64,000 nt of DNA, from positions 189,463 to 253,462 of the forward strand of contig JALTUV010000036.1 of NCBI GenBank assembly GCA_027049315.1. Reading direction: 5' to 3'. A program made the translations under genes and the position numbers. The notes under the pieces were generated by a model. The model worked only from the letters and a program-made list of their open reading frames with translations, was not told where the DNA came from and did not search any database. Positions 1 through 64,000 of the stretch are shown here, piece after piece (position 1 is the first letter of the stretch; every line of letters begins with the position of its first letter). Source of the stretch: Hydrogenothermaceae bacterium (GTDB lineage Bacteria > Aquificota > Aquificia > Aquificales > Hydrogenothermaceae).

Positions 1-120
1 CCGATTTATCATTAACAGGTGTAGGGTCAAATATAACAATTACCGGGTCTGTTACTACTTTTGCATTCGTTGGAATAAATACAATTAGGGAAAAAACTAA
101 AACGAAAAATTTTAGCATCA
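1..120 (-). CDS. N-terminal fragment of a secreted or membrane protein; the gene continues off the window
   Basis: The reverse complement of 1-120 reads MLKFFVLVFSLIVFIPTNAKVVTDPVIVIFDPTPVNDKS, with an ATG at 118-120 and a hydrophobic signal-like N-terminus. Too short for the ORF track. Confidence 0.3.
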
Positions 121-177
121 GAAACACCTCTTTTTTTCTGTATAAATATAGTATATGTAGTTTAGGAAGTTTTTAAA

Positions 178-195
178 GTAGCCCAGAAGGGCTAC
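178..195 (-). terminator. Candidate rho-independent terminator for the 199-534 gene: perfect 7-bp stem GTAGCCC/GGGCTAC with a 4-nt loop
   Basis: gtagcccagaagggctac lies directly 3' of the minus-strand stop at 199-201. On the minus strand it is followed by UUUAAAAACUU. Confidence 0.35.
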
Positions 196-198
196 ATA

Positions 199-534
199 TC
201 ACTCTTCTGGAAGAGCCGGTGGAGTTCTAAGTCTTATGATATGTTTTGTTCCATCTTCCTGAATAACTTCAACAACTTTTAAACCATCAACATCTTCATC
301 TACATATATTTCAGTAGGTTTTGGTATTAGGTGGTCATGTTTTTCTCCTGCAACTTCAAACTCATCATCTTTAGGGTCGTAGGCTAAACCAACGATAGGT
401 TGCCATTCTGTTTCAACCTGGTCTCCAATATCAGAACCTACAATCTCAATCTGTACTTCTTTTGCTCCTAACTTCTTTGAAACTTCATTAAAGTACCCTT
501 CCCACTCTGACTTTTCAAGTTTTTTAACAGCCAT
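199..534 (-). CDS. Hypothetical acidic protein (about 111 aa)
   Basis: ORF track 199-543. A strong Shine-Dalgarno AAGGAGG sits 8 nt before the internal ATG (MAVKKLEKSEW), so the start is probably 534. No family recognised. Confidence 0.55.
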   Translation of the reverse strand: MAVKKLEKSEWEGYFNEVSKKLGAKEVQIEIVGSDIGDQVETEWQPIVGLAYDPKDDEFEVAGEKHDHLIPKPTEIYVDEDVDGLKVVEVIQEDGTKHIIRLRTPPALPEE

Positions 535-624
535 GAATCTCACCCTCCTTAGATTTTTTTTATAAATTTCTTAAATTAGTGTATAAAATATCACGACAGA
601 CAGGAACAAACAAGAGGTTAAAAA

Positions 625-2196
625 TTGAAGATAAAGAAACTTCCTGATGAGGTTATTAACAAGATAGCAGCTGGTGAAGTTGTAGAAAGACCGTCAAGTG
701 TCTTAAAGGAGCTTATTGAAAATTCCCTCGATGCAGGTGCATCTCAGATTGAGATATATATAGAGAAAGGAGGTAAAAGGCTGATAGCCGTTAAGGACAA
801 TGGGGAAGGAATATCAGGAGAGGATATCGTAAATGCTGTAAGCAGATTTGCAACGAGTAAGATAAGAACAGAAGAGGACTTGTTTTATATAACAACATAC
901 GGTTTTAGAGGTGAGGCTCTGTCAAGTATATCTTCTGTATCAAAGTTTAGATTACTTTCAAGAACAATTGACGAACCAATCGGTAATGAGATTCTCATAG
1001 AAGGTGGAAGAATAAAATCTCTGACTGAAAAGGGAAGTCCGATTGGAACACTTGTTGAAGTTAAAGACCTGTTCTATAACGTTCCTGTAAGACAGAAATT
1101 CTTAAAAACAGAAAGAACAGAACTTGTACACATACTTGATGTGTTTACAAAATACGTACTTAAACATCCAGAAAAACACTTCAGAATATTTATAGATGGC
1201 AAAGAGTATTACAACCTTCATCCTTCAAATTTAAAAGAGAGAATCAGTTTTATACTTCCTGAAGATGTAGTAAAAGAACTTGTGGAAATCGATTATGAGA
1301 ACAGTTTAGGTAGGGTTTACGGTTATATCGCACCAGGAAAGGATACAAAGAAAAGTTATCTCTACATAAACGGAAGACCGGTAAAAAACCACCTAATCTA
1401 TAAACAGTTAAAGAAGAGTTTAGGAAACAGTTTTTATCTTTTATTTATAGAGCTACCCCCCTATTTCGTTGACCATAATGTCCATCCGTCAAAATTGGAG
1501 GTTAAGTTCAGAAAAGAGGCACCTGTTGTAAACCTTATTAAAGGTGCAATTGATGAGGGTCTAAACCCGTTTAAAAAGGTTACTGTTTCATACCAGGAAA
1601 CACTCAAACAGGAAGTTTCGACTTATAATTCTGATAAGAAAGGAAAATTTGAAGTTATAGGACAGGTTGAAGATACATTTTTAATTGCCTATTATTCAGG
1701 TGAGCTGTACATAATAGACCAGCACGTTGCCCATGAGAGAGTTATTTATGAGACACTTATAAACAGGTATATTGAAAAAGGAAATATCCCTTCTCAGAAG
1801 CTCATAGTTCCAATTCCTTTAAAATTCGCACCAGACCAGATTGCAAAGCTTATAAATCTAAAAAAGAAGTTAGAATCAATAGGTTACAGATTAAGGATAG
1901 AAGAGCCAATTATATTCCTTGAGGGGATTCCTTCTGATACAAGCTTAGAAGCAGCAGAGGAAACACTCAGAGAAATTATAGAAAGTGGAGACATTTACAT
2001 AAGTGTAGAAGATGTGTTCAGTATGATAGCGTGTAAACAATCTGTAACGGCAGGAGATAGACTAAATACAGAGAAGGCAAAAGCACTATTAGAGATGTGG
2101 ATAAAAACAAACAACCCTAACTTGTGTCCCCATGGAAGACCTATTTATTATAAAATCTCTTTAGATGAAATTAAAAAAGCTGTAGGGAGAAAGTAA
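625..2196 (+). CDS. mutL: DNA mismatch repair protein MutL (compact 523-aa form)
   Basis: N-terminal GHKL ATPase motifs (IAAGEVVERPSSVLKELIENSLDAG; DNGEGI; GFRGEAL) and a C-terminal dimerisation region. TTG start. Confidence 0.9.
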   Translation: MKIKKLPDEVINKIAAGEVVERPSSVLKELIENSLDAGASQIEIYIEKGGKRLIAVKDNGEGISGEDIVNAVSRFATSKIRTEEDLFYITTYGFRGEALSSISSVSKFRLLSRTIDEPIGNEILIEGGRIKSLTEKGSPIGTLVEVKDLFYNVPVRQKFLKTERTELVHILDVFTKYVLKHPEKHFRIFIDGKEYYNLHPSNLKERISFILPEDVVKELVEIDYENSLGRVYGYIAPGKDTKKSYLYINGRPVKNHLIYKQLKKSLGNSFYLLFIELPPYFVDHNVHPSKLEVKFRKEAPVVNLIKGAIDEGLNPFKKVTVSYQETLKQEVSTYNSDKKGKFEVIGQVEDTFLIAYYSGELYIIDQHVAHERVIYETLINRYIEKGNIPSQKLIVPIPLKFAPDQIAKLINLKKKLESIGYRLRIEEPIIFLEGIPSDTSLEAAEETLREIIESGDIYISVEDVFSMIACKQSVTAGDRLNTEKAKALLEMWIKTNNPNLCPHGRPIYYKISLDEIKKAVGRK

Positions 2197-4787
2197 TGGA
2201 GATTTTAAATATAAAAGAGAAACAGCAAATACTGGATAACTATTTTGAAAAGAAGAAGGAGCTTATACAGGAACACTACTCTACAGATTCAGGACTTGAG
2301 GTCGTAAGAAAACACTCAGACCTTACAGATGAAACAATAAAAAGACTTGCTGATATTTCGTTTCCGGATAAAAACAGCATTGCTATTGTTGTTCTTGGTG
2401 GTTACGGAAGGAGAGAACTCTGTTTTAAGTCAGATATAGATATATCCCTTGTTTTTAAAGAAACTGATTTTGAAAAGTTAAAAGCCGGAATCGAGAGCTT
2501 CTACTACTCATTATTAGACCTGAAGTTAGATATAGGGTTTTCTCCAAGGGATATAAAAACATTTATAGAGCTATCCCAGGAGGACTTGACCGTCGCTACA
2601 TCTCTTCTTCAGGGTAGGTTTTTATACGGAAATAGGGATATTTATGAAGACTTAATAGAGAAATTTAAAAAACTCATAAGAGGTAAAAGAAGAGCTTATA
2701 TAGAGGCAACACTAAAAGCAAGGAAGATGAGGTATCAGGCTACCGGTAGCAGTATATATATGATGGAACCACATGTTAAAGAAGGAGAAGGTGGGCTTCG
2801 GGATTTTCATGAAGTTTACTGGATTGCAAAAGTTTTAGATGATGTAAGCAGCTATAGGTACTTTGTTGAGAAAAATATCATCATTGATGAGGAGTACGAT
2901 GAGCTTTTAAGAGCTTACGATTTTATTCTGAGAATAAGAAATCAGATGCACCTTATATGTAATAAAAAATGTGATGTTTTAGTGTTCCCTCTTCAAGAAG
3001 AGGTTGCAAAAAGATTAGGGTATGTCCAAGACCCTGATGATGAGGAGGAGTTAAGGGAAAGTGTAGAAAGCATGATGAAACTGTACTATCTGAACGCAAA
3101 ATCTATAAACTCAATAACAAAGAGAATACTAAAAGCTCTAACAGAGGAACATGACTATGAGATAGCTGAGCCTATAGATGATGTATTTATAAGGACAACT
3201 ACAGAGATAACTGTATATAACGAGAAAAAGTTTGAGAAAAATCCTGTCAATATCCTTAAAGCTTTTTATTACTTTAAACTCTTTGGACAGGACTTTTCCC
3301 CTGAGCTTGAGTATCTTATAAGAAAAAATGAAAAAAAGTTGAAACAATATATTGAAAATCCAGAGTTAAAGAGAATAGTGCGGGAGATTTTCAGTACACC
3401 TGAGGGGCTTGCAAGAACAATAAGAAAAATGCAGGAGTTCTACGTTATAGAAGAGCTCATCCCTGAATTTGGTTATCAGAGGTGTCACTTCCAGTACGAC
3501 GGTTACCACAAGTACACAACAGATGCCCACGCTATAAAAGCTGTGGAAGAACTCGAGAATCTAAAAAAACAGGACGACCCAAAAAGAAAATCTATGTATG
3601 AACTTTACAAGGATATAGAGAGAAAAGACCTTCTCATATGGGCTATTTTTCTCCATGACATAGGAAAAGGACGCAAAACAGACCACAGTGTTATAGGAGC
3701 CCAAATTGCAAGAGATATATTGAGCAGGTTCGGTTATTCAAAGAGAGACCAGGATATAGTCAGTTTTCTCGTTCTACATCACCTTGAAATGGCAAAAATA
3801 TCCCAAAGAAGAAATATGAACGACCCTAAAGTCATACAGAATTTTGTTAATATAATTAGAAACAAAGAACTCCTAAAGATGCTTACTGTTCTTACCTTCT
3901 GTGATGCAAATGCTGTAGGACCTAATGTCTGGAATGACTGGAAAGACATGTTACTATGGGAGCTTTATTACAAAACTCTCGAAATACTTGATGAAGGTAT
4001 ATCTGTAGAGGAGCTCCACAGAAGGAAACTCGAAGATAAAAAGGAAAAACTCAAAACTGTTCTTTCATCTGAGTTTGGTAAAGAGAAGGCTGAATTTCAT
4101 CTAAACAGGATAAGTGATTATTACATACTCTCAACTCCTGTTGAGGATATGCTTAAACATATCAAGTTGGAAGAGGAGCTATTTAAAACAGGAGATATAC
4201 AGGTATACTTTGAGAAAACAGCCGGAACTGGATTCTCAGAGATTGTAATTGTTATTGACATATTTGAGAATCCACTCCTCGTTATAACAGGAATCCTGAG
4301 TGCTATGAATATCAACATACTGTCTGTTTACAGCTATACGAGGAAAGATGGAGTAGTCGTTGTTGACCTTCATGTATCAAAACCTTCTTTAGAACCTATA
4401 GATGAAGTTAAATTTAAGGAGTTTATGGATCTGTTGAATGAGGTAATAGCAGGGAGAATTACGTTAGACGACTTAGAGAGGAGAAAAGAGAGAGGATTTA
4501 GACCTACCGTAATTCCACCACCAACATTTGTTAAGATAGACAATGAGATGTCAGACAGTTACACAATATTTGATATATCAGCTGAAGATAGAATTGGTCT
4601 TCTGTATGACATTATTAAGGTTTTTGACAGGTTTAACCTCTATGTCCATATAGCAAAAGTATCAACACAGGGAGTAAGGGCAAGGGACGCCTTTTATGTA
4701 AGAACAAAAGATAAGGCTAAAATTCAAGATGAAGAACTCCTGAAGAACGTTAAAAAAGAGCTTTTAAGTGTTATAAAAGAGGTCTAA
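2196..4787 (+). CDS. glnD: [Protein-PII] uridylyltransferase / uridylyl-removing enzyme GlnD-like
   Basis: 863 aa with a nucleotidyltransferase N-domain (GGYGRRELCFKSDIDI), an HD domain (HDIGKG...HH) and two C-terminal ACT-like repeats. Confidence 0.75.
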   Translation: MEILNIKEKQQILDNYFEKKKELIQEHYSTDSGLEVVRKHSDLTDETIKRLADISFPDKNSIAIVVLGGYGRRELCFKSDIDISLVFKETDFEKLKAGIESFYYSLLDLKLDIGFSPRDIKTFIELSQEDLTVATSLLQGRFLYGNRDIYEDLIEKFKKLIRGKRRAYIEATLKARKMRYQATGSSIYMMEPHVKEGEGGLRDFHEVYWIAKVLDDVSSYRYFVEKNIIIDEEYDELLRAYDFILRIRNQMHLICNKKCDVLVFPLQEEVAKRLGYVQDPDDEEELRESVESMMKLYYLNAKSINSITKRILKALTEEHDYEIAEPIDDVFIRTTTEITVYNEKKFEKNPVNILKAFYYFKLFGQDFSPELEYLIRKNEKKLKQYIENPELKRIVREIFSTPEGLARTIRKMQEFYVIEELIPEFGYQRCHFQYDGYHKYTTDAHAIKAVEELENLKKQDDPKRKSMYELYKDIERKDLLIWAIFLHDIGKGRKTDHSVIGAQIARDILSRFGYSKRDQDIVSFLVLHHLEMAKISQRRNMNDPKVIQNFVNIIRNKELLKMLTVLTFCDANAVGPNVWNDWKDMLLWELYYKTLEILDEGISVEELHRRKLEDKKEKLKTVLSSEFGKEKAEFHLNRISDYYILSTPVEDMLKHIKLEEELFKTGDIQVYFEKTAGTGFSEIVIVIDIFENPLLVITGILSAMNINILSVYSYTRKDGVVVVDLHVSKPSLEPIDEVKFKEFMDLLNEVIAGRITLDDLERRKERGFRPTVIPPPTFVKIDNEMSDSYTIFDISAEDRIGLLYDIIKVFDRFNLYVHIAKVSTQGVRARDAFYVRTKDKAKIQDEELLKNVKKELLSVIKEV

Positions 4788-5005
4788 TCATCAATTTCTA
4801 TGAGTTTCTCCCTTGATGTTTCTCCTTTTACTATTTTTATCCTTGATTTTGGAATTTTAAGGTGTTTAGAGATAATTTCTATCACTCTTTTGTTTGCTCT
4901 TCCTTTCTCAGGAATCGCTGTTGTTCTAACTTCATAATAGTTCTCTTCTATTTTCTTAATCTCTTCTTTCTTTGCATTTGGTTTTACTTTTACCTTTATA
5001 AGCAT
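4784..5005 (-). CDS. yggU: DUF167/YggU-family small protein
   Basis: 73 aa; VKVKPNAKK...IPEKGRANKRVIEIISKHL...IVKGETSREKLIEI matches the UPF0235 pattern. Overlaps the glnD stop by 4 nt. Confidence 0.7.
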   Translation of the reverse strand: MLIKVKVKPNAKKEEIKKIEENYYEVRTTAIPEKGRANKRVIEIISKHLKIPKSRIKIVKGETSREKLIEIDD

Positions 5006-5017
5006 AACAGTATTCTA

Positions 5018-6079
5018 TCATCCAACAACCCTGTTTTTTCCCTCTTTTTTTGCCCTGTATAGGTTATTGTCTGCTACCTTTAACAGCTCTGATGGACTGT
5101 TTATATTCTTATCCACGGATGCAACACCGAAACTTGCTGTATAATCAATAACCGTATTTTCATCTATGAATAGATGCCTATTTTCCATAACATTCCTGAG
5201 TCTTTCAGCAACATTCATAGCAACGTTTTTATCTGCATTGGTAATTAAAACAGCGAACTCCTCACCACCAATTCTTGCAGGAATATCTTCCGGTCTAAGA
5301 TACTTTCTCAGGACATCTGCAATATCTTTTATTACCTCATCTCCAACATCATGACCGTATGTATCATTTATCTTTTTGAAATCATCGATGTCTAACAGGA
5401 TAACAGAAAACTTGTTGTTAAACTCTTTGAAATCATTAAACAGATTGTTCAGTATATTCATAAATGCCCTTCTGTTGTAAAGTCCTGTAAGGTAGTCTGT
5501 ATTTGCTTCTGTTTCAACAATCTCAAGTTTTTCCTGTAGTTTTTGTACTTTTTTATTTTCTTCTTCAATTTTTTTTCTGAACTTAAGATTCTCTTCCTTT
5601 AATATTCTCATCTCTTCAAGAATATACCCAAGCATATCTTGAATATTTTTATCCTCAATTTTACATTTTGCTTCTGAAAGAACCTTATCTCCCCTGTTTA
5701 AACTTTTTGAATATTCATCTGTTACTGAGATAATTTCATCGAGACTACTTTTTAAACTATCTGTGCTATTTTTTATTTCCCTTTTCAGTTTTTCAATGTC
5801 TATGTTCTTGTCTTTTTTATTAATTAAAGAAAATATTTCAAAAATCTTATCTTCAGGTATCTCTTCTTCAAGGAGACCATGTTCTGCAAGATATGTAAAA
5901 ACATTAAACCATCGCTTATAATTTTTAGGGACAGATGGGATTCCCTTTTCCACCATAAAACAGAGTGTCTTCTTTGTTATCTCGGCAATTTTTTTCTTGT
6001 CTTTATCTGAAAATTCCTCTTTTTTATCGTACTTCTCACATAGGGAACATGTTAAAGACACATCTTTATCAAGTTTCAT
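5018..6079 (-). CDS. GGDEF-domain diguanylate cyclase with an N-terminal coiled-coil region
   Basis: YLTGLYNRRAF...LLDIDDFKKINDTYGHDVGDEV...RIGGEEFAV carries the GGEEF active-site motif. Confidence 0.8.
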   Translation of the reverse strand: MKLDKDVSLTCSLCEKYDKKEEFSDKDKKKIAEITKKTLCFMVEKGIPSVPKNYKRWFNVFTYLAEHGLLEEEIPEDKIFEIFSLINKKDKNIDIEKLKREIKNSTDSLKSSLDEIISVTDEYSKSLNRGDKVLSEAKCKIEDKNIQDMLGYILEEMRILKEENLKFRKKIEEENKKVQKLQEKLEIVETEANTDYLTGLYNRRAFMNILNNLFNDFKEFNNKFSVILLDIDDFKKINDTYGHDVGDEVIKDIADVLRKYLRPEDIPARIGGEEFAVLITNADKNVAMNVAERLRNVMENRHLFIDENTVIDYTASFGVASVDKNINSPSELLKVADNNLYRAKKEGKNRVVG

Positions 6080-6127
6080 TTTTTCTCCTCTAAATGTAAA
6101 CTATAATTACATTTTCGGATTCTTCTC

Positions 6128-6517
6128 TTATTTAATAACTATCTCTCCCTTTGTAGGAAAAAATCCTGAACAGTAAGGGCAGGTAAATATATACCTTCCG
6201 GGATAAATCATCCTTACTTTTACAGATTTGGTTTCTCCCTTTTTTATGTTTTCAACCATAACATCATAGGGGGGAACTATATAAAAACAGTGACCGTAAT
6301 ACTTTTGTGTATAATCGTCTCCTATTCCCTCGTCTATAGCCTTTATTCTAAATAGAACTACCTTGTTTCTTGGAACTTCTATATGGCTTGGGTTATAACC
6401 TTCCTTTGAAACAGTTATATCTATCACTATATCCGGCTTATCTTCTGTCTTTGTACATGAAAAGATTAAAAAAAATGAAGAAACTAAAAAAATCAAGAAC
6501 TTAAACTTCATTCTCAT
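6128..6517 (-). CDS. Small lipoprotein with a cupredoxin-like fold
   Basis: Signal peptide with a lipobox (LIFSC); the pattern GRYIFTCPYCSGFFPTKGEIVIK resembles cupredoxin-like domains, but canonical Cu ligands are not evident. Confidence 0.45.
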   Translation of the reverse strand: MRMKFKFLIFLVSSFFLIFSCTKTEDKPDIVIDITVSKEGYNPSHIEVPRNKVVLFRIKAIDEGIGDDYTQKYYGHCFYIVPPYDVMVENIKKGETKSVKVRMIYPGRYIFTCPYCSGFFPTKGEIVIK

Positions 6518-6605
6518 CCTAAGACCTTGAACAATTAGGCTTTTCCTTATACGTTAATAGTACTATAATATAATTCCCTAAACACAAATTGCAGGAGGCT
6601 CTATT

Positions 6606-9443
6606 TTGGATTTTAAGGATACATTAAACCTTCCTAAGACGGATTTCCCTATGAAGGGGAATTTGCCTCAAAGAGAGCCTGAGATTATTAAAAAATGGGA
6701 AGGTTTAAATATATATAAAAAACTAAGAAATGAGAGAAGAGGAAGGGAAAAGTATATACTGCACGATGGTCCCCCCTATGCAAATGGAAACATCCACCTT
6801 GGACATGCTCTAAACAAGATACTCAAAGATATACTCGTTAAGTATCAGTCTATGACAGGAAAAGATGCACCCTTTGTTCCCGGTTGGGACTGCCATGGAC
6901 TTCCTATAGAGAGGAACGTTGAAAAGGAACTTTCAAAGAAAAAGATAAAAAAAGAAGAACTTCCAAAAGCTGAGTTTAGGAGACTATGTAGAGAGTATGC
7001 AAATAAATATGTGAATATACAGAGGGAAGAGTTCAAAAGGTTAGGTATTATTGGAAATTGGGACGCTCCTTACCTTACAATGAAACCTTCTTATCAGGCT
7101 CAAGAAATAAGGGAATTAGGCAGGGTTTTTAAAAAGGGTATAGCTTACAGAGGGAAAAAACCTGTTTACTGGTGTATGTACGATAAAACAGCAGAAGCTG
7201 AAGCTGAGGTTGAGTACGAGAATAAGAAAGATCCTTCTATCTATGTGGCATTTAAACTTGTAGAACCTCCTTTCGATCTCGATAAAGACACATATGCCGT
7301 AATATGGACAACAACGCCCTGGACTCTGCCCGCAAACCTTGGAATAATGGTAGGTCCTGATTATGATTACTCATTTATAGACTCAGAAAAAGGAATTCTG
7401 ATTGTAGCGTCTGAGCTTGTTGATGACTTTAAAGAGATAACGGGAATAAAAGGAAATATAGTAAAACAGGTAAAAGGAAGGGAGCTTGAGTTCCTTGAGT
7501 ACCACCATCCTTTCATTGATAGAGTATCAAAAATATACCTTTCCGAGTTTGTTGAGCTTGGTACTGGAACAGGGCTTGTTCATATGGCACCCGGGCATGG
7601 TCAGGAAGACTATGTAATAGGTAGCAGATACGGAATTGAACCGTTTGCTCCAGTTGATGATGAGGGAAGATTCACAGAGGAAGTTCCGGAGTGGCTTAGA
7701 GGTCTGAGAGTGTTTGATGCAAATCCTGTAATAATAGAAAAATTAGAAGAGTTAGGAGCTCTTCTTTATTATGAAACAATAGAACACTCATATCCACACT
7801 GCTGGAGATGTAAAAATCCTGTTATATTCAGAGCCACACCTCAATGGTTCATATCGATGGATGCTATTCTTGAAAATGGCGCGACACTTAGAGGAGAAGC
7901 GGTAAAAGAGATTGAACGGGTTAAATGGATTCCCCATTGGGGAGAGAACAGAATCAAATCTATGGTTGAAAACAGACCGGACTGGTGTATATCAAGACAG
8001 AGGATATGGGGTGTTCCTATAGCAGTTTTTTACTGCAAGGACTGTGGAACAATAGTCTCTGACGAAGAAATTTTTGAACATGTTGCAAAGTTAGTTGAAA
8101 GTTACGAGTACGGTGCTGATATATGGTTTGAGAAGGATGCAAAAGACTTACTCCCTGAAGGGTTCAAATGTCCAAACTGTAGAAGTGAAAACTTTGAAAA
8201 AGAAGAGGACATACTTGACGTATGGTTTGACTCAGGTGTTTCCCATGCTTCTGTTTTAAAGTACGGAGAGTGGGAAGAGTTAAGATGGCCTGCTGATATA
8301 TATCTTGAAGGTTCAGACCAGCATAGAGGTTGGTTCCAGTCTTCACTTTTGGAAGGTATAGCATCCTATGAGAGAGCACCCTACAACAGTGTCCTTACCC
8401 ACGGTTTTATACTGGATGAAAAAGGCAGAAAGATGTCAAAGTCCCTCGGGAATGTTATTCCACCCGAGAAAATCATAAAACAGTATGGTGCTGATATACT
8501 CAGACTTTGGGTCGTTACTGAGGATTACACTGAAGATATAAAAATAGGAATGAACATAATAAAGAGCATAGCAAATGACTATAAGAAGATAAGAAACACA
8601 TTTAGATACTTTTTAGGTAACCTCTACGATTTCAACCCTGAGGAAGATATAGTCCCTTACGAAAATATGCTCGAGATAGACAGATGGATACTTTCAAAAT
8701 TACAGGACATTATAGAGATATCACACTCTTCATATAGGGAGAGTAAGTTCCATAGAATATATCATACAATTAAGAGATTTATGATTGTTGACCTTTCTGC
8801 TATATATCTTGATGTACTAAAGGACAGATTATACGTATATGCCCCTAAGTCCATTGAAAGAAGGTCAGCGCAGACAGCCCTTTACTATCTTTTGGACTCC
8901 CTTACAAAGATAATGGCTCCGATTTTATCGTTTACAGCAGAAGAGATATGGGAACATGCAAGAAAGATTAATCATAGCTATAAAGAAAGTGTGCATCTTG
9001 AAGAGATGCCTGTTCTGAATACAGACTTTGTTGATAAGGAGCTTGAGTCTGTTTATAACGAACTTTTAAAACTCAGAAGTGATATAATGACTGCTCTTGA
9101 AAAAGCAAGAAATAACGGTCTTATAAAACACCCTTATGAAGCAAGAGTTTTGCTGAAGCTCTCAGGAAATTTAAAGAATCTTGTTGAGGCAAGGATTGAT
9201 TGGATTAAGTACTTCTTTACTGTTAGCCAGGTTGAACTTGTTGAGCACTTAGATGCCGATGTGGTTGTTGAGGGTGCAGAGGCTGAAGGAAGTGTTATAG
9301 GTGTAACAAAAGCCATTGGAGAGAAATGTCCAAGATGCTGGATTTATGACGCTTCTGTTGGGAAAAACGGTCAACCTGTATGTGATAGATGTGCAGAGGT
9401 TTTAAAAGAATTAAATATCGAAATAACAAGCATAGGGGGATAA
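6606..9443 (+). CDS. ileS: Isoleucyl-tRNA synthetase
   Basis: 945 aa; class I HIGH (HLGHA) and KMSKS motifs, a CP1 editing region, a C-terminal Zn finger (CPRCW...CDRC). TTG start. Confidence 0.95.
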
Positions 9444-9444
9444 G

Positions 9445-9741
9445 ATGAAAAAATCTGACCTTTTAAACAGGCTTTATGAGAGGTTTCCTGAATATCCAAA
9501 AACAGAAATCGCAAAGATTTTAAACGGGACATTTGATGCGATGATTGATGCTCTTGCCCGTGGAGAAAGAATAGAAATAAGAGGTCTTGGTTCTTTCAAG
9601 GTAAAGGAAAGGAAGTCTGAAAAGGCAAGAAATCCGAAAACAGGAGAAATAATACAACTAAAGAGTAAAAAAGTTGTACACTTTAAAATGGGCAAGAAAC
9701 TAAAAAGAATTCTGTTCAAAAAGGTAAAAGTCGAAGAATAA
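9445..9741 (+). CDS. HU/IHF-family DNA-binding protein
   Basis: 98 aa; the ...RGLGSFKVKERKSEKARNPKTGEIIQLKSKKVVHFK beta-arm motif is typical of HU/IHF. Confidence 0.85.
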   Translation: MKKSDLLNRLYERFPEYPKTEIAKILNGTFDAMIDALARGERIEIRGLGSFKVKERKSEKARNPKTGEIIQLKSKKVVHFKMGKKLKRILFKKVKVEE

Positions 9742-9744
9742 TTT

Positions 9745-10842
9745 ATGGGATTAGTTACTGAGATATTTTCATTAGAGGATTTTAAAGACAGTATCCCGTT
9801 TACAGCCCTTGGGGCAAGAACGTGTTATACATCTGGCGATTTGAACTACCTTTTAAACGACCCGAGGGTTGTAAGTAAAAGTGAAAGGGCAAAGTTTCTC
9901 TCTAAGCTGGGGAACTACAAGCATTTCAGTGTTTTTGCCCACTCATTTGCCTATAAAGACCTATCAAAACTTCCGGATGAAAAGATAAACAGTTTTATAG
10001 ATGAACATTTTTACCATTTGGATAAAAATAAAAAGGCAGAAATATTAGCCCAAAAAATCGCATCTGTACTTTTTAAAGCCCACTACAATCCAAAATTTCC
10101 AACCGTTATTGGTGTTTCTCTTAGACACTACTTAGAGGAGATGCTCTACTTAGATGAAGAAAAGTACTTTAAGACATTTGAAAAGATGGCAGAGTACGAC
10201 ATTCCAATAGAACCCCTTGGAAAGAGGGAAAATGTTACACTTGTAGGACTTTTAAGGGATTACGACGGATATGCAGTTTTTTATATCAATGGTGTATCAA
10301 GGGTTATGACCCATCAGCTCGTAAGACATACAACGCTTAATTTTTCCCAGAGAAGTCAGAGATACGTAAGGGAAGATGAGAACTATATGGTTATTCCACC
10401 ATCTGTAAAGGAGAGCAAGGTTGAGCTAAGTTCTGAAGAGTTCTACAGAAGAATATCTGACATAGTAGAAAAACTTAAAGTGTATATAGAAAATGCAGAT
10501 TTTAAGGAAAGCCTGAAAGAAAAGGCTCTTAAAAGAATAGATATTTTTTTATCGACCTATGAAAGAAAGGACAAACTCTTCTTAGAGGATATATTCAGAA
10601 TCACAGACGAGTTTGCAGATGTTGTCTATGAGTTTTCCGTATATCACGGAAAGGTTAAAAGGGAAGACGGAAGGTTTATTCTGCCTCACGGTAGAAGGAC
10701 AACAATTGTGGTTTCATCCACCTTAAACTGGATAATAGACTTTATAATAAAGAGAACAGACCCCCATGCCCAGTGGGAGATAAGAAATGTTGCCCTTCAG
10801 ATGAAAGAACTCTTAGAGGAACAGGGAATCTTTGTTTACTGA
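9745..10842 (+). CDS. thyX: ThyX-like flavin-dependent thymidylate synthase family protein (divergent, with an N-terminal extension)
   Basis: HQLVRHTTLNFSQRSQRY fits the ThyX RHR-x7-S signature as RHT-x7-S. At 365 aa it is longer than canonical ThyX (about 220-300 aa). Confidence 0.5.
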   Translation: MGLVTEIFSLEDFKDSIPFTALGARTCYTSGDLNYLLNDPRVVSKSERAKFLSKLGNYKHFSVFAHSFAYKDLSKLPDEKINSFIDEHFYHLDKNKKAEILAQKIASVLFKAHYNPKFPTVIGVSLRHYLEEMLYLDEEKYFKTFEKMAEYDIPIEPLGKRENVTLVGLLRDYDGYAVFYINGVSRVMTHQLVRHTTLNFSQRSQRYVREDENYMVIPPSVKESKVELSSEEFYRRISDIVEKLKVYIENADFKESLKEKALKRIDIFLSTYERKDKLFLEDIFRITDEFADVVYEFSVYHGKVKREDGRFILPHGRRTTIVVSSTLNWIIDFIIKRTDPHAQWEIRNVALQMKELLEEQGIFVY

Positions 10843-10905
10843 GCTTGCTTTCTTCAAAGCCTTTCTCTATATTTTTAACCTGAAATCTCACAGAAAGAGG
10901 AATAT

Positions 10906-11856
10906 ATGAAAAAAAGAGCCGTTATACTAATGAATATGGGTGGTCCCGACAGTTTAGAAGCTGTTGAGCCTTTCCTGTACAATCTTTTTTCTGACCACGA
11001 CATTATAGAAATTCCTAAGTTGATACAGAAACCTGTTGCAAAGTTCATATCAAAGATAAGAGCAAAGAAAACAAAAGTCTATTATGAGTACATGGGTGGA
11101 AAATCTCCTCAAAAAGAGCAGACAGAAAAACAGGCTCAGCTTCTACAAGAAACCCTTGGTGAAAACTTTATCGTTAAAGTTGCCATGAGATACTGGCATC
11201 CCTTTACGGAAGAGGCTCTGGACAGTCTCAGGGATAAAGATATAGAAAAATTTATTCTCCTTCCCCTGTATCCCCAGTACAGCAGAACTACAACAGGTTC
11301 ATCTTTTAATGAATTTTACAGGAGATTAAAAGAGTTCAGGGAAAAAGGCTTCTTTAAAGAAGCAAAAATTGTTGAAATAAAGAGCTACCACAACCATCCT
11401 CTCTTTATTAAAGCGTGGGTTGAGAGAATCAGAGAATCTGTATCCTCACCTGAGGATTTTTATTTTTTATTTTCAGCCCATAGTCTTCCTGAAAAAGTTA
11501 TAAAAGAGGGTGACCCATACAAAAAACAGGTCGAAGAAAGTGTAAAACTGATAATGGAAAACTTTCCAAACGTTAAACACTCCCTTGCCTATCAGAGTAA
11601 GGTTGGACCTGTTAAGTGGCTTGAGCCTATGACTGATGAAGAGATTAAAAGGCTTGCAAAACAGGGAATAAAAAATCTGGTGGTTATACCTGTAACCTTT
11701 GTCTCTGAGCACTCTGAAACACTCTATGAACTTGATAAACAGTACGGAAAACTTGCTAAGGAATCTGGGATTGAAAACTATGTAAGAGTTCCAACACTGA
11801 GGGAAAGTGGGATTTTTATTGAATGTCTGAAAGATTTAGTTTTGAAGGCGGCGTAA
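10906..11856 (+). CDS. hemH: Ferrochelatase
   Basis: 316 aa; MKKRAVILMNMGGPDSLEAVEPFLYNLFSD... is the typical HemH N-terminus, with full-length similarity. Confidence 0.9.
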   Translation: MKKRAVILMNMGGPDSLEAVEPFLYNLFSDHDIIEIPKLIQKPVAKFISKIRAKKTKVYYEYMGGKSPQKEQTEKQAQLLQETLGENFIVKVAMRYWHPFTEEALDSLRDKDIEKFILLPLYPQYSRTTTGSSFNEFYRRLKEFREKGFFKEAKIVEIKSYHNHPLFIKAWVERIRESVSSPEDFYFLFSAHSLPEKVIKEGDPYKKQVEESVKLIMENFPNVKHSLAYQSKVGPVKWLEPMTDEEIKRLAKQGIKNLVVIPVTFVSEHSETLYELDKQYGKLAKESGIENYVRVPTLRESGIFIECLKDLVLKAA

Positions 11857-11864
11857 AACCGCCT
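11846..11864. terminator. Hairpin AGGCGG-cgtaaaa-CCGCCT between the convergent hemH and pilin genes; possible bidirectional terminator
   Basis: 6-bp GC-rich stem overlapping the hemH stop. The flanking U-tracts are weak. Confidence 0.3.
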
Positions 11865-11871
11865 ATCTGGA

Positions 11872-12303
11872 TTAGAATCCTGTGTATTCTCCTGTACAAG
11901 AGTTATAACTTGCAGACCATCCACCACCAATTTTAGCATGTGTACCTGTTACCTGTACTTGGTCAGAACCGTCTGGACAACCACCTGCATTAATCGTCCA
12001 ATTTATAGTAACATCCCTTGATACATTTATTGCATCTGTCTCTGTGTTAGTTCCATCTGTTAAATCACATTGGTCGGGACCTGGACCACAGGAACCTGTG
12101 TTTGGATATGTTCCATAGTTTGCGGCAAAAGCTTCAATTGCAGATACTGCGTTCCTTATATCACTTCTTACCGCATCTCTGTAAGCAGACTGTTTGTACT
12201 TGGAGAACTGAGGAATAGCTATTGCAGCAAGTATAGCTATAATAGCTATGACGATTAGAAGTTCTATCAGGGTAAAACCACCCTGAGATGTTTTTCTGTC
12301 CAT
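11872..12303 (-). CDS. pilA: Type IV pilin (prepilin with an N-methylation motif)
   Basis: MDRKTSQGGFTLIELLIVIAIIAILAAIAIPQF is a class III signal peptide with G|FTLIE. 143 aa, Cys-containing C-terminal region. Confidence 0.85.
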   Translation of the reverse strand: MDRKTSQGGFTLIELLIVIAIIAILAAIAIPQFSKYKQSAYRDAVRSDIRNAVSAIEAFAANYGTYPNTGSCGPGPDQCDLTDGTNTETDAINVSRDVTINWTINAGGCPDGSDQVQVTGTHAKIGGGWSASYNSCTGEYTGF

Positions 12304-12342
12304 TTTTATGACCTCCGTTTTTATTTTTCGTTTTAATTATTA

Positions 12343-12357
12343 GCAATAATCGTGCCA
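12343..12357 (-). promoter_or_regulatory. Sigma-54 (-24/-12) promoter of the pilin gene: TGGCAC-N5-TTGCT
   Basis: The minus strand reads TGGCACGATTATTGCT, a perfect match to the RpoN consensus. An RBS GGAGGT lies 7 nt before the pilin ATG. Confidence 0.75.
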
Positions 12358-12408
12358 TATATAAGTTCTTGATTTTTAATAACTTTTCGAAAGAAGAGTG
12401 TAAAAACT

Positions 12409-12447
12409 TGACAAATTTTGTCAGATTAGCTGACAATTTTTGTCAGC
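12409..12447. promoter_or_regulatory. Two tandem palindromes about 22 bp apart (TGACAAATTTTGTCA and GCTGACAATTTTTGTCAGC); candidate bEBP/UAS sites for the adjacent NtrC/PilR-like regulator
   Basis: Perfect inverted repeats centred at about 12416 and about 12438, roughly 60-90 bp upstream of the sigma-54 promoter. The second overlaps the regulator's stop codon. Confidence 0.6.
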
Positions 12448-13795
12448 TCTTTGGTGTAAGGTACTTTTCAAGTCTATATCGGAATTCTCTTAAATTAAGA
12501 CCGAGCAATTCTGCAGCTTTTGTTTTGTTACCGTTGGTTAACTCTAATGCCTTGAGAATATAAGCTTTTTCTATTTCTTCTAAAATCTTTTTGATATCAA
12601 CCCCCTCAGGAGGAATTTCTACAGATAGGCTTACCCCTTTTGAGTATGGGCAGTGATGACATTTTAGAACTCCATCTTCTGAAAGAATAACCTCTTTTTC
12701 CACAATGTTCCTAAGTTCTCTTATGTTTCCTTTAAACTCATAACTTGAAAGAAATGCCATAAATGATTTGTCTATTTTCTCTATCTTTTTGTTGTATTTT
12801 TTTGAAAATTCTTTTATAAATATCTCAGCTATCTCAGGTATATCTTCTCTCCTCTCCCTTAAAGGAGGAACTCTTATAACTATTCCTGCAATTCTGTAGT
12901 AAAGGTCTTCTCTAAATCTACCTTTTTCTATTTCTTTTTCTAAATCTTTATTTGTAGCAGATATTATTCGCACATCAACAGAAAGCTCCTCTATACTTCC
13001 AACAGGTCTGAATTTTCTCTCTTCGAGAAAATGTAGAAGTTTAGCCTGGACAGAAAGAGGCATCTCACCAATCTCATCCAGGAAAACCGTTCCACCGTCA
13101 GCTATTTCTAAAAGTCCCTTCTTATCAGAAACAGCACCTGTAAATGCTCCCTTTACGTGTCCAAAAAGCTCAGACTCTAAAAGTTCCTCAGGAATACTTG
13201 CACAGTTTATTGATAGAAACGGTTTTTCCTTTCTTGGACTTAATCTGTGAATCAGTTTTGCGATTACCGTTTTGCCTGTTCCACTTTCACCGGTTATTAA
13301 AACATTTATGTCGTACGGTGCTATTTTTTTTATTGTTTCTTTAAGATTTTTGATTACTTTTGACTTTCCAATTAGTTCAATATCTTCGTCAATCTCTTTT
13401 TCTTTAAGCTTTTTTTCTAACTCAATTTTGTTCTTTACATTCCTAATCAGGAGTTTTAGTTCAGGAATTGAAAACGGTTTTTGAATATAATCATATGCCC
13501 CTAATTTCATAGCTTTAACAGCGGTATCAGGAGTAGCGAATGCTGTTATTATGATTACCTCTGTATTTGGATTTTTTTCTTTTATCTCCTTTAGAATATC
13601 TATTCCGTTCCCATCCGGAAGCCTTAAATCAACAAGTGCCAGGTCAAAACTCTGTTCTTCAGATAATCTTTCAAACTCGTAGAAAGAGTTTGCAGTCTTT
13701 ACATTAAATCCAAACTCTGAAAGAACAATGGACAGTATTTCTGATATGTTTTTCTCATCGTCAACAACTAATGCTTTCATTTCACCCATTATCAT
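12443..13795 (-). CDS. Sigma-54-dependent response regulator (NtrC/PilR family)
   Basis: Receiver domain (VVDDE...DLRLPDGNG); AAA+ sigma-54 activator domain (GESGTGKT, GAFTGA, ESELFGH); C-terminal Fis-type HTH. The likely start is the internal MKALVVDD. Confidence 0.9.
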   Translation of the reverse strand: MIMGEMKALVVDDEKNISEILSIVLSEFGFNVKTANSFYEFERLSEEQSFDLALVDLRLPDGNGIDILKEIKEKNPNTEVIIITAFATPDTAVKAMKLGAYDYIQKPFSIPELKLLIRNVKNKIELEKKLKEKEIDEDIELIGKSKVIKNLKETIKKIAPYDINVLITGESGTGKTVIAKLIHRLSPRKEKPFLSINCASIPEELLESELFGHVKGAFTGAVSDKKGLLEIADGGTVFLDEIGEMPLSVQAKLLHFLEERKFRPVGSIEELSVDVRIISATNKDLEKEIEKGRFREDLYYRIAGIVIRVPPLRERREDIPEIAEIFIKEFSKKYNKKIEKIDKSFMAFLSSYEFKGNIRELRNIVEKEVILSEDGVLKCHHCPYSKGVSLSVEIPPEGVDIKKILEEIEKAYILKALELTNGNKTKAAELLGLNLREFRYRLEKYLTPKS

Positions 13796-14933
13796 ACCCT
13801 ATTGGTAACCATACTATAAATTTTGCTCCATTTAGAGGACTCCTATCCACTTTTATACCTCCACCAAGTTCAATAATATATTTCTTGGCTATAGCAAGTC
13901 CAAGTCCAGTTCCCTCTTTTCTTTTCGTAAAAAAAGGCTCAAAGATTCTATCTATATCCTCTTTTTCTATTCCTTTTCCATCGTCTTCAATTTCAATAAA
14001 CATCTTACTGTCTTTTGTATATGCATTTATAACAACCTTTGACTTAGACCACTGAAAAGCATTCTGAATAATATTTCTCAAGGCAATCTCAAGAGCATCA
14101 GGAACAGTATATATATACAGGTTCTCACTTATATTCACAAACACCTCTTTATTTCCTATGTTTATTTTTCTCAAAATGTCATGTATAAAGTTCCTTATAT
14201 TTATATCTACGTAGTTCTTCTCTACAGGTTTAGAGAATGTTAAAAAAGTATTTAAAATTTCTTCTATTCTCCTCCCTTCAGATTTTATAATGCTGACCAT
14301 TTTATCCCTATAGTCAGGATTTTCAATTAAATCAACTGCAGCTAAAAGAGATGTAAGAGGGTTTCTTAGTTCATGAGCAAAATCTGCGCTAATCCTGTAC
14401 AGTCTTTTAAAAACTTCACTTTTTTTATTTTCTTCCTCAAGCATGGCTATATATTTTTTTTGTTCTAACATCCTACTGTACATACCAAGGGCAGCATAGT
14501 TTATTACAAAAAGGGAAAAGGAAATAAGAACTGTATTTATCATATTTTCAAAAGAAAAATCACCGTAGATAAATACAGTTAAAACGTACGTCAGTACTGC
14601 AAAAAAAGGTTGCAGATACGAATCCTTCCTTCCTGTAAGGAAAGCATAGAAAAAAATAGGGAAAAGGTATAGAATCGCAAGGTAGTTAAAAAGGTCAAAT
14701 CTCAAGAAGATAAGGGAGGATATAAAAACAACATCAAGAAAAAAGTCAAAAAAACCTATTTTTTTTAGGTTAAATAGGGAAATAAAGGCAGTTATGTTGT
14801 ATATAATGAGGATTACTGTTTCTGTTCTGTAAAGTTCATAGTTCTTTACAAAAAAAACAAAAAAACTTAAAAAGAGGAATGCAAAAATTAACCTACTTAT
14901 TTTATAAGTCAGGTAAACATTATCGATATTCAC
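13782..14933 (-). CDS. Sensor histidine kinase (PilS-like), multi-TM N-terminus
   Basis: H-box FAHELRNPL; N, G1 and G2 boxes (QNAFQWS, EDDGKGI, GTGLGLAIAK); about 5 N-terminal TM helices. Overlaps the regulator gene. Confidence 0.85.
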   Translation of the reverse strand: MNIDNVYLTYKISRLIFAFLFLSFFVFFVKNYELYRTETVILIIYNITAFISLFNLKKIGFFDFFLDVVFISSLIFLRFDLFNYLAILYLFPIFFYAFLTGRKDSYLQPFFAVLTYVLTVFIYGDFSFENMINTVLISFSLFVINYAALGMYSRMLEQKKYIAMLEEENKKSEVFKRLYRISADFAHELRNPLTSLLAAVDLIENPDYRDKMVSIIKSEGRRIEEILNTFLTFSKPVEKNYVDINIRNFIHDILRKINIGNKEVFVNISENLYIYTVPDALEIALRNIIQNAFQWSKSKVVINAYTKDSKMFIEIEDDGKGIEKEDIDRIFEPFFTKRKEGTGLGLAIAKKYIIELGGGIKVDRSPLNGAKFIVWLPIGYDNG

Positions 14934-15193
14934 TCATTTATTGGTTGTTCTTCTTCCTTTTGTTCTTCAGAGTTTGTTTCTTCTTCTACTGTTTTTTTCA
15001 TTATAATAGCTCTTCCCTTTGCTATCTCATCAATTGCTATTACTGTTTTTTTTAGAGGAATTCCTTCCTCATTTACATAACTCTCTATTCCTGTCTCGTA
15101 GAGTTCCTTTGCAAGCTTTGAAGCTGCATGTACAAGCTCATATCTGTTATTTACCTTTTTCATAGCCTCTTCTATTAACGGTCTTCTTCCCAA
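14930..15193 (-). CDS. rpoZ: DNA-directed RNA polymerase subunit omega
   Basis: 87 aa; the NRYELVHAASKLAKEL...AIDEIAKG pattern fits RpoZ. Sits upstream of gmk as in many bacteria. Confidence 0.7.
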   Translation of the reverse strand: MGRRPLIEEAMKKVNNRYELVHAASKLAKELYETGIESYVNEEGIPLKKTVIAIDEIAKGRAIIMKKTVEEETNSEEQKEEEQPINE

Positions 15194-15214
15194 TTTTTAA
15201 CCTCCAAAGAAATT

Positions 15215-15571
15215 TTATGAGTAGAGTATTTTATACCTCTTTTTAACATAATTCAAAATATATATACAGGCTAAACCTAATAAAAGTCCGACCAAGTCAG
15301 CAAAAATATCATAGATGTCAGGAATTCTGTTAGGAGAAAATCTCTGAAGAATCTCTATAGCAATACCGAATGAAAACCCTGATAGGAAGGAAAATAGCTT
15401 TGAAGCAGAAGGAAATGAAAAGTAAAATAGAATTATATAAAGAAAGAAAGCAGCAACATGTTCAATCTTATCATTTATATCTCCTATAATTTCTTCAGGG
15501 GAAGGATAAAGGGATAAAATTGTAACAATCACCACATATAGAAAAAATAAAACTCTAACAAAGGTAATCAT
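15215..15571 (-). CDS. VanZ-like membrane protein
   Basis: 118 aa, 3-4 TM; IEILQRFSPNRIPDIYDIFADLVGLLLG matches the VanZ-family conserved segment. Confidence 0.55.
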   Translation of the reverse strand: MITFVRVLFFLYVVIVTILSLYPSPEEIIGDINDKIEHVAAFFLYIILFYFSFPSASKLFSFLSGFSFGIAIEILQRFSPNRIPDIYDIFADLVGLLLGLACIYILNYVKKRYKILYS

Positions 15572-15576
15572 AGAAT

Positions 15577-16209
15577 TTAAGCCATAAGTTTTCTTAATTC
15601 TTCGTCCCTAATACTGTCTAAATCAAACCTTTTTGTTTTTTTTCTGTGACATAGGATTATCTGTTTTAGAGACTCTTTAGATTTTTCAAGTATATCATTT
15701 ACTACTATAAAGTCATACTCCTTCCATGCAGGGATTTCACTCTTTGCAGTTTTAAGTCTTTTTCTTATCTCTTCTTCAGAATCTCCTCTTTCTTTCATCC
15801 TCTTTATAATTTCTTCAATACTTGGAGGAAGGATAAATATCGTAACAACATCTTTGAAATTCTTCTTCACCTGTCTCATTCCTTGAACATCAATGACAAG
15901 AATTAAATCTATTCCCCTTTTCAGCAGCTCAAAAACTTCCTTCTTTGGAGTGCCATAGTAGTTACCATGAACAACCGCATATTCTAAAAAAGCTCCTTCT
16001 TTTATCTTTCTTTCAAATTCCTCTTTTGTCAAAAAGTAGTAGTCTTTTCCGTCTTTCTCCCCAGGTCTTGGTTTTCTTGTGGTACAGGTTATAACTCTTT
16101 TCAAATTAGGAATCTCAGAAATCAAAAGATTTGAAAGTGTAGTCTTACCCCCTCCGGCAGGAGAGGACAGAATAAACAAGTCTCCTTTTAAAGTTTTATC
16201 TTCCAACAC
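15577..16209 (-). CDS. gmk: Guanylate kinase
   Basis: P-loop [11 protein letters not shown]; [17 protein letters not shown]; 210 aa. Confidence 0.9.
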
Positions 16210-17758
16210 CAGCCATCAGTAAGGAACTTATTGTTGTTGTTAAAGTCCATATTTGCGTTGGATAAATACCCAGAATTAGAACAATAACTGCGAGTACTCC
16301 TAATGACAGTTTTTCTACGAGGGAAACATTAATCTTTCCTTTAAAAGAAGGTTCATACATGTACATATTAGCAACAACCCTGAGATAGTAACCTGCAGAT
16401 ATTATACTCGTTACTACCAGGATAACAGCAAGCCACCAAACGTTATATCCAATAAGTGCAAGAAAAACGCCTAATTTACCGAAGAATCCCACTGTTGGAG
16501 GGATTCCAAGGAGAGAGAACATGAATATAAGCATGAGTAGCGCTGAAACAGGGTCTTTCTTTGCAAGTCCCTTGAAATCTTCTAACGTATTATTCCATCC
16601 TTCATTTTTCTCAAGCGATGCAAGGAGTAAAAATGCTCCTGCTCCCATGAATAAATAAACAATTGAGTAAAACGCTAAAGCTGCAAATCCCATTCCCGTT
16701 GGCGCTGCAAGTGCGGCCGTTATATAACCTGTATGTGCTATAGATGAATATGCAAGCATTCTTTTAACACTCTTCTGTCTAAGAGCGACAAGATTACCGA
16801 ATATCATCGATGCAGCTGCAAAAAGAGCCCATGCAAACCCCCAGCTTTCCGTAAGGGAAGGAAATGCCTCCACAACAACCCTGAGGATAATGGCATAGGT
16901 TGCAATTTTTGAGGGAACAGCTAAGAAAGCAGTTACAGGTGTTGGAGCACCTTCGTAAGCATCAGGTGCCCATTGATGAAATGGAACGGCTGAAGCCTTT
17001 AAGGCAAGCCCTACAAGCAGCAAAATAAGACCACCTATGAGACCAACATCAACAGTATTTGATGCTATAAGAGTCTGGGCTATTTCTCTGAAGTCAAATG
17101 TTCCTGTTCTCCCGTATAAAAGAGCTATAGCATAACTGACTATTGCTGTTCCTGTTCCACCTATAATAAGGTACTTATAGGCACCTTCTTTTGAACGGTA
17201 ATCCTTCCTGTAAAGCCCAATGAGAACATAAAGAGAGATAGACATAAGTTCAAGACCTACGTAGAAGGATATGAGGTTTGGTGATGAAACCATAATGAAC
17301 ATTCCAAAAAGTGAGAAAAGAATCAGGTAGTAGTACTCACCGTAATAGCTTCCCTTAGCCTCTGCATAGGGTCTTATATGTATAAGGACAAATATCGTTC
17401 CTATTATTAAAAAGAGTTTAAAAACAAGGGAAAAAAGGTCAACCACGTACAGACCGTAAAGTGTAACAAAGTTCTCCAGATAATTGTTGAGTATATAAGA
17501 GTAAAACGGGTTTGCCGATGCTTCTCTTAGTGTTATAGGTGAAAGGATAAGTTTAAGTATTCCTAAAATAATAACGAGTATATAAATACCGCTTATTAAC
17601 AGACCTGTGATTGAAAAAGCTGATATAACTCTTCTGTTTTTGGAGAACATTTCCAATATAAAAACAGCAAATGCCGTTAAGAGCAGTATAATCTCGGGTA
17701 TCAAAACATTGAAATTAGGCAATCCAAGACCGGATACCAGCTGTTCTATAACAGACAT
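16196..17758 (-). CDS. nuoN: NADH-quinone oxidoreductase subunit N
   Basis: 520 aa polytopic antiporter-like subunit; last gene of the nuo cluster. Confidence 0.9.
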
Positions 17759-17762
17759 TCCC

Positions 17763-19277
17763 TTAGCCTCCTAATAACCTTATCTTGAATAAGATAGCTT
17801 CTGTTGTTTTCTGAATCAGATTTATCCACCACGCAGGATAAATTCCTATAACGAACATAAATATCACAAGTGGTAAGAATGAGAGAAACTCTGAAGTTGA
17901 CATGTCCTTAAGCTGTTTCCACTTATGGAGTTTTTCCTCATCTATGAGCTCTTCTTCAAACATGGTTTTTCTGTAAAGCCAGAGTGTATAAGCGGCACCG
18001 ACGACAAGGCTAAGCCCGGCAAGTGTTGCTGTGAGAATACTTACCTTAAACGTTCCAAGAAGTGATAAGAACTCACCTACAAACCCAGAAAGTCCTGGTA
18101 AACCTACAGATGCCATTGCAGAAATCATAAATAGTGTTGCAAAAACAGGGACAAACTTTGCCATTCCCCCTAACTTTCTCATCTCATATGTGTGCGTTCT
18201 TTCATATATAAATCCTGCAGCAAGGAATAATGCAGCAGATGTAAGTCCGTGGGATATCATTGTTATAATTGCACCGTTAACACCGAAATCGTTAAGGGCA
18301 AATGTTCCAATTGTTACAAATCCCATATGTGAAACAGATGAGTAAGCTATAAGCCTCTTGATGTGTGTCTGAGCTATTGCCATCATGGCAGTGTATATAA
18401 TTGCAATAACACCAAGAACAAACATAACAGGAACAAAGTACTTGGATGCCTCAGGAAACCATGGAAGAGAGAATCTGACAAAGCCGTATGTTCCCATTTT
18501 AAGAAGAACAGCAGCAAGTATAACCGAACCTGCCGTTGGTGCCTGAACGTGAGCATCAGGAAGCCACGTATGGAATGGCCACATAGGAACTTTAATCGCA
18601 AATCCAAGAGCTAATAAAAGGAAGAAAATTGCCTCAATAGTAAATGGTAGTTGAGTGTTTACAAGACTAAAGTAACTGGTTGAAAGCTCTCCATTTTGGA
18701 AGTAGTTCGCAACATAGAGACCTATAACACCGATTAGCAAGAATAGTGAACCGAAGAATGTATATATAAAGAACTTCGTTGCTGCGTATATCCTTTCGGC
18801 ATATCCCCATACACCAATGATAAGGAACATAGGTATGAGGATAGCTTCCCAGAATATATAGAAAAATACTAAATCCCAAGCAACAAAAACCCCTAAAGAT
18901 CCTGCCTCAAGGACTAAAAAAGCAACAAAGTACTCCTTCACCCTCTTCTCTATATTAGTACTCCATATAAATGCAACCAGGAAAGAGAGAGCTGTAAGCC
19001 AGTAAAGTGTCAGACTTAGAGCATCAACACCAACCTCATATGAAACACCTAACCATGGAATCCATTCGTACTTTTCGTAGAACTGAATCTTATATGAGGA
19101 TGAATCATAGGCAAGAAGCATATATGATGAAATAACAAAAACAATACCAGAAACAAGAATACTGACGGGCTTTGCAAATCTCTCATTTAAAAACATGAGA
19201 ATAGCAGCTGCTATAAGCGGTAGCAGTATCGTTATAGATATCCACGGAATATCAGCTCTCACAAATTCTACAGACAT
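17763..19277 (-). CDS. nuoM: NADH-quinone oxidoreductase subunit M
   Basis: 504 aa antiporter-like subunit ([14 protein letters not shown] motif). Confidence 0.9.
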
Positions 19278-19292
19278 TCTCTACCCCCTACT

Positions 19293-21236
19293 TCAACTTA
19301 AGAATAAAAAGAGTGATAAAAACACCAGAATACCGACAGCCATCTGTGCAAGGTAGGCACTTATCCTTCCTGTTTGAGCAAGTCTCATAAAGTCTCCAAA
19401 GCTCATAGAAACCTTTCCTGAACCGTTAACAACCCCATCTATAACAAACTTATCTCCAGCTTTCCACATAAACCTTGATAACTTGTAGTAACCATAGGCA
19501 AATATTGCATAGTATATATGGTCAAAGTACCATCTGTTGTAGAAGAGTAAGTATATAGGCTTAAACGTATTTCCAACCCATACAGGGTCGATAACTCTCC
19601 TCTGATACATCAGATAAGCCACAAATATACCACCTAAAGCCATAAATAGGGCTAAAAGACCAAGGGGTGAGGTAAGGGAATGTATAACAAAATGTAAAAC
19701 ATCAGGTATATGGACGTGATGAGACCTTTCAAGTCCATTCTCTACAATAATCCTTGTCTCTTCAGATAGAAACTTCATCTGAGATGGATCCAAAGAAGGT
19801 CTTAAGAAGTTCATAAAGAAATCTCTGAAGAAACCTAATATAAGAGCACCAGCAGCAAGAACGATAAGCGGGATTGTCATGTTAGGTGGTGATTCATGAA
19901 CATGAGCCTTAAGATGAGGGTCTAATCTATCCCCATTCTCAAATGCCAGGAAGTACAATCTGAAGATATAGAAGGCAGTTAGTCCTGCTCCACTCCAGAG
20001 GAAAACCCATATGACCCAGTTAATCTCATAAGCTGCTTCTATAATAGGGTCCTTACTGAAAAATCCTGAGAATGGTGGAATTCCTGCAAGTGCAAGAGCA
20101 CCTATAAGGAATGTAATTGCCGTAATAGGCATATATTTTCTTAGTTGACCCATCTTCTGAACGTCTAATAAGTGATGAAGAGCAACCAGCACGCTACCTG
20201 CTGCAAGGAACAGTAATGCTTTAAATACTGCGTGAGATGCAAGGTGGAACATTCCATCCTTAAATAGACCAAGTCCCTCAGCTGCAAACATATAACCTAA
20301 CTGAGAAAGTGTTGAGTATGCAATAATTCTCTTTATATCGTTTTGAACAAGCCCCATTGTTGCTGCAATAAACGCAGACATCGTTCCTACATACAGGACT
20401 GTATCAAGTGCAATTTCAGAAGATGCAAAAACAGGCATTATTCTTGCCACCATATAAACACCGGCAGCAACCATCGTTGCAGCGTGGATAAGTGCAGAAA
20501 CAGGAGTAGGACCTTCCATTGCATTTGGAAGCCATATATGTAACGGTATCTGAGCAGATTTTCCTACCGCACCACCAAATAGCAGAAGTGCTATAGCAGT
20601 CATTGTCCAGAATCCGGCTTCTGGAATTTTGTTAAAGATATCTAAATAGTCAAGTGTACCAAACGTCACAAATGTTAGAAGTACACCCAGAAGGAATAAC
20701 CAGTCTCCTACTCTGTTTACAACAAAGGCTTCCAGAGCTGCAACAGATGCAGACTTTTTATAGTGCCAGAAACCAATTAAGAGATAGGAAGCAAGACCAA
20801 CTCCTTCCCATCCGAAGAACAGCTGTACTAAATTGTCTGCAAGTGTCAGCATAAGCATCATAAACACAAAGAGAGATAGATAGGCAAAGAACCTTGGATA
20901 AGATGGGTCACCTTTCATATAACCTGTTGCAAAGATGAATATAAATGTAGATACAACCGTAACGACACAGGTCATCAATGCAGAGAGAGGATCCCATAGA
21001 ATACTAACAGATATCTCATAATTTCCAAGGGGCATCCATGTGAAAAGCTTTAAATCGTAATAACCCCCTGTCTTAGAAACTTCGTAAAACCCGTAAACGG
21101 AGAAAACAGCTGATATGGCAACTCCGATAACTGCTATTACACCTGAAAGAGGCTCCCTTAAAAGCTTATAACCAAATAAACCTATTATAATAAATGCAAT
21201 TAGTGGTGAAAACGGTATAACCCAGAGATATTCCAT
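19293..21236 (-). CDS. nuoL: NADH-quinone oxidoreductase subunit L
   Basis: 647 aa with a long C-terminal extension, as in NuoL. Confidence 0.9.
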   Translation of the reverse strand: MEYLWVIPFSPLIAFIIIGLFGYKLLREPLSGVIAVIGVAISAVFSVYGFYEVSKTGGYYDLKLFTWMPLGNYEISVSILWDPLSALMTCVVTVVSTFIFIFATGYMKGDPSYPRFFAYLSLFVFMMLMLTLADNLVQLFFGWEGVGLASYLLIGFWHYKKSASVAALEAFVVNRVGDWLFLLGVLLTFVTFGTLDYLDIFNKIPEAGFWTMTAIALLLFGGAVGKSAQIPLHIWLPNAMEGPTPVSALIHAATMVAAGVYMVARIMPVFASSEIALDTVLYVGTMSAFIAATMGLVQNDIKRIIAYSTLSQLGYMFAAEGLGLFKDGMFHLASHAVFKALLFLAAGSVLVALHHLLDVQKMGQLRKYMPITAITFLIGALALAGIPPFSGFFSKDPIIEAAYEINWVIWVFLWSGAGLTAFYIFRLYFLAFENGDRLDPHLKAHVHESPPNMTIPLIVLAAGALILGFFRDFFMNFLRPSLDPSQMKFLSEETRIIVENGLERSHHVHIPDVLHFVIHSLTSPLGLLALFMALGGIFVAYLMYQRRVIDPVWVGNTFKPIYLLFYNRWYFDHIYYAIFAYGYYKLSRFMWKAGDKFVIDGVVNGSGKVSMSFGDFMRLAQTGRISAYLAQMAVGILVFLSLFLFLS

Positions 21237-21248
21237 CTCTCTCCTCTT

Positions 21249-21554
21249 TTACAGTTTTAGTTCAGAAAGTTTTTCTACATCTACGTCTTTTCTCAGTCTG
21301 TATATAGCCATAACAAGACCAAGACCAACTGCAGCCTCAGCAGCTGCAATTGTAAGGATGAAGAAAACGAACACCTGCCCTGCAACATCGTTTAGTTTCA
21401 TATCGTAGGCAACAAAGGCTATATTCACAGCATTCAACATGAGCTCAGTGGATATCAAAACAGCTATTATATTTTTTCTGACAGTTACACCAATAAGACC
21501 TAATACCATTAATAATCCGCTTAACGCTATATAGTACTCATAGGGAATGCTCAT
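21249..21554 (-). CDS. nuoK: NADH-quinone oxidoreductase subunit K
   Basis: 101 aa, 3 TM. Confidence 0.9.
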   Translation of the reverse strand: MSIPYEYYIALSGLLMVLGLIGVTVRKNIIAVLISTELMLNAVNIAFVAYDMKLNDVAGQVFVFFILTIAAAEAAVGLGLVMAIYRLRKDVDVEKLSELKL

Positions 21555-22075
21555 TTTCCTTCCTCCATAACCTGTTCTTTCCTTCCAAGGAGTATAGCAC
21601 CAACCATGGCAACAAGAAGAATTAGAGATGCTACCTCAAACGGGAATAAGTACTTTGTAAAGAGCATAGATGAAACTGCTTTTATATTTCCAACTTCTCC
21701 TATAACCTCAGGTGAAAATATTCCTGTGGCAGAAGACCAAGCTCCATAAATTGACACATACGCAAGCTCCATAAAGATAACAAAACCGACTGGAATTGAT
21801 ATCAGCATATACTTAGGGTCAACAGCTTGTCCTTTGTACTGGGGAACTGTTGATATAACCAAAACATAAAAAACAACAATTGCCACGGCATATATTAGGA
21901 TTTGTAATGCACCAATTAATTCAGCACCTAAGTTAAAAAATAGACCGGATACTGCTATTAGAGTTGATATTAAAGATAAAACACTGTAAACAATATTTTT
22001 TGAAAAAACAACACCAAATGCAGATAGAACTGCAAGGGCTGAGAAACTCCAGAATGCTATCGCGTGTAAGTCCAT
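21551..22075 (-). CDS. nuoJ: NADH-quinone oxidoreductase subunit J
   Basis: 174 aa membrane subunit; overlaps nuoK and nuoI. Confidence 0.85.
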   Translation of the reverse strand: MDLHAIAFWSFSALAVLSAFGVVFSKNIVYSVLSLISTLIAVSGLFFNLGAELIGALQILIYAVAIVVFYVLVISTVPQYKGQAVDPKYMLISIPVGFVIFMELAYVSIYGAWSSATGIFSPEVIGEVGNIKAVSSMLFTKYLFPFEVASLILLVAMVGAILLGRKEQVMEEGK

Positions 22076-22668
22076 CTAATCTGCCCCCATAGTTTTTCTC
22101 TAACCTCATCATCTATCCATATTCTATCCGGCTCGTTATACCTTCTTCTATCAAATGAAACACCCCTTTCACACATATCATCCATATGAATAACACACTC
22201 AGACCTTTTATCTGTTGCACTTTCAAACTCGTCTGTCATTATAATACAGTCAACCGGACAGGCATCTACACAGAGTCCACAGTATAAACAGTTTAAAAGG
22301 TTCATGTCAAATCTTGTAACTCTCTTTTTTCCATTTGGAAGCTGAACAGCCTCTATTTTAAAAAGAGTTGGGATTGGACATGCCTGTTGACACATATAAC
22401 AGGCAACACATCTACTTTCACCTTCGTTTATCTCCATGAATTTTTCCAGAACCGTGAAAGATGGTGGTTCTTTACCATCCTTTACTCTGTGGGCATGTGT
22501 TCCTCTGAATCTTTTGGGAGGTGTAAGCTTCTCATATGGATATCTCGTGGTTATAGTTTTTCTTAGAAGATTTTTAAATGTAGTTTTTAGTCCATTCAAA
22601 AAATCTAAAAAGAAAATCTTTTCTGCTGTATTAAGTTTAGGTCTTTCTAAGTATTTGACTTTGACCAT
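22057..22668 (-). CDS. nuoI: NADH-quinone oxidoreductase subunit I (2x[4Fe-4S] ferredoxin)
   Basis: CVACYMCQQACP and CLYCGLCVDACP cluster motifs. Confidence 0.9.
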   Translation of the reverse strand: MVKVKYLERPKLNTAEKIFFLDFLNGLKTTFKNLLRKTITTRYPYEKLTPPKRFRGTHAHRVKDGKEPPSFTVLEKFMEINEGESRCVACYMCQQACPIPTLFKIEAVQLPNGKKRVTRFDMNLLNCLYCGLCVDACPVDCIIMTDEFESATDKRSECVIHMDDMCERGVSFDRRRYNEPDRIWIDDEVREKLWGQIRWTYTR

Positions 22669-22669
22669 C

Positions 22670-23680
22670 TTACCCCTTCAGAATGACAATTCCTGCCGTT
22701 ATAAAAATGTTAAGGAACGTTAAAGGTAACATAACTTTCCAGGCTATCTCTGTAATCTGGTCAACCCTGTACCTTGGAAGAGTCCAGTGAACCCAGAGCA
22801 AGAACATAAACACGAGGAAAAGCTTTGTTAAGAACCATATATATGGAGATAGAGCTCCAAAGATATGTGGACCATTCCATCCACCAAAGAAAAGTATAAC
22901 TGCAAGAGCACTCAGAACAAATGTTGCTATATACCACTCAGCCAGCGGGAAGAGACCAAACTTCATACCTGAGTACTCTGTGTTGTAACCTGCAACCAGC
23001 TCAGCTTCTGCTTCCTGAACATCAAAAGGTGTTCTCCCTGTTTCTGCAAGAACAGAGAAAAGATAAACAACAAATGCAAGTGGCTGATACCATATAAAAG
23101 CACCGAAGAAACCCTGCTGTGCTTCTACAATTTCCCTTAATGAGAAACTGCCAGCAAGCATTATAGGACCAACAAGTGCAAAACCAAGGGCGACTTCATA
23201 TCCTATTAAAACAGCAGCCTTTCTAAGACCACCTATCATTGGATACTTACTGTTTGAAGCCCAACCTGCAAATATAACACCGTATATACTTATACTTCCA
23301 AAGGCGAGGGCAAGAATAAGAGCAACATTGACGTCAGATATATAAGGTTTTATCTCAAGTCCAAACAGTTTTATTGGTTCTCCAAATGGAATAACGGCAA
23401 GTATCATAATAGCAGGAACAAAAGCCATTAAAGATGCAAGATAAAAAAGCTTTTTATCAACAAAGTTTGGAACTATATCTTCCTTTGTTAAAACCTTCAG
23501 TGCATCAGCTATTGGTTGTAAGAGTCCATGGAATCCAACATGGAGGGGACCAGGTCTCTGTTGAACGTGGCCTGCAAATTTTCTCTCAACAAGGGTTAAA
23601 TATGCGGCAAGCAGGAACATCCCTATTATAAAAATCAGAGATTTTATCACTATACCAATGGTTACAGCCAAAAGTTCCAT
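22670..23680 (-). CDS. nuoH: NADH-quinone oxidoreductase subunit H
   Basis: 336 aa, 8 TM, ND1 family. Confidence 0.9.
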   Translation of the reverse strand: MELLAVTIGIVIKSLIFIIGMFLLAAYLTLVERKFAGHVQQRPGPLHVGFHGLLQPIADALKVLTKEDIVPNFVDKKLFYLASLMAFVPAIMILAVIPFGEPIKLFGLEIKPYISDVNVALILALAFGSISIYGVIFAGWASNSKYPMIGGLRKAAVLIGYEVALGFALVGPIMLAGSFSLREIVEAQQGFFGAFIWYQPLAFVVYLFSVLAETGRTPFDVQEAEAELVAGYNTEYSGMKFGLFPLAEWYIATFVLSALAVILFFGGWNGPHIFGALSPYIWFLTKLFLVFMFLLWVHWTLPRYRVDQITEIAWKVMLPLTFLNIFITAGIVILKG

Positions 23681-23733
23681 AATTCCCTCATTATAGCTGG
23701 TTTAGTAAATCTTTATATTACCATACAATGATT

Positions 23734-23753
23734 AAAAATCAAACATTGTTTTA
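23734..23753. promoter_or_regulatory. Conserved palindromic motif AAAAATCAAACAtTGTTTTA (copy 1 of 3) at the nuoCD/nuoH junction
   Basis: Core AAACA-N-TGTTT with an AAAATC 5' flank and a TA 3' flank. Near-identical copies at 26459-26477 and 62133-62153. Confidence 0.4.
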
Positions 23754-25505
23754 TCTATCAGTTTCTCCAACGACAGGGTCTAAACTGCCAAGGAGAACAA
23801 CAGCATCTGCAACAGTTCTTCCCTTTATAAGTTCAGGAAATATCTGGAGGTTGTAAAAAGCACCTGAGCGAATCCTGAGTCTGTATGGTCTCCCCTCTCC
23901 TTTGCTCACTATATAAAAGCCTAATTCACCCCTTGGATTTTCTCCCGATGAGTAGATCTCTCCTTCAGGAGCCTGCTCACCGTAAATTCTGAGATTAAAG
24001 TCTTTTACCATAGCCTCTATCGAGTTGAAAGTCTCTTCGAGGGTAGGAAGTACATATGGGTTTTCTGTTGCAAGGTATTTATCTTCCTTCAGCTCTTCTA
24101 ATTTTTCCACACATTGTTTAACAATGCCGAGGCTCTGCCTCATCTCTTCCATTCTAACTAAATACCTGTCGTAGCAATCACCTACCGTACCTAAAGGAAC
24201 TTCAAAATCAACCTTATCGTAAGCATCTGTAGGGTCTAACATCCTTATATCATAAGGAACACCTGAACCTCTGGCGACAACACCGGTTATTCCATACTGA
24301 TAAACATCTTCTTCCTTTATAATCCCAAGACCTACATTCCTTCTAAGCCAGACTCTATTTTTAGTGAGTATATCTTCATACTCCTTTATTCTTGAGGGAA
24401 AATCTTTTATAAAATGTCTTATGACATCAAGTGCCCCTTCCGGTAGATCCATTCTGACACCGCCTATTCTCATATAAGTAGAGTTAAGCCTTATACCTGC
24501 TATTCCCTCTATAATGTCCATAATCTTTTCCCTTTCTCTAAATGTGTATAGAAAGATTGTTAAAGCTCCAAGGTCGAGGGCGAATGTTCCGAGCCATAGA
24601 AGATGTGAGTTTATCCTCTGAAGTTCACACAGCATTGTTCTAATCCATTTTGCCTTCTCAGGAACTTCAACTCCCAAGAGTTTTTCAACTGCGTTTACAT
24701 AGGCAACATTACTACATATAGCAGATATGTAATCCATCCTATCTGTATATGGAATAACCTGTGTGTATGTTATATCCTCTGAGAGTTTCTCAATTCCTCT
24801 GTGAAGCTGCCCTAAGATTATATCGCAGTTTTTAATAACCTCTCCTTCAAGGTCAAACAAAAACCATATAGTCCCGTGGGTTCCGGGATGAAGAGGTCCC
24901 CAGTTTAGAACTATTTGAGCCTTTTTTTCAGGCATTCTTGCCTTCTGTGTTTCTTCTAAATCCTGAAGTGTCGGTATAGCTGTATGATAAGGGTCGTAAT
25001 CATGACTTGGAATTGAACCTTCAGGCTCATTTAAAGACGGAAGATACGTGTCCTTTATTCCCTCTTTTGGAAAGTCTTTCCTCAATGGAAAGTACGGATA
25101 AGACTCCCACATAAACATCCTTACAAGATTCTTATGTCCTTCAAACTTGATACCGAACATATCGTATGCTTCTCTTTCAGCCCATTTAGCCCCTTTCCAC
25201 AGGTCAGTTACCGTTGGCAGTGTATCATCCTCAGCCCAGACTTTTATTCCAATTCGCTCCTTGTAAACAGGAGAGTATAGAATATAAACTCCTTGAAATC
25301 TTGGTCTATGAAGAGGATAATCAACACAGGTCATATCTATAAACATTTCAAACGAGAAATCCTCTGAATCTCTGAGAAACTTGAGGAAATCTTTTAGTAT
25401 AGATTTGCTTACTTCGATGAATACATTATCTTTGTAAAACTGTATATTTATAGAGGGAAAAATCTCTTTTAATTTTTCTGCTTTTTCTTTTTTAATCCAA
25501 GGCAA
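23751..25505 (-). CDS. nuoCD: NADH-quinone oxidoreductase fused subunit C/D
   Basis: 584 aa; an N-terminal roughly 150 aa NuoC-like region and a C-terminal NuoD (49-kDa subunit, LHRGIEKL...). Confidence 0.9.
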   Translation of the reverse strand: MPWIKKEKAEKLKEIFPSINIQFYKDNVFIEVSKSILKDFLKFLRDSEDFSFEMFIDMTCVDYPLHRPRFQGVYILYSPVYKERIGIKVWAEDDTLPTVTDLWKGAKWAEREAYDMFGIKFEGHKNLVRMFMWESYPYFPLRKDFPKEGIKDTYLPSLNEPEGSIPSHDYDPYHTAIPTLQDLEETQKARMPEKKAQIVLNWGPLHPGTHGTIWFLFDLEGEVIKNCDIILGQLHRGIEKLSEDITYTQVIPYTDRMDYISAICSNVAYVNAVEKLLGVEVPEKAKWIRTMLCELQRINSHLLWLGTFALDLGALTIFLYTFREREKIMDIIEGIAGIRLNSTYMRIGGVRMDLPEGALDVIRHFIKDFPSRIKEYEDILTKNRVWLRRNVGLGIIKEEDVYQYGITGVVARGSGVPYDIRMLDPTDAYDKVDFEVPLGTVGDCYDRYLVRMEEMRQSLGIVKQCVEKLEELKEDKYLATENPYVLPTLEETFNSIEAMVKDFNLRIYGEQAPEGEIYSSGENPRGELGFYIVSKGEGRPYRLRIRSGAFYNLQIFPELIKGRTVADAVVLLGSLDPVVGETDR

Positions 25506-25509
25506 AATA

Positions 25510-25541
25510 TTACCCCTTTGCAGAAATTAAGAAAGGGGTAA
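25510..25541 (-). other. Intercistronic stem-loop between nuoB and nuoCD (10-bp perfect stem, 12-nt loop)
   Basis: TTACCCCTTT-gcagaaattaag-AAAGGGGTAA; overlapping GGGG-taaaaa-CCCC at 25535-25548. Confidence 0.4.
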
Positions 25542-25563
25542 AAACCCCAGAAGGATTCAAATT

Positions 25564-26106
25564 TTAACCTTTTATAGGAAATGAAGCCGTAGGAGTTCTC
25601 ACCGGTATTTCTTTAAGTTCTCTCCCTTCCTGTTTAGCTTTTATCTTCTTCTGCAGTTGAAGTATTCCCCACAGCAGTGCCTGTGGTGTAGGAGGGCAAC
25701 CTGGGACGTAAACGTCTACCGGAATTATTCTATCCACACCTTGAAGTGTAGAGTATGTAGGAAATGGTCCTCCACCTGAAGAACAACCACCCATTGATAT
25801 AACCCACTTAGGGTCAGGCATCTGGTCATATATGAGTTTTAGCATTGGAGCAACTTTATTTACAACTGTTCCGGCAACGATAAGCACATCAGACTGTCTT
25901 GGAGAACCTCTGAATATTATTCCCATTCTATCTGTATCAAATCTTGAAGCTGCAGTATGCATCATCTCTATAGCACAACATGCAAGCCCTATAGAAACAG
26001 GCCAGAGAGAGTTTCTCCTTCCCCAGCTTAAAACCTCTTCAACTGTTGTAAGTATTATTCCATTATTTCCACCTATTATTGCCATCTTAACGCTCCTTTT
26101 TTCCAA
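25564..26106 (-). CDS. nuoB: NADH-quinone oxidoreductase subunit B
   Basis: [10 protein letters not shown]...[10 protein letters not shown]...PGCPP Fe-S motifs. The true start is probably the internal MAIIGG. Confidence 0.9.
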
Positions 26107-26447
26107 GCATATACGTATCCTAATATTAATATAAGCAGGAATAAGAACATTTCCGTAACAATAAATACTGCATTTATCTTTGCTATGTATTTAAATACAT
26201 ACGCCCATGGAAAAACAAAAGCAGCTTCAAGGTCAAATAGAACCAGCAAAAGACCAAGTAGATAATATTTCTGGTCTATCGATGTCCATGTTGTCTTGTC
26301 ATATAGAGGAACACCACACTCGTAAGGATAACCTTCAAGTGGGTCTGGTATTTTAGGGGCTATGAGTCTGTTTAGAATTAAAAGCCCTATACCAAGAGCA
26401 GTGCTTATAATGAAGAATATAAGTATTGCAAAATACCCTTCACTCAT
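26076..26447 (-). CDS. nuoA: NADH-quinone oxidoreductase subunit A
   Basis: 123 aa, 3 TM; YECG...FDLE...FPWA conserved NuoA residues. Confidence 0.85.
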
Positions 26448-26458
26448 TTCCGCACCTC

Positions 26459-26477
26459 AAAATCAAACAATGTTTTA
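26459..26477. promoter_or_regulatory. Conserved palindromic motif AAAATCAAACAaTGTTTTA (copy 2 of 3), 12 bp upstream of the nuoA start
   Basis: Same 19-bp motif as at 23734 and 62133. Confidence 0.4.
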
Positions 26478-26837
26478 CTAAGATAACCTAATCTTTGAGT
26501 AATTTCAAGTGTAGAGGGATAGTACCTAAATACATCCAAAATAGAACATGAGTTAAGAAGAAGAGAGAAGGACCAGGATAAAATAAAATATATAGTTTAA
26601 ATTAGTGCCAAAAATTTGAAAGATTCAGGAAAAGAAAATATATAGATAGATTGAAAAGGCTGAGAAGGAAGACAAACGACTATAGTAATATAAACACATT
26701 CAAATATGCATTGACTATGGTTTTACACCTAATTGATTTTTTTATTGATTTTTTAACCTAATACACAAATATTGACGATAATAATATATGTCATATAATT
26801 ATGTATATTTTTATGGATGAAAAGGAGGTCCATAGAA

Positions 26838-26921
26838 ATGGGATTGGCAGTTAGCGAGGCACTATTTGTGGGCTTCCTTATAACTGTGGGAAGTTTTATT
26901 CTTTCTATGATTGTTGATTAA
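26838..26921 (+). CDS. Candidate 27-aa hydrophobic small protein ([27 protein letters not shown])
   Basis: ATG preceded by AGGAGG at -9, inside a 470-bp AT-rich intergenic region. Its stop overlaps the convergent carB stop (TTAA). A single predicted TM helix. Confidence 0.25.
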
Positions 26922-28600
26922 TTTTCACTGTCTCTAAAATAAGTTATAGAGCCGTCTTCAGATAACCTTCCAGATAGACTTTCGTAGCTTGAGTAATAGT
27001 ACGGAGTATAAGCCTCAAACTCTGCGGCACAGGTATCAACAACTTTAAAACTTGATTTAATTCTCCGTTCTCTAATCTTATCCTCGGTTGTCTTTAACAA
27101 TCTTGCGAGTTCTTTATCGGAAAATCCCATCTGTTTGGCTATTTCAAGTTCTTCATCTGAGATAGTTCCTAATGTTTTATCGGATAGTTTTTGTTCAAAA
27201 TCTACAATCTCTTTTATTTCATTTAGAAACCATCTGTCTATATGTGATAAACTGTGAATCTCATCTACTGACCATCCTCTCCTAAATCCTTCTGCTATGT
27301 ACCACAGCCTATCGGCATTAGGTTTTATTATCTTTTCTCTTATCGTTTCTTCATCGTATTTTTCCAGACCTATGTACAGTCCATATCTACCGAGCTCAAG
27401 ACTACGAACAGCCTTCTGGATGCTCTCTTTAAATGTCCTTCCTATAGCCATTACCTCACCAACAGATTTCATCATTGTTGTGAGTGTTGAGTCGGTTTCC
27501 GGAAATTTAGCAAAGTCAAACCTTGGAATTTTTGTAACAATATAGTCTATTGTAGGTTCAAAAGATGCGGGAGTTTCTTTCGTTATATCATTACTCAGTT
27601 CATCGAGAGTGTATCCAACAGCAAGCTTCGCTGCAATTTTTGCTATTGGAAATCCTGTAGCTTTCGATGCTAAAGCTGAAGAACGTGAGACTCTTGGATT
27701 CATCTCTATAACGTAGAATGTTCCGTCTTCTGGATTTTGGGCAAACTGAACATTAGAGCCACCTGTTTCAATCCCGATTTCTCTTAAAACAGCTATTGAG
27801 TAATTCCTGAGTATCTGATACTCTCTGTCTGTTAACGTCATAGCAGGTGCTACTGTTATACTATCTCCCGTATGAATTCCCATAGGGTCTAAATTTTCTA
27901 TTGAACACACAATTACACAGTTGTCATTTTTATCTCTCATAACTTCCATCTCGAACTCTTTCCATCCTATAACGGACTCTTCAAGTAAAACTTCATGTAT
28001 TGGAGATGCTTCAAGTCCAGCTTTTACCTTTGTATGAAACTCGTCTTGATTATAAGCTATACTTCCCCCTGTACCACCTAATGTAAATGATGGTCTTATT
28101 ATCACAGGAAAACCTATCCAATCTATAACCTCAAAAGCCTCAGCCATTGAACGAACTACAGCACTTTTGGGCATTAGAAGTCCGATTCTTTCCATTGCTT
28201 CTTTAAAAAGCTCCCTATCCTCAGCTTTTTTTATTGCCTCATAGGATGCACCAATCATCTTTACGTTGTACTTATCAAGTATTCCTTTTTCATAAAGGTC
28301 AACAGCAAGATTAAGAGCAGTTTGTCCTCCTAATGTTGGAAGTAATGCGTCCGGTCGTTCTTTTTCTATTATTTTTTCAATAACAGGTGTTATAAGTGGT
28401 TCTATATATGTTTTATCTGCAATTTCTGGGTCTGTCATAATTGTAGCCGGATTTGAATTTACAAGAACAACCTCATAGCCCTCTTCTTTTAAAGCTTTTG
28501 CTCCCTGAGTTCCAGAATAGTCAAACTCAGCTGCTTGCCCAATAACAATGGGTCCAGAACCTATAAGCAAGATTCTCTGGATATCCGTTCTTTTTGGCAT
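26918..28600 (-). CDS. carB: Carbamoyl-phosphate synthase large subunit, N-terminal half (stand-alone CarB1)
   Basis: [32 protein letters not shown] plus the first ATP-grasp and oligomerisation domains. 560 aa instead of about 1070; the C-terminal half is not in the window. Confidence 0.9.
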
Positions 28601-28635
28601 TAATTACCTCTCTGATAGGTTTTTAATATTTTAAT

Positions 28636-29070
28636 TTAGGTTTTTTCCTCTATCCACTTATATATAGAACTTTTCCCGTCTTTTAATATACGTGGTTCTT
28701 CTTTTGAAACCTCTAAGAATTTTTTAATAATCTCTTTTTTCCTCTCAGCTTCGTATTTTCTTGTGAATCTATCACTGTACAGCTCAAGTAGTATTTCAGC
28801 TTCTTTTCTTTTTGATATTAACAATTCCTTTAAGTCTTCAAGAAGTATTTTAGCTTTTTTATGGGTTACAGTCAGATGATAAACCCTCTTTCTTCTCTTT
28901 ATAGAGCCGCCGTAGATTTCCTTTATAATTTTTAACGGTTCTTCGCTACTTGCTTTGACCACAACTTTTATATAAACGGAATTAGGAGATGTTGGAACCT
29001 TAACAACTGTTATCTTTCCGGAAGAATCAATCATTCCGGCAATATAGGCTCTAATATAGTCCCTATTCAT
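28636..29070 (-). CDS. LAGLIDADG-like homing-endonuclease-fold protein with a degenerate motif
   Basis: 144 aa; the N-terminal YIAGMIDSSGKI sits in the LAGLIDADG position, followed by the family pattern ...IKEIYGGSI...VYHLTV...LLEDLKELL. The second motif acid is replaced by Ser. Confidence 0.5.
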   Translation of the reverse strand: MNRDYIRAYIAGMIDSSGKITVVKVPTSPNSVYIKVVVKASSEEPLKIIKEIYGGSIKRRKRVYHLTVTHKKAKILLEDLKELLISKRKEAEILLELYSDRFTRKYEAERKKEIIKKFLEVSKEEPRILKDGKSSIYKWIEEKT

Positions 29071-30130
29071 TTTTCTCTGTCATGTTTTTAATCTCTTTTA
29101 GGAGTTCATCAACCATCTCTTCTTCCGAAACCCTTTTCAGAGGTTTACCATCCTTAAACAGAATGGCAGATTTATTCCCGCAGGCAAGACCAATGTCTGC
29201 TTCTTTTGCCTCTCCAATTGCATTAACAACGCATCCCATAATTGCCACCTTCACAGGACTTTTAACATCACTCAGTTTTTCTTCAACTCTTTTAACAACC
29301 TCAGGAAGATTAACTTCAATTCTCCCGCATGTTGGACAAGAAACAATCTCGATACCTCTTCTCCTTAAGCCTAAGGACTGCAAAATCTGATATGCAACTT
29401 CAACCTCTTCTACAGGGTCTGCCGTAAGGGAGACTCTTACTGTATCCCCAATTCCCATGTAGAGAAGAATACCTATTCCAACAGCTGACTTTACAGAACC
29501 TCTTTTTAAGGGTCCAGCCTCTGTTATACCTATGTGGAGTGGAATATCTGTTTTTTCCGCAAAAATTTTATTTGCCTCAACATTTTGAATAACATCTGAC
29601 CCCTTAATTGAAACCTTAAAGTTCTTAAAACCTACACTCTCAAAAAACTCAGACCAGTAGAGAGCACTCTCAGCAAGTGCCTCTGCAGAGGGATAACCGT
29701 ACTTTTCAAGTAATCTCTCCTCAAGGGAACCTGAGTTTACTCCAAGCCTGACAGCTATGTTTCTCTTTTTACACTCATTTAAAATATCTTTTATCTTCTC
29801 TTTATCGTTTATGTTTCCCGGATTTAATCTTATACCGTGTATCCCACTTTCAAGAACCTTAAAAGCTATCCGTGGACTGAAATGTATATCTGCAATAACC
29901 GGTATAGGAGATTTTTGCACAATCTCTTCTACAGCTTCGGCATCCCTTTCTGTTGGAACAGCAACTCTTACAATTTCACAACCAGCATTGTAAAGTCTGT
30001 TTATCTGCTCTAACGTCTCATCTATGTTGTGTGTTTTTGTATCTGTCATAGATTGAACAACAATCGGTGCGTTATCACCAATCTTTACATTTCCAACATA
30101 AACAGCCCTTGTTTTCCTTCTCTCAACCAT
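29063..30130 (-). CDS. ispG: 4-hydroxy-3-methylbut-2-en-1-yl diphosphate synthase (GcpE)
   Basis: 355 aa; a TIM-barrel region and a C-terminal [4Fe-4S] motif (CPTCGR...GC). Confidence 0.9.
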   Translation of the reverse strand: MVERRKTRAVYVGNVKIGDNAPIVVQSMTDTKTHNIDETLEQINRLYNAGCEIVRVAVPTERDAEAVEEIVQKSPIPVIADIHFSPRIAFKVLESGIHGIRLNPGNINDKEKIKDILNECKKRNIAVRLGVNSGSLEERLLEKYGYPSAEALAESALYWSEFFESVGFKNFKVSIKGSDVIQNVEANKIFAEKTDIPLHIGITEAGPLKRGSVKSAVGIGILLYMGIGDTVRVSLTADPVEEVEVAYQILQSLGLRRRGIEIVSCPTCGRIEVNLPEVVKRVEEKLSDVKSPVKVAIMGCVVNAIGEAKEADIGLACGNKSAILFKDGKPLKRVSEEEMVDELLKEIKNMTEKNE

Positions 30131-30221
30131 TGTTCTACCATTATATTACAAACTATTGAATTCGCATATAAATTAATCTAACTTAACAATTGAGGCAATA
30201 ATAAACCTCAGGTTTCTTATT

Positions 30222-30686
30222 ATGAAAAAGTTTATAATTTTCTTAGTCTTTGTATTTTCAATTTCTAAAGCTCAAGATTCAGTTAGAAAAGTTGTCATAA
30301 ACTTAACAACAGGCGATATAAAAAGATTTGAGCTTTATCTTTTAAGCGGTCTTGCAAACAACATTGAATACTATAAGAACAGACTGATAGATATAGACGT
30401 AGTTGTTGTCATACATGGGGATGCATATAAATTTTTTATAAAAGATTTATCAAAAACTATTTATAAAAATGAGAAAGATTTAATAAGAAAGCAGTTTGAG
30501 ATTTATCATAGGCTAAAATCCCTACACGACATATACAATGTAAAGTTTGAGGTATGCTCTGCTGGATTGAAAAGTAGGAAAATTTCTACAGACAATATAT
30601 ACAAATTTGTAAAACCTGTCTATACGTCATTTGTTTCTCTTGTAGATTATCAAAGTAGAGGATACGCTTTAATAACAATAGAATGA
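30222..30686 (+). CDS. Hypothetical secreted protein
   Basis: 154 aa with a signal peptide (MKKFIIFLVFVFSISKA). No confident family assignment. Confidence 0.5.
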   Translation: MKKFIIFLVFVFSISKAQDSVRKVVINLTTGDIKRFELYLLSGLANNIEYYKNRLIDIDVVVVIHGDAYKFFIKDLSKTIYKNEKDLIRKQFEIYHRLKSLHDIYNVKFEVCSAGLKSRKISTDNIYKFVKPVYTSFVSLVDYQSRGYALITIE

Positions 30687-31577
30687 TTAATCAGGGCATA
30701 TCTCTTTTAGCTCTTCCAGAAAAACTCTAATCATTTTAAGGTAGCTTTTGTAACGTTCACATGAAATTTCACTCTTTTTTACAGCTTCTTTAACACTGCA
30801 ACCGGGTTCTCTGGTATGGGAACAGTCCGGATATTTACATCTGTATCTTAGAAATTCCCTAAAGTAGTTTTTTATCTCATCCTTTTTTACAAAATCAAGG
30901 GCGTTAACTCTTGAAAATCCAGGGGCATCTCCGATAAACGAGCCTTCTCCAAATGGTATTAATCTCACCCCAGTTGTTGTATGCCGACCCCTACCTAACT
31001 TCTCACTTACCTCCCCAATTTTTAGTTTTGCACCTGTCAGCTTTGAAAGGATAGAACTCTTACCAACTCCTGAGGGACCGGCTAAAATACATATCTGACC
31101 TCTGACAAACTCCTTGATTTTCTCTATACCTTCTCCAGATTTTGCACTTACATGGATAACTTCATATCCTGCATTTTTATATACATCTGTCCATCTGTTT
31201 AGTTCGTCCTTCTCTTCTTCACCTAATAAATCAATTTTATTAAACACAATAATTGGCTCAACGTTGACTCTTTCATACACAACAAGAAGATTATCAAGGA
31301 AGAAGTTGTTAAGCTCTGGTTCTTTAATTGTTTCAACGATTATAGCAGTATCAACATTTGCAATAGATGGTCTTATAAGGACGTTTTTTCTTTCTTCTAT
31401 GTCCTCAATAACAAAATTCGAGTCATCAACAACCTCTCCAACCACATAATCTCCTGCATAAATTTTCGTTTTTTTCTTTATCTTTCCTCTTGGTATTCCT
31501 CTGTACGTTCTTTTGCTACGGAAAACATAAACTTCTATGAGCTGAGCTTCTCTATCTACTACAAGTCCCCTTTCCAT
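30687..31577 (-). CDS. rsgA: Ribosome small-subunit-dependent GTPase A (YjeQ/EngC)
   Basis: Circularly permuted GTPase (NKIDL...GPSGVGKSS) and a C-terminal Zn finger (CKYPDCSHTREPGCSV). Confidence 0.9.
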   Translation of the reverse strand: MERGLVVDREAQLIEVYVFRSKRTYRGIPRGKIKKKTKIYAGDYVVGEVVDDSNFVIEDIEERKNVLIRPSIANVDTAIIVETIKEPELNNFFLDNLLVVYERVNVEPIIVFNKIDLLGEEEKDELNRWTDVYKNAGYEVIHVSAKSGEGIEKIKEFVRGQICILAGPSGVGKSSILSKLTGAKLKIGEVSEKLGRGRHTTTGVRLIPFGEGSFIGDAPGFSRVNALDFVKKDEIKNYFREFLRYRCKYPDCSHTREPGCSVKEAVKKSEISCERYKSYLKMIRVFLEELKEICPD

Positions 31578-31579
31578 TT

Positions 31580-32422
31580 TTATTTTTTCCTTATATTTGG
31601 GATGTTTATAATAGGAGCAAGGTTTGTATCATAAGGAAGGAGAATAACTGTGTTATTATCTCCCTCTGCATATGATTTTATATTCTCTATAAATTTCCAC
31701 TGCAGGTATTCTCTTGTGAGAGAACCGGCTATTATTCTATTTGCATCGGCTATTCCCTTAGCCTCTACCCTCTTCCTTTCAGCTTCTAACTTTTCCCTTT
31801 CTACAACAAATTTCATCTTCTGCATTTCTTCAAATGCCCTTCTCTTCTGCTCTATTGCCTCTACAACCTTAGGTGGAAGTTTTATATCTCTTACAAGAAT
31901 CTCATCCAGTATTATAAATCTCTTGTCAAGCTCCTTTGATACTTTTTCAACTAATTTCTGTCTTATCAGGTCTCTCTCCTGATACACCTGTGAGCTGTCA
32001 AGCATTGCTATAACATCCCTTACTGCAGACCTTATGACAGGTTTTATTATCTTATCTTCATACTCAAGACCGTACTCAACAAATATTTCTGCAGCCTTGT
32101 CAGGCTTAATCTTATAAAGAACGGTAAGTTCTATTCTTATTGTTAGACCGTCTTTTGAAAGTGCCTCTATAGCCCTCTGACCTCTTAGGTCATAAGAATG
32201 TGTTCTAACACTCATTTTAATGACCTTTTGGACGTATGGAACGATGAAGTGAAGTCCAGGTAGAAGTTCGTCCTTTTCTGCTTTTCCAAGGGTTAGTTTA
32301 ACACCAACATAGCCACTTGGTACTATAACAAGCGGAGAAGCTATTATAAATAGAAGTATTATAAGGACTACAACAGCAGGAACTATACCTTTAAAGAAGT
32401 TTGATAGATATGATTTATCCAT
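31580..32422 (-). CDS. SPFH/Band-7 (HflC/prohibitin-like) membrane protein
   Basis: An N-terminal TM helix followed by an SPFH domain and a coiled-coil tail. Confidence 0.8.
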   Translation of the reverse strand: MDKSYLSNFFKGIVPAVVVLIILLFIIASPLVIVPSGYVGVKLTLGKAEKDELLPGLHFIVPYVQKVIKMSVRTHSYDLRGQRAIEALSKDGLTIRIELTVLYKIKPDKAAEIFVEYGLEYEDKIIKPVIRSAVRDVIAMLDSSQVYQERDLIRQKLVEKVSKELDKRFIILDEILVRDIKLPPKVVEAIEQKRRAFEEMQKMKFVVEREKLEAERKRVEAKGIADANRIIAGSLTREYLQWKFIENIKSYAEGDNNTVILLPYDTNLAPIINIPNIRKK

Positions 32423-33647
32423 TTAATATCTCCTCATTGTCTTTTTCAACGCAACTTATAAGTCTTTCTGATATCTGAGGTATAGCGGCTCTAACTCTTA
32501 CCCAGGCGGAAAGCATTGGAATACCTATAGGGTCATCAATAAACTCCTTTTCTGCTTGTTTTAAAGCTTCTACAAAAGCTTCTATAGCTTCAATCTCACC
32601 ATGTCGGTCATATTTTAAACCGTTTATAAGAGAGAGTGCGTTGTACTTCTCAACAGCTATTCTTGATTCTTGTAGATAGGTAGTTAAAAGGGTTCTAAAG
32701 AAAGACTCAGACATTATGATTCCGTCATTGCTCAAAACCCTGAAAAGGGTTTTTGATATGTCTTTTGCCATTCTTATAAGTCCGGTTTCAGGCTTTTCCT
32801 TTTTGAGCTCTTGATGTTTATGTTCATATGTCTGCATAACTTCAACCTGACATATTCTATTTACAGATGTGTTCTGATAAACTTCACTTAGCATTGATAC
32901 CTCAAGTCCCCATGTAGGTGAGATTCTAATACCTCTGGCAAGGGTTCTTATAAATGCAAACTCACCTGCAAGAGCGTACCTAAAGCTATCCAGATACTCT
33001 AAGAACTCTAAATCCCTTTCACCAACCAGTTTTTTGAGTGCTCTGATGAGAGGAGTGTAAAAAAGTCTTGTAACTCTGCCATACAGTTTATCAGTAACTC
33101 TTGCGTAGTATCCTTTGCTAAATTCAAAATCTAAAGCTGGATGAACTACAGGGTACACAAGTCTCGCTACAAGTTCTCGTGAGTAGTTAACAATATCACA
33201 GTCATGAAGTGCTATAGCATAAGCAGATGTATCTGACAGTATATAACCTAAGGTCATCCACACTGAGCGACCTTTACCCGGAAAGTCAACAGGAAAACCG
33301 GCTTCTCTCAAATCTTGATATATCTTCTGCATTCTGGGACCATCGTGCCATACAATTTTCGTTTCAACCGGAAGAACAGACAACATCTCTTTAGCTTTCC
33401 TGAACTGTTCTTTGTCAGCTCTATCAAGGGAGAGAACTATTTTGTATAGATAATCTGCTTTTTCTAATTCTTTAATTATCTTGGGCATTGCTTTTCCTTC
33501 AAACTCTGAGTAAAGGGCAGGAAGAAGCAAAACGATGTTTCTCCTTCTCTTTGCAAATGCCCTTAACTCCTCTTCCAATTCCCCTAAAGGTCTTTCCTTT
33601 AACTTCTGTAAAGTGGTAATTACGCCATTTTGGAAAAAATCTGCCAT
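32415..33647 (-). CDS. Glycosyltransferase of the glycosyl-glycerate or glycosyl-3-phosphoglycerate synthase type (MGS/GGS/GpgS-like)
   Basis: 410 aa; a GT-A-like DXD motif (HDCDI). Gene context includes a HAD-IIB phosphatase, a glycerate kinase and a glycerate dehydrogenase. The exact family is uncertain. Confidence 0.5.
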   Translation of the reverse strand: MADFFQNGVITTLQKLKERPLGELEEELRAFAKRRRNIVLLLPALYSEFEGKAMPKIIKELEKADYLYKIVLSLDRADKEQFRKAKEMLSVLPVETKIVWHDGPRMQKIYQDLREAGFPVDFPGKGRSVWMTLGYILSDTSAYAIALHDCDIVNYSRELVARLVYPVVHPALDFEFSKGYYARVTDKLYGRVTRLFYTPLIRALKKLVGERDLEFLEYLDSFRYALAGEFAFIRTLARGIRISPTWGLEVSMLSEVYQNTSVNRICQVEVMQTYEHKHQELKKEKPETGLIRMAKDISKTLFRVLSNDGIIMSESFFRTLLTTYLQESRIAVEKYNALSLINGLKYDRHGEIEAIEAFVEALKQAEKEFIDDPIGIPMLSAWVRVRAAIPQISERLISCVEKDNEEILNG

Positions 33648-33662
33648 AATTCCTCCTTAATC

Positions 33663-34919
33663 TTATTCCCATAGATTTAATAGATAATCTTTCATATCCT
33701 CAAATCTTTCTGCTTGCTTTTCATAATACTCTTCTGACTCATCTGAGCTTTTATCCTTTAATTCATTGTATAAAGATGCTACCCTTGCGTTGTAAAGTGG
33801 AATCATAGTGTTTAACATTTTAAATTTCTGTCTCGGTGTAATATGAAAATTGTATGCGTATCTGTAAACTATCCTTACCCATGTCTCAACCGGCATAATG
33901 AACTCATCTATATTTTCTAACATAAATAGCTTCTGTATAAGTTTAAAATCTTCATCTTCTAAGATTTCCCTCCATATAGGAGCGAAGTTGTTGTAACCAA
34001 TTTTAAAATACTCAACTAATGATTCAACATCTATATCAAAAGGTTCAGGCTCCATACCTACAAAATCTCCTAAGATTGGAACGTTCTGAGAACCTCTTAT
34101 CTTTTTCCAAAAATTTTCGTATTTTTCTGTTTCCATTAGTTTAAATATAGTCCCTACAACTTCTCTGTACATGTTGCTTAAATCTTTTGATGGGTCTTTC
34201 TCTTGGTGAATTTTTGCTCCTAATCTTGCCTGACATATGTTGTAACCATCAACTATCGCCGTTGTTGTCATCCATATATCTATACCGAACTTTGCAACTT
34301 CTGTTTCCCATACATCTTTATCAAGATAATCCTTCACAAGTTTATATGACATACCAAAATCTCCACCTATCGGCTGGCGGATTCTCTTTCCGTAAAGTGC
34401 CCTTGTAAGATTGTAGGCTATGGTATTTGTTATTGTTCCATCGAATTTCCATCTTTTATAGTACGGGCATATATAGTCATATCCTTCAAATACAGGTTCT
34501 AAGATGTTCTTCACCCATTCAGGTGTTATTGACTTAAGGTCAGAATCAAAGGTAGCCACTGCCCTTGCCTTTAGAAATTCTGCAGCTTCAAAAACAGCCC
34601 TTAATGCTGAGCCTTTTCCTGGAATTCCTCTATAACAGGTTACTATTTTTTCAATATTGTATTGAGAAATATCTACCTCTTCAGCTACTTCCCTTGTATC
34701 GTCTGTTGAACCACCATCAGACACAAAAATCAGACATTTTTTATCCCCAAAGTATATTTCTAATCCTTTGGCAACCTGTTCTATAACATATGCTATCGTA
34801 TTTTGACTGAAATAAGAGGGAATTCCCACAACAATATCTGCATATCCTAATTTTTCTATTTTTTTACGAGCTGGTTCCCTTAGAGCAGTTGAAAATCTAA
34901 TGCCCGGTAGAATAATCAT
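33663..34919 (-). CDS. GT-A-fold glycosyltransferase (GT2-like N-terminus)
   Basis: 418 aa; VVGIPSYFSQNT...FVSDGGSTDDT is the GT2/GT81-type nucleotide-binding signature. Confidence 0.5.
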   Translation of the reverse strand: MIILPGIRFSTALREPARKKIEKLGYADIVVGIPSYFSQNTIAYVIEQVAKGLEIYFGDKKCLIFVSDGGSTDDTREVAEEVDISQYNIEKIVTCYRGIPGKGSALRAVFEAAEFLKARAVATFDSDLKSITPEWVKNILEPVFEGYDYICPYYKRWKFDGTITNTIAYNLTRALYGKRIRQPIGGDFGMSYKLVKDYLDKDVWETEVAKFGIDIWMTTTAIVDGYNICQARLGAKIHQEKDPSKDLSNMYREVVGTIFKLMETEKYENFWKKIRGSQNVPILGDFVGMEPEPFDIDVESLVEYFKIGYNNFAPIWREILEDEDFKLIQKLFMLENIDEFIMPVETWVRIVYRYAYNFHITPRQKFKMLNTMIPLYNARVASLYNELKDKSSDESEEYYEKQAERFEDMKDYLLNLWE

Positions 34920-34920
34920 T

Positions 34921-36216
34921 CTACTCCTCCACTAATAGCATAATAATGTCCATAACATTTGTGCCTGTATAACCTGTTTTAATAAGTCCACCTGTCTTTT
35001 TAAAAAAAGTGTATGAATCATTATTTTTCAGAAATTTATCGATATCCAAACCTTCTTTTTCAGCCTTTTCATACACACTACAGTCAGCAATAGCACCTGC
35101 TACATCTGTAACACCATCAATTCCATCAGTACCACAACTAAGTATGTAAATTCCACACCTGCCCTTTATCTTTTGAACAGCCGATAGTACAAGCTCCTGA
35201 TTTCTACCACCTTTACCACTTCCCCTTACCGTTACAGTTGTTTCACCACCAAAGAGTAAGCAACACGGTGGTTTAAAATCCGCATTATTATTTTTAATTT
35301 CCAATCCTATTGATGCAATAGCTTTTGCTACATCTCTTGCTTCCCCTTCAATCTGTGAGGTAATTATGTAGGATTTGATATTTTTTTTCTCTAAGTGGCT
35401 CTTTGCACCTTTCAATGCCCTAAGGTTATTTCCAATAATATAATGTTTTATATTTTCTGGTGGTTTTTTTGGTGTATCATCTATTTCACCTTTTAATCCC
35501 TTTTCAACTACCTCTCTGACAGATTTAGGAATTTTTTCTAAAATTTCGTACTTTTCCAAAATCTTAAATGTATCTTCGTACGTGTACCTATCAAAGTAAA
35601 GAGGAGCTGAACCTATTGTTTCTAAATCATCACCTACAACATCTGATATAACTAAAACTATTCCTGTTGCCTTTGTTAACCTTCCAAGTCTTCCTCCTTT
35701 TATCATTGAGATATGTTTTCTTACAATATTTATCTCATCAATAGTTGCACCGCTCCTTAGAAGAATCTGAGTTGTCAGTTTAAGGTCTTCTATTGTTATA
35801 GGTGGGATGGGTTTTTCAATTAACGCAGAACTTCCACCTGATAATAAATAGATAAAGAGTTCGTTTTCCTTTAAAGATGATATCTGTTTTATTAGAGCTT
35901 CTGCACCTTTTAAACTGTTTTCGTCGGGAATAGGATGAGACCCTTTTATAACACTTACTTTCCTCAATTTTTCTTCGTAATTACACACAACCGTTCCACC
36001 TATAATATGCTCAAAAAAGTACTTCTCGAAAACTTTTGCCATTTCAACAGAGGCTTTACCACTTCCAAAAATGTAGAACTTCTTTAGAGGATACTCATCT
36101 TCCTGTACTCTCAACTTTCTGTCTTTTACGGATATATTTTCTTTTATCAGATTTTCCGGCAGTACTGACCTTACACCCTCTAAAAAAGCATCAATTAAAA
36201 TCTTTCTGTAACCCAT
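34921..36216 (-). CDS. Glycerate kinase, MOFRL family (glycerate 2-kinase type)
   Basis: 431 aa; the FGSGKASVEMA region and a C-terminal MOFRL domain. Confidence 0.65.
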   Translation of the reverse strand: MGYRKILIDAFLEGVRSVLPENLIKENISVKDRKLRVQEDEYPLKKFYIFGSGKASVEMAKVFEKYFFEHIIGGTVVCNYEEKLRKVSVIKGSHPIPDENSLKGAEALIKQISSLKENELFIYLLSGGSSALIEKPIPPITIEDLKLTTQILLRSGATIDEINIVRKHISMIKGGRLGRLTKATGIVLVISDVVGDDLETIGSAPLYFDRYTYEDTFKILEKYEILEKIPKSVREVVEKGLKGEIDDTPKKPPENIKHYIIGNNLRALKGAKSHLEKKNIKSYIITSQIEGEARDVAKAIASIGLEIKNNNADFKPPCCLLFGGETTVTVRGSGKGGRNQELVLSAVQKIKGRCGIYILSCGTDGIDGVTDVAGAIADCSVYEKAEKEGLDIDKFLKNNDSYTFFKKTGGLIKTGYTGTNVMDIIMLLVEE

Positions 36217-37012
36217 CTAAAATCTCCATAATTACCTGATTCCACCCTTTACTACCGGGATACTTAGACCTGATAAGACCTTTTCTCTCAAAGTTTTCAA
36301 AACTTCCATCAGGTTTCATTATGAGAATCGGTATATCTACAACCTCAAGCATAGGAATGTCATTCTTACTGTCTCCAAGACCAACAGTCAAAAACTTTTC
36401 TCCTTCATTTCTTTCAAAAATCTCCTTAGTAATGAGGACAGCCTTCCCTTTATCCTGATTTACACCTATAAAATGGTAAAATCTACCACCTTTTGTGATT
36501 TTTATACCGTATTTCAAAGCTTCCCTTTCTAAAGCAGGTAATTTTGATTCATCTTCTAATATGAACGGTTCTGTAAACTCTCTCTCCTTTGCTAATTTAG
36601 CCATCTTATAGGAAAGTCCAGTTAGTCTTGATATCTCTTCAATGCTCATAAAAAAGAAACCTTTTACCCTGTATTTGTCTTTTATTTTCTTTTCAAACTC
36701 AACAATCTCTTTATAAGAAATCCCAAGCTGAACGAGACAGTAATTTTCAATGTTTCTACAGTTCTCAATTCTAAAATTTCTGTAACCCTTTTCAAAAAAA
36801 ATTCCTCCACCATTTTCAACTATAAATGGGTCTTTTATCCCTATTTCTCTTCTCAGCGTTTCTACTTCCTTCCTCGTTTTACTTGTAGTGATAACTATCG
36901 GTATTTCCCTCTCTTTGAGTTTATCTAAAGCAGGCTTTGCATCCTGATATGAGTAATCTTCATGATTTAAAAGAGTTCCATCTAAATCAGTAAAAATAAT
37001 TGCTCTATTCAA
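36191..37012 (-). CDS. HAD-IIB phosphatase, mannosyl/glucosyl-3-phosphoglycerate phosphatase-like
   Basis: IIFTDLDGTLL (HAD motif I)...GDSKNDIPML (motif IV); 273 aa, YedP/MPGP-like. Confidence 0.65.
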   Translation of the reverse strand: MNRAIIFTDLDGTLLNHEDYSYQDAKPALDKLKEREIPIVITTSKTRKEVETLRREIGIKDPFIVENGGGIFFEKGYRNFRIENCRNIENYCLVQLGISYKEIVEFEKKIKDKYRVKGFFFMSIEEISRLTGLSYKMAKLAKEREFTEPFILEDESKLPALEREALKYGIKITKGGRFYHFIGVNQDKGKAVLITKEIFERNEGEKFLTVGLGDSKNDIPMLEVVDIPILIMKPDGSFENFERKGLIRSKYPGSKGWNQVIMEILDGLQKDFN

Positions 37013-38037
37013 CAGCTTGCCTTTGAAACGACATTTTTTGGTTTTCCTTCAGTAAGACAAGAAAAAAGGTTCTCTACAGTTGTATCTAATATCCTATGTA
37101 ATGCATCTTTTGTGTTGTATGCTATATGAGGTGAGATTATGACATTCTCAGATTGAAGGACAAAGTACTTATCAATTGTCTTTTTTATCTTAAGTGCAGA
37201 TATATCTCCTCTTTTCAGTTCTTCTTCTTCTGGAATAACTTCTTCAAATTCAACGGTATCTAAGGCTACCCCACCTGCAAGTCTTCCCTCTTTTAATGCC
37301 TCAACAATAGCTTCTAATTCTACGATTGAGCCCCGTGAGGTATTTATAAGCATTGCATCAAGTTTTGTTAATTTTATGTTAAATTTGTTTATAAGATAGT
37401 GGGTGGACTTATTGTACGGAAGATGAATAGTAATTATATCAGAGTGCATTAAAAGGTCTTCGAGTCCAACGTACTCAACACCGTATTTTTGGATAAGCTC
37501 TTCTCTTCTTGTTCTGTCGTAGGCAAGAATTTTCATTCCAAATCCGCTTGCTATTTTAACAACATGACTTCCTATTCTTCCTGTTCCAAGTATCCCAATC
37601 GTTTTCCCCATTAAGTCAATACCAGTTAAACCTTCCCTTGAAAATATTCCCTTGGATGTTCTCTCTATCATAGGTTTTATTTTCCTTGCAAGAGCTAATA
37701 TAAGGGCAAAAGTATACTCAGCAACGGTGTTATCACCGTATCCGGGAACATTACTTACAATTATGCCTTTTTCATTGGCGTACTCTATATCTATATGGTC
37801 GTATCCTGCTGACCTTGTAACTATCATCTTAAGATTTGGTAGTTTATCGATGACTTCCCTTGTAATTTTAGAGTAAATGAAAATACTTATAGCGTATGCA
37901 TCTTTTATTTTATCTAATACAGACTGGGTCAATGGTTCTTTAAAAAATCCAACTTCAACATCAAAACCTTTTTCCTTTATAACTTTTTCAAGGTACAACC
38001 TTTCCCAATCTTCTACTTCGAAAAAATATACTTTCAT
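37009..38037 (-). CDS. D-isomer-specific 2-hydroxyacid dehydrogenase (glycerate dehydrogenase / hydroxypyruvate reductase-like)
   Basis: GILGTGRIGSHV NAD-binding motif; catalytic R/E/H pattern; 342 aa. Confidence 0.8.
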   Translation of the reverse strand: MKVYFFEVEDWERLYLEKVIKEKGFDVEVGFFKEPLTQSVLDKIKDAYAISIFIYSKITREVIDKLPNLKMIVTRSAGYDHIDIEYANEKGIIVSNVPGYGDNTVAEYTFALILALARKIKPMIERTSKGIFSREGLTGIDLMGKTIGILGTGRIGSHVVKIASGFGMKILAYDRTRREELIQKYGVEYVGLEDLLMHSDIITIHLPYNKSTHYLINKFNIKLTKLDAMLINTSRGSIVELEAIVEALKEGRLAGGVALDTVEFEEVIPEEEELKRGDISALKIKKTIDKYFVLQSENVIISPHIAYNTKDALHRILDTTVENLFSCLTEGKPKNVVSKASC

Positions 38038-38143
38038 AAAATCCTCCGTTTTAATAACCTATGTATCTTTTTATGGTGGCTATATTGTGTATCCATAATT
38101 TTGTTATAATAAATTTACATTACCCAAACAGGAGGAAGCAATA

Positions 38144-38644
38144 TTGTCAAGTATAAAAGGTAAAGCTTGGAAATTTGGAGATGATGTTAATACTGATGAG
38201 ATAATACCTGCAAGATACTTAGTAACAACAGACCCAAAGGAGCTTGCAAAGCACGTTATGGAAGATATCGACCCTGAGTTTCCAAAAAAAGTAAAACCCG
38301 GTGATATTATAGTTGCCGGAAAGAACTTTGGTTGTGGGTCTTCAAGGGAGCACGCACCTCTCGCTATAAAAGGTGCCGGTGTTTCGGCTGTTATTGCAGA
38401 ATCCTTTGCAAGAATTTTCTTCAGAAATGCAATAAACTTAGGACTTCCTGTTATAGAATCTCCTGAGATAGTAAAGGAAGCAGATGAAGGGGATATTATT
38501 GAAATTGACATGGAAAACGGAGTTGTCAGGAATCTAACAAAAGGTAAAGAATACACAATTTCAAAACTTCCGGAGAACTTACAAAAGGTCCTTGCAGCCG
38601 GTGGTCTAATGGAATACGCAAAATCACGTTTAAAAGGTGATTAA
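38144..38644 (+). CDS. leuD: 3-isopropylmalate dehydratase small subunit (short archaeal/thermophile type)
   Basis: 166 aa; [21 protein letters not shown]...[16 protein letters not shown] start with GGAGG at -9. Confidence 0.85.
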
Positions 38645-39543
38645 TGCATGATTTTAAGAGGGTATTAGTTCCTGTTGACTTGTCGGATATTACAGAGGCT
38701 GTTGTTGATTCTTCGGTACTTTTCTCAAGAATATTCAACTGTAAGGTGTATCTCTTTTTTGTTATAGAACATCTTTCCCCTCTTATATATGTAAAAAACC
38801 TTGAGCTCTTGATGGAGCCAGATGAAGAAGAGATACTGAAACTTGCAGAGGAAAAACTCAGAGAAGAAGTTTCTGATAGTTTGAATAAGTATAATAGGAA
38901 GCTCCAAGAGAGTGGTGTAGATTCAGAGGTTATTATTGAAACAGGAGATGTTGTTGACTCAATACTTGATTTTTCAGAAGAGGAAAATATTGATTTGATA
39001 ATTGTAGGTAGTCATAAAAAAGGTCTTATAGATAAACTACTACTTGGAACTGTATCTGAAAAAATCATATCTAAAGCGAGGAAATCTGTTCTCGTTATAA
39101 AGGGAAAACCTATAGTAAACATAAAAAGAATACTATGTGGTTACGATTTTTTACCGAACTCAAAAGAAGCTCTTGAAATAGCCAAAGAGTTAGCTAAAAA
39201 AACAGGAGCATCTATCAGAATAATTCACGGGGATGCTGATGAACCTTTTGCACATTTCAAAGGGATTTATACAAAGGTTCTTGAGAGAAAAAAGAGTATA
39301 TTAGAAGAAGTGAAGAAAAATTTATCAGATGAAGGTATTAATTCTGATTATACAATACTGAGAGAGACACCGGATAGAGCTATATTGGATACTATCGAAG
39401 AGTATAAACCAGACATCGTTATTCTTGGAAAGAGGAAAACTTCAGCAGTAAAGAGAATTTTTATAGGAACAACAGCATCAAAAGTTATAAAAGATTCTCC
39501 AGTTCCAGTAATGATTGTTAGGAGAGACACTGATGAAAAATAA
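38644..39543 (+). CDS. Tandem universal stress protein (UspA) domain protein
   Basis: Two Usp repeats (VLVPVDLS...; IVGSHKKGLIDKLLLGTVSE; ...ILGKRKTSAVKRIFIGTTASKV). Confidence 0.8.
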   Translation: MHDFKRVLVPVDLSDITEAVVDSSVLFSRIFNCKVYLFFVIEHLSPLIYVKNLELLMEPDEEEILKLAEEKLREEVSDSLNKYNRKLQESGVDSEVIIETGDVVDSILDFSEEENIDLIIVGSHKKGLIDKLLLGTVSEKIISKARKSVLVIKGKPIVNIKRILCGYDFLPNSKEALEIAKELAKKTGASIRIIHGDADEPFAHFKGIYTKVLERKKSILEEVKKNLSDEGINSDYTILRETPDRAILDTIEEYKPDIVILGKRKTSAVKRIFIGTTASKVIKDSPVPVMIVRRDTDEK

Positions 39544-41242
39544 ATATATATTTGTATTGCTTTTTTTAGGTGTTCTGTGCTCATCGTGTAGTATCTCAGT
39601 AGCCTCTGTACAAAAGGCTCTAAAGGGAGACGAAAATCCTTACTACTACTATGTTGTCTGTAAGTACGAAAAGAAGAGTAGAAACTTAGAAAGGGCATAT
39701 CAGTACTGTAAGAAAGCCTTAAAACTTCTACCTGACACATCTTTACTTTACAGGGAAACAATAACCATTGCATTACATATGGGAAAAAATGAAGAAGCAC
39801 TGGAACTTCTTAAAAAGTATAAAAAGAAGTTTAAAGACTCTCCGGAAACATACATTTTCATAGCAAAAGTCTACAGAAACCTGAGAAAAACAGAAAAGGC
39901 AAAGGATATATTAGAAGAAGCTTATGAAAGATTTCCTAAAAATGAGAAGATTATCACAGAACTAATCAATACATATATAAACTTAAAACAGTTTGAAAAG
40001 GCAAAGAAACTTCTGTTAGAACTTGCGGTTTTTTCAGATAGAAAACCTCAGATATACTACACACTCTCACGAATATACCTTATAGAGGGCAATAAAGAAA
40101 AAGCCATAGAGTTCTTGGAAAAGGCTTTTAAGATAGACCCTAATTTTAGACCTGTCTATATTCTCTTAGGGGAGCTTTACAGACAGTCAGGAATGTATGA
40201 GGATGCAGAGAGAGTGTATAAAAAGGTTTTAGAGCATAGTCCCAACAATTTAGAGGTGCTAAATAGGCTCTTTCAGGTTTATGTTGACCAGGGTAAGTAT
40301 CAAGAAGCTGAAAAGGTGATAAATAAGATAACACTACTCAATCCCGGTGATAAACAGGCTCTATTAAAACGTTTTCTACTCTACCTAAAGGAAGGAAAAG
40401 CTAAAGAAATAGTGAAAGAGATGGAAGATCTTGTCAAAAAGAGACCTAATGATACGTTCGTAAAAACCATTCTTGGAATGGCATATGAGAGTATAGAGGA
40501 ATATGAAAAAGCAAAAGAAGTGTACCTTGAAATTTTAAAGGTTGAAAAGAAAAATGAAGAGGTTATAGAGAGATTAGCAAATGTATATATTCAGCTAAAG
40601 GAGTACAAGAATGCCTTAAAAACCCTTGAGAGACTTTTAGAGATACGACCGAATGACCATAAGATTTATCTGATGATGGCTGATGTTGCAGATAGAATGG
40701 GGAACTTAAAACTTGCGATAGATTATGTAAAAAAAGCCATACAAATCAATAGTGATGACCCAGTTGCATATTTTCTATTAGGAGTCTACTATGACAAGTT
40801 AGGAAACTGGAAAAGAGCAGAAGAGGCATTTCTAAAAGCAATAGAGATAAGACCGAATTATGCAGATGCCCTTAACTATTTGGGATACTCTTATATACTC
40901 AGAGAGATAAACATTGATAAAGGTATGGAACTCGTAAGAAAAGCTTTAGAGTATGACCCGGAAAACCCAGCTTATCTTGATAGTTTAGGTTGGGGATACT
41001 TCAAAAAGGGTAATATAAAAGAGGCTTACAAATATATCAAAAAGGCTTATGAAAAATTACCAGATGACCCTGTTCTGAATGAACACTACGCTGAAGTGCT
41101 TATGGAACTGGGGAGAAAAAAGGAAGCGATTAAATACTTCAAAAAAGCACTTGAGATAATAGAAAAAACAGGGCAAGAGCCGGAACCTGGTCTGAAGAAG
41201 AGGATACTTGAGAAGTTAAAAGAGCTGGGGGTAAAAAGATGA
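39515..41242 (+). CDS. TPR-repeat lipoprotein
   Basis: Signal peptide with Cys (VLCSSCS) and more than 10 TPR-like repeats. Confidence 0.8.
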   Translation: MLGETLMKNKYIFVLLFLGVLCSSCSISVASVQKALKGDENPYYYYVVCKYEKKSRNLERAYQYCKKALKLLPDTSLLYRETITIALHMGKNEEALELLKKYKKKFKDSPETYIFIAKVYRNLRKTEKAKDILEEAYERFPKNEKIITELINTYINLKQFEKAKKLLLELAVFSDRKPQIYYTLSRIYLIEGNKEKAIEFLEKAFKIDPNFRPVYILLGELYRQSGMYEDAERVYKKVLEHSPNNLEVLNRLFQVYVDQGKYQEAEKVINKITLLNPGDKQALLKRFLLYLKEGKAKEIVKEMEDLVKKRPNDTFVKTILGMAYESIEEYEKAKEVYLEILKVEKKNEEVIERLANVYIQLKEYKNALKTLERLLEIRPNDHKIYLMMADVADRMGNLKLAIDYVKKAIQINSDDPVAYFLLGVYYDKLGNWKRAEEAFLKAIEIRPNYADALNYLGYSYILREINIDKGMELVRKALEYDPENPAYLDSLGWGYFKKGNIKEAYKYIKKAYEKLPDDPVLNEHYAEVLMELGRKKEAIKYFKKALEIIEKTGQEPEPGLKKRILEKLKELGVKR

Positions 41243-41820
41243 AAGTATTAGCGGTAATCATATTAGGGGTTTTTTTGTTCTCATGTGCTACAAAGAAAGA
41301 AAGGGTAAATAAGTACAGTTGTGAGGATATATTCAATCAGATAGTTCAAACTCAGGAAAAAAAGAATGAAGATTTTCAGGTTTATTCGTATGTGTACTTT
41401 GAGGGAAAGACGGTTCTTATGAAAGGAAAATTTAACAGATATGGAGGTGGAACTATAAAGTTTTATCTCCCAATAGGTAAAAAAGTCGCAACAGTAAAGA
41501 AAAATGGAGAGGATTTCTGTTTGAAAGAAGGTAGTGAATGCAAAAGAATCCAAAACCCTTTCAGAAAGATTGGTATATCTGTTGAAAAGTTAATCACAAA
41601 AAGATTTAATGTCTCAAAGTTTGACAGATACACCTGTAACGGGAACAGTTTAATGATAAATAAACCCGGCTTTAGTCTCGTTTATAAAAATGGGAAATTA
41701 AGAAATGTTCTCATTAAAAATATCCTAATCAACTATAAAAGTGATAAAGAGATATATGTTTACGATACGGGAAAACTAATAGCACGTTTTAAAATATCAA
41801 AAATCGTATATGAGAGGTAA
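41239..41820 (+). CDS. Lipoprotein (possibly LolB-like)
   Basis: Lipobox FLFSCAT; 193 aa. The LolB assignment is tentative. Confidence 0.45.
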   Translation: MKVLAVIILGVFLFSCATKKERVNKYSCEDIFNQIVQTQEKKNEDFQVYSYVYFEGKTVLMKGKFNRYGGGTIKFYLPIGKKVATVKKNGEDFCLKEGSECKRIQNPFRKIGISVEKLITKRFNVSKFDRYTCNGNSLMINKPGFSLVYKNGKLRNVLIKNILINYKSDKEIYVYDTGKLIARFKISKIVYER

Positions 41821-42964
41821 GATGGAAAAAGCTATCTTAGCACTGGAAGATGGACACTTTTTCTATGGATATGCCTTTCCCAATACGAAAATAAGAGAAA
41901 CCGGTGGTGAAGTTATATTTAACACCTCGATGACCGGTTATCAGGAAATTCTGACAGACCCTTCTTATAAAGGACAGATAGTTGTTATGACACCTTCGGA
42001 AGTTGGAAATTATGGAATAAACAATGAAGATATGCAGTCAAAAAGAGTTCAAGTTAATGGATTTGTGGTTAAACATCTTCCATCTTTATATTCCAACTGG
42101 AGAGCTACAAAGAGTCTTCATGAGTATCTATCAGATAACAATGTCTTAGGTATATATGGAGTCGATACAAGAGCTGTTGTTCGTGTACTTAGAAAGTACG
42201 GTGTAATGAAAGGTTATATAGGAATCGGAGATATCTCACCTGAAGAAGCAGTAAAAAAGGCAAGGAGTGTACCTGATATATCAGAACTCAACCTTGTAAA
42301 AGAGGTATCCTCAAAGGATGTGTACAGATGGGAAGAAGGATACTGGTATTTAGGCAGAGGTTTTAAGAAGATAGAAGAAAAAAAGTATAAGATTGCAGTG
42401 ATTGATTACGGTATAAAAAGGGATATACTTAGACTTTTAACAGAAAGAGGTTTTGATATAACATGTTTCCCTCATAACGTTTCTGCAGAGGAAATAAAAT
42501 CTTTCAATCCAGAAGGTATATTCTTGTCGAATGGTCCAGGAGACCCGTCGATACTTCATTATCAGATAGAACAGATAAAGAAACTCATCCATACGGAAAT
42601 ACCAATTTTTGGTATATGCCTCGGACATCAACTCTTATCCTGGGCTATAGGTGGGAGAACATACAAACTTGAGTTTGGGCATCATGGTGGTAATCATCCT
42701 GTCAAATATTTAAAAACAGGGAAAGTAGAAATAACAGCCCAGAATCACAACTACGCAACAGACCCGGAATCACTTCCGTCTGATGTAGAGATAACACATA
42801 TAAACCTAAACGATAACACAATTGAAGGTATAAAATTAAAAAGCTATCCGGTATTTTCGGTACAGTACCATCCAGAAGGAGCACCGGGTCCCCATGATTC
42901 TTTTTACATTTTTGATATATTTAAGAAATTAGTTGAAGATAAAAGTCTAATTGAAAAAATATGA
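41810..42964 (+). CDS. carA: Carbamoyl-phosphate synthase small subunit
   Basis: N-terminal CPSase_sm domain plus a class-I glutamine amidotransferase (GICLGHQLL, H...E). Confidence 0.9.
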   Translation: MRGKMEKAILALEDGHFFYGYAFPNTKIRETGGEVIFNTSMTGYQEILTDPSYKGQIVVMTPSEVGNYGINNEDMQSKRVQVNGFVVKHLPSLYSNWRATKSLHEYLSDNNVLGIYGVDTRAVVRVLRKYGVMKGYIGIGDISPEEAVKKARSVPDISELNLVKEVSSKDVYRWEEGYWYLGRGFKKIEEKKYKIAVIDYGIKRDILRLLTERGFDITCFPHNVSAEEIKSFNPEGIFLSNGPGDPSILHYQIEQIKKLIHTEIPIFGICLGHQLLSWAIGGRTYKLEFGHHGGNHPVKYLKTGKVEITAQNHNYATDPESLPSDVEITHINLNDNTIEGIKLKSYPVFSVQYHPEGAPGPHDSFYIFDIFKKLVEDKSLIEKI

Positions 42965-43620
42965 GGAAAGCTGTTTTATTACTACTTTTTGTTTCTATAT
43001 CCTACTCATTTGACTTTTCAAAGAGTTGGACAGAGATAAAGGATAAAGATGTCATAAAACAAAAGTACGATTTTTCCTGTGGAGCTGCTTCTGTTGCAAC
43101 TGTACTAACATACTTCTATAAAGATATATTAAGTGAGGAAGATGTAATAAAGTTCGTGTTTGGAAAAAAGAGGCTCTATTACAAGAAAATAAAAGACTTA
43201 GAGGAAGAAGATTTATACCTGTCGTTTAAAGATATTGTAGATTTTTTAAAACACAGAGGATACAAACCGGTTCCTATCGCTATATCAATTGAAGAACTTA
43301 GATATCTTAAGTATCCGGCTATTGTTTATCTAAAGATTAGAGGGTTTGACCATTTTTCCGTATTTAAAGGAATTGACAATAGATTTGTGTATCTTGCAGA
43401 CCCAAAGTTTGGAAATACCGTGTTACCTATAGAGAGATTCAAAAATTACTTTTATACAAGGAAAAACAAAAGATTTCCTGGCAAAGTAATCGTTGTATTT
43501 TCAAAAAAGAACTTTAATCCAGATTTTTTAAAAGTTGAAAGAATAAAAGTAGATAAACTCATAAAAAAGGTAGATATTAATTCGCATCTAACATCAAAGC
43601 CAATTATTAACTCTCCATGA
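42961..43620 (+). CDS. Secreted papain-like C39-family peptidase domain protein
   Basis: Signal peptide; a catalytic Cys context (QKYDFSCGAASVATVLTYF) and a His context (GFDHFSVFKG...YLADP) typical of the C39 fold. ATGA overlap with carA. Confidence 0.65.
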   Translation: MRKAVLLLLFVSISYSFDFSKSWTEIKDKDVIKQKYDFSCGAASVATVLTYFYKDILSEEDVIKFVFGKKRLYYKKIKDLEEEDLYLSFKDIVDFLKHRGYKPVPIAISIEELRYLKYPAIVYLKIRGFDHFSVFKGIDNRFVYLADPKFGNTVLPIERFKNYFYTRKNKRFPGKVIVVFSKKNFNPDFLKVERIKVDKLIKKVDINSHLTSKPIINSP

Positions 43621-43627
43621 GGTAGGC

Positions 43628-45244
43628 GTGAAAAATATAGCTATTTACTACCATGAAAGAACAAAGCACCATATAGACAGACTGGCAAAATCACTCGGTT
43701 ATCTTGATTGGGCTAACCAACCTGAACCTTTCAGGTTCTACGAAGGTACTAAAAAAATCGAGTTACCTCTACTAAAAGAAGACCAAAAATGTCCGTACAT
43801 AGCACTTTACGATATAAAAAGGTGTTCTTCCAAAAATTTCAATATAAATACGATTTCTAAGTTTTTAGAGCTCTCCCTTGGGCTTTCAGCATGGAAATCA
43901 ATTCCCGGTTCCCAGTGGTCGTTAAGGATGAATCCATCGAGCGGAAATCTCCATCCTACAGAAAGCTATCTTATTATTCCAGACTATAATGGATTAAAAG
44001 GTATTTATCATTACAATCCCTTTTTGCATGCCCTTGAGGAAAGAGTAGTCCTTCCAAATAAAACAGTAAATAAAATCAGAGAACATTTTAAAACAGATGG
44101 TTTTTTAGTTGTACTCACAAGTATATTCTGGAGGGAAGCTTGGAAATACGGAGAAAGAGCGTATAGATACTGTCAGCTTGATATAGGACATGCAATTGCA
44201 GCAATAACATTTTCAGCTTCTTTACTTGGATGGAGAGTTAAATATTTAAATGCTGTAGGCGATGAGCAGATAGAAAAAATTCTTGGATTTCACAAAACAG
44301 TTTGGACGGAAGATGAAGAAGAATTTCCAGAATTAGTTCTTTTTGTTTTTCCGAATAATGTTGAGGATGTTCCAAGAAGTATTCCTGATGAGGTTGTTGA
44401 TGAGATTGGGAGTCTTCAGTTTAAAGGAATACCAAACAAACTTAGTAAAGAGCATGTTAGATGGAATGTTATTTACGATGTGGCAGAGTTTGTTAAAAAG
44501 CCAAAGACAGAGGAGAGAAAATTTAAACTGAATGAAAGTAAACCTTTATGGATTGTTGACTCAAAACTGAGTGCGCCTCAGATAATAAGAAAAAGAAGAA
44601 GTGCGGTAGCATACGATAGAAAAACCCATATTGATAAGAAAACATTTATACATATGCTTGATAAAACTGTTCCACGAAGGAACTTCTCTCCTTTTGATAC
44701 TGAAATTTCGAATCCGAGCATAAATCTACTACTATTTATTCACAGAGTACACGGTCTTGAGAAGGGACTGTACTTTTTCTTTAGGTATGAGGAGGATAAA
44801 GAACAGATAATTAAGAAGTCAAGAAAGGAATTTCTTTGGAATAGAGTTTCAGATGATACAGAACTTTACCTTCTTTATCCGGGAGACTTTGAATATACAG
44901 CTAAAATTGTAAGCTGCAAACAGGACATTGCCGGAGACAGCAGTTTTTCCCTCGGGATGATTTCAAAATTTAAAGAGGTCATAGGTAAAGATTCATGGAT
45001 GTACAGGAATTTACACTGGGAAGCCGGAATGATTGGTCAGGTTCTTTATCTTGAAGCAGAAGCTCACGGTGTAAGAGGAACAGGTATAGGGTGCTTTTTT
45101 GACGACCTTGTTCATGAGATTTTAGGATTTAGAGATAACGATTTTCAAACTCTTTACCACTTTACTGTAGGTGGGCATTTAGAAGATACAAGACTTAGAA
45201 CTCTACCACCTTACTATTATTTGGAAGATGTTAGAAAAAAATAA
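43628..45244 (+). CDS. SagB-type dehydrogenase (tandem nitroreductase-fold) protein
   Basis: 538 aa; the N-terminal YHERTKH signature of the SagB/ThcOx family, with two nitroreductase-like halves. Confidence 0.65.
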   Translation: MKNIAIYYHERTKHHIDRLAKSLGYLDWANQPEPFRFYEGTKKIELPLLKEDQKCPYIALYDIKRCSSKNFNINTISKFLELSLGLSAWKSIPGSQWSLRMNPSSGNLHPTESYLIIPDYNGLKGIYHYNPFLHALEERVVLPNKTVNKIREHFKTDGFLVVLTSIFWREAWKYGERAYRYCQLDIGHAIAAITFSASLLGWRVKYLNAVGDEQIEKILGFHKTVWTEDEEEFPELVLFVFPNNVEDVPRSIPDEVVDEIGSLQFKGIPNKLSKEHVRWNVIYDVAEFVKKPKTEERKFKLNESKPLWIVDSKLSAPQIIRKRRSAVAYDRKTHIDKKTFIHMLDKTVPRRNFSPFDTEISNPSINLLLFIHRVHGLEKGLYFFFRYEEDKEQIIKKSRKEFLWNRVSDDTELYLLYPGDFEYTAKIVSCKQDIAGDSSFSLGMISKFKEVIGKDSWMYRNLHWEAGMIGQVLYLEAEAHGVRGTGIGCFFDDLVHEILGFRDNDFQTLYHFTVGGHLEDTRLRTLPPYYYLEDVRKK

Positions 45245-45248
45245 TTAA

Positions 45249-45327
45249 TGGCGGAGCCGACGGGATTCGAACCCGCGACCTCCGGCGTGACAGGCCGGCG
45301 TTCTGGGCCAAGCTGAACTACGGCTCC
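45249..45327 (-). tRNA. tRNA-Asp (GTC), CCA encoded
   Basis: Cloverleaf resolved manually; anticodon loop CTGTCAC; T-loop TTCGAAT. Confidence 0.85.
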
Positions 45328-45334
45328 GCTTGGA

Positions 45335-45407
45335 TGGGCGGTATAGGATTCGAACCTATGACCCCCTCCTTGTAAGGGAGGTGCTCTGGCCAGCTGAGCT
45401 AACCGCC
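45335..45407 (-). tRNA. tRNA-Val (TAC), CCA not encoded
   Basis: GGGCGGTTAGCTCAGCTGG...; anticodon loop CTTACAA; acceptor GGGCGGT/ACCGCCC. Confidence 0.85.
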
Positions 45408-45505
45408 CATATTCAATTAGACTAATATATTATAACACCAACATATATTTGTCAATACTGTACATCGGTTGGGTAATTACTAATTTAAATTTAAGAGAAT
45501 TAAAA

Positions 45506-45582
45506 TGGTTGCGGGGGAGGGATTTGAACCCTCGACCTCCGGGTTATGAGCCCGGCGAGCTACCAGGCTGCTCCACCCCGCG
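45506..45582 (-). tRNA. Initiator tRNA-fMet (CAT), CCA encoded
   Basis: C1xA72 mismatch and three consecutive G:C pairs (GGG/CCC) at the base of the anticodon stem; loop CTCATAA. Confidence 0.8.
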
Positions 45583-45624
45583 CAAGGTGTATCAAAATAT
45601 ATTCCAGTTAAAAACCTATTCAAG

Positions 45625-45701
<77 letters not shown>

Positions 45702-45706
45702 TAAAA

Positions 45707-45779
45707 TCGGAGTGGCAGGACTTGAACCTGCGACCCCGTGCTCCCAAGGCACGTGCTCTGCCACCTGAGCTACACTCCG
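45707..45779 (-). tRNA. tRNA-Pro (TGG), CCA not encoded
   Basis: CGGAGTGTAGCTCAGGTGG...; anticodon loop CTTGGGA. Confidence 0.85.
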
Positions 45780-45977
45780 ATAGAGCAGGAAAATAATATA
45801 TCACTAAAACTTATAAATTGCAATACTTGGATATTTGGTTTGCAGGTCTAATAAACAAAAAATTCTGGTAAATAAACAACGAAGCCATTACCCTTTTTAT
45901 TAAACTAACATTCTTTCTTATTTTTAAAGCTTCTCTCTTTTTTCTTATCTACGTTTTACAGTTTGATATAAGGCTTA

Positions 45978-46313
45978 CTATTCCTTTTCTAATTCCAAAG
46001 ATTTTTCAGTTATTTCAACAATCTCTTTAAGAGACTGTCTTGCCACAATTGTAGGCGGAGATGGAAGTTCTAAATCTTTTATCTGATTATAGACTTGGAT
46101 AGCTTTTTCATCAGCTTTTTTAAGCCTTTGTTTTTGTTCTTCTGTTAGCTGGTTTTTGTGTTTTCCTAAATCTTTCCTTTCAAGAAATGCTTGAACTAAT
46201 TCAATATCTATTGCAGTAGGTAAAGGAGTAGTAAAATCTTCAACATCTAAATACTTAATTTCTACTTCATAATTTCTTAAAAATTCTTCTAACTTCTTTT
46301 TTAAGTTTTTCAT
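45978..46313 (-). CDS. Hypothetical protein (island-borne)
   Basis: 111 aa, charged and coiled-coil-like; no recognisable family. Confidence 0.45.
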   Translation of the reverse strand: MKNLKKKLEEFLRNYEVEIKYLDVEDFTTPLPTAIDIELVQAFLERKDLGKHKNQLTEEQKQRLKKADEKAIQVYNQIKDLELPSPPTIVARQSLKEIVEITEKSLELEKE

Positions 46314-46408
46314 TTAAATAAAGGTTATTTTTAGTGCTTAGATTTTAGTTTTGTCTCTTGTATTTATTCTATTGTTATTTAAATAAGATAAAAAGAAGGA
46401 ATGAATAA

Positions 46409-46519
46409 CTATGAGTGTTTTTCTTTCTTTTGAAGATAAATGCCAAAAGCAACCATTAAGAGACCAAATATAATCACACTACCAGCGACAACTAAAAGAT
46501 TTAAAAGCTCATCGCTCAT
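46409..46519 (-). CDS. Candidate 36-aa single-TM peptide (MSDELLNLLVVAGSVIIFGLLMVAFGIYLQKKEKHS)
   Basis: ATG with AGGAA at -9. Its start overlaps the stop of a second upstream hydrophobic reading frame (...MGVILSSIVGTDNER) in an ATGAGCGATGA arrangement. Confidence 0.3.
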   Translation of the reverse strand: MSDELLNLLVVAGSVIIFGLLMVAFGIYLQKKEKHS

Positions 46520-46693
46520 TATCTGTTCCTACAATAGATGACAAAATAACACCCATAAAGAATAATATAACTGCAATAACAGCTGAAGCAATAGAACTAG
46601 AAATATTGAAGTCAGCCAAGGCAACATAATTATTATTTTTGGGAATGGAATAAATCTGATTCTATTTATATAACCATTCAAATTAAAAAACTT

Positions 46694-48412
46694 TTATCTG
46701 CTTCTTAATTTCCAAATTTCAATTTTTTCTTTGATTTCTGGACGTTCTTTTTCAAAATCCTCTAAAAACTTATCAAATTTTTCTATAAATTTTTCAACAC
46801 TTTTTTTTGATGTTTTCCTTTCATGCCTTATAAATGATAATAGAATTTTTAAAAATTCTGGGTTTTTTATACACTGTTCTATTTGTCTAAAATCAAGTTC
46901 ATTTAATTTTTCACCTTCCGTACTTGGACAATCCATTTTAAGAATACATAACATCAATTCCTTTAAGCCATCACATGAGTTAACAGTCAAGCTTTCGACT
47001 TCTTTTTCTTTAGTATCTATATACTTTTTGAGCTTGGGCACTTTCTCAGCCATGTTTTTTAAAGAATAAAGTCCGAATCTTTCTATTTTTATTATTCTTT
47101 TAAATTCTTCCTTATCTTCTATATAGATTTTATCTAAATATGAAGTGATAACATCGGCAAAATAATCTTTATATCTATTAGAATTTTCTTTGTCCATTAC
47201 TGATAATATTTCTATCATCCAACCATATAAATCTGATATAGAAAAAATGCTTAATATATCTTGTTTATATTGTTCAAAAGGTTTCCATATTTTTTCTATA
47301 AAATCTTTATCTTCATACTCAATAGAATAAACATAACGTTCAAATTCTTCTTCAAATTGATACTTTATTGCTAAATTCTTCCTCCTATTTAATTCTTCAT
47401 CAAACTTAATTCTAATTTCTTCAGTAATATCATCCGTCAATAATTCTGTATCAATATATTCAAAGAAAGGATAGATAAACTCTGGATAAAAAGAGATAAA
47501 TAAAAAATCAATTTTTTTTAAATGATTAAATAAATCAATTACATCTTTCGATTCCTTCGATAAATCTTTGTTTTTCAAATAAATATTAAATTCTCTAATA
47601 ATTTCTTTTATTGTTTTAGTATCTTTATTTTTGGCTTTTTTTAAATAAATAAATGGAAGCAAATATCTTACGGATTCTTTTAATAAATTTCTATCTACAT
47701 CAATATTACACAGCTTATTTATAAGATAACTAACCTGAAGCATACTACGAATGTTTTTTATATCATTAACAACAAAGAATTCTTTTGCTTCTTCATGAAA
47801 ACATTTAAATCTATTTTTTATAAGTTCAAAATTTTCTTCAACTGTGGGCTCATAAGTAAATTCAAAATCAACAATTTTTTCCTTGTATTCATCATATTCT
47901 TTTTTAAAGTGTTTGTACTTATCCAATAAGATTTCTTCATTTAAAATGAAAATAATTTTACATCTTTTATCTTCTTTGAGCTGAGCAATTAATCCCATGA
48001 TATCTTTTGGTTCAAGACAACTTGATAATCTTTCAAAATCGTCAATTACGACGATAGCATTTTTAATATCTGTAGTACTAACAAGAGATAATAAATTACC
48101 TATCGCTCCAGCTTTAGATGAAACTCCTTCTAACTGTTGTAAGACACGAGATACATCTCCCAAAATTTTTCTAAATTTTGCAATTTTAAAAACTATTTCA
48201 TTTTCAATTATATTTAAAGAATCTTTACCAAATAAAGATATATATGCATATCTCTGTCCAAAATTATTTAAAAAATTCCTTATAAAATGAGTTTTGCCAA
48301 CTCCCCATTTTCCCTTTATGACACATACAGTTTCTTCACTCTGATTTAAGATTTCTTTTAGATTATTTTCTATATCTTTTATGCTCATTTGAAATTCTTT
48401 ATCTTCTTCCAT
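46694..48412 (-). CDS. KAP-family P-loop NTPase (predicted)
   Basis: 572 aa; Walker A GKWGVGKTHF near the N-terminus and a distant Walker B VVIDDFERL, with a long helical C-terminal region. Divergent from hsdR. Confidence 0.6.
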   Translation of the reverse strand: MEEDKEFQMSIKDIENNLKEILNQSEETVCVIKGKWGVGKTHFIRNFLNNFGQRYAYISLFGKDSLNIIENEIVFKIAKFRKILGDVSRVLQQLEGVSSKAGAIGNLLSLVSTTDIKNAIVVIDDFERLSSCLEPKDIMGLIAQLKEDKRCKIIFILNEEILLDKYKHFKKEYDEYKEKIVDFEFTYEPTVEENFELIKNRFKCFHEEAKEFFVVNDIKNIRSMLQVSYLINKLCNIDVDRNLLKESVRYLLPFIYLKKAKNKDTKTIKEIIREFNIYLKNKDLSKESKDVIDLFNHLKKIDFLFISFYPEFIYPFFEYIDTELLTDDITEEIRIKFDEELNRRKNLAIKYQFEEEFERYVYSIEYEDKDFIEKIWKPFEQYKQDILSIFSISDLYGWMIEILSVMDKENSNRYKDYFADVITSYLDKIYIEDKEEFKRIIKIERFGLYSLKNMAEKVPKLKKYIDTKEKEVESLTVNSCDGLKELMLCILKMDCPSTEGEKLNELDFRQIEQCIKNPEFLKILLSFIRHERKTSKKSVEKFIEKFDKFLEDFEKERPEIKEKIEIWKLRSR

Positions 48413-48485
48413 ATCATCCTCTTTAATTGAATAATAGAATAAAACGTATTATATTCTTTTAAAGAACTTTAAGCTTTGTTAAACA

Positions 48486-51212
48486 ATGAAACCAGAAGAA
48501 AAAACAAGAGAATTAATAGACCAGCAGCTTAAAAATGCGGGATGGGAAGTTCAGGATTATAAAAGAATCAACCTATCATCAAATTTAGGTATAGCTGTAA
48601 GAGAATTCCCTTTAAAAGGTGGAATTACAGCAGATTATCTATTATTTGTAAATAAGAGAGCCATTGGTGTAATAGAGGCAAAACCAGAAGGAACTACTCT
48701 TGGAGGAGTTTCGGAGCAATCCCAAAGATACTTAGAATCATTACCTGAAAATATTCCTCACTATCAAATCCCTTTACCTTTTTCTTATGAAGCTTCTGGA
48801 ACAGAAATATTTTTTAGAGACATAAGAGACCCTGAATATCGTTCAAGAAGAGTTTTTTATTTTCACAAACCTCAAACACTGCAAGAATGGGCAGAAGATA
48901 AAACCACACTAAGACAAAGATTAAAAGAACTTCCTGTTAAATATCCTTTGAATAAAGAAGGTTTAAGAGATGCCCAATATGAAGCTATAAAAAATCTTGA
49001 AATTTCATTAGCACAGAATAAGCTCCGTGCCTTAATTCAAATGGCAACAGGCAGCGGTAAAACCTATGTAGCGGTAGCTGAAAGCTATAGACTAATCAAA
49101 TATGCAAAAGCAAAAAGAATTCTATTTCTTGTAGATAGAGCAAATCTTGGAAGGCAAACTTTAAGAGAATTTCAAAATTATATTACTCCAGATGATGGAA
49201 GAAAATTTACAGAGCTGTATAATGTTCAGTTATTAAATTCAAAGGTTATTGACCCTGTTAGTAAGGTTTGTATTTCAACAATTCAAAGAATGTATTCAAT
49301 ACTCAAAGGTGAAGAACTTGAAGAAGAATTAGATGAAAAATCTTTATTTGAGTTAGAAGAGAAAATAAAAAAACCTTTAGAAGTAGAATATAACCCAAAA
49401 GTTCCTATTGAAACATTTGATTTCATTATAGTTGATGAGTGCCACCGTTCAATTTATAACCTATGGAGACAGGTTTTAGAATACTTTGACGCTTTTATTA
49501 TTGGTTTAACTGCTACCCCTGCAAAACATACCATAGCCTTTTTTAATAAAAATCTTGTTATGGAATATCCACATGAAAAGGCTGTGGCTGATGGAGTAAA
49601 TGTTCCTTATGATGTTTATAGAATAAAAACGAAAATTTCAGAACAAGGTGCAAAAATAGATGCTGGTTTTAATGTAAAAAAGAGGGATAAATTAACAAGA
49701 GAGCAAAGATGGGAACTATTAGATGAAGAAGTTGAATATAATTCAAAACAACTTGATAGAAGTGTTGTTGTTCCTGACCAGATAAGAACAATTATAAGAA
49801 CATTCAAAGAAAAACTATTCACTGACCTTTATTTTTGCTAAAGATGATTCACATGCTGATGATATTGTTCATATAGTTAGGGAAGAATTTGGAAAAGGGA
49901 ATGAATTTTGTAAAAAAATCACATACAAAACAACTGGTGAAAAACCTGAAGATTTAATAGCAAGTTTTAGAAATTCTTATAACCCAAGAATCGTGGTGAC
50001 AGTTGATATGATTTCAACAGGAACAGACATAAAACCTGTTGAGTGTCTTATTTTTATGAGAGATGTTAAATCAAGGGTTCTATTTGAACAGATGAAAGGA
50101 AGAGGAACAAGAGTAATTAATTCTGAAGACTTACAGGCTGTCACTCCAGATACAAAACATAAAACACATTTTGTTATTATTGATGCTGTCGGTGTAACTG
50201 ATAATGATAAAACAGACTCAAGACCGCTTGAGAGAAAGAGAAGTGTTCCTTTTGAAAAACTCCTGTATAATGTAGCTTTAGGAATAAGAGATGAAGATAC
50301 TGTTCTTTCTTTAGGAAACAGATTAGCAAGACTTCAAAGAACTTTATCTGTTAATCAACAAAAAGAGTTAGAGGAAAGAGCAGGAAAACCACTAAAAGAC
50401 ATTATTAATAAACTTTTTGAATCAGTAGACCCTGATAAAAAGATAGAAAAAGCAAAAGAGTTATATAAAACTGAAAGTCCAACACAAGAGCAAATAAAAA
50501 AAGCAGAAGAAGAATTAATTAACAAAGCTTGCGAACCTTTAGATAATCCTGATTTTAGAGAGGCTTTAATCCAAATTAAAAAAGCTAATGAACAAATAAT
50601 AGATGATATAAATGTTGATGAGGTAACCTATGCAGGATTTGATGAAGAAGCAAAAGAAAGAGCAATGAAAACAATTGAAAGCTTTAAAAGGTTTATAGAA
50701 GACAACAAAGATGAAATTGATGCCCTACAGATAATTTATAACCAGCCGTATTCAAAAAGACATATAACATTTAAACAGATTAAGGAACTTGCAGAAAAAA
50801 TACAAAAACCACCTTATAACTTAACTCCTGAACATATATGGAAGGCATATGAACAACTTGAAAAATCAAAAGTTAAAGGTGCAGGAAGTGTTAAACTATT
50901 AACCGATATTATCTCACTTATCAGATTTACACTTGGAATTGATGAAGTTTTAATGCATTTTCCAGATATTGTTGACCAAAATTTCAAGAAATGGTTAAAA
51001 GAACAAGAAAAAAAGGCAGAAAATTTACAGATGAACAGATAGAATGGTTAAAAATGATAAAAGACCACATAGCAACAAGTGCAGAAATATCAAAAGATGA
51101 TTTTGATTATCCACCATTTAACGAAAAGGGAGGACTGATAAAGTTTTATAATCTTTTTGGAGATGAGATGGATAAAATATTAGAAGAGTTAAATGAGGAA
51201 TTAGTTGCATGA
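48486..51212 (+). pseudogene. hsdR: Type I restriction enzyme R subunit HsdR, interrupted by two frameshifts (three ORF fragments)
   Basis: Fragment 1 (48486-49841) holds the HsdR N-domain and helicase motifs I-III (QMATGSGKT, VDECHRS, LTATP). Fragment 2 (49993-51042; open from 49798 in the +1 frame) holds motif IV-VI (TFIFAKDDSHADD...VTVDMISTGTD). Fragment 3 (50991-51212) holds the EcoEI_R_C-like tail (KFTDEQIEWLKMIKDHIA). The frame switches lie at homopolymers: A5 at 49810-49814 or T5 at 49832-49836, and A7 at 51008-51014. Confidence 0.75.
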
Positions 51213-52806
51213 ATGAAAATAAATTGCCAGAGATACCAAAAGAATGGAAGTGGGTAAGATTAGAGGATGTATCATATTTAATAACAGATGGAACACATAA
51301 AACGCCAAAATATCAAGAAAAAGGTATAAGATTTATATCAATAGCAAATATAAGACCCTTTCAACCTATTAATTGGGATGCTTACGAGAAATATATTTCT
51401 TATGAAGAGCATTTAGAATTAATAAAAAGAGCAAAACCAGAGAAAGATGATATTTTGTTTCCAAGGATTGGAACCCTTGGATTTGCCAAAAGAATAGACT
51501 TTGATGAAGAAGTTTCAATTTTTGTTGGATTAGGTCTTGTAAAACCAATAAAAAAATATGTATTGCCTAAATATATTGAATATTACATGAATACACCTTA
51601 TGTAAATAAATATTCTCATAAAAAGCTACAGGAACAGGAAGATTAACTCTTCCGCTACATGCAAGTAAAGCAATGCCTTTCCCTCTTTCTCCCCTCCCTG
51701 AACAACAAAAAATTGTTGAGATTTTGGAAGAAGCATTTAGCAAAATTGATGCAGGGGTTGAAGGACTTAAAAAGATAAAAAAATTGCTTTCTTTATATAG
51801 ACAAGCGGTTTTAAAGTATGCCTTTGAAGGAAAACTCACTGAAGAATGGAGAGAGAAAAACAAAGATAAACTTGAACCAGCAGAAAAACTGATAGAAAAA
51901 ATAAAAAAAGAAAGAGAAGAAAGATACAAACAAGAGCTTGAAGAGTGGAAAAAAGCCTGTGAAATAGCTAAAAAAGAAGGTAAAAAGAAACCACCTAAAC
52001 CAAAACCACCAAAAGAACTCCCACCTATAACAGAAGAAGAACTGAAAAACTTACCAGAGGTACCAAAGGAGTGGAAGTGGGTAAGATTAGGAGAAGTAGG
52101 AACTGTTTATTCTGGAGGCACACCTTCTACAAAAGTTCCAAGTTATTGGGGTGATGAAATACCATGGATAACACCTGCTGATTTATCAGGCTATAAACAT
52201 AAATATATAAGTAAAGGTAGGAAATCTATAACTAAATTAGGATTAGAAAATTCTTCGGCAGTTTTAATGCCTGCTGGGACGGTATTATTTTCATCCAGAG
52301 CACCTATTGGGTATGTAGCTATAGCGTCAAATCCAGTTAGCACAAATCAGGGATTTAAAAGTATATATCCCTATAAAAGTATTCTAAGTGATTTTATCTA
52401 TTATTATTTGAAATTTGCTAAAGAAATTATAGAAAATATGGGAAGTGGAACCACATTTAAAGAGGTTTCTGCAAAAGTATTTAATTTAATTCCTTTTCCT
52501 TTATTATCTTTGTCTGAACAACAAAAAATCGTAGAAGAGATTGAATATAGACTATCAATAACTGATAAGCTTGAAGAAACAGTTGATAGACTTTTAGAAA
52601 AAGCAGAAAAGTTAAAACAATCCTATCTAAAATACGCATTTGAGGGAAAGCTAACAGAAGAATGGCGAAAACAAAACCCACATTTAATAACTGGCGAAAA
52701 CTCTGTAGATAGATTATTAGAAAAAATCAAAGCAGAAAAAGAAAAATTTGAAAAACAGAAAAAGAAGCCTAAAGTAAAACAAAAATCTTTGATAGGTACT
52801 AAATAG
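51209..52806 (+). pseudogene. hsdS: Type I specificity subunit HsdS, split by a frameshift after TRD1 (51209-51646 plus 51673-52806)
   Basis: TRD1 (LPEIPKEWKWVRLEDV...) ends prematurely. The -1 frame, open from 51622, reads KATGTGRLTLPLHASKAMPFPLSPLPEQQKIVEIL into the central conserved region, then TRD2 (LPEVPKEWKWVRLGEV) and a C-terminal repeat (AFEGKLTEEW). The slip is at A5, 51620-51624. ATGA overlap with hsdR. Confidence 0.7.
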
Positions 52807-54776
52807 TGAAATTAAAAAGTTTAAAAATAAAAAATGTAAAAAGCTTTAGAGATGAAACGGAATTTAACTTTCATGATGATTTTAATATCTTAATTGGAAC
52901 AAATGGCGGAGGAAAGAGTAATCTTTTAGATATTATTTCTATAGGATTAAAATATTTCTTATTTAATGGCTATACTTATAGCGAAAACTTTGATACAACA
53001 TACCAAAGATTAAATAGAAACATTAATCAAATTCCATTAGATACGTTATCAAGAAAATTGGAAAAATTTTACGGATATGTTAACGACAGTTCATTTATTG
53101 AGTTTGGTTTAATTTTAGAAGAACAAGATATTGAAATAATAAAGCTTGTTCAAAGCTATTTAAATAAAATAATTTCAGTTCTTGAACAAACTTTCAACAA
53201 TGGAAAGCATTTAATACAACATTTAAACTTAAATAGCTTAAGTAGTCTTGATATAAGTTCAATTCCAATTAATCAAGAGATAAAATTTAAATTTGTACAT
53301 AATCAACTAAGTTTTTCAGAAACAAATATTAGGCATCATACTGCTCAATTTATACAAAACTTTTTCAAAAGTTATGAAATTTTTAGAATTGCGAGTAATT
53401 ATATAGAAAATCTGAAATTACCACCTTTATTATTATTCTTTAGTCCTTATAGAAACTTAGAAATTAACAATCTTTCAATAATGCTATCAAACTTTAACTA
53501 TCCTGCTGAATATGAGAAATTATTTACATCTTCTTCTAAAGACACCTTAAATTTAACTAGACTTGCTATAGCTTATTTTGGAGAAAAAATGAGAGATTTC
53601 GAAGTTAAATCAAAAATTGATACTTGGGAAGAAGACGAAGAAGTTAAATTGGTTAGTAAATATTTAAATAAATTGGGGTATGGTTGGAATATAAAATTAA
53701 TAGATAAAATAAAAAATACTTATGAAATAGAATTAATAAAAGATGGTCAAGGTTTTTCAATTGACAATGCAAGTTCAGGTGAAAGGGAAATAATAAATTT
53801 CCTTTTTGGGATATTTGCCTTCAATATAAAAAATGGATTAATAATCATTGATGAGCCAGAACTTCACTTACATCCAAAATGGCAAAAAATATTATTAGAA
53901 CTATTTGTAGAGCTATCAGAATTAACAGGTAATCAATTTATTATTTCTACCCATTCGCCTATTTTCATTAATGAAAAAACTTACAATCATGTTGTTAGAA
54001 TTTACAAAGATAATGAAAATGTTAGCCGAGTAATTACTATTCAAGATAAACCATATTTAAAAATCAAGGATTTACTTCAACTTATTAACAGCACAAATAA
54101 TGAAAAGATTTATTTTGCAGATGCCGTTATATTAGTTGAAGGAATTACAGATAGAATAGTTTTTCAAAAAATTTTGGATGATATTATTGAAGAACAAAAT
54201 ATCAATAAGAACATTGAAATAATAGAAGTTAAAGGAAAATCAAATAGAGAAAAATTTAGAGTATTTCTCAATGAATTAAAAATACCTAACTTCTTTATTG
54301 GAGACTTTGATGTAATTACTAACTTAGATGGTTCTGAGGAAATAAAAGAAATATTTAAAACCAATGAAGAAAAAATTTATAAAGATGTAATAAAAAATAA
54401 AAACAGTAAAGATGGTAAAGAATTAGTCCACCAACTAGAAAAAGCTGTGGAAAGCTGTGATTGTGGTGATTTAAAAGAGCTATGGGAATATATAAAATAT
54501 CTAAGAAAAGAAATAAAAATTGATGCATTAAATGAAGAGGATAAAAGGAAAATATATGAGTTTATAGAAAACAAAAAGGCAGAAAATATTTATATATTAC
54601 CTAAAGGTGAGATTGAGGATTATTTACCTGAAGGATATAAAACAAAAGATGTTGAAAATGCAATTAAATTAATCAATTCTCCAGAAGATTATAATAAGTG
54701 GAAAGAAACACCTGAGTACAAAGAACTTGAAAAGTTGATAAAAGAAATAATAAATAAAATTACTTCAAGAGGTTAA
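52806..54776 (+). CDS. OLD-family / PARIS (AriA-AriB fusion)-like ABC-type ATPase plus Toprim nuclease
   Basis: 656 aa; Walker A GTNGGGKSN; Walker B/D-loop IIIDEPELHLHP; H-loop ISTHSP; C-terminal Toprim-like VILVEGITDR...FIGDFDV. The GTG start overlaps the hsdS stop (TAGTG); the stop is 4 nt before the hsdM ATG. Confidence 0.65.
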   Translation: MKLKSLKIKNVKSFRDETEFNFHDDFNILIGTNGGGKSNLLDIISIGLKYFLFNGYTYSENFDTTYQRLNRNINQIPLDTLSRKLEKFYGYVNDSSFIEFGLILEEQDIEIIKLVQSYLNKIISVLEQTFNNGKHLIQHLNLNSLSSLDISSIPINQEIKFKFVHNQLSFSETNIRHHTAQFIQNFFKSYEIFRIASNYIENLKLPPLLLFFSPYRNLEINNLSIMLSNFNYPAEYEKLFTSSSKDTLNLTRLAIAYFGEKMRDFEVKSKIDTWEEDEEVKLVSKYLNKLGYGWNIKLIDKIKNTYEIELIKDGQGFSIDNASSGEREIINFLFGIFAFNIKNGLIIIDEPELHLHPKWQKILLELFVELSELTGNQFIISTHSPIFINEKTYNHVVRIYKDNENVSRVITIQDKPYLKIKDLLQLINSTNNEKIYFADAVILVEGITDRIVFQKILDDIIEEQNINKNIEIIEVKGKSNREKFRVFLNELKIPNFFIGDFDVITNLDGSEEIKEIFKTNEEKIYKDVIKNKNSKDGKELVHQLEKAVESCDCGDLKELWEYIKYLRKEIKIDALNEEDKRKIYEFIENKKAENIYILPKGEIEDYLPEGYKTKDVENAIKLINSPEDYNKWKETPEYKELEKLIKEIINKITSRG

Positions 54777-54780
54777 TACA

Positions 54781-56214
54781 ATGACTCAATCAGATATAGT
54801 TCAAAAAGTTTGGAATTATTGTAATGTTTTAAGAGATGACGGAGTAAGTTATGGAGATTATTTAGAGCAACTTACATATTTATTATTTTTAAAGATGGCT
54901 TATGAATACTCTAAACCACCATATAACAGAGAATCCATTATTCCTAAAGGTTTAGATTGGGAAAGTTTAAAATCAAAAGAAGGTTCAGAACTTGAAGCAC
55001 ATTATATAAAAATTCTCCAAGAACTTGGTAGAAAATCAGGATTATTAGGTCTAATCTTTAGAAAAGCACAAAATAAAATCCAAGACCCAGCAAAATTAAA
55101 AAGATTAATATCTCTAATAGACCAAGAAAACTGGGTAGGTTTAGATATAGATGTAAAAGGTGAGATTTATGAAGGATTGCTTCAAAAGAACGCAGAAGAT
55201 ACAAAAAGCGGAGCAGGTCAATACTTTACACCAAGACCTTTAATTAAAGCAATTGTTGAAGTTATGAGACCACAGCCAAATATGACTATTTGTGACCCTG
55301 CTTGTGGAACAGGTGGATTTTTAATAGCAGCTTATGAATATATAACAAAACACTATCCATTAGATAAAGAACAGAAAGAGTTTTTGAAAAATAAAGCCTT
55401 TAAAGGATGGGAGATAGTAGATAACACAGCCAGACTTTGTGCAATGAATCTTTATTTACATGGAATTGGTGGTGAAAATAGTATTCCTGTAATTGTTCAA
55501 GATGCGTTAGCTGTTGACCCAGGAGAGAGATTTGATATGGTTCTCACAAATCCACCTTTTGGAAAGAAAAGCAGCATAACCATAACAAACGAAGAAGGAA
55601 AGGAAGATAAAGGAGGATTAATATATCAAAGAGATGATTTTTGGGTTACCACATCAAACAAACAACTTAACTTTTTACAACACGTCAAAACAATTTTAAA
55701 AATAAATGGAAAAGCAGCTGTAGTTATACCTGATAACGTTTTATTTGAAGGTGGAGCAGGAGAGGTTATTAGAAGAAAATTGCTTCATGAATTTGATGTC
55801 CATACACTTCTTAGACTTCCAACAGGTATATTTTATGCACAGGGTGTTAAAGCAAACGTCTTATTTTTCGATAAAAAGCCTGCCAGAGAAAAACCTTGGA
55901 CAGAGAAGCTTTGGATTTATGATTTTAGAACAAACAAAAAATTTACACTAAAGAAAAATCCTCTTAGATTTGAGGATTTACAGGACTTTATAAAATGTTT
56001 CAATCCAGAAAATAGACTTGAAAGAAAAGAAACAGAAAGATTTAAAGCTTTTACCTATGATGAATTAATAAACAGAGACAAAGTAAACCTTGATATAACC
56101 TGGCTAAAAGATAAATCTTTAGATGACATTGAAAATTTACCACATCCTGATGAGTTACTATCTGAAATTCTTAATGAAATAGAATCTATATATGAAGAAT
56201 TTAGAGATATTTAG
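54781..56214 (+). CDS. hsdM: Type I restriction-modification N6-adenine DNA methyltransferase subunit
   Basis: 477 aa; an HsdM N-domain, motif I DPACGTGGFL, motif IV LTNPPFGKK. Apparently intact. Confidence 0.9.
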   Translation: MTQSDIVQKVWNYCNVLRDDGVSYGDYLEQLTYLLFLKMAYEYSKPPYNRESIIPKGLDWESLKSKEGSELEAHYIKILQELGRKSGLLGLIFRKAQNKIQDPAKLKRLISLIDQENWVGLDIDVKGEIYEGLLQKNAEDTKSGAGQYFTPRPLIKAIVEVMRPQPNMTICDPACGTGGFLIAAYEYITKHYPLDKEQKEFLKNKAFKGWEIVDNTARLCAMNLYLHGIGGENSIPVIVQDALAVDPGERFDMVLTNPPFGKKSSITITNEEGKEDKGGLIYQRDDFWVTTSNKQLNFLQHVKTILKINGKAAVVIPDNVLFEGGAGEVIRRKLLHEFDVHTLLRLPTGIFYAQGVKANVLFFDKKPAREKPWTEKLWIYDFRTNKKFTLKKNPLRFEDLQDFIKCFNPENRLERKETERFKAFTYDELINRDKVNLDITWLKDKSLDDIENLPHPDELLSEILNEIESIYEEFRDI

Positions 56215-56260
56215 AGTTTTGCAATAAGAGTATATTTAAAGTTCGCCCAACCTTTTCTTT

Positions 56261-56614
56261 TGGTGGAGGCGGGGGGAATCGAACCCCCGTCCGAGAACAG
56301 CCCTCGCACGGGCTTTCTACAGGCTTAGCCTGTGATTAAGGTTTCGCCTGCAGCGTCCCCACAGGCAGGGCTACTGCAGGCTATCCCCGTAAGAGTTTCG
56401 GGAAGTGCCTCAGGGGAGCTTGGCACTCCCCTATCCCGTGTATCTGTCGCCCTTCCTGAGCCCACGGGCAAACTCAGGAGGACGTCGCTGCGCTAATTAG
56501 GCAGCGAGAGCGAGTTCACGTTCGGGAATTGTTTGCGCTTGGTTTTTTACGGAGTTCTCCTTCTCCGGCCTGCTTACCCGGCTCGGCTGTTCCCGTCGAA
56601 CCCGCATCGCCCCC
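56261..56614 (-). ncRNA. ssrA: tmRNA (ssrA), 354 nt
   Basis: 5' GGGGGCGATGCGGGTTCGACGGG...; 3' tRNA-like end GGTTCGATTCCCCCCGCCTCCACCA (G3:U pair in the acceptor). The internal tag reading frame ends ...PERELALAA-TAA. Confidence 0.8.
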
Positions 56615-56652
56615 ATATTCAATTGTGGCATAAATATATTTCTATTTTTTTA

Positions 56653-57672
56653 TTATGCAAGTATCTCGTGTACCACTTTTACAACGATTATACCTCCAAA
56701 AAATAAGAACAGGAATATAATAAACGCAGAGTATATAGGCTTCATGCCTACACCTTTTATTTTATTAATGTTTGTTTCAATTCCCATAGCCCCCATCGCT
56801 ACCGTTAATAAAAAACCGTCGATTACGTTAATTCCTGACACAATATTTTTAGGAATTACGTGGGTTGAATTGACAATAACCATAGCGATAAACCCAAAAA
56901 CGAACCACGGTATAGGTATATCCCTGAGTGTAACTCCTGCACCGTGGGTTGCATGTTTCTTTGCAAGATTAAAGCTCAAAGCTATTAAAAGAGGTGCCAA
57001 CATCATAACCCTTGTAAGTTTTGCAATAGTTGCAGTGTTTCCTGCATCAAGGGAAACCGCAAAACCTGCAGCTACAACCTGTGCAACTTCATGAACAGTG
57101 GCTCCTGTCCAAAGACCGTATAAAATGTCATTAAAGTCTAACAATAATCCTGCTTTATAAACGACAGGATATATAAACATAGCTATTGTCCCAAATATCG
57201 TTACAGTTGCTACAGCCATAGCTGCATGGTGCATCTCTGCTTTTACAACAGGTGCAGTGGCAAGGACTGCAGAAGCTCCACATATTGAACTTCCTGATGC
57301 TATTAGATAGCTCATCTGACTATCAAGTCCAAATATTTTCTTTGATACCCATACACCAAGTAAAAAAGTTCCAACAAGCATTATTGTATCAACTATTAAG
57401 CCTTCTAATCCTACAGAGGCTACCTCCTGAAGTGTCAATCTAAAGCCAAGGAAAACTATTGCTATTCTTAGTATTTTCTTTAAAGAAAAAATAATTCCCG
57501 GCTTAAAATTTTCAGGAAACTTTACTACGTTTCCCAAAACAATCCCAAGAAGAATAGCTATTATAAGAGGACTGAAATTAACAGTTGATTTGATAATTTC
57601 TAAGTTTGATAAAAATGTTGCCACAACAGCAAGAGAAAAAGTAACAGTGAGACCGGGTATTAATTTTATCAT
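56653..57672 (-). CDS. Polytopic inner-membrane protein (possibly a UPF0324/YeiH-type transporter)
   Basis: 339 aa, about 10 TM helices. The family call is tentative. Confidence 0.45.
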   Translation of the reverse strand: MIKLIPGLTVTFSLAVVATFLSNLEIIKSTVNFSPLIIAILLGIVLGNVVKFPENFKPGIIFSLKKILRIAIVFLGFRLTLQEVASVGLEGLIVDTIMLVGTFLLGVWVSKKIFGLDSQMSYLIASGSSICGASAVLATAPVVKAEMHHAAMAVATVTIFGTIAMFIYPVVYKAGLLLDFNDILYGLWTGATVHEVAQVVAAGFAVSLDAGNTATIAKLTRVMMLAPLLIALSFNLAKKHATHGAGVTLRDIPIPWFVFGFIAMVIVNSTHVIPKNIVSGINVIDGFLLTVAMGAMGIETNINKIKGVGMKPIYSAFIIFLFLFFGGIIVVKVVHEILA

Positions 57673-57832
57673 TTATTACCTCTCTGCATTTATGTAAAAC
57701 AAAATTATAAATAATACAAGCATATATAATAATTTGAAAATATTAATATCCTTATTTACATTTTGCTGATTACTTGAATAAAGAAAAATGGGTATATAAA
57801 TTTATAGGTTAACACTGATTCAGAGGTTTGCG

Positions 57833-60442
57833 ATGGAGAAAGTCTCCACACCTATGTTAGCCCAATACCATAAGATAAAAAATGATTATCAAGACGCACT
57901 TCTTCTATACAGGTTAGGTGATTTTTATGAGCTTTTCTACGAAGATGCAGTAATTGGAGCTAAAGAGTTAAATATTGTTTTAACTAAGAAAAAAGTTGGA
58001 AAAGCTGCATCAATACCAATGTGCGGTATTCCTTATCATGCAGCTGATAGTTACATATCAAGGCTTGTCTCTAAAGGGTATAAAGTAGCAATATGTGAAC
58101 AGCTTGAGGATGCATCAAAAGCAAAGGGTATAGTAAAGAGGGATGTTATAAGAGTTATAACACCCGGGACTTATTTTGATAATGAAAAATTCAAAGCATC
58201 CCTTTTATCTTTATATCCTAAAGGTAAAAATTACTATATAGCTTATTTAGACCTCTCAACTGGAGAGTTTGACGTAGGTGTACTTGATAAGGACAACCTT
58301 ATATCTTTTATAGGAAAATTTCAGCCAAAAGAAATCCTTATTCCGAAAGATTTATCCATTCCTGAAGTTAAGGAGCACTTTAAAACAGTGTTTTTCACAG
58401 AACTAACTGAAGATTTTTTCTCCTTTGATTCGGTTAAGGAGATGTATAATTTCTTTGGTGTTTCTCATTACTCTGCATTTGGAATAGATGAATTCCAAAA
58501 GGACGTTATCTATCCGGCTTCGGCTGCGGTTAAATATGTGAAGACCACTCAAAAATCTTTCTTACCGTTTATAAATCCGCCAAAGATTTATACAGATGAC
58601 AGGTATGTCAGACTGGATTACTCAGCACAGAAACACTTGGAACTTGTTCATGCTAATGACGGAAATATACCTCTCTTCAGAGTAATAGACAGAACACTTA
58701 CAGGTATGGGAAAGAGGAGGCTAAGGTTCTTCCTCCTTCATCCTCTAAAGGAAAAATCTCTCATTGAAAAGAGACTTGAAGCTGTTGAAGAGCTTGTAAA
58801 TAACAATGAACTAAGGGAAAAAATAAGAAGCAGACTGGATAACATTTTTGATGTTGAAAGACTTATATCAAAAATAACATCAAACACACTTACTCCAAGG
58901 GATATGATAGCCCTGAGGGAATCCTTAAAGGAGATAAGGGAGTTAAGAGGTTTGGGGAAAGAGGTAAAATCTGAGCTATTGAGGAGAATATTTAAAAAAA
59001 TCGAAGATTACACATGGTTGATTGATAAGTTAGACAGGACACTCGAGGATAATCCTCCTATTCATCTGAAGGAAGGAGGTCTTATAAAAAAAGGTGTGAA
59101 CGAAGAATTAGATGAGTTAAAAGAGATAAAGGAGAAGGGAAATAAATGGATAAAGGAGTATCAGGAAAAACTCAGACAAGAAACCGGAATCCAAAGTTTA
59201 AAAATTGGATTTAACAAAGTTATGGGTTATTACATAGAAGTTACAAAACCAAATCTTAAATTTGTTCCTGAGTACTTTAGAAGAAGACAGACCCTTTCAA
59301 ATGCAGAGCGTTTTATTACAGATGAACTTCAGAGATTTGAAGAAAAGATTTTATCTGCTGACGAAAAGATAAAAGCCTTTGAGTATGAGATTTTTATGAA
59401 AATAAGAGAAGAGGTATCTCTTCTATCAGGCAGGATTGCAAAAACAGCTCAGAATGTTGGAGTTTTAGATGCTATAACGTCAATTGCCCAAATATCTGTA
59501 GAAAAGGGATGGGTAAAGCCGGAGATTACCGATGATTTTGATATTTACATAGAGGAAGGATACCATCCAACAATAAAGGAATTTGCGAGGGACTTTGTGC
59601 CAAATACTCTTAAGATGAACAAAAACAGTTTTTTCCACATTATCACAGGTCCAAATATGGCAGGAAAGAGTACATTTATTAGACAGTCAGCTATTATCAT
59701 AATACTTGCCCAAATGGGTTCCTATATCCCTGCTCAAAAGGGAAGAATAGGAGTAGTGGATGCTGTACTAACAAGAATCGGTTCCGGTGATGCCCTTGCC
59801 AAAGGTCTATCGACGTTTATGGTAGAAATGCTTGAAATGGCAAACATAATAAACAATGCCACAAACAGGAGTTTTATCGTTCTTGATGAAGTAGGAAGAG
59901 GAACAAGTACTTATGATGGTATTTCTATAGCTTGGGCGATATCTGAGTACCTTGCAAAGAAGGTAGGAGTAAAAACACTCTTTGCTACTCATTATCATGA
60001 ACTTACAGATTTAGAATCACAGATAAAAGGTGTTAAAAACTTCCATATGGAAATTAAAGAGGATGGAGATGAGATTATATTTCTGTATAGACTGATGGAA
60101 GGATTTTCAAATAAGAGCTATGGAATCCATGTTGCAAAATTAGCGGGTATTAAAGAAGAAATAATAAAAAGGGCTTATGAAATCCTGTATCATTATGAGG
60201 AGAAGCATTATATAAAAGCAGACGAAGATGAGAAATTAGAAATAAAACAACCTGTTGAAGAGTTTAAAGTAGAAGAGAAGGAAGTTCTTCCACTTTTTAG
60301 AGAAATAGAAAATTTAGGTCAGTCGGAGAATGAAGAAATTATTAAAAAAATTGAAGAAATAGATATTGGAACAATAACACCGGTGGAAGCACTGCTAATA
60401 CTCAATGAACTAAAACAGAAAATAAAACAGAAGAAGAGCTAA
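57833..60442 (+). CDS. mutS: DNA mismatch repair protein MutS
   Basis: 869 aa; the N-terminal mismatch-binding domain (MLAQYHKIK...GDFYELF), Walker A GPNMAGKST, and a C-terminal HTH/dimerisation region. Confidence 0.95.
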   Translation: MEKVSTPMLAQYHKIKNDYQDALLLYRLGDFYELFYEDAVIGAKELNIVLTKKKVGKAASIPMCGIPYHAADSYISRLVSKGYKVAICEQLEDASKAKGIVKRDVIRVITPGTYFDNEKFKASLLSLYPKGKNYYIAYLDLSTGEFDVGVLDKDNLISFIGKFQPKEILIPKDLSIPEVKEHFKTVFFTELTEDFFSFDSVKEMYNFFGVSHYSAFGIDEFQKDVIYPASAAVKYVKTTQKSFLPFINPPKIYTDDRYVRLDYSAQKHLELVHANDGNIPLFRVIDRTLTGMGKRRLRFFLLHPLKEKSLIEKRLEAVEELVNNNELREKIRSRLDNIFDVERLISKITSNTLTPRDMIALRESLKEIRELRGLGKEVKSELLRRIFKKIEDYTWLIDKLDRTLEDNPPIHLKEGGLIKKGVNEELDELKEIKEKGNKWIKEYQEKLRQETGIQSLKIGFNKVMGYYIEVTKPNLKFVPEYFRRRQTLSNAERFITDELQRFEEKILSADEKIKAFEYEIFMKIREEVSLLSGRIAKTAQNVGVLDAITSIAQISVEKGWVKPEITDDFDIYIEEGYHPTIKEFARDFVPNTLKMNKNSFFHIITGPNMAGKSTFIRQSAIIIILAQMGSYIPAQKGRIGVVDAVLTRIGSGDALAKGLSTFMVEMLEMANIINNATNRSFIVLDEVGRGTSTYDGISIAWAISEYLAKKVGVKTLFATHYHELTDLESQIKGVKNFHMEIKEDGDEIIFLYRLMEGFSNKSYGIHVAKLAGIKEEIIKRAYEILYHYEEKHYIKADEDEKLEIKQPVEEFKVEEKEVLPLFREIENLGQSENEEIIKKIEEIDIGTITPVEALLILNELKQKIKQKKS

Positions 60443-60708
60443 ATTTCACAGTTTTTAATAATAGCATTGTACGCCTCTTCTGTATTTTTAAATTTCCCAA
60501 CAATCTTTTTGTTTTTTAGACATTCCGATATGTAAATATCCTTATCCTTTAGTTTTAAGATTATACCTATATACTCTTTATTATCTGTAATAACATCCAT
60601 AAAAGGGTCAGAAACGTGAATTATCGGTTCTACATCTTTATCAACAAAAGCAAAAGAGCCTGTAAATAGAGTTAATACAGTTAAAAATAAGCCTATACTT
60701 TTCCTCAT
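60439..60708 (-). CDS. Small exported hypothetical protein
   Basis: 89 aa with a signal peptide (MRKSIGLFLTVLTLFTGSFA). Confidence 0.45.
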   Translation of the reverse strand: MRKSIGLFLTVLTLFTGSFAFVDKDVEPIIHVSDPFMDVITDNKEYIGIILKLKDKDIYISECLKNKKIVGKFKNTEEAYNAIIKNCEI

Positions 60709-60862
60709 TTCTCACCTCCTTTAATTTTTTAAAGAAAAAAGTTCTCTAAAAGGTCTCCTTGAAAATTGGAGAACTTTGATTTGTGAAAGAGGTTAACATT
60801 ATATTTATACGGGTTTATAACTATTATGATTAGAATCATTATAATTATATTGGAGGGAGAAA

Positions 60863-62131
60863 ATGGCATATAGTACATCTCTAAAAGCAGATAGAATTAA
60901 GAGCAGCAGGGATAAATCATTGATTGTCCCTGATAACCCATCAATTCCATTTATAAAGGGAGATGGAATAGGTAAAGAGGTTATACCCTCAGCAATTTAC
61001 GTTATTAATAAAGCGGTGGAAAAGGCTTACGGTAAAAAGAAAAAAATTCACTGGTTTGAGATTTATGCTGGCGAGTCAGCTTTAGAAAAAACAGGAGAAC
61101 TTCTTCCGAATGAAACAGTTGAAACCATCAAAGAGCATCTCGTATGTCTAAAGGGTCCAATTATAACTCCTGAAGGTAGAAAAAAATCGTTAAATGTAGA
61201 GTTAAGACAGAAGCTAAATCTTTACACATCTATAAGACCTGTTATATGGTACGGGCAGGGTTCTCCCGTTAGAAGTCCGGAACTTGTAGATTATATGATT
61301 TTTAGAGAGAATACCGATGATATATATCTTGGAATTGAGTTTGAAAAGGACACTAACGAAGCTTTAAAAGTTCTAAGTTTTTTAAGAAATGATATGAACG
61401 TTCTACGTTCAGATTTACCATCGGATTGTGCTTTAGCTCTAAAACCTACTTCAGAAGAAAAATCAAAAAGACATATAAGAAAAACTTTCAGAGAGGCTCT
61501 GTTTTATAACAGAAGAATAATAACTGTTGTTCATAGGGGCAATATACTAAAGAAAACAGAAGGTTTGTTTGTTAAGTGGGCATATGAAGTGGCAAAAGAG
61601 GAAGAATTCAAAGACCTCATAATATCGGAAGAAGAGTTAAGTACATACTTTAGTGGTGATTTTGAGAGGGCAATAAGTGAGGGGTTTAAACTCCTTCTTA
61701 AAGACAGATTAATCACATCAGTTTTAGGACATCTAATATCAAGAATTGAAGAATACGATGTCATGCTTGCCCAAAATCTAAACGGTGATTATTTCACTCA
61801 TAGTGCAGCAAGCCTGATAGGAGGGGTTCAGTTTATACCGGTTGCTAACATAGGTGATGAAACTGCTGTATTTGAGACATTACACGGAGTAGCAAAAAGT
61901 ATAGCAGGGAAAGGAATAGCAAATCCAACAGGAGCTATTCTTGCAGGGAAAATGCTTTTAGAACATATAGGATGGTGTGAAGCTGCAGAAAAAATAGTAA
62001 AAGCTTTAAAACAGACATATGCGGATTGGGTAGGAACGTATGATGTAATAAGAGAGTGGTCATCTGCTGCCATCCCAGGTAAAAAGGTTGATACTCAAGG
62101 CTTTGTGGAGAATGTTATAAAAAACATGTAA
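60863..62131 (+). CDS. icd: Isocitrate dehydrogenase, homodimeric prokaryotic (E. coli Icd) type
   Basis: 422 aa; IPFIKGDGIGKEV; KGPIITPEG-KKSLNVELRQKLNLY (the regulatory Ser context is conserved); NLNGDYFTHSAASLIGG. Confidence 0.85.
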   Translation: MAYSTSLKADRIKSSRDKSLIVPDNPSIPFIKGDGIGKEVIPSAIYVINKAVEKAYGKKKKIHWFEIYAGESALEKTGELLPNETVETIKEHLVCLKGPIITPEGRKKSLNVELRQKLNLYTSIRPVIWYGQGSPVRSPELVDYMIFRENTDDIYLGIEFEKDTNEALKVLSFLRNDMNVLRSDLPSDCALALKPTSEEKSKRHIRKTFREALFYNRRIITVVHRGNILKKTEGLFVKWAYEVAKEEEFKDLIISEEELSTYFSGDFERAISEGFKLLLKDRLITSVLGHLISRIEEYDVMLAQNLNGDYFTHSAASLIGGVQFIPVANIGDETAVFETLHGVAKSIAGKGIANPTGAILAGKMLLEHIGWCEAAEKIVKALKQTYADWVGTYDVIREWSSAAIPGKKVDTQGFVENVIKNM

Positions 62132-62132
62132 T

Positions 62133-62153
62133 AAAAAATCAAACACTGTTTTA
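62133..62153. promoter_or_regulatory. Conserved palindromic motif AAAAAATCAAACAcTGTTTTA (copy 3 of 3), between icd and the monomeric IDH gene
   Basis: Same 19-bp motif as at 23734 and 26459. Confidence 0.4.
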
Positions 62154-62224
62154 TTTTTAAAAAAATTTTTGTATAATAACTTGCCAGAAAATCCAAAAAA
62201 TAAACTTAAAGGAGGAGTGTGCTT

Positions 62225-64000
62225 ATGGCAAAAGCCAGAATAATATGGACAAAAGTAGACGAGGCTCCACAGCTTGCAAGTTATTCCCTTTTACCTATCA
62301 TGAGGGCATTTACAAAAGATGCAGATGTTGAAATTGAAGTAAGGGATATTTCCCTTGCTGGAAGGATACTTGCCCAGTTCCCAGACCTTCTCTCAGAAGA
62401 TAAAAGGGTACCTGATGACCTTGCATATCTTGGGGAACTTGTGTGGAAACCTGAAGCAAACATAATGAAACTACCTAACATATCAGCATCTTTACCACAG
62501 TTAAAAGAAGCTATAAAGGAACTTCAGGAACAGGGATATCCATTACCGGACTACCCTGACAATCCTCAAACTGAAGAGGAAAAAGATATAAAGGCAAGAT
62601 ACGACAGGTGTGTAGGTTCTGTTGTTAACCCGGTTTTAAGACAGGGGAACTCAGACAGAAGACTTGCAGAGGTTGTTAAGGAGTACGCAAGAAAGCATCC
62701 TCATAAACTAAAAGAGGTGTCTCCTCACTCAAAATCCCATGTAGCTCATATGAAAACAGGTGATTTTTACGAGCATGAAAAATCTGTAATCATAGATAAA
62801 GACACAAAAATCAAATACATATTCGAGGATGAAAATGGAAACCAGACTGTTCTAAAAGAGGTTGAGGTTGAAAGGGGAGACGTTGTAGATGGAACGTTTA
62901 TGAGCAGAAAGAAACTCAGAAAGTATTTTGAAGAAGTTATTGAAACTGCAAAAGAAGAAGATATTCTCTTCTCTCTTCACGTAAAAGCAACAATGATGAG
63001 GGTTTCAGACCCGGTTATATTCGGGGATGCTATAAGGGTTTACTATGCAAAGTTATTCGAAAGACATGGAGATTTACTTGAGAAGTTAGGATGGAAGCCT
63101 GAATCGGGACTTCAGGAACTTGAAAACAGATTAGACCAGCTTTCTGAAGAAGAAAGAAACGCTATAAAGAAAACGATAGAAGAGATATACAAAGAAAGAC
63201 CAAGAATGTACATGGTTGATTCTGATAAGGGAATTACTAACCTCCACATGCCTAACGACGTTATCATTGATGCATCTGTTCCTGCTGTGATTAAAAACGG
63301 TCTTCAGGGATGGGGTCCCGACGGTGAAACTGAAGATGTTGTTCTTTCAATTCCTGACAGGTCTTATGCAAGAATGTACAAAGAGATTGTTGAAGATATA
63401 AAAGCAAGGGGACAGTTTGACCCAACAAAAATAGGAACTGTTCAAAACGTTGGACTTATGGCAATGAAAGCTGAAGAATACGGTTCCCACGACAAAACGT
63501 TCTTCCCACCTGCAGATGGAAAGATGAAAGTTGTTGACGAAGAAGGAAACGTTCTCATAGAACACTGTGTAGAAGAAGGAGATATTTGGAGAAGCTGTAT
63601 CACAAAAGATATAGCTATAAGAGACTGGGTAAAGCTCGCTGTAAACAGAGCTAAAGATTCAGGTTTTCCTATTGTATTCTGGCTCGATGAGTACAGGGCA
63701 CATGATAAAAATCTCATTGAGAAAGTAAAAGAGGAGCTTCCTAAGTACGACCTTGAAGGAATAGACTGGTACATAAAAGCTCCAGACGATGCTATGAAGT
63801 TCACCCTTGCAAGATTTAGAAATGGAGAAAACACTATCTCCGTGACAGGAAACGTTTTAAGGGACTACCTGACAGACCTATTCCCTATTATTGAAGTTGG
63901 TACATCTGCAAGGTCTCTATCTATTGTTCCTGAGATTGCCGGTGGTGGACTTTTTGAAACAGGTGCAGGTGGTTCAGCTCCAAGACACGTTGAGCAGTTC
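62225..64000 (+). CDS. idh: Monomeric-type isocitrate dehydrogenase (about 740-aa family), 5' part; continues past the window end
   Basis: [25 protein letters not shown]...[21 protein letters not shown]...[23 protein letters not shown] is collinear with the Azotobacter/Corynebacterium monomeric ICDH. Confidence 0.85.

Follow-up and report, generated by a model that had tools for sequence, protein, structure and literature searches.

The window examined here, which is the whole 64,000 nt stretch of DNA that was analysed, includes a cluster of nuo genes for complex I on the minus strand (16196..26447), in which nuoA (26076-26447), nuoB (25564-26106), nuoCD (23751-25505), nuoH (22670-23680) and nuoI-N (16196-22668) were located using Pfam and the genes called on L121, an identical contig. 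Neither source revealed nuoEFG genes in this cluster. A gene for a monomeric NADP-isocitrate dehydrogenase (IDH; Pfam PF03971, E = 1.4e-294) begins at 62225 on the plus strand and runs past the window end at 64000. Its product is 100 % identical to P0001 and approximately 90 % identical to proteins from Persephonella sp.

The initial annotation had drawn attention to three near-identical copies of a short palindrome at these loci that vary only in the central base, and all three were found where it had placed them. The sequence AAATCAAACANTGTTTTA is present exactly at 23736-23753, 26460-26477 and 62136-62153, with T, A and C, respectively, at the centre and no other difference between the copies. 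It was not found in any of 100 dinucleotide-preserving shuffles (0.00 copies expected versus 3 observed), and the 64 kb include no further copies with three or fewer mismatches, apart from reverse-strand self-matches of two of the copies.

The nuoA and nuoH sites

The two nuo copies read TAAAACANTGTTTGATTT in the direction of the genes. The copy in the nuoA promoter (26459..26477, minus strand, reading TAAAACATTGTTTGATTTT) starts 2 nt after the predicted -10 box and stops 12 nt before the nuoA ATG, and hence covers the predicted transcription start. The promoter itself, TTGAAA-17-TATCTT at 26480..26508 on the minus strand, came from a promoter scan and is a sigma70-type consensus prediction only, though its TTGAAA/TTGATT and TAT blocks are conserved across the alignment of orthologues. 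The same arrangement was seen in L032, Hydrogenothermus marinus, Persephonella KM09-Lau-8 and Persephonella hydrogeniphila.

The second copy (23734..23753, minus strand, reading TAAAACAATGTTTGATTTTT) lies at the nuoCD/nuoH junction, where the first three bases of the site are the nuoCD stop codon and the nuoH ATG is 55 nt downstream. Its TTGATT arm (23742-23737) is 16 bp upstream of TAATAT (23720-23715), which is preceded by TGG. This TAATAT, starting 26 bp from the centre of the site (23715..23720, minus strand), is the predicted -10 box of an internal promoter for nuoH-N; it falls below the threshold of a simple promoter scan and was assigned from the spacing common to 17 other sites. The nuoCD/nuoH junction of Persephonella KM09-Lau-8 likewise carries a site, and in Sulfurihydrogenibium subterraneum, where a gene on the opposite strand separates nuoH from nuoCD, the site precedes the free-standing nuoH. 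The motif points to nuoABCD and nuoH-N being two units that have promoters of their own but share their regulation.

The isocitrate dehydrogenase site

The third copy (62133..62153, plus strand, reading AAAAATCAAACACTGTTTTAT) is in the promoter of the monomeric IDH gene. The 20-bp block begins 2 nt past the stop codon of a gene for a 422-aa Iso_dh-family protein, and 71 nt separate the 18-bp core from the IDH ATG (62225). The predicted -10 box, TATAAT at 62172..62177 on the plus strand, starts 26 bp from the centre of the site (62146). Relative to the gene, the orientation of the site is opposite to that in most IDH promoters elsewhere; the spacing from centre to -10 is the same in L135 and is 27-28 bp where the site is flipped. 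All promoter elements described here are consensus predictions; in the window, a simple scanner scored two of the three promoters below its threshold.

Structure of the motif

The conserved block of approximately 20 bp, AAAATCAAACANTGTTTTAY, is an imperfect 8-1-8 dyad in which the arms are unequal at one position (C versus A). In the form TCAAACA-N-TGTTTTA the arms agree at six of seven positions, and all four bases are found at N across the sites. The inequality of the arms is consistent (TCAAACA versus TAAAACA or TATAACA) and could be due in part to an overlapping -35 function rather than to protein contacts.

Distribution and target genes

In public genomes and metagenomes the motif was found in the Hydrogenothermaceae, which are bacteria of hot vents, namely in Persephonella, Hydrogenothermus, Venenivibrio and Sulfurihydrogenibium, where it is intergenic. 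Ten among the 120 genome matches listed are from Aquificales/Hydrogenothermaceae. Other phyla yielded single matches, of which nine were examined in detail and lie mostly within ORFs; in the Campylobacterota, the Desulfurellales and the other taxa examined, matches are mostly intra-ORF or have no adjoining gene start. Across 383 kb of Hydrogenothermaceae DNA, a relaxed core matches almost exclusively the promoter sites themselves, and the density is low, with about one site in several hundred kb beyond those already ascertained. Hence, the motif is not a generic AT-rich repeat, an outcome that the initial annotation had named as one that would count against a regulatory role. The Hydrogenothermaceae sites all lie 9-160 nt before a gene start, at approximately -50 to +15 relative to the predicted start site, and none of those found is inside a gene.

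The same gene families adjoin the site in many lineages despite diverged flanks. Identified by Pfam and context, they include the genes for the monomeric IDH (at least 12 lineages besides that of the window), aconitase B (acnB, four loci), ATP-citrate lyase (aclB, six loci), a small 4Fe-4S ferredoxin with a divergent hemW-like neighbour (six loci), quinolinate synthase (nadA, three loci) and acetyl-CoA synthetase (acs, two loci), together with nuoA (six lineages) and nuoH (three lineages). A dimeric-type IDH gene, the gene for Ni-SOD (sodN) and a por/for operon for a 2-oxoacid:ferredoxin oxidoreductase each have a site at one locus. The targets are thus functionally coherent, and the energy and redox theme read from the three window copies in the initial annotation has become both wider and more coherent, extending to the enzymes of the reductive TCA (rTCA) cycle, ferredoxin, complex I, NadA and Ni-SOD.

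The sharp division between close matches and none is for the most part an artefact of the exact-pattern searches, and it is corrected only partly by a sample of about ten orthologous promoters that were picked via protein homologues and not via the motif. In this sample, sites with zero to three mismatches are present in IDH promoters of H. marinus, Venenivibrio and Sulfurihydrogenibium yellowstonense (two copies), in nuoA promoters of H. marinus, Persephonella KM09-Lau-8 and P. hydrogeniphila, and in nuoH promoters of Persephonella KM09-Lau-8 and S. subterraneum. The IDH promoter of Desulfurobacterium atlanticum and the nuo promoter of an Aquificaceae MAG do not have a site. The footprinting that the initial annotation had proposed therefore finds the motif retained at the IDH, nuoA and nuoH promoters, and its absence from orthologous promoters, the other outcome named as adverse, did not occur within the Hydrogenothermaceae promoters sampled.

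Position relative to predicted promoters

The centre of the site is usually 26-28 bp ahead of a TATAAT box, placing the TTGATT arm at the -35 position. This spacing was seen in eight of nine IDH, four of four acnB and three of three aclB promoters and also at nuoH, the dimeric IDH gene and hemW. Both orientations relative to the gene are used at the same centre-to-(-10) distance: for IDH, the window, L135 and S. yellowstonense have forward sites and at least eight others have reverse ones. At nuoA (five lineages) and nadA (three lineages) the site is downstream of the -10 box, with its centre at approximately +4 and +14, respectively. In the IDH promoter of S. yellowstonense a site lies over the spacer and -10 box of TTGACA-18-TATATT, and in L185 the centre is 17 bp before the -10 box. 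Tandem sites also occur: the IDH promoter of S. yellowstonense has a pair spaced 33 bp apart, and one acs promoter has four.

Interpretation as a probable operator

We consider it likely that the motif is the operator of a dimeric, sequence-specific transcription factor, most probably a repressor, which is used throughout the Hydrogenothermaceae to co-regulate the rTCA cycle, ferredoxin, complex I, nadA and Ni-SOD. A dimeric transcription-factor operator common to energy and redox genes was also the proposal of the initial annotation, and the specificity of the motif and its presence in orthologous promoters support it. That a protein binds the site, and that the outcome is repression, is the most likely reading of the sequence comparisons. 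In most promoters the TGTTTGATT arm would also serve as the -35 box (TTGATT, with TATAAT 16-18 bp further on), whereas at nuoA and nadA the site would lie over the start site or the early transcribed region and in the S. yellowstonense IDH promoter over the spacer and -10 box. A bound dimer would then exclude or block RNA polymerase at near-consensus and presumably strong promoters, a mechanism that, for an operator overlapping a promoter, is textbook. Activation is incompatible with several of the sites because of their position, at approximately +4 at nuoA, approximately +14 at nadA and over the -10 box in S. yellowstonense.

If this reading is correct, a single factor would control the reductive TCA cycle at ATP-citrate lyase, aconitase B, the isocitrate dehydrogenases, 2-oxoacid:ferredoxin oxidoreductase and acetyl-CoA synthetase. 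The same putative factor would act on the small 4Fe-4S ferredoxin, quinolinate synthase and Ni-SOD and on both transcription units (nuoABCD and nuoH-N) of a complex I that lacks NuoEFG. From the motif, a family-wide regulon can be named that extends from ATP-citrate lyase to Ni-SOD and takes in both IDH types and both halves of complex I.

To our knowledge, little is known about the regulation of the reductive TCA cycle in the Aquificota, and we found no description in the literature of this sequence, of binding motifs in the Aquificales, of regulons in Sulfurihydrogenibium or Persephonella, or of rTCA regulators. It is conceivable, and we suggest it tentatively, that the factor is an undescribed master regulator coupling rTCA carbon fixation to ferredoxin, complex I, NAD synthesis and superoxide defence in the Hydrogenothermaceae. 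Such a regulator could belong to an unexpected family or respond to an unexpected signal, for example a cycle intermediate, the redox state, O2 or iron, and the motif would then be the first cis-regulatory code to be defined for rTCA-based autotrophy in the Aquificota. The exact 20-bp sequence AAAAATCAAACANTGTTTTAT provides a bait for fishing out the regulator and finding its signal, and thermophile genetics gains well-defined parts, both promoters and operators.

Alternative explanations

The same operator might instead serve an activator or a dual factor that, when bound at approximately -39 in the rTCA promoters, replaces or assists recognition of the -35 box and represses only where the site is downstream of the -10 box, as at nuoA and nadA. 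The constancy of the centre-to-(-10) distance, 26-28 bp in about 20 promoters, would suit this, and a site of fixed spacing centred near -39 could equally serve class II-type activation. The spacing is also kept in the flipped sites of the window IDH gene and L135, where the -35 reads only TTTATT, and in the ferredoxin promoters the site abuts a separate -35 box, TTGCAA. There is a precedent in HsrA (HP1043) of Helicobacter pylori, which binds at the -35 position and controls nuoA and central energy-metabolism genes (PMC5253667). As here, one factor acts at the -35 of promoters with a good -10 box, nuoA is a target and the lineage has few regulators. However, the HsrA box is a strand-specific, activating direct repeat, TTTAAG-N5-TTTAAG (PMC5253667), whereas our motif does not match it, being an inverted repeat that is used both ways round and is also found downstream of the -10 box. 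Moreover, most of the -10 boxes are TATAAT without deviation and TTGATT is acceptable as a -35, so that the promoters look intrinsically strong rather than activator-dependent. No activation is possible from the sites of nuoA, nadA and L185 or from the proximal IDH site of S. yellowstonense, and it would be odd for nuoA to be repressed and nuoH activated within one complex. Hence, we regard this explanation as unlikely.

It is very improbable that no dedicated factor is involved and that RNA polymerase reads the motif as a composite core-promoter module, made up of an A-rich UP-like element and a TTGATT -35 box, at highly expressed metabolic genes. At most sites TTGATT is indeed 16-18 bp before a TATAAT-like box, with A-tracts before the motif and T-tracts after it. 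However, such a module would account neither for the sites downstream of the -10 box at nuoA (in five lineages) and nadA (in three), nor for that over the -10 box in S. yellowstonense, nor for tandem copies or for flipped sites at an unchanged centre distance. The symmetry about a free central base is strict, and conservation of the distal arm far exceeds that of UP elements.

Still less credence can be given to an element acting in the transcript as a leader hairpin, attenuator, terminator or sRNA target. The motif is immediately 5' of the Shine-Dalgarno sequence at nuoA, hemW and nadA, and a stop codon precedes two of the window copies. However, as the initial annotation had judged for a terminator, the stem is too weak: only 4-5 A-U pairs can form, the host is thermophilic, and the fold energies are no better than those of shuffled sequences (z from -0.63 to +0.60). 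No stable hairpin, terminator-like site or match to an Rfam family was found. Both gene-relative orientations are used, and many sites would escape transcription because they are upstream of the predicted -10 box.

A dispersed repeat with no regulatory role (a REP or MITE remnant, DNA-uptake sequence or recombination site) has a negligible probability; copies within a genome are identical, but flanks are unrelated and lack target duplications, density is low, copies in the Hydrogenothermaceae are tied to gene starts and never intragenic, and the motif is kept at orthologous promoters across genera.

Relationship to known operators and regulators

In its architecture, the putative operator resembles classical repressor operators of the TetR, Fur and LacI types, which are 15-20 bp dyads with an uncontacted centre placed over the -35, -10 or start of strong promoters, occasionally in tandem and with one site serving divergent genes. 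It differs in that the arms are consistently unequal and the sequence matches no operator that we could identify. The Fur-family box is a 7-1-7 dyad, for example TGATAATnATTATCA. The motif shares this architecture and the outer T...A, and the targets include Fe-S proteins (AcnB, ferredoxin, Nuo, NadA and HemW) and a SOD gene; however, by inspection only about three of seven bases per arm match TGATAATnATTATCA, and IDH, ACL and Acs are not iron proteins. CcpC, a LysR-family protein of Bacillus subtilis, is a citrate-responsive repressor of citZ-icd-mdh and citB that recognizes ATAA-N7-TTAT. It too is dedicated to the part of the TCA cycle that comprises aconitase and isocitrate dehydrogenase and acts via dyad sites in promoters, but its motif is different, its regulon is much smaller and the cycle is oxidative, not reductive.

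Rex and CRP/FNR, put forward as candidates in the initial annotation, do not fit. Relative to the Rex operator, TTGTGAA-N4-TTCACAA, the half-sites of the motif are reversed (ACA-N-TGT) and separated by a single central base. For CRP/FNR (TGTGA-N6-TCACA or TTGAT-N4-ATCAA) there is only one ATCAA/TTGAT half, with no N4 or N6 partner and unconserved flanks. The asymmetric IHF site, WATCAANNNNTTR, is matched by AATCAAACANTGT at seven of nine specified positions and fails at TTR, and the conserved second arm is left without an explanation. The HU/IHF-like gene in the window (9445-9741) was rejected as the source of the binding protein for the same failure and because the motif is palindromic.

PsrA, a TetR-family protein of Pseudomonas, has the operator C/GAAAC-N2-4-GTTTG/C, for example TTCAAAC-N4-GTTTGAA (PMC13104628). 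The core of the motif (CAAAC-ANT-GTTTG/T, that is CAAAC-N3-GTTT(G/T)) formally fits this pattern, which is short and permissive, and PsrA is itself a dimeric repressor that blocks access of the polymerase and has metabolic targets. Nevertheless, the motif has a fixed N3 spacing and other flanks, and the PsrA regulon is that of fatty-acid degradation and rpoS rather than of the rTCA cycle, ferredoxin and complex I. The likeness is a resemblance only. In the contig gene tables and the ORF clusters, no TetR gene turned up close to a site.

By eye, no helix-turn-helix gene was recognized in 87 ORF clusters within 4 kb of sites, and the gene and Pfam tables of ten contigs include no convincing candidate for the regulator. 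Two ArsR-like genes were noted, one near the IDH gene of H. marinus and the other in P. hydrogeniphila, where it is divergent from nuoA. Both encode the arsenite-binding motif ELCVCQL and sit in ars operons, and they were rejected as candidates because these features identify them as arsenic regulators.

The motif in the window

Three copies of a near-palindrome differing only in the central base had been noted in this stretch and a pattern search with AAATCAAACANTGTTTTA recovered all three, namely copy 1 (23736-53) at the nuoCD/nuoH junction, copy 2 (26460-77) at nuoA and copy 3 (62136-53) at the gene for a monomeric isocitrate dehydrogenase (IDH), with T, A and C, respectively, as the central base. 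Exact matches numbered zero in 100 dinucleotide-preserving shuffles, and no further copies with up to three mismatches were found in the window beyond reverse-strand self-matches of two of the copies. The conserved block is approximately 20 bp (AAAATCAAACANTGTTTTAY) and forms an imperfect 8-1-8 dyad.

Genes were assigned using Pfam. The complex I operon (16196-26447) has nuoA (26076-26447), nuoB, a fused nuoCD (23751-25505) and nuoH (22670-23680), all on the minus strand, and is without nuoEFG. In the gene direction, copy 2 reads TAAAACATTGTTTGATTT and begins 2 nt past the predicted -10 of a TTGAAA-17-TATCTT promoter, which was also picked by a promoter scan, and the nuoA ATG is 12 nt beyond its end. 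Copy 1 contains the nuoCD stop codon, TGGTAATAT lies 16 bp downstream of its TTGATT arm, and the nuoH ATG is 55 nt beyond its end. On the plus strand, the 20 bp block of copy 3 begins 2 nt past the stop codon of a 422 aa Iso_dh-family gene (60863-62131); its centre is 26 bp from a TATAAT hexamer that is itself 47 nt from the ATG of the monomeric IDH (start 62225). In a homolog search, this IDH matched a MAG protein at 100 % identity and one from Persephonella sp. at approximately 90 %, and a contig identical to that of the window comes from an environmental metagenome assembly.

Sites at orthologous promoters

Promoters were also sampled independently of the motif, by way of the IDH and NuoCD homologs of named species, the contigs of which were then retrieved. 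The IDH promoter of Venenivibrio carries an exact site, that of Hydrogenothermus marinus carries TATAACGCTGTTTGATTT (two mismatches), and that of Sulfurihydrogenibium yellowstonense carries AAATCAAACAATGTTATA twice, 33 bp or three helical turns apart (7535-7585 in its IDH contig, L246). No site was found in the Desulfurobacterium atlanticum IDH promoter. In an alignment of nuo promoter regions, the nuoA sites of H. marinus, Persephonella KM09-Lau-8 and P. hydrogeniphila lie directly past the -10 with two to three mismatches, while S. subterraneum has a degenerate copy upstream of the -35 instead. The half-site can be summarized as TGTT(T/A)(T/G)A. As degenerate sites exist, the near all-or-none spectrum of mismatches mostly reflects ascertainment with an exact pattern. 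The nuoA promoter of an Aquificaceae MAG was searched and has no site; another small dyad, TATAAACGCTTTAAA, is found past its nuoA -10 (L252, 9040-9080), where the Hydrogenothermaceae have the operator, and could be a diverged counterpart of it.

A site is present at the nuoCD/nuoH junction in Persephonella KM09-Lau-8, and in S. subterraneum, where a kinase gene on the opposite strand intervenes between nuoCD and nuoH, a site precedes nuoH. H. marinus has nuoABCD alone, with no nuoH following. On this basis, copy 1 is predicted to mark a genuine separate nuoH-N promoter, and the layouts in H. marinus and S. subterraneum indicate that the two halves of complex I are independent transcription units in the Hydrogenothermaceae. 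The motif thus has a phylogenetic footprint, with exact or degenerate sites at the IDH, nuoA and nuoH promoters of relatives.

Taxonomic distribution and adjoining genes

When one genome per species was scanned, at least 120 matches were listed, among which ten were in Hydrogenothermaceae or 'Aquificales' contigs, all ten intergenic. The phylum's share of genomes is estimated at far below 1 %, hence this represents strong enrichment. Most matches in the other taxa examined, Campylobacterota and Desulfurellales included, were within ORFs or without an adjoining gene start. A metagenome scan with a version of the motif specifying 19 bases yielded 120 more loci, approximately 45 of them Aquificales-like and intergenic and many others chance matches in the coding DNA of unrelated organisms. 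When 383 kb of Hydrogenothermaceae DNA was searched with a relaxed core, 35 matches were found at no cost (0.0 in shuffles) and 13 with one mismatch (4.6 in shuffles). Nearly all were the promoter sites themselves, and the motif is therefore not a generic AT-rich repeat.

Locus context and Pfam assignments revealed that the same gene families adjoin the site in many lineages despite diverged flanks. They include monomeric IDH (the window and at least 12 others), ATP-citrate lyase beta (six loci), aconitase B (four loci), quinolinate synthase NadA (three loci), nuoA (six lineages), nuoH (three lineages), and a 4Fe-4S ferredoxin of 73-79 aa divergent from a hemW-like radical-SAM gene (six loci). 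Acetyl-CoA synthetase is found at two loci, one with a divergent 83 aa gene that by eye looks like a small transporter subunit. Single loci have a dimeric-type IDH, a Ni-SOD, and an operon with a CO_dh-family gene first followed by POR_N (2-oxoacid:ferredoxin oxidoreductase). At one acnB locus (L136), an ORF that is bacterioferritin-like by eye from its N-terminal sequence (11915-12424) ends just ahead of the operator, which is at most compatible with an iron-related theme for the regulon.

Position relative to core promoters

Measured from its centre, the site lies 26-28 bp ahead of the first base of a TATAAT-like hexamer in eight of nine IDH, all four acnB and all three aclB promoters, and also in the promoters of nuoH and the dimeric IDH and in two of hemW. 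This spacing puts the TTGATT arm at the predicted -35 position. Flipped sites (the window IDH and locus L135) keep the same distance. Elsewhere the placement varies. The site abuts a separate TTGCAA-17-TATACT in the ferredoxin promoters, is centred at about +4 at nuoA and +14 at nadA relative to predicted starts, and is centred 17 bp ahead of the -10 in locus L185. In S. yellowstonense, the proximal IDH copy lies over the spacer and -10 of TTGACA-18-TATATT. An Aquificales acetyl-CoA synthetase promoter (L109, 6585-6760) combines an exact copy with three degenerate ones in approximately 170 bp, and the multiple operators at this and the S. yellowstonense IDH promoter suggest that binding might be cooperative or involve looping. 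In two loci (L144 and L163), the operator centre is 26 bp away from a TG-extended TAAATT box, and 6 nt past this box comes the ATG of the hemW-like gene, which has no Shine-Dalgarno sequence; the gene may be leaderless in both.

Nature of the motif and candidate regulators

The free central base, use of either orientation, tandem copies, near-consensus core promoters and a range of about -50 to +15 fit a predicted operator for a dimeric repressor. The class of sites fixed at -39 leaves room for the factor to act as an activator or in a dual role. A dispersed repeat is rejected, as the sequences around one copy bear no relation to those around another. An RNA hairpin is likewise rejected, as folding was no better than in shuffles; this, with no terminator-like sites found in a scan, agrees with the earlier remark that the stem is too small for a terminator. 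No Rfam family matched at the sites. The initial annotation, which proposed a dimeric transcription-factor operator, is hence confirmed in its observation, and its interpretation is supported and extended by the wider regulon and the sites at independently sampled promoters, as judged from sequence.

Among the regulators suggested at that stage, Rex and CRP/FNR have consensus sequences that do not fit the motif, nor do those of IHF or the HsrA box. In Helicobacter pylori, HsrA occupies the -35 of promoters for energy metabolism, that of nuoA among them (PMC5253667), and is a functional analogue of the putative Hydrogenothermaceae regulator. The motif core formally fits the pattern of the TetR family member PsrA, C/GAAAC-N2-4-GTTTG/C (PMC13104628), and its 7-1-7 layout is similar to that of Fur-family boxes; both are leads only. 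Inspection by eye of 87 ORF clusters within 4 kb of the sites brought up no convincing helix-turn-helix candidate. ArsR-like genes beside nuoA in P. hydrogeniphila and near IDH in H. marinus were rejected, as they encode the arsenite site ELCVCQL and have arsB and arsC as neighbours.

In the part of the literature covered, no description of the motif or of a regulon for the reductive TCA cycle (rTCA) in Aquificota was found. The regulon and its putative operator appear to be new and the predicted mechanism is of an ordinary kind; their value is mainly that regulation of rTCA-based autotrophy in the Hydrogenothermaceae becomes directly testable.

Other features of the window

The 440 bp upstream of nuoA also include TTGACG-16-TATAAT on the plus strand (26772-26799), which is the best sigma70-like promoter of the area. 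It is followed by a hydrophobic ORF of 27 codons (26838-26921) that has AGGAGG as its ribosome-binding site and may encode a small membrane protein missed by annotation, with transcription divergent from that of nuoA. Within 26918-29070, a separate gene of 560 aa encodes the N-terminal half of the carbamoyl-phosphate synthase large subunit, and a 144 aa ORF directly upstream on the same strand matches a LAGLIDADG endonuclease at a borderline level (E = 1.5e-4, which is the Pfam cutoff).

A low-GC island (within 45249-56614; 25-30 % versus approximately 36 %) has a five-tRNA cluster (45249-45780, minus strand) on one side and, on the other, a tmRNA gene (56261-56614, minus strand) that Rfam detects but ARAGORN does not list. 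The island has the appearance of an integrated defence island, with genes for a KAP-family NTPase and an OLD-family AAA/TOPRIM nuclease, hsdM, and a type I restriction-modification system of which the putative hsdR-like and the hsdS-like parts each seem to be split into two ORFs.

Follow-up and report, generated by a model that had tools for sequence, protein, structure and literature searches.

Probable recent decay of hsdR and hsdS in a Type IB-like restriction-modification operon on a variable defence island of a hot-vent Hydrogenothermaceae bacterium

The hsd operon analyzed here belongs to an uncultured hot-vent Hydrogenothermaceae bacterium (Aquificota) and lies in a 64,000-nt stretch of one contig, which we analyzed as a whole and refer to as the window. 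It forms part of a variable defence island (Table 1) with a GC content of 23 to 31%, against ~35% in the flanks. In a sister contig (L084), the 9.6-kb island is replaced by 245 nt, with flanks that are 94% identical to those of the window at the nucleotide level. The Type I operon is horizontally acquired. A classical integrase-mediated tmRNA island was also considered; against it, no integrase gene turned up in the island ORFs, and no att-type repeat was seen at the two island boundaries, which were inspected by reading.

The operon has the gene order hsdR, hsdS, OLD-family nuclease gene, hsdM, and the KAP NTPase gene is divergent from hsdR. HsdM carries the DPACGTGGF and NPPF motifs of an N6-adenine methyltransferase, with an FxGxG-type S-adenosylmethionine site, as expected of a functional Type I modification subunit; it is 93 to 98% identical to the HsdM proteins of intact operons, among which these motifs are invariant. 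The KAP NTPase matches the PADLOC candidate system PDC-S49 (E = 5.5e-20) and has a homologue at the same position in three related contigs (L001, L002, and L089), while the OLD-family protein is recognized by the PADLOC Old model (E = 3e-44) and is equal in length to its homologue in L002. The initial annotation of this DNA described hsdR as broken into three pieces and hsdS into two, with an intact hsdM, and both the ORFs and the domain layout agree with that description: hsdR is spread over ORFs 48486-49841, 49993-51042, and 50991-51212, and hsdS over ORFs 51209-51646 and 51673-52806.

Table 1. Features of the island and its tmRNA boundary, in window coordinates
Feature	Position	Strand	Evidence or remark
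Variable 9.6-kb defence island (KAP NTPase, hsdR, hsdS, OLD-family gene, hsdM)	46597..56216	.	Adjoins tmRNA gene 3' end
KAP-family P-loop NTPase, 572 aa, intact	46694..48412	-	Pfam KAP_NTPase and AAA_22
hsdR fragment a: nuclease domain and RecA-like domain 1	48486..49841	+	Pfam HSDR_N, ResIII, DEAD
Lesion 1: 32-bp deletion junction	49828..49831	+	Nucleotide alignment to all five intact relatives
hsdR fragment b: RecA-like domain 2 and first part of EcoEI_R_C tail	49831..51042	+	Pfam EcoEI_R_C, E = 4e-24
Lesion 2: A7 tract, one-base contraction	51008..51014	+	Closest intact relative (L088) has A8
hsdR fragment c: C-terminal part of EcoEI_R_C, original frame again	51015..51212	+	Pfam EcoEI_R_C profile positions 91-162, E = 5e-19
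hsdS fragment a: TRD1 only, ~139 authentic residues	51209..51646	+	Weak Methylase_S match
Lesion 3: one base missing in hsdS	51617..51625	+	Alignment with intact relatives
hsdS fragment b: central conserved region, TRD2, C-terminal conserved region	51621..52806	+	Pfam Methylase_S, E = 3.6e-33
OLD-family ABC-ATPase/TOPRIM nuclease, 656 aa, intact, embedded in operon	52806..54776	+	Pfam AAA_15, AAA_21, OLD-like_TOPRIM
hsdM, 477 aa, intact	54781..56214	+	Pfam N6_Mtase, E = 3e-70; HsdM_N
tmRNA gene	56261-56614	-	

With respect to family placement, the operon appears Type IB-like, a placement made by the Pfam tail domain alone (PF08463, EcoEI_R_C), which is found on HsdR fragments b and c and in an intact homologue (P0001, E = 4e-45). 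It shares with the EcoAI/EcoEI systems the set of hsdR, hsdS, and hsdM genes, an HsdR with a PD-(D/E)xK nuclease, an SF2 motor and the EcoEI_R_C domain, a two-TRD HsdS, and an N6-adenine HsdM, but differs from them in that hsdR and hsdS are pseudogenes and a foreign defence gene is placed between hsdS and hsdM.

The ancestral state at each lesion was set by five intact relatives (L001, L002, L003, L088, and L089), which are 87 to 95% identical to the window at the nucleotide level, with L088 the closest (95%), and which each encode an HsdR of 919 aa. Fragment a of hsdR is collinear with these 919-aa homologues as far as ...KEKLFTDL; its authentic frame ends at 49829 and is followed by four out-of-frame codons and a TAA stop. 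All five relatives have 32 additional bases between window positions 49828 and 49831, so the first break is a deletion, with end-points that are ambiguous inside a 2-nt TT microhomology. Lost with it are 11 residues, FPGRKEVPKTI, which correspond to positions 449-459 in the 919-aa homologues. The reading frame moves by +1, so that fragment b is read in frame +1 with respect to fragment a; the first start codon of its own is a GTG at 49993. The missing stretch is at least 90% conserved in homologues down to 67% identity and maps to the beginning of Helicase_C, the Pfam model of the second RecA-like motor domain (residues 445-553 of P0001), where it aligns with the strand preceding the KTIVFC motif in the closest solved structure, the Vibrio vulnificus HsdR (3H1T).

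The second hsdR break is the sole clear homopolymer contraction among the three lesions (A8 to A7): L088 reads GAA AAA AAA GGC here, and the other relatives read GAG AAA AAA or GAA AAA CAG. After the contraction, the zero frame contains the heptamer A_AAA_AAG (GAA AAA AAG). Owing to the 32-bp deletion plus the frameshift at A7, there is no single ORF that encodes the nuclease and both RecA-like motor domains. In hsdS, the window reads CAT AAA AAG (CATAAAAAGCT at 51617), while the relatives read CAT GAA AAA G, CAT GAA AAG G, or CAT GAG AAT G, and the lesion is most simply read, from these alignments, as loss of the G preceding the A5 run. This one-base deletion leaves no single polypeptide with two TRDs and the central helix: fragment a ends before the central conserved dimerization helix, and fragment b carries two helices together with TRD2. 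Once repaired, the window HsdS shares 93% identity with its intact 532-aa counterpart from L002. Across lesions 1, 2, and 3, the frame changes are 0 to 1, 1 to 0, and 2 to 1, respectively.

These alignments revise the view that every break is a single-nucleotide slip in a homopolymer. The runs that the initial annotation had pointed to are all present (A5 at 49810-49814, T5 at 49832-49836, A7 at 51008-51014, and A5 at 51620-51624), and the A7 site does conform to a slip, but the first break does not, and the third is doubtful, with a G lost beside the A5 run. Likewise, adding or removing one base had been expected to rejoin the pieces into a full-length, motif-complete HsdR, but it gives 908 aa instead of 919 aa, with 11 nearly invariant residues absent, and the rejoined protein is not motif-complete because these residues are missing from the start of Helicase_C. 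Frame arithmetic alone can therefore mislead, as it was the intact relatives that turned a supposed slip into a 32-bp deletion. The comparison of orthologous loci that had been proposed as a check thus upholds true gene damage, but not a slip at the first site.

Could the frameshifts be homopolymer miscalls, introduced by sequencing or assembly, in genes that are intact in the organism? The sequence is a metagenome-derived contig, and lesions 2 and 3 fall within or next to A runs, but lesion 1, at 32 bp, is not a homopolymer length error. In addition, the same alleles are present in a separate metagenome assembly (L087, found by an exact-protein look-up with the window MutS). Across 16,168 nt it is 99.85% identical to the window and differs by 24 SNPs and 0 indels, yet it shows all three lesions with the same tract lengths; L087 may derive from a different sample or from overlapping read sets. 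No match to the exact 29-nt sequence of the deletion junction came from a scan of JGI metagenome contigs, and L087 is therefore the sole independent sighting of the deleted allele. An exact-protein look-up with the window HsdM likewise gave no encoding contig, and an HsdM scan of genome contigs returned only relatives of ≤74% amino acid identity from many phyla, with no sister strain among them. The lesions were read from assembled contigs, and the population may also hold a minority intact allele.

The rest of the window was surveyed for comparable damage, and the absence of such frameshifts from core genes, noted initially, was borne out. Across 45 core genes, 451 homopolymer runs of ≥5 were counted, including 46 of ≥7, and none is frameshifted; the same holds for the 73 such runs in other island genes (0/524 in total). 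Long genes such as ileS, glnD, mutS, nuoL, and icd match their family models from end to end. Runs of ≥7 number 63 in the window, none of them longer than 8, in an AT-rich genome where A7 and A8 are common. One-nucleotide indels at runs of ≥5 are concentrated in hsdR and hsdS (Fisher's exact test, P = 0.0095), and the probability that all three lesions would fall in these two genes is 4e-4 under a uniform spread across all coding sequence. Three further candidate broken genes in the window were rejected: ORFs 11872-12303 and 12161-12436 represent a pilin gene with a spurious ORF overlapping it, 25564-26447 holds nuoB and nuoA, and the sole large ORF-free gap (62132-63441) is a monomeric isocitrate dehydrogenase gene that passes the window end.

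Indel errors at A7 or A8 are rare in Illumina 2x150-type data. The label REYS20-1 suggests that the contig stems from such data, generated in the Brothers volcano study (PMC7768687). Sites 2 and 3, taken alone, could formally still reflect an artefact common to both assemblies. Since L087 has all three lesions and 0/524 other runs are frameshifted, we regard an artefact as very unlikely. The initial proposal that genuine inactivation is at least as likely as sequencing error is thus strongly supported by the 32-bp deletion and by the same lesions in L087.

On/off switching, in which short A or T tracts would slip reversibly and toggle restriction and/or specificity, had been raised as well. 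Phase variation is known for Type I hsdS and hsdM genes, as in NgoAV, and the criterion used for them is a mononucleotide tract of ≥9 bases within the ORF (PMC7383803). The present locus resembles the NgoAV hsdS poly-G type in that an hsdS frameshift near a mononucleotide run parts TRD1 from TRD2, and site 2 does show a real A8/A7 length difference among close relatives. However, the tracts here (A7 in hsdR, A5 in hsdS) are shorter than 9 bases, and at site 2 the tract is interrupted by G or C in most relatives. The hsdS break precedes the central helix, unlike the known switching repeats (PMC7383803), which lie between the TRDs and leave TRD1 together with a helix. We observe no variation in tract length between near-identical strains, L087 having the same lengths, though this comparison covers two near-identical sequences only. 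Furthermore, hsdR cannot switch: the irreversible 32-bp deletion upstream keeps it off at any length of the A tract. For hsdS, switching is unsupported given the short tracts and the position of the break. Phase variation thus has a very small probability overall. The finding of the 32-bp deletion settles both the artefact and the phase-variation questions without recourse to reads.

The reading that we favour, at a probability of roughly 0.82, is that of a Type IB-like operon on an island, with hsdR and hsdS as pseudogenes and true gene decay at an early stage; the locus is, on this reading, an ordinary, recently pseudogenized defence locus. A microhomology-flanked deletion has cost HsdR 11 conserved residues where RecA-like domain 2 begins and has shifted the frame, the A8 to A7 contraction has broken the C-terminal EcoEI_R_C domain of HsdR, and the one-base deletion at the end of TRD1 has split hsdS just ahead of the central dimerization helix. 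From the nature of these lesions, hsdR is predicted to be irreversibly dead. We infer a loss of activity in which the R2M2S complex could not form, so that there would be no restriction; lacking a complete HsdS, the intact HsdM would be left with no DNA-targeting partner, and methylation has probably ceased or, at most, persists at a residual level.

As for timing, private substitutions on the window hsdR branch number 11 synonymous to 7 nonsynonymous, compared with 19:11, 21:8, and 33:19 on the branches of intact relatives. This relaxed-selection test gives no nonsynonymous excess on the window branch, which argues against a long-standing hsdR pseudogene, and we therefore infer that inactivation is recent. 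Because the frameshifts are real, the genome should be annotated with hsdR and hsdS pseudogenes, and surveys of defence systems or methylomes in vent Aquificota should leave the operon out of their tally of active Type I systems.

The intact hsdM with its catalytic motifs also allows for a remodelled enzyme, in which HsdR is dead and HsdM remains active with a half-S homodimer, with both HsdS fragments, or with an HsdS produced by leaky -1 frameshifting; it would methylate only, with a specificity that is the same or palindromic. Fragment b begins with an ATG and runs from the complete central region through TRD2 to the C-terminal region. There is also precedent in EcoDXXI, where the deltaN form is active as a homodimer and coexpressed N and C halves restore wild-type specificity (PMC3874165). 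Like the known half-HsdS proteins (EcoR124I delta50, EcoDXXI deltaC and deltaN, and the half-S of Staphylococcus aureus CC398-1), a single-TRD subunit could in principle dimerize and methylate a palindromic target. However, these active halves consist of a TRD and one helix and are Type IC-like, whereas fragment a here has no helix and fragment b is predicted from its sequence to have two helices and one TRD; its first ATG (51673) has no Shine-Dalgarno sequence, although 35 of 51 window genes have one in our survey of upstream sequences. Moreover, half-S homodimers have been reported for Type IC only and none for Type IB (PMC3874165), while the EcoEI_R_C domain marks the present system as Type IB-like.

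Leaky frameshifting is conceivable in that both one-base deletions leave an X_AAA_AAG sequence from which a -1 ribosomal slip would regain the wild-type frame, with a slip-prone AAA_AAG in frame at CAT_AAA_AAG in hsdS. A dnaX-type X_XXY_YYZ heptamer does stand in the zero frame, as A_AAA_AAG at site 2, while at site 3 only the A-site codon re-pairs fully. Compared with shuffled sequence, the RNA downstream of site 3 does not fold into a significant stimulatory structure (z = -1.3), and none is found at site 2. The hsdS frameshift is not a conserved design, because hsdS is uninterrupted in the relatives, and a programmed -1 frameshift as a designed feature was rejected, as the five relatives are uninterrupted at both sites and there is no stimulatory structure. 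With hsdM intactness also compatible with chance, we consider the remodelled methyltransferase unlikely. Still less probable, in our judgment, is a restriction-less module in which the OLD nuclease and HsdM are kept under selection and either low-level -1 slippage at the newly formed AAA_AAG or a C-terminal half-HsdS gives residual, possibly palindromic, methylation; if true, it would be a natural methylation-only remnant with an embedded nuclease, left after loss of a toxic restriction subunit following horizontal transfer.

The intactness of hsdM, OLD, and KAP is compatible with chance (P = 0.096). The three genes may still be useful or may just not yet have been hit, and the data fit either; their joint preservation could hint at retained function.

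A further observation concerns the gene embedded in the operon. Relatives carry Septu PtuA/PtuB in the position between hsdS and hsdM where the window has the OLD-family gene, which shows that this operon family has a swappable cargo slot occupied by an OLD-family nuclease or by Septu. Such cases extend an established pattern in which unrelated defence genes lie within hsd operons, as do PrrC in EcoprrI, TgvAB in Vibrio cholerae VPI-2, and the rlo genes of Campylobacter jejuni (PMC3874165, PMC11411939). The cargo differs from the EcoprrI and TgvAB type in being an OLD-family nuclease or Septu instead of an anticodon nuclease or a GmrSD-like enzyme, and here the operon is decaying around it.

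The pseudogenization of hsdR and hsdS is real and recent and, in the case of hsdR, irreversible; the initial annotation spotted it correctly but partly misread its mechanism, taking a 32-bp deletion for a homopolymer slip. Three-frame translation shows frame changes from 0 to 1 near 49830, from 1 to 0 near 51010, and from 2 to 1 near 51622, confirming that both genes lie in pieces, and the homopolymers named in that annotation are present in the sequence where it placed them.

Features of the hsd locus in the window and KAP NTPase genes at related loci (L001, L002, and L089, contigs of relatives with intact hsdR)
Feature	Coordinates	Strand	Remarks
KAP-family NTPase gene, 572 aa	46694-48412	-	upstream of hsdR, divergent
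hsdR piece	48486-49841	+	HSDR_N, ResIII, DEAD domains
hsdR pieces	49993-51042 and 50991-51212	+	one EcoEI_R_C domain shared between both
hsdS piece (fragment a)	51209-51646	+	weak Methylase_S match
hsdS piece (fragment b)	51673-52806	+	strong Methylase_S match
AAA_15/OLD-TOPRIM protein, 656 aa	52806-54776	+	intact
hsdM, 477 aa	54781-56214	+	intact
KAP NTPase, L001	2-1192		
KAP NTPase, L002	2221-3984		
KAP NTPase, L089	813-2024		

A search with frame-repaired HsdR retrieved many full-length homologues of 915 to 930 aa (closest, 82 to 95% identity), whereas the repaired protein has only 908 aa and shows an 11-residue gap against all aligned homologues. At this gap the window reads ...KEKLFTDL, frame change, then IFAKDDSHA, where all homologues have KEKLFT(D/E)LFPGRKEVPKT(I/L)IFAKDDSHA. 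Lesion states were read from a DNA alignment with five intact relatives, namely, L088 (94.9% nucleotide identity to the window), L001 and L003 (approximately 92 to 94%), L089 (87.5%), and L002 (87%), the last having the same gene order as the window (KAP, hsdR of 919 aa, hsdS of 532 aa, OLD of 656 aa, hsdM of 477 aa). Against these relatives, the first hsdR lesion is a 32-bp deletion between 49828 and 49831, with a 2-nt TT microhomology on its flanks, rather than an A5 or T5 slip. The residues lost, conserved to at least 90%, fall at the beginning of the Helicase_C domain (Pfam) and align with the segment running into KTIVFC of the solved HsdR structure 3H1T.

The one-base slip proposed for the hsdR A7 tract (51008-51014) is borne out, with the window carrying GAAAAAAAGG (A7), the closest relative L088 GAAAAAAAAGG (A8), and the remaining relatives GAGAAAAAAGG or GAAAAACAGGG; from this alignment, the second lesion is a true homopolymer contraction by one base. 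At the hsdS lesion (51617-51625), the window has CATAAAAAGCT, compared to CATGAAAAAGCT in L088, CATGAAAAGGCT in L002, and CATGAGAATGCT in L001. The simplest event here would be loss of the G ahead of the A run; a G-to-A change followed by contraction of A6 to A5 is less simple, since it takes two steps. After repair, HsdS (532 aa) shares 93% identity with its intact counterparts in L002 and L001 across both TRDs.

That these frameshifts are sequencing or assembly errors is very unlikely, because all three lesions recur on a second consensus, runs elsewhere are clean, a homopolymer miscall cannot yield a 32-bp deletion, and the assembly was probably built with MEGAHIT from Illumina 2x150 reads (judging from record labels and PMC7768687). 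The window MutS is also encoded on L087, a 90-kb ENA metagenome scaffold (REYS20-1_SAMN12239309) on which the broken hsd ORF pattern recurs. Across window positions 47833-64000, the two are 99.852% identical, with 0 indels and 24 SNPs, and L087 is therefore a distinct consensus carrying all three lesions. All 24 SNPs fall in five tight clusters (50771-50821, 56304-56308, 56970-57190, 61732-61840, and 63571-63586), a pattern pointing to short tracts of recombination or to consensus calls from mixed strains, not to clock-like divergence. As the initial annotation held, core genes are without comparable frameshifts: none of the 451 runs of at least 5 in 45 core genes (49.7 kb; 46 runs of at least 7, 9 of exactly 8) is frameshifted, long genes match NCBIfam models over their whole length, and the sole large ORF-free gap is a gene continuing past the window end. 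A further 73 runs in the KAP, OLD, and hsdM genes are unbroken as well. One-nucleotide indels at runs are enriched in hsdR/hsdS (Fisher p = 0.0095), and the chance of all three lesions falling there at a uniform rate is 4e-4. Among island genes only, the corresponding value is P = 0.096, which is insufficient to claim selective retention of hsdM, OLD, and KAP.

On/off switching of restriction, also proposed earlier, fails for hsdR, which cannot switch back on because the irreversible deletion lies upstream of the A7 tract. A survey of phase-variable Type I genes set a minimum of 9 bases for mononucleotide tracts (PMC7383803), whereas the window tracts are only A7 and A5 and no run anywhere in the window exceeds 8. 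In that survey, hsdS repeats sit between both TRDs, giving a truncated product of TRD1 plus central helix (PMC7383803); the window hsdS break instead falls ahead of the conserved central helix, a short way upstream of the ...PLSPLPEQQKIVEIL motif. L087 and the window are in the same lesion state.

With respect to timing, private substitutions on the window hsdR branch comprise 11 synonymous and 7 nonsynonymous changes, a proportion equal to that in the intact relatives' hsdR, and we therefore place hsdR under purifying selection until recently. HsdR residue 180 (49024-49026), a few residues ahead of the Walker A motif, is Leu in the window and Pro in 9/9 aligned homologues (NKPRALIQMATGSGKT), a private, nonconservative change that may reflect relaxed constraint.

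HsdM is 93 to 98% identical to HsdM from intact operons, with invariant motifs, yet neither M nor S alone binds DNA, and methylation requires an M2S trimer (PMC3874165). Fragment a of hsdS holds TRD1 without any helix, and fragment b comprises the central and C-terminal regions together with TRD2. Some half-S proteins are known to be active (EcoR124I delta50, EcoDXXI deltaC and deltaN, and CC398-1 half-S; PMC3874165 for EcoDXXI deltaN), and coexpressed halves regenerate wild-type specificity (PMC3874165). Up to 2013, however, half-S homodimers had been described only in Type IC systems (PMC3874165), whereas the window system would be Type IB-like by its EcoEI_R_C domain. No Shine-Dalgarno sequence precedes ATG 51673, although 35 of the 51 genes in the window have one. 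Both one-base deletions left zero-frame AAA_AAG motifs (A_AAA_AAG in hsdR, T_AAA_AAG in hsdS), at either of which a -1 slip would yield wild-type downstream sequence; neither frameshift is conserved in relatives and no significant downstream RNA structure was found at these two sites, so any slip-derived expression would be accidental leakiness. Residual methylation at the locus is accordingly predicted to be improbable.

MutS homologues place the host in Hydrogenothermaceae (Aquificota), at 68 to 74% identity to named Persephonella. The sister contig L084 (94% nucleotide identity) shares the flanks, a five-tRNA cluster, and the tmRNA gene, but has 245 nt (8135-8380) in place of window 46597-56216, the KAP/hsd island. 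Since the same operon adjoins the tmRNA 3' end in L002 and a tRNA in L001, it belongs to an island that is mobile or variable. The right edge of this island lies approximately 45 nt past the tmRNA 3' end; the island ORFs include no apparent integrase gene, and reading the two boundaries revealed no flanking repeat.

R-M systems in decay and hsd genes with frameshifts are common, and the window locus is of this kind. Its embedded defence gene, an OLD-family nuclease, is likewise a known theme, resembling PrrC (PMC3874165) and TgvAB and rlo (PMC11411939) in other Type I operons. Defence cargo between hsdS and hsdM differs among operons that are otherwise 87 to 94% identical: the window and L002 (8415-10385) carry one OLD-family ATPase-TOPRIM gene at this position, and L001 (5810-8118; PADLOC E = 3e-188 and 3e-75) and L003 (5124-7447) carry Septu PtuA (519 aa) and PtuB (250 to 255 aa). 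Directly upstream of hsdR and in divergent orientation, four of the loci conserve a P-loop NTPase of the KAP family (PADLOC candidate PDC-S49), which may act as a functional partner of such Type I operons. The HsdS central conserved region is unusually long (~125 aa; ~51680-52060, repaired residues ~160-285), contains a Lys/Glu-rich helix and a proline-rich stretch KKEGKKKPPKPKPPKELPP, and is almost invariant across all relatives, including those with other TRDs.

Around the island, a small ORF (46529-46681) resembles a 66-aa ORF of L084 and looks like its truncated remnant. A second indel falls in the tRNA-tmRNA interval, where L084 carries a 2.6-kb gene (5156-7765) whose 869-aa product has Ig-like repeats (Pfam hits of the Cep192/HYDIN type) and the window has only ~90 nt (46315-46403). 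Downstream of mutS (60863-64000; L087 13031-19921), NADP-isocitrate dehydrogenase, monomeric IDH, and a two-gene ATP-citrate lyase are adjacent, a neighbourhood consistent with a reductive-TCA autotroph.

Follow-up and report, generated by a model that had tools for sequence, protein, structure and literature searches.

A predicted Class 1 OLD-family nuclease in an exchangeable cassette of a degraded Type I restriction–modification operon

Why does a Type I restriction–modification (R-M) operon carry an intact gene for a predicted ATPase–nuclease between its hsdS and hsdM, and does the product of that gene work with the surrounding R-M proteins or independently of them? Here we analyse such a locus in a 64,000-nucleotide stretch of DNA (the window) from a Persephonella-like member of the Hydrogenothermaceae. 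The gene is ordinary as an annotation, belonging to a known nuclease family in a known kind of arrangement. However, to our knowledge, Class 1 is the least understood of the OLD classes, with phenotypes for P2 Old, Vc OLD and YbjD only and with largely obscure triggers, and the defence biology of the Aquificota has hardly been studied. We argue that the locus probably represents an autonomous anti-phage or anti-mobile-element OLD module captured in an exchangeable hsdS–hsdM slot.

Domain architecture and class of the predicted nuclease

The gene encodes a full-length protein of 656 amino acids from a GTG start, which is backed by homologues with the same N-terminus (M/V-K-L-x-S-I-x-I-K-N-V-K-S-F). 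The protein matches the Pfam families AAA_15 (1.4e-27), AAA_21 (9.5e-26) and SMC_N as well as OLD-like_TOPRIM (PF20469; 2.5e-15, residues 437–502). The PADLOC 'Old' profile (3.1e-44) spans residues 342–646, and the PDB sequence match is 6P74, the OLD protein of Thermus scotoductus (TsOLD; 8.9e-15). These Pfam, PADLOC and PDB matches lie far above chance. The best phage match is P2 Old, at an identity of only 23–28% in an alignment that spans the entire C-terminal half. With the AF2 model (pLDDT 85.9) as query, the top Foldseek matches were retron-Eco8 OLD (9lpa_B), GajA (8u7i/8sm3) and TsOLD (6p74), all over the full length (E of 1e-14 to 1e-16, probability 1.0, about 700 aligned columns); TM against the solved OLDs was only about 0.4 because domain orientations differ.

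The ATPase and Toprim motifs named in the original prediction are all present (Table 1). G31, N33, G36, K37, S38 and N39 in the P-loop are invariant across 21 homologues, and the Walker B and D-loop segment IIIDEPELHLHP and the H-loop STHSP align with their P2 Old counterparts. In the Toprim domain (VILVEGITDR, residues 441–450; FIGDFDV, residues 497–503) the acidic ligands are kept: the predicted metal A ligands E445, D500 and D502 align with E398, D453 and D455 of P2 Old and with E377, D431 and D433 of TsOLD, and the predicted metal B ligand D449 aligns with P2 E402 and TsOLD D381. Further towards the C-terminus, E602, E604 and K612/K614 in the segment GEIEDYLPEGYKTK align with P2 D541, E543 and K550/K551; G601 and E604 are invariant in homologues, and K614 is invariant in clade A1 and nearly so in A2. 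By alignment, every P2 Old residue proven essential by mutation (listed in PMC7049728) is conserved. The product is thus a predicted two-metal Toprim nuclease with an ABC ATPase and a complete set of catalytic residues. Compared with the closely related locus L081, the gene has a dN/dS of 0.20 overall and 0.06–0.11 in the catalytic cores and is under purifying selection, although a between-lineage ratio of this kind cannot resolve very recent relaxed selection.

OLD classes differ in their partner genes, which are a helicase resembling UvrD/PcrA/Rep in Class 2, a retron reverse transcriptase (RT) with its ncRNA in Class 3 and a separate AriB in Class 4. No such class-defining partner lies next to the OLD gene, whose neighbours are hsdS and hsdM, and an Rfam search returned tRNAs and tmRNA only, without a retron ncRNA. 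A retron (Class 3) OLD was ruled out by these partner-gene and domain tests, and Gabija by the lack of a neighbouring GajB/UvrD-like helicase, the sole nearby helicase being the SF2 HsdR pseudogene. The original label 'OLD/PARIS-like' holds in its first half: the AriA (9.2e-30) and AriAB (2.6e-23, residues 1–502 only) profiles score below Old, and the proposed profile search, which recovered AAA_15, AAA_21 and an OLD-type Toprim, gave no DUF4435/AriB match at E ≤ 0.01, so PARIS, a tRNA-cleaving system that responds to anti-restriction proteins such as Ocr, was ruled out. What the protein has in common with PARIS (AriA/AriB, Class 4) and GajA (Class 2) is the ABC ATPase and Toprim chemistry, together with profile and fold similarity. 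Judged by sequence and modelled fold, the product is a predicted Class 1, P2-Old-like OLD nuclease and not a PARIS protein. It has the domain order of the Class 1 OLDs (P2 Old, TsOLD, Vc OLD and Escherichia coli YbjD), namely an ATPase with insert, Toprim and C-terminal region, and like them stands without a partner of the helicase, RT or AriB kind. Its length exceeds that of P2 Old (586 residues) and TsOLD (528 residues), the difference lying in the ATPase insert (approximately residues 60–300), which probably serves dimerisation or sensing. A scan of viral contigs with the protein found no close relative, and the clade is therefore not evidently phage-borne.

The degraded host operon and its low-GC island

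The predicted placement of the gene between hsdS and hsdM, on the same strand and with tight junctions, is correct. The hsdS stop codon TAG ends at 52806 (aaataGTGaaa) and shares its G with the beginning of the OLD GTG, an overlap of 1 nt; between the OLD stop codon TAA (54774–54776) and the hsdM ATG at 54781 stands 'taca', a gap of 4 nt. The hsdS/OLD overlap is also kept in L081, and the hsdM Shine–Dalgarno sequence (GAGG) falls within the OLD gene, at its 3' end. A promoter and terminator scan found no terminator-like site at either the hsdS/old or the old/hsdM junction; promoter-like sites were fewer than in shuffled sequence, a count that is uninformative in DNA this rich in AT.

Comparison with the intact operons L081 and L173 bears out the proposed division into broken and unbroken genes. 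The hsdR gene, which encodes 919 residues in both of these operons, has lost 32 bp at 49829 and 1 nt at 51009 and is reduced to ORFs at 48486–49841, 49993–51042 and 50991–51212, and a 1-nt deletion at about 51620–51625 splits hsdS. By contrast, the OLD gene (1,971 bp) and hsdM (1,434 bp; 93–95% protein identity to HsdM of L081 and L173) are uninterrupted, whereas hsdR and hsdS have three lesions in approximately 4.3 kb. With deletions in hsdR and hsdS and only hsdM intact, what remains is a degraded Type I system. The dN/dS of the broken genes is still 0.07–0.08, indicating that the lesions are recent.

The operon occupies a low-GC island that contains the KAP-family NTPase gene, hsdR, hsdS, old and hsdM only; the 3' end of ssrA, at its right border, lies 46 nt past the hsdM stop. 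The KAP NTPase gene adjoins the operon in L081 and L173 as well. No integrase was found on the island, and the longest word shared by the ssrA end and the tRNA end in a search for att-like direct repeats is 9 nt, and thus there is no evidence for a recent integrase-mediated insertion.

Table 1. Features of the OLD-bearing operon, its flanks and the catalytic motifs of the predicted nuclease (window coordinates)
Feature	Position	Strand	Details
Five-tRNA cluster	45249–45780	−	Left border of low-GC island (GC profile)
KAP-family P-loop NTPase	46694–48412	−	PADLOC candidate PDC-S49; divergent from hsdR
hsdR pseudogene, EcoEI_R_C type	48486–51212	+	Pfam HSDR_N, ResIII, EcoEI_R_C
hsdS	51209–52806	+	Pfam Methylase_S; 1-nt deletion splits gene in two ORFs
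hsdS ORF 1	51209–51646	+	First target-recognition domain (TRD1)
hsdS ORF 2	51673–52806	+	Own ATG; central conserved region, TRD2, distal conserved region
Exchangeable cargo cassette	52764–54779	+	blastn and junction alignments against Septu-bearing L173
OLD nuclease gene, predicted Class 1	52806–54776	+	ABC ATPase, OLD-type Toprim, C-terminal helical region; Pfam, PADLOC, AF2
Walker A/P-loop, GTNGGGKSN	52896–52922	+	Residues 31–39; K37 = P2 Old K37
Walker B and D-loop, IIIDEPELHLHP	53841–53876	+	Residues 346–357; D349 = P2 D299, H356 = P2 H306
H-loop, STHSP	53946–53960	+	Residues 381–385; H383 = P2 H332
Toprim core	54114–54314	+	Residues 437–503; PF20469 2.5e-15
Second metal-B element and catalytic lysine region (predicted), GEIEDYLPEGYKTK	54606–54647	+	E602, E604, K612/K614
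hsdM	54781–56214	+	Intact, 477 residues; Pfam HsdM_N and N6_Mtase 3.1e-70
tmRNA (ssrA)	56261–56614	−	Rfam RF00023, 185 bits; right border of low-GC island

OLD and Septu as alternative cargo of the hsdS–hsdM slot

Operons with an HsdM 81–95% identical to that of the window keep the order S-[X]-M, hsdR being upstream in contigs that include it, and X is either this OLD or the PtuA/PtuB pair of Septu, itself a stand-alone defence system. OLD fills the slot in L081 (KAP-R-S-OLD-M) and in L166 (OLD-M, with a 5'-truncated OLD and hsdM kept). The Septu pair fills it in L173 and L175 (R-S-PtuA-PtuB-M), in L177 (S-PtuA-PtuB-M) and, with this same order as far as the contigs reach, in L176 and L174. 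In the 77% relative L178 the order is R-S-M and the slot holds no cargo. The borders are sharp: in blastn, L173 matches the window DNA at 93% up to 52763 and at 92% from 54780, with nothing homologous between. The OLD cassette is thus precisely replaced by PtuAB in near-identical operons, and OLD-bearing and Ptu-bearing alleles are interleaved in the HsdM tree. HsdS of the Septu alleles has a C-terminal extension of approximately 64 residues, which co-varies with the Septu cargo and has no significant Pfam match. Both cargos are ABC-ATPase nucleases, of the same general type as the guards PrrC and RloC, but the nuclease of Septu is an HNH protein from a separate gene, unlike that of the window OLD. 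A fused or derived PtuA was ruled out as the identity of the OLD protein, their 29% identity over 161 residues reflecting generic ABC motifs alone.

The gene order itself had been put forward as unusual. This does not hold, since R-S-M is native to the R-M family (L178) and ORFs between hsdS and hsdM are described in Campylobacter (PMC5183652). Embedding of one defence system in another is, moreover, an already described phenomenon: known systems embedded in Type I R-M, BREX, DISARM and Hma are treated as 'guilt by embedding' in 10.1101/2024.01.29.577857, and examples include DarTG2 between hsdS and hsdR in EPEC and the rlo/mlo ORFs of Campylobacter hsd loci. Because near-identical operons hold Septu in its slot, the window locus is a clear case of this known nesting. 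As in the embedded systems of Payne et al. 2024, a known defence gene with mostly non-embedded homologues lies between genes of a host system, and the hsdS–hsdM slot behaves like the sites described there, which are recombination hotspots with alternative cargo. Neither a Class 1 OLD in an hsdS–hsdM slot nor OLD and Septu as alleles on >90% identical backbones is named in the literature searched, which covers Payne et al. without its supplementary tables. The loci document precise cassette exchange within an operon in deep-branching thermophiles (Aquificota). Their R-M backbones, >90% identical, hold either OLD or Septu or no cargo in the slot, a natural comparison suited to the question of whether embedding means co-inheritance and co-regulation only, synergy between systems or true guarding of R-M.

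Dependence of the nuclease on its host operon

Homologues linked to hsd genes exist in the window clade and in a second OLD clade (B; 32% identical to the window OLD), but most stand alone. This picture comes from a small survey, which covers about 22 lineages, many of them represented by short metagenome contigs, and detects only Type I genes resembling the queries. About 14 homologue lineages, 30–50% identical, are solitary; those at 45–50% identity lie in variable, defence or mobile regions, and plasmid-borne homologues are likewise alone. Beyond the 45–50% and plasmid-borne homologues, about 12 lineages had no Type I genes within up to 8 kb. In clade B, OLD lies directly 3' of hsdS in three of five informative loci, L096 (14-nt spacer), L114 and L108 (R-M-S-OLD), which is oftener than simple island clustering predicts and might point to a functional link with HsdS/HsdM. 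Of 837 old genes, Schiltz et al. report 107 in operons that are species-specific, defence operons among them. The usual account of Class 1 OLD genes is of single genes standing in isolation, and most homologues of the window OLD are isolated, whereas the window gene itself lies inside a Type I R-M operon.

One way to read this position, by analogy with known guards, is that OLD is held by, or monitors, HsdM/HsdS and would fire as an abortive-infection nuclease on attack by Ocr, ArdA or Stp-like proteins. The hsdS–OLD–hsdM embedding with its overlap and gap, kept in L081, is consistent with such a role, as are the recurrence of the hsdS–OLD adjacency in an independent clade and the sister alleles that combine Septu with an extended HsdS. 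There are precedents in PrrC with EcoPrrI, PARIS and Ronin (RonA with HsdMS), and anti-defence proteins trigger ABC-ATPase systems (10.1101/2024.01.29.577857). PrrC, RloC and Ronin lie, like the window OLD, inside or beside Type I hsd genes, and in PrrC and RloC an ABC-type NTPase module controls the nuclease, as predicted here. The effectors differ, however, being a predicted Toprim DNA nuclease in the window, a HEPN-like anticodon nuclease in PrrC and RloC, and a small membrane protein in RonA. PrrC, a true guard, is almost exclusively embedded in Type I R-M (same source), whereas the OLD family mostly has no R-M linkage, and the slot also accepts the unrelated, stand-alone Septu. Furthermore, hsdR is dead and a full-length HsdS is impossible while OLD is intact, yet a guard freed from its guardee should be toxic or lost; here the caveat is that the 377-residue half-HsdS (ORF 2) might still pair with HsdM. 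L166 keeps hsdM beside a truncated OLD. We regard guarding as unlikely. Less likely again is that the slot forms a dedicated dock for ABC-ATPase nucleases (OLD or Septu) that would be controlled by HsdS/HsdM and fired by anti-restriction proteins. Its footprint would be the hsdS–OLD adjacency in two such divergent clades, the HsdS extension that co-varies with Septu, and a Ronin-like R-less configuration in which OLD, hsdM and the half-hsdS ORF have survived the loss of hsdR. If true, this would extend the 'guardian' logic of PrrC and Ronin to OLD and Septu.

The two intact survivors, OLD and hsdM, might instead suggest an accessory of the R-M system, not a distinct immune system but a nuclease added to the restriction complex or standing in for its own, which would act for example on HsdR-made ends or HsdMS-bound DNA. 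The common operon, with junctions that suggest coupled translation, and the 5'–3' exonuclease activity of P2 Old and TsOLD on linear DNA would fit, but a plain R-S-M operon exists at 77% relatedness, the cargo is freely swapped for a non-homologous system and homologues mostly have no R-M neighbour, making this role very improbable. It is also quite unlikely that OLD is part of a decaying island remnant, intact through lack of time and without current function while the whole operon is being lost. The three inactivating lesions, their recent date as judged from dN/dS and an island on which no integrase or att repeat was found are compatible with such decay; against it, all lesions fall in hsdR and hsdS and none in OLD or hsdM, and the catalytic residues of OLD are all kept.

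In the autonomous module that we favour, the OLD gene would share a transcript with the R-M genes and probably be translationally coupled to them, so that both defence layers would be inherited, transferred and expressed jointly. On the model of P2 Old, TsOLD and Vc OLD, the ATPase-controlled nuclease would be activated by infection, which would nick or degrade DNA and thereby block phage replication or kill the cell. A bacterial Class 1 OLD is known to defend unaided (PMC11741312). The function of the window OLD likewise would not need the R-M proteins, and in the window genome OLD has outlived HsdR.

Identity of the OLD protein

The reading frame between hsdS and hsdM, old, begins with GTG, a start supported by homologues that share the same N-terminus (MKLxSIxIKNVKSF). 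Both of its junctions are as tight as originally predicted and operon-like in sequence: the final G of the hsdS stop codon TAG doubles as the first base of the GTG, and four bases separate the old stop codon from the hsdM ATG, whose Shine–Dalgarno sequence (GAGG) sits within the 3′ end of old. A terminator scan found no terminator-like site at either junction.

Features of the R-M island and its borders
Feature	Position	Strand	Remark
tRNA gene cluster (Asp, Val, Met, Arg, Pro)	45249–45780	-	Tight cluster; island border
111-aa ORF	45978–46313	-	Island edge; no Pfam or PADLOC match
KAP-family NTPase gene, 572 aa	46694–48412	-	PADLOC candidate PDC-S49 (5.5e-20)
hsdR lesion 1	49829		32-bp deletion
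hsdR lesion 2	51009		1-nt deletion (assembly-level), close to hsdR 3′ end
hsdS lesion	~51620–51625		1-nt deletion (assembly-level)
Downstream hsdS ORF	51673–52806		Own ATG
old, 656 aa	52806–54776	+	GTG start; stop TAA at 54774–54776
hsdM start codon	54781		ATG
tmRNA gene (ssrA)	56261–56614	-	Rfam 185 bits; absent from ARAGORN output

Every ATPase and Toprim motif previously noted in the protein (OLD) was found. Its Pfam matches are far above chance (AAA_15, 1.4e-27; AAA_21, 9.5e-26; OLD-like_TOPRIM, 2.5e-15), and it matches the PADLOC Old profile (3.1e-44) and the Class 1 OLD of Thermus scotoductus (PDB 6P74; 8.9e-15). An AF2 model (pLDDT 85.9, pTM 0.81; 21 homologues as input) matched solved OLDs of three classes over the full length: retron-Eco8 OLD, Gabija GajA and TsOLD (probability 1.0 each). 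Among 50,697 phage records the best match was P2 Old (28% identity over residues 343–632). Residues needed for P2 Old killing have been defined by mutation (PMC7049728), and all are kept when the two proteins are aligned (OLD, with P2 Old in parentheses): Walker A K37 (K37), Walker B D349 (D299), D-loop H356 (H306), H-loop H383 (H332), metal A E445, D500 and D502 (E398, D453, D455), metal B D449, E602 and E604 (E402, D541, E543) and the catalytic lysine K612/K614 (K550/K551). The profile match and the aligned acidic positions thus bear out the predicted Toprim region. Most catalytic residues are invariant or almost so in 21 family members that are 37–80% identical. A homologue search with OLD gave 592 proteins at E ≤ 1e-10.

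The label 'PARIS-like' had to be dropped: Pfam found no DUF4435/AriB domain, and the AriA and AriAB profiles of PADLOC score below Old, as do those of GajA and PtuA. The Gabija and retron classes were likewise rejected, there being no UvrD-like helicase, reverse transcriptase or retron non-coding RNA nearby. With Old as the best profile, the P2 residues kept and the other classes failing their tests, the protein is a Class 1, P2-Old-type OLD nuclease. It is ~70 residues longer than P2 Old owing to its longer ATPase-domain insert (residues ~60–300).

An exchangeable slot between hsdS and hsdM

The slot was surveyed by an HsdM search followed by inspection of the contigs carrying the closest relatives. 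All five loci with a two-gene cargo (L173–L177) encode an ABC ATPase of 517–521 residues and a protein of 250–253 residues. The order is hsdR-hsdS-cargo-hsdM in L173 (HsdM 94.5% identical to that of the window) and L175 (88.3%), and hsdS-cargo-hsdM in L177 (82.1%); in L174 (89.9%) a partial ORF at the contig edge precedes the cargo and hsdM, and in L176, which has the same HsdM protein as L175, an ORF cut by the contig edge precedes hsdS, cargo and hsdM. L178 and L179 (76.9%) are plain hsdR-hsdS-hsdM, with an 11-nt overlap between hsdS and hsdM. PADLOC assigned both L173 cargo proteins and the small L175 protein to Septu (PtuA profile PDLC00293, 2.8e-188; PtuB profile PDLC00333, 3.3e-75 to 2.5e-77); the OLD ATPase has just generic ABC motifs in common with PtuA. 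Comparison of the slots, the cargo-free ones included, indicates that the gene order of the window, at first considered unusual, arose by insertion into an R-M family whose native order is hsdR-hsdS-hsdM.

The window and L173 are 93% identical in DNA from 47221, inside the KAP gene, to 52763, which falls 43 nt short of the hsdS stop, and 92% identical again from 54780, one base ahead of the hsdM ATG, to 56203; between 52763 and 54780 there is no alignable DNA. Since homology breaks before the hsdS stop and returns before the hsdM ATG, the exchanged cassette consists of the hsdS tail and the cargo, and at the level of sequence the replacement is precise. A neighbour-joining tree of HsdM mixes OLD with Septu loci, pairing the window with L173, L081 with L174 and L166 with L175, which implies that recombination has swapped the cargo repeatedly. 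One metagenome sample, 3300028400, yielded both L081 (OLD) and L173 (Septu).

HsdS of every Septu allele has an extra C-terminal tail of ~64 residues (LSILEVLEENGGEMDSKEVWK...ERGSILRLKR; L173 5578–5813, also in L174, L175 and L177) that is missing from OLD-bearing and empty alleles and has no significant match in Pfam. As it co-varies with the cargo, this tail might link HsdS to PtuAB. In L166 (positions 1–100), a 72%-identical relative, homology to old covers the protein only from residue 240 onward, a point 61 nt inside the contig end, and a stop codon lies upstream; this old seems to be 5′-truncated beside an intact hsdM, an assembly artefact being possible. Near the Septu operon of L175 (11418–14864), the gyrase A gene contains an intein whose homing-endonuclease domain is of the LAGLIDADG type.

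Lesions, selection and the surrounding island

L081 is an intact syntenic metagenome contig encoding KAP, HsdR (919 residues), HsdS (532), OLD (656) and HsdM (477). Comparison with L081 and, independently, with L173 gave an identical set of three lesions in the window, which confirms the suspected frameshifts in hsdR and hsdS, the 1-nt deletions at assembly level; a sequencing error is an unlikely cause of the 32-bp deletion. Nei–Gojobori estimates of dN/dS between the window and L081 are 0.20 for the whole of old (0.06 in the Walker B to H-loop block, 0.11 in Toprim, 0.30 in the ATPase insert plus C-terminal helices), 0.05 for hsdM and 0.07–0.08 for the hsdR and hsdS fragments, and protein identity is 79% for OLD versus 90–93% for the R-M proteins. 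Thus old is under purifying selection yet evolves faster than the R-M genes, and the low dN/dS of the broken genes shows their lesions to be recent. The downstream hsdS ORF spans the second target-recognition domain together with the central and distal conserved regions. In Type I systems, half-subunits of this kind are sometimes able to pair up as a functional S subunit, so HsdM may still have a partner.

The host is near Persephonella within the Hydrogenothermaceae (MutS 68–74% identical to named Persephonella proteins). The island spans ~10.5 kb, with 25–30% GC versus 35–39% in its flanks, and holds a small ORF, the KAP gene divergent from hsdR, hsdR, hsdS, old and hsdM. It is bordered on one side by five tRNA genes and on the other by the 3′ end of ssrA, which abuts it 46 nt past hsdM. 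The 3′ end of a tmRNA gene is a classic site of island integration; neither an att-like repeat nor an integrase was found on the island. Homology to L081 runs on into ssrA, placing both loci at the same chromosomal site. The KAP gene is kept beside the operon in L173 (93% nucleotide identity) and L081 (48% amino acid identity), and so may be one more defence gene that moves together with the R-M locus. Beyond KAP, L081 (48–1625) has a toxin–antitoxin pair of RHH/ParE type, assigned solely from faint precomputed Pfam matches. It also encodes a protein of 357 residues whose WYL and winged-helix matches are weak and below threshold and which may be a defence-island regulator.

OLD homologues and the meaning of the embedding

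Homologues at 45–50% identity (Bacteroidota, Methanobacterium) stand alone in variable regions, beside TIR-SIR2, AbiTii, HEPN/MNT pairs, toxin–antitoxin pairs, transposases or an integrase. Plasmid-borne homologues, in Ralstonia (on a megaplasmid) and Methanomethylovorans, stand alone too. Searches by tblastn with two Hsd protein sets found no Type I genes within up to 8 kb in ~12 further metagenome lineages, and no close OLD relative was found on viral contigs. A second clade (63–87% identical mutually, 32% to the window OLD) is hsd-linked: in L096 the hsdS stop is followed by a 14-nt spacer and the old ATG, in L114 old follows hsdS, and L108 reads hsdR(EcoEI_R_C)-hsdM-hsdS-old; in L097 and L098 no hsd gene lies upstream of old. 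Linkage therefore holds for roughly two of ~16 clades, or four of ~22 lineages, with old directly after hsdS every time, in a small, mostly metagenomic sample in which Type I genes are detectable only by similarity to the two query sets. This is well above random adjacency and far below the near-exclusive embedding of PrrC in Type I R-M loci described in an embedding survey (10.1101/2024.01.29.577857); unlike PrrC, the family of the window OLD lies mostly outside hsd loci.

Class 1 OLDs act on DNA as nickases or 5′–3′ exonucleases that depend on metal and are regulated by ATP (PMC7049728 among other sources). P2 Old kills upon RecBCD inhibition (10.1101/2024.01.29.577857; PMC11741312), and replication of ICP1 is blocked by Vc OLD in a RecBCD-independent way that requires both ATPase and nuclease residues (PMC11741312). 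According to the survey, defence systems are commonly embedded in Type I R-M, BREX, DISARM and Hma loci, those embedded are usually autonomous, and embedding sites act as recombination hotspots (10.1101/2024.01.29.577857); in Campylobacter, ORFs are known between hsdS and hsdM (PMC5183652). We consider it probable that OLD is an autonomous nuclease: it would share expression and transfer with the R-M system as a second defence layer, would sense an infection cue, probably via the fast-evolving ATPase insert, and would then nick or degrade DNA.

It was originally suggested that OLD may sense inhibition of the HsdMS complex. The recurrent hsdS–old adjacency and the ABC-ATPase theme fit such a guard, but most homologues stand alone, Septu serves as alternative cargo and old outlives hsdR and full-length hsdS, and we regard this role as unlikely. 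An integrated accessory of the R-M system is a very improbable role for OLD. The gene is intact and its product, judged by its residues, is catalytically complete; that old is an inert remnant is rather improbable.

Embedding is an established phenomenon, and the protein family is known along with its chemistry. A Class 1 OLD in the hsdS–hsdM slot of an Aquificota Type I operon, with Septu as its allelic alternative on backbones that share more than 90% identity, is not named in the literature searched, which covered the main text of the embedding survey. Together with the Septu and empty-slot loci, it forms a natural series in which a link between embedding and guarding could be put to the test.

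Among the stand-alone homologues, one that is 49% identical, from a Tenuifilum-like bacterium, has a gene for DUF2726, a nuclease-like domain, 165 nt downstream (L082 10118–11026, also L083 and L084); the pair could be a two-gene variant. Another (L085 11084–14284) lies in a defence island with TIR-SIR2, an FRG-domain protein, AbiTii and another TIR gene.
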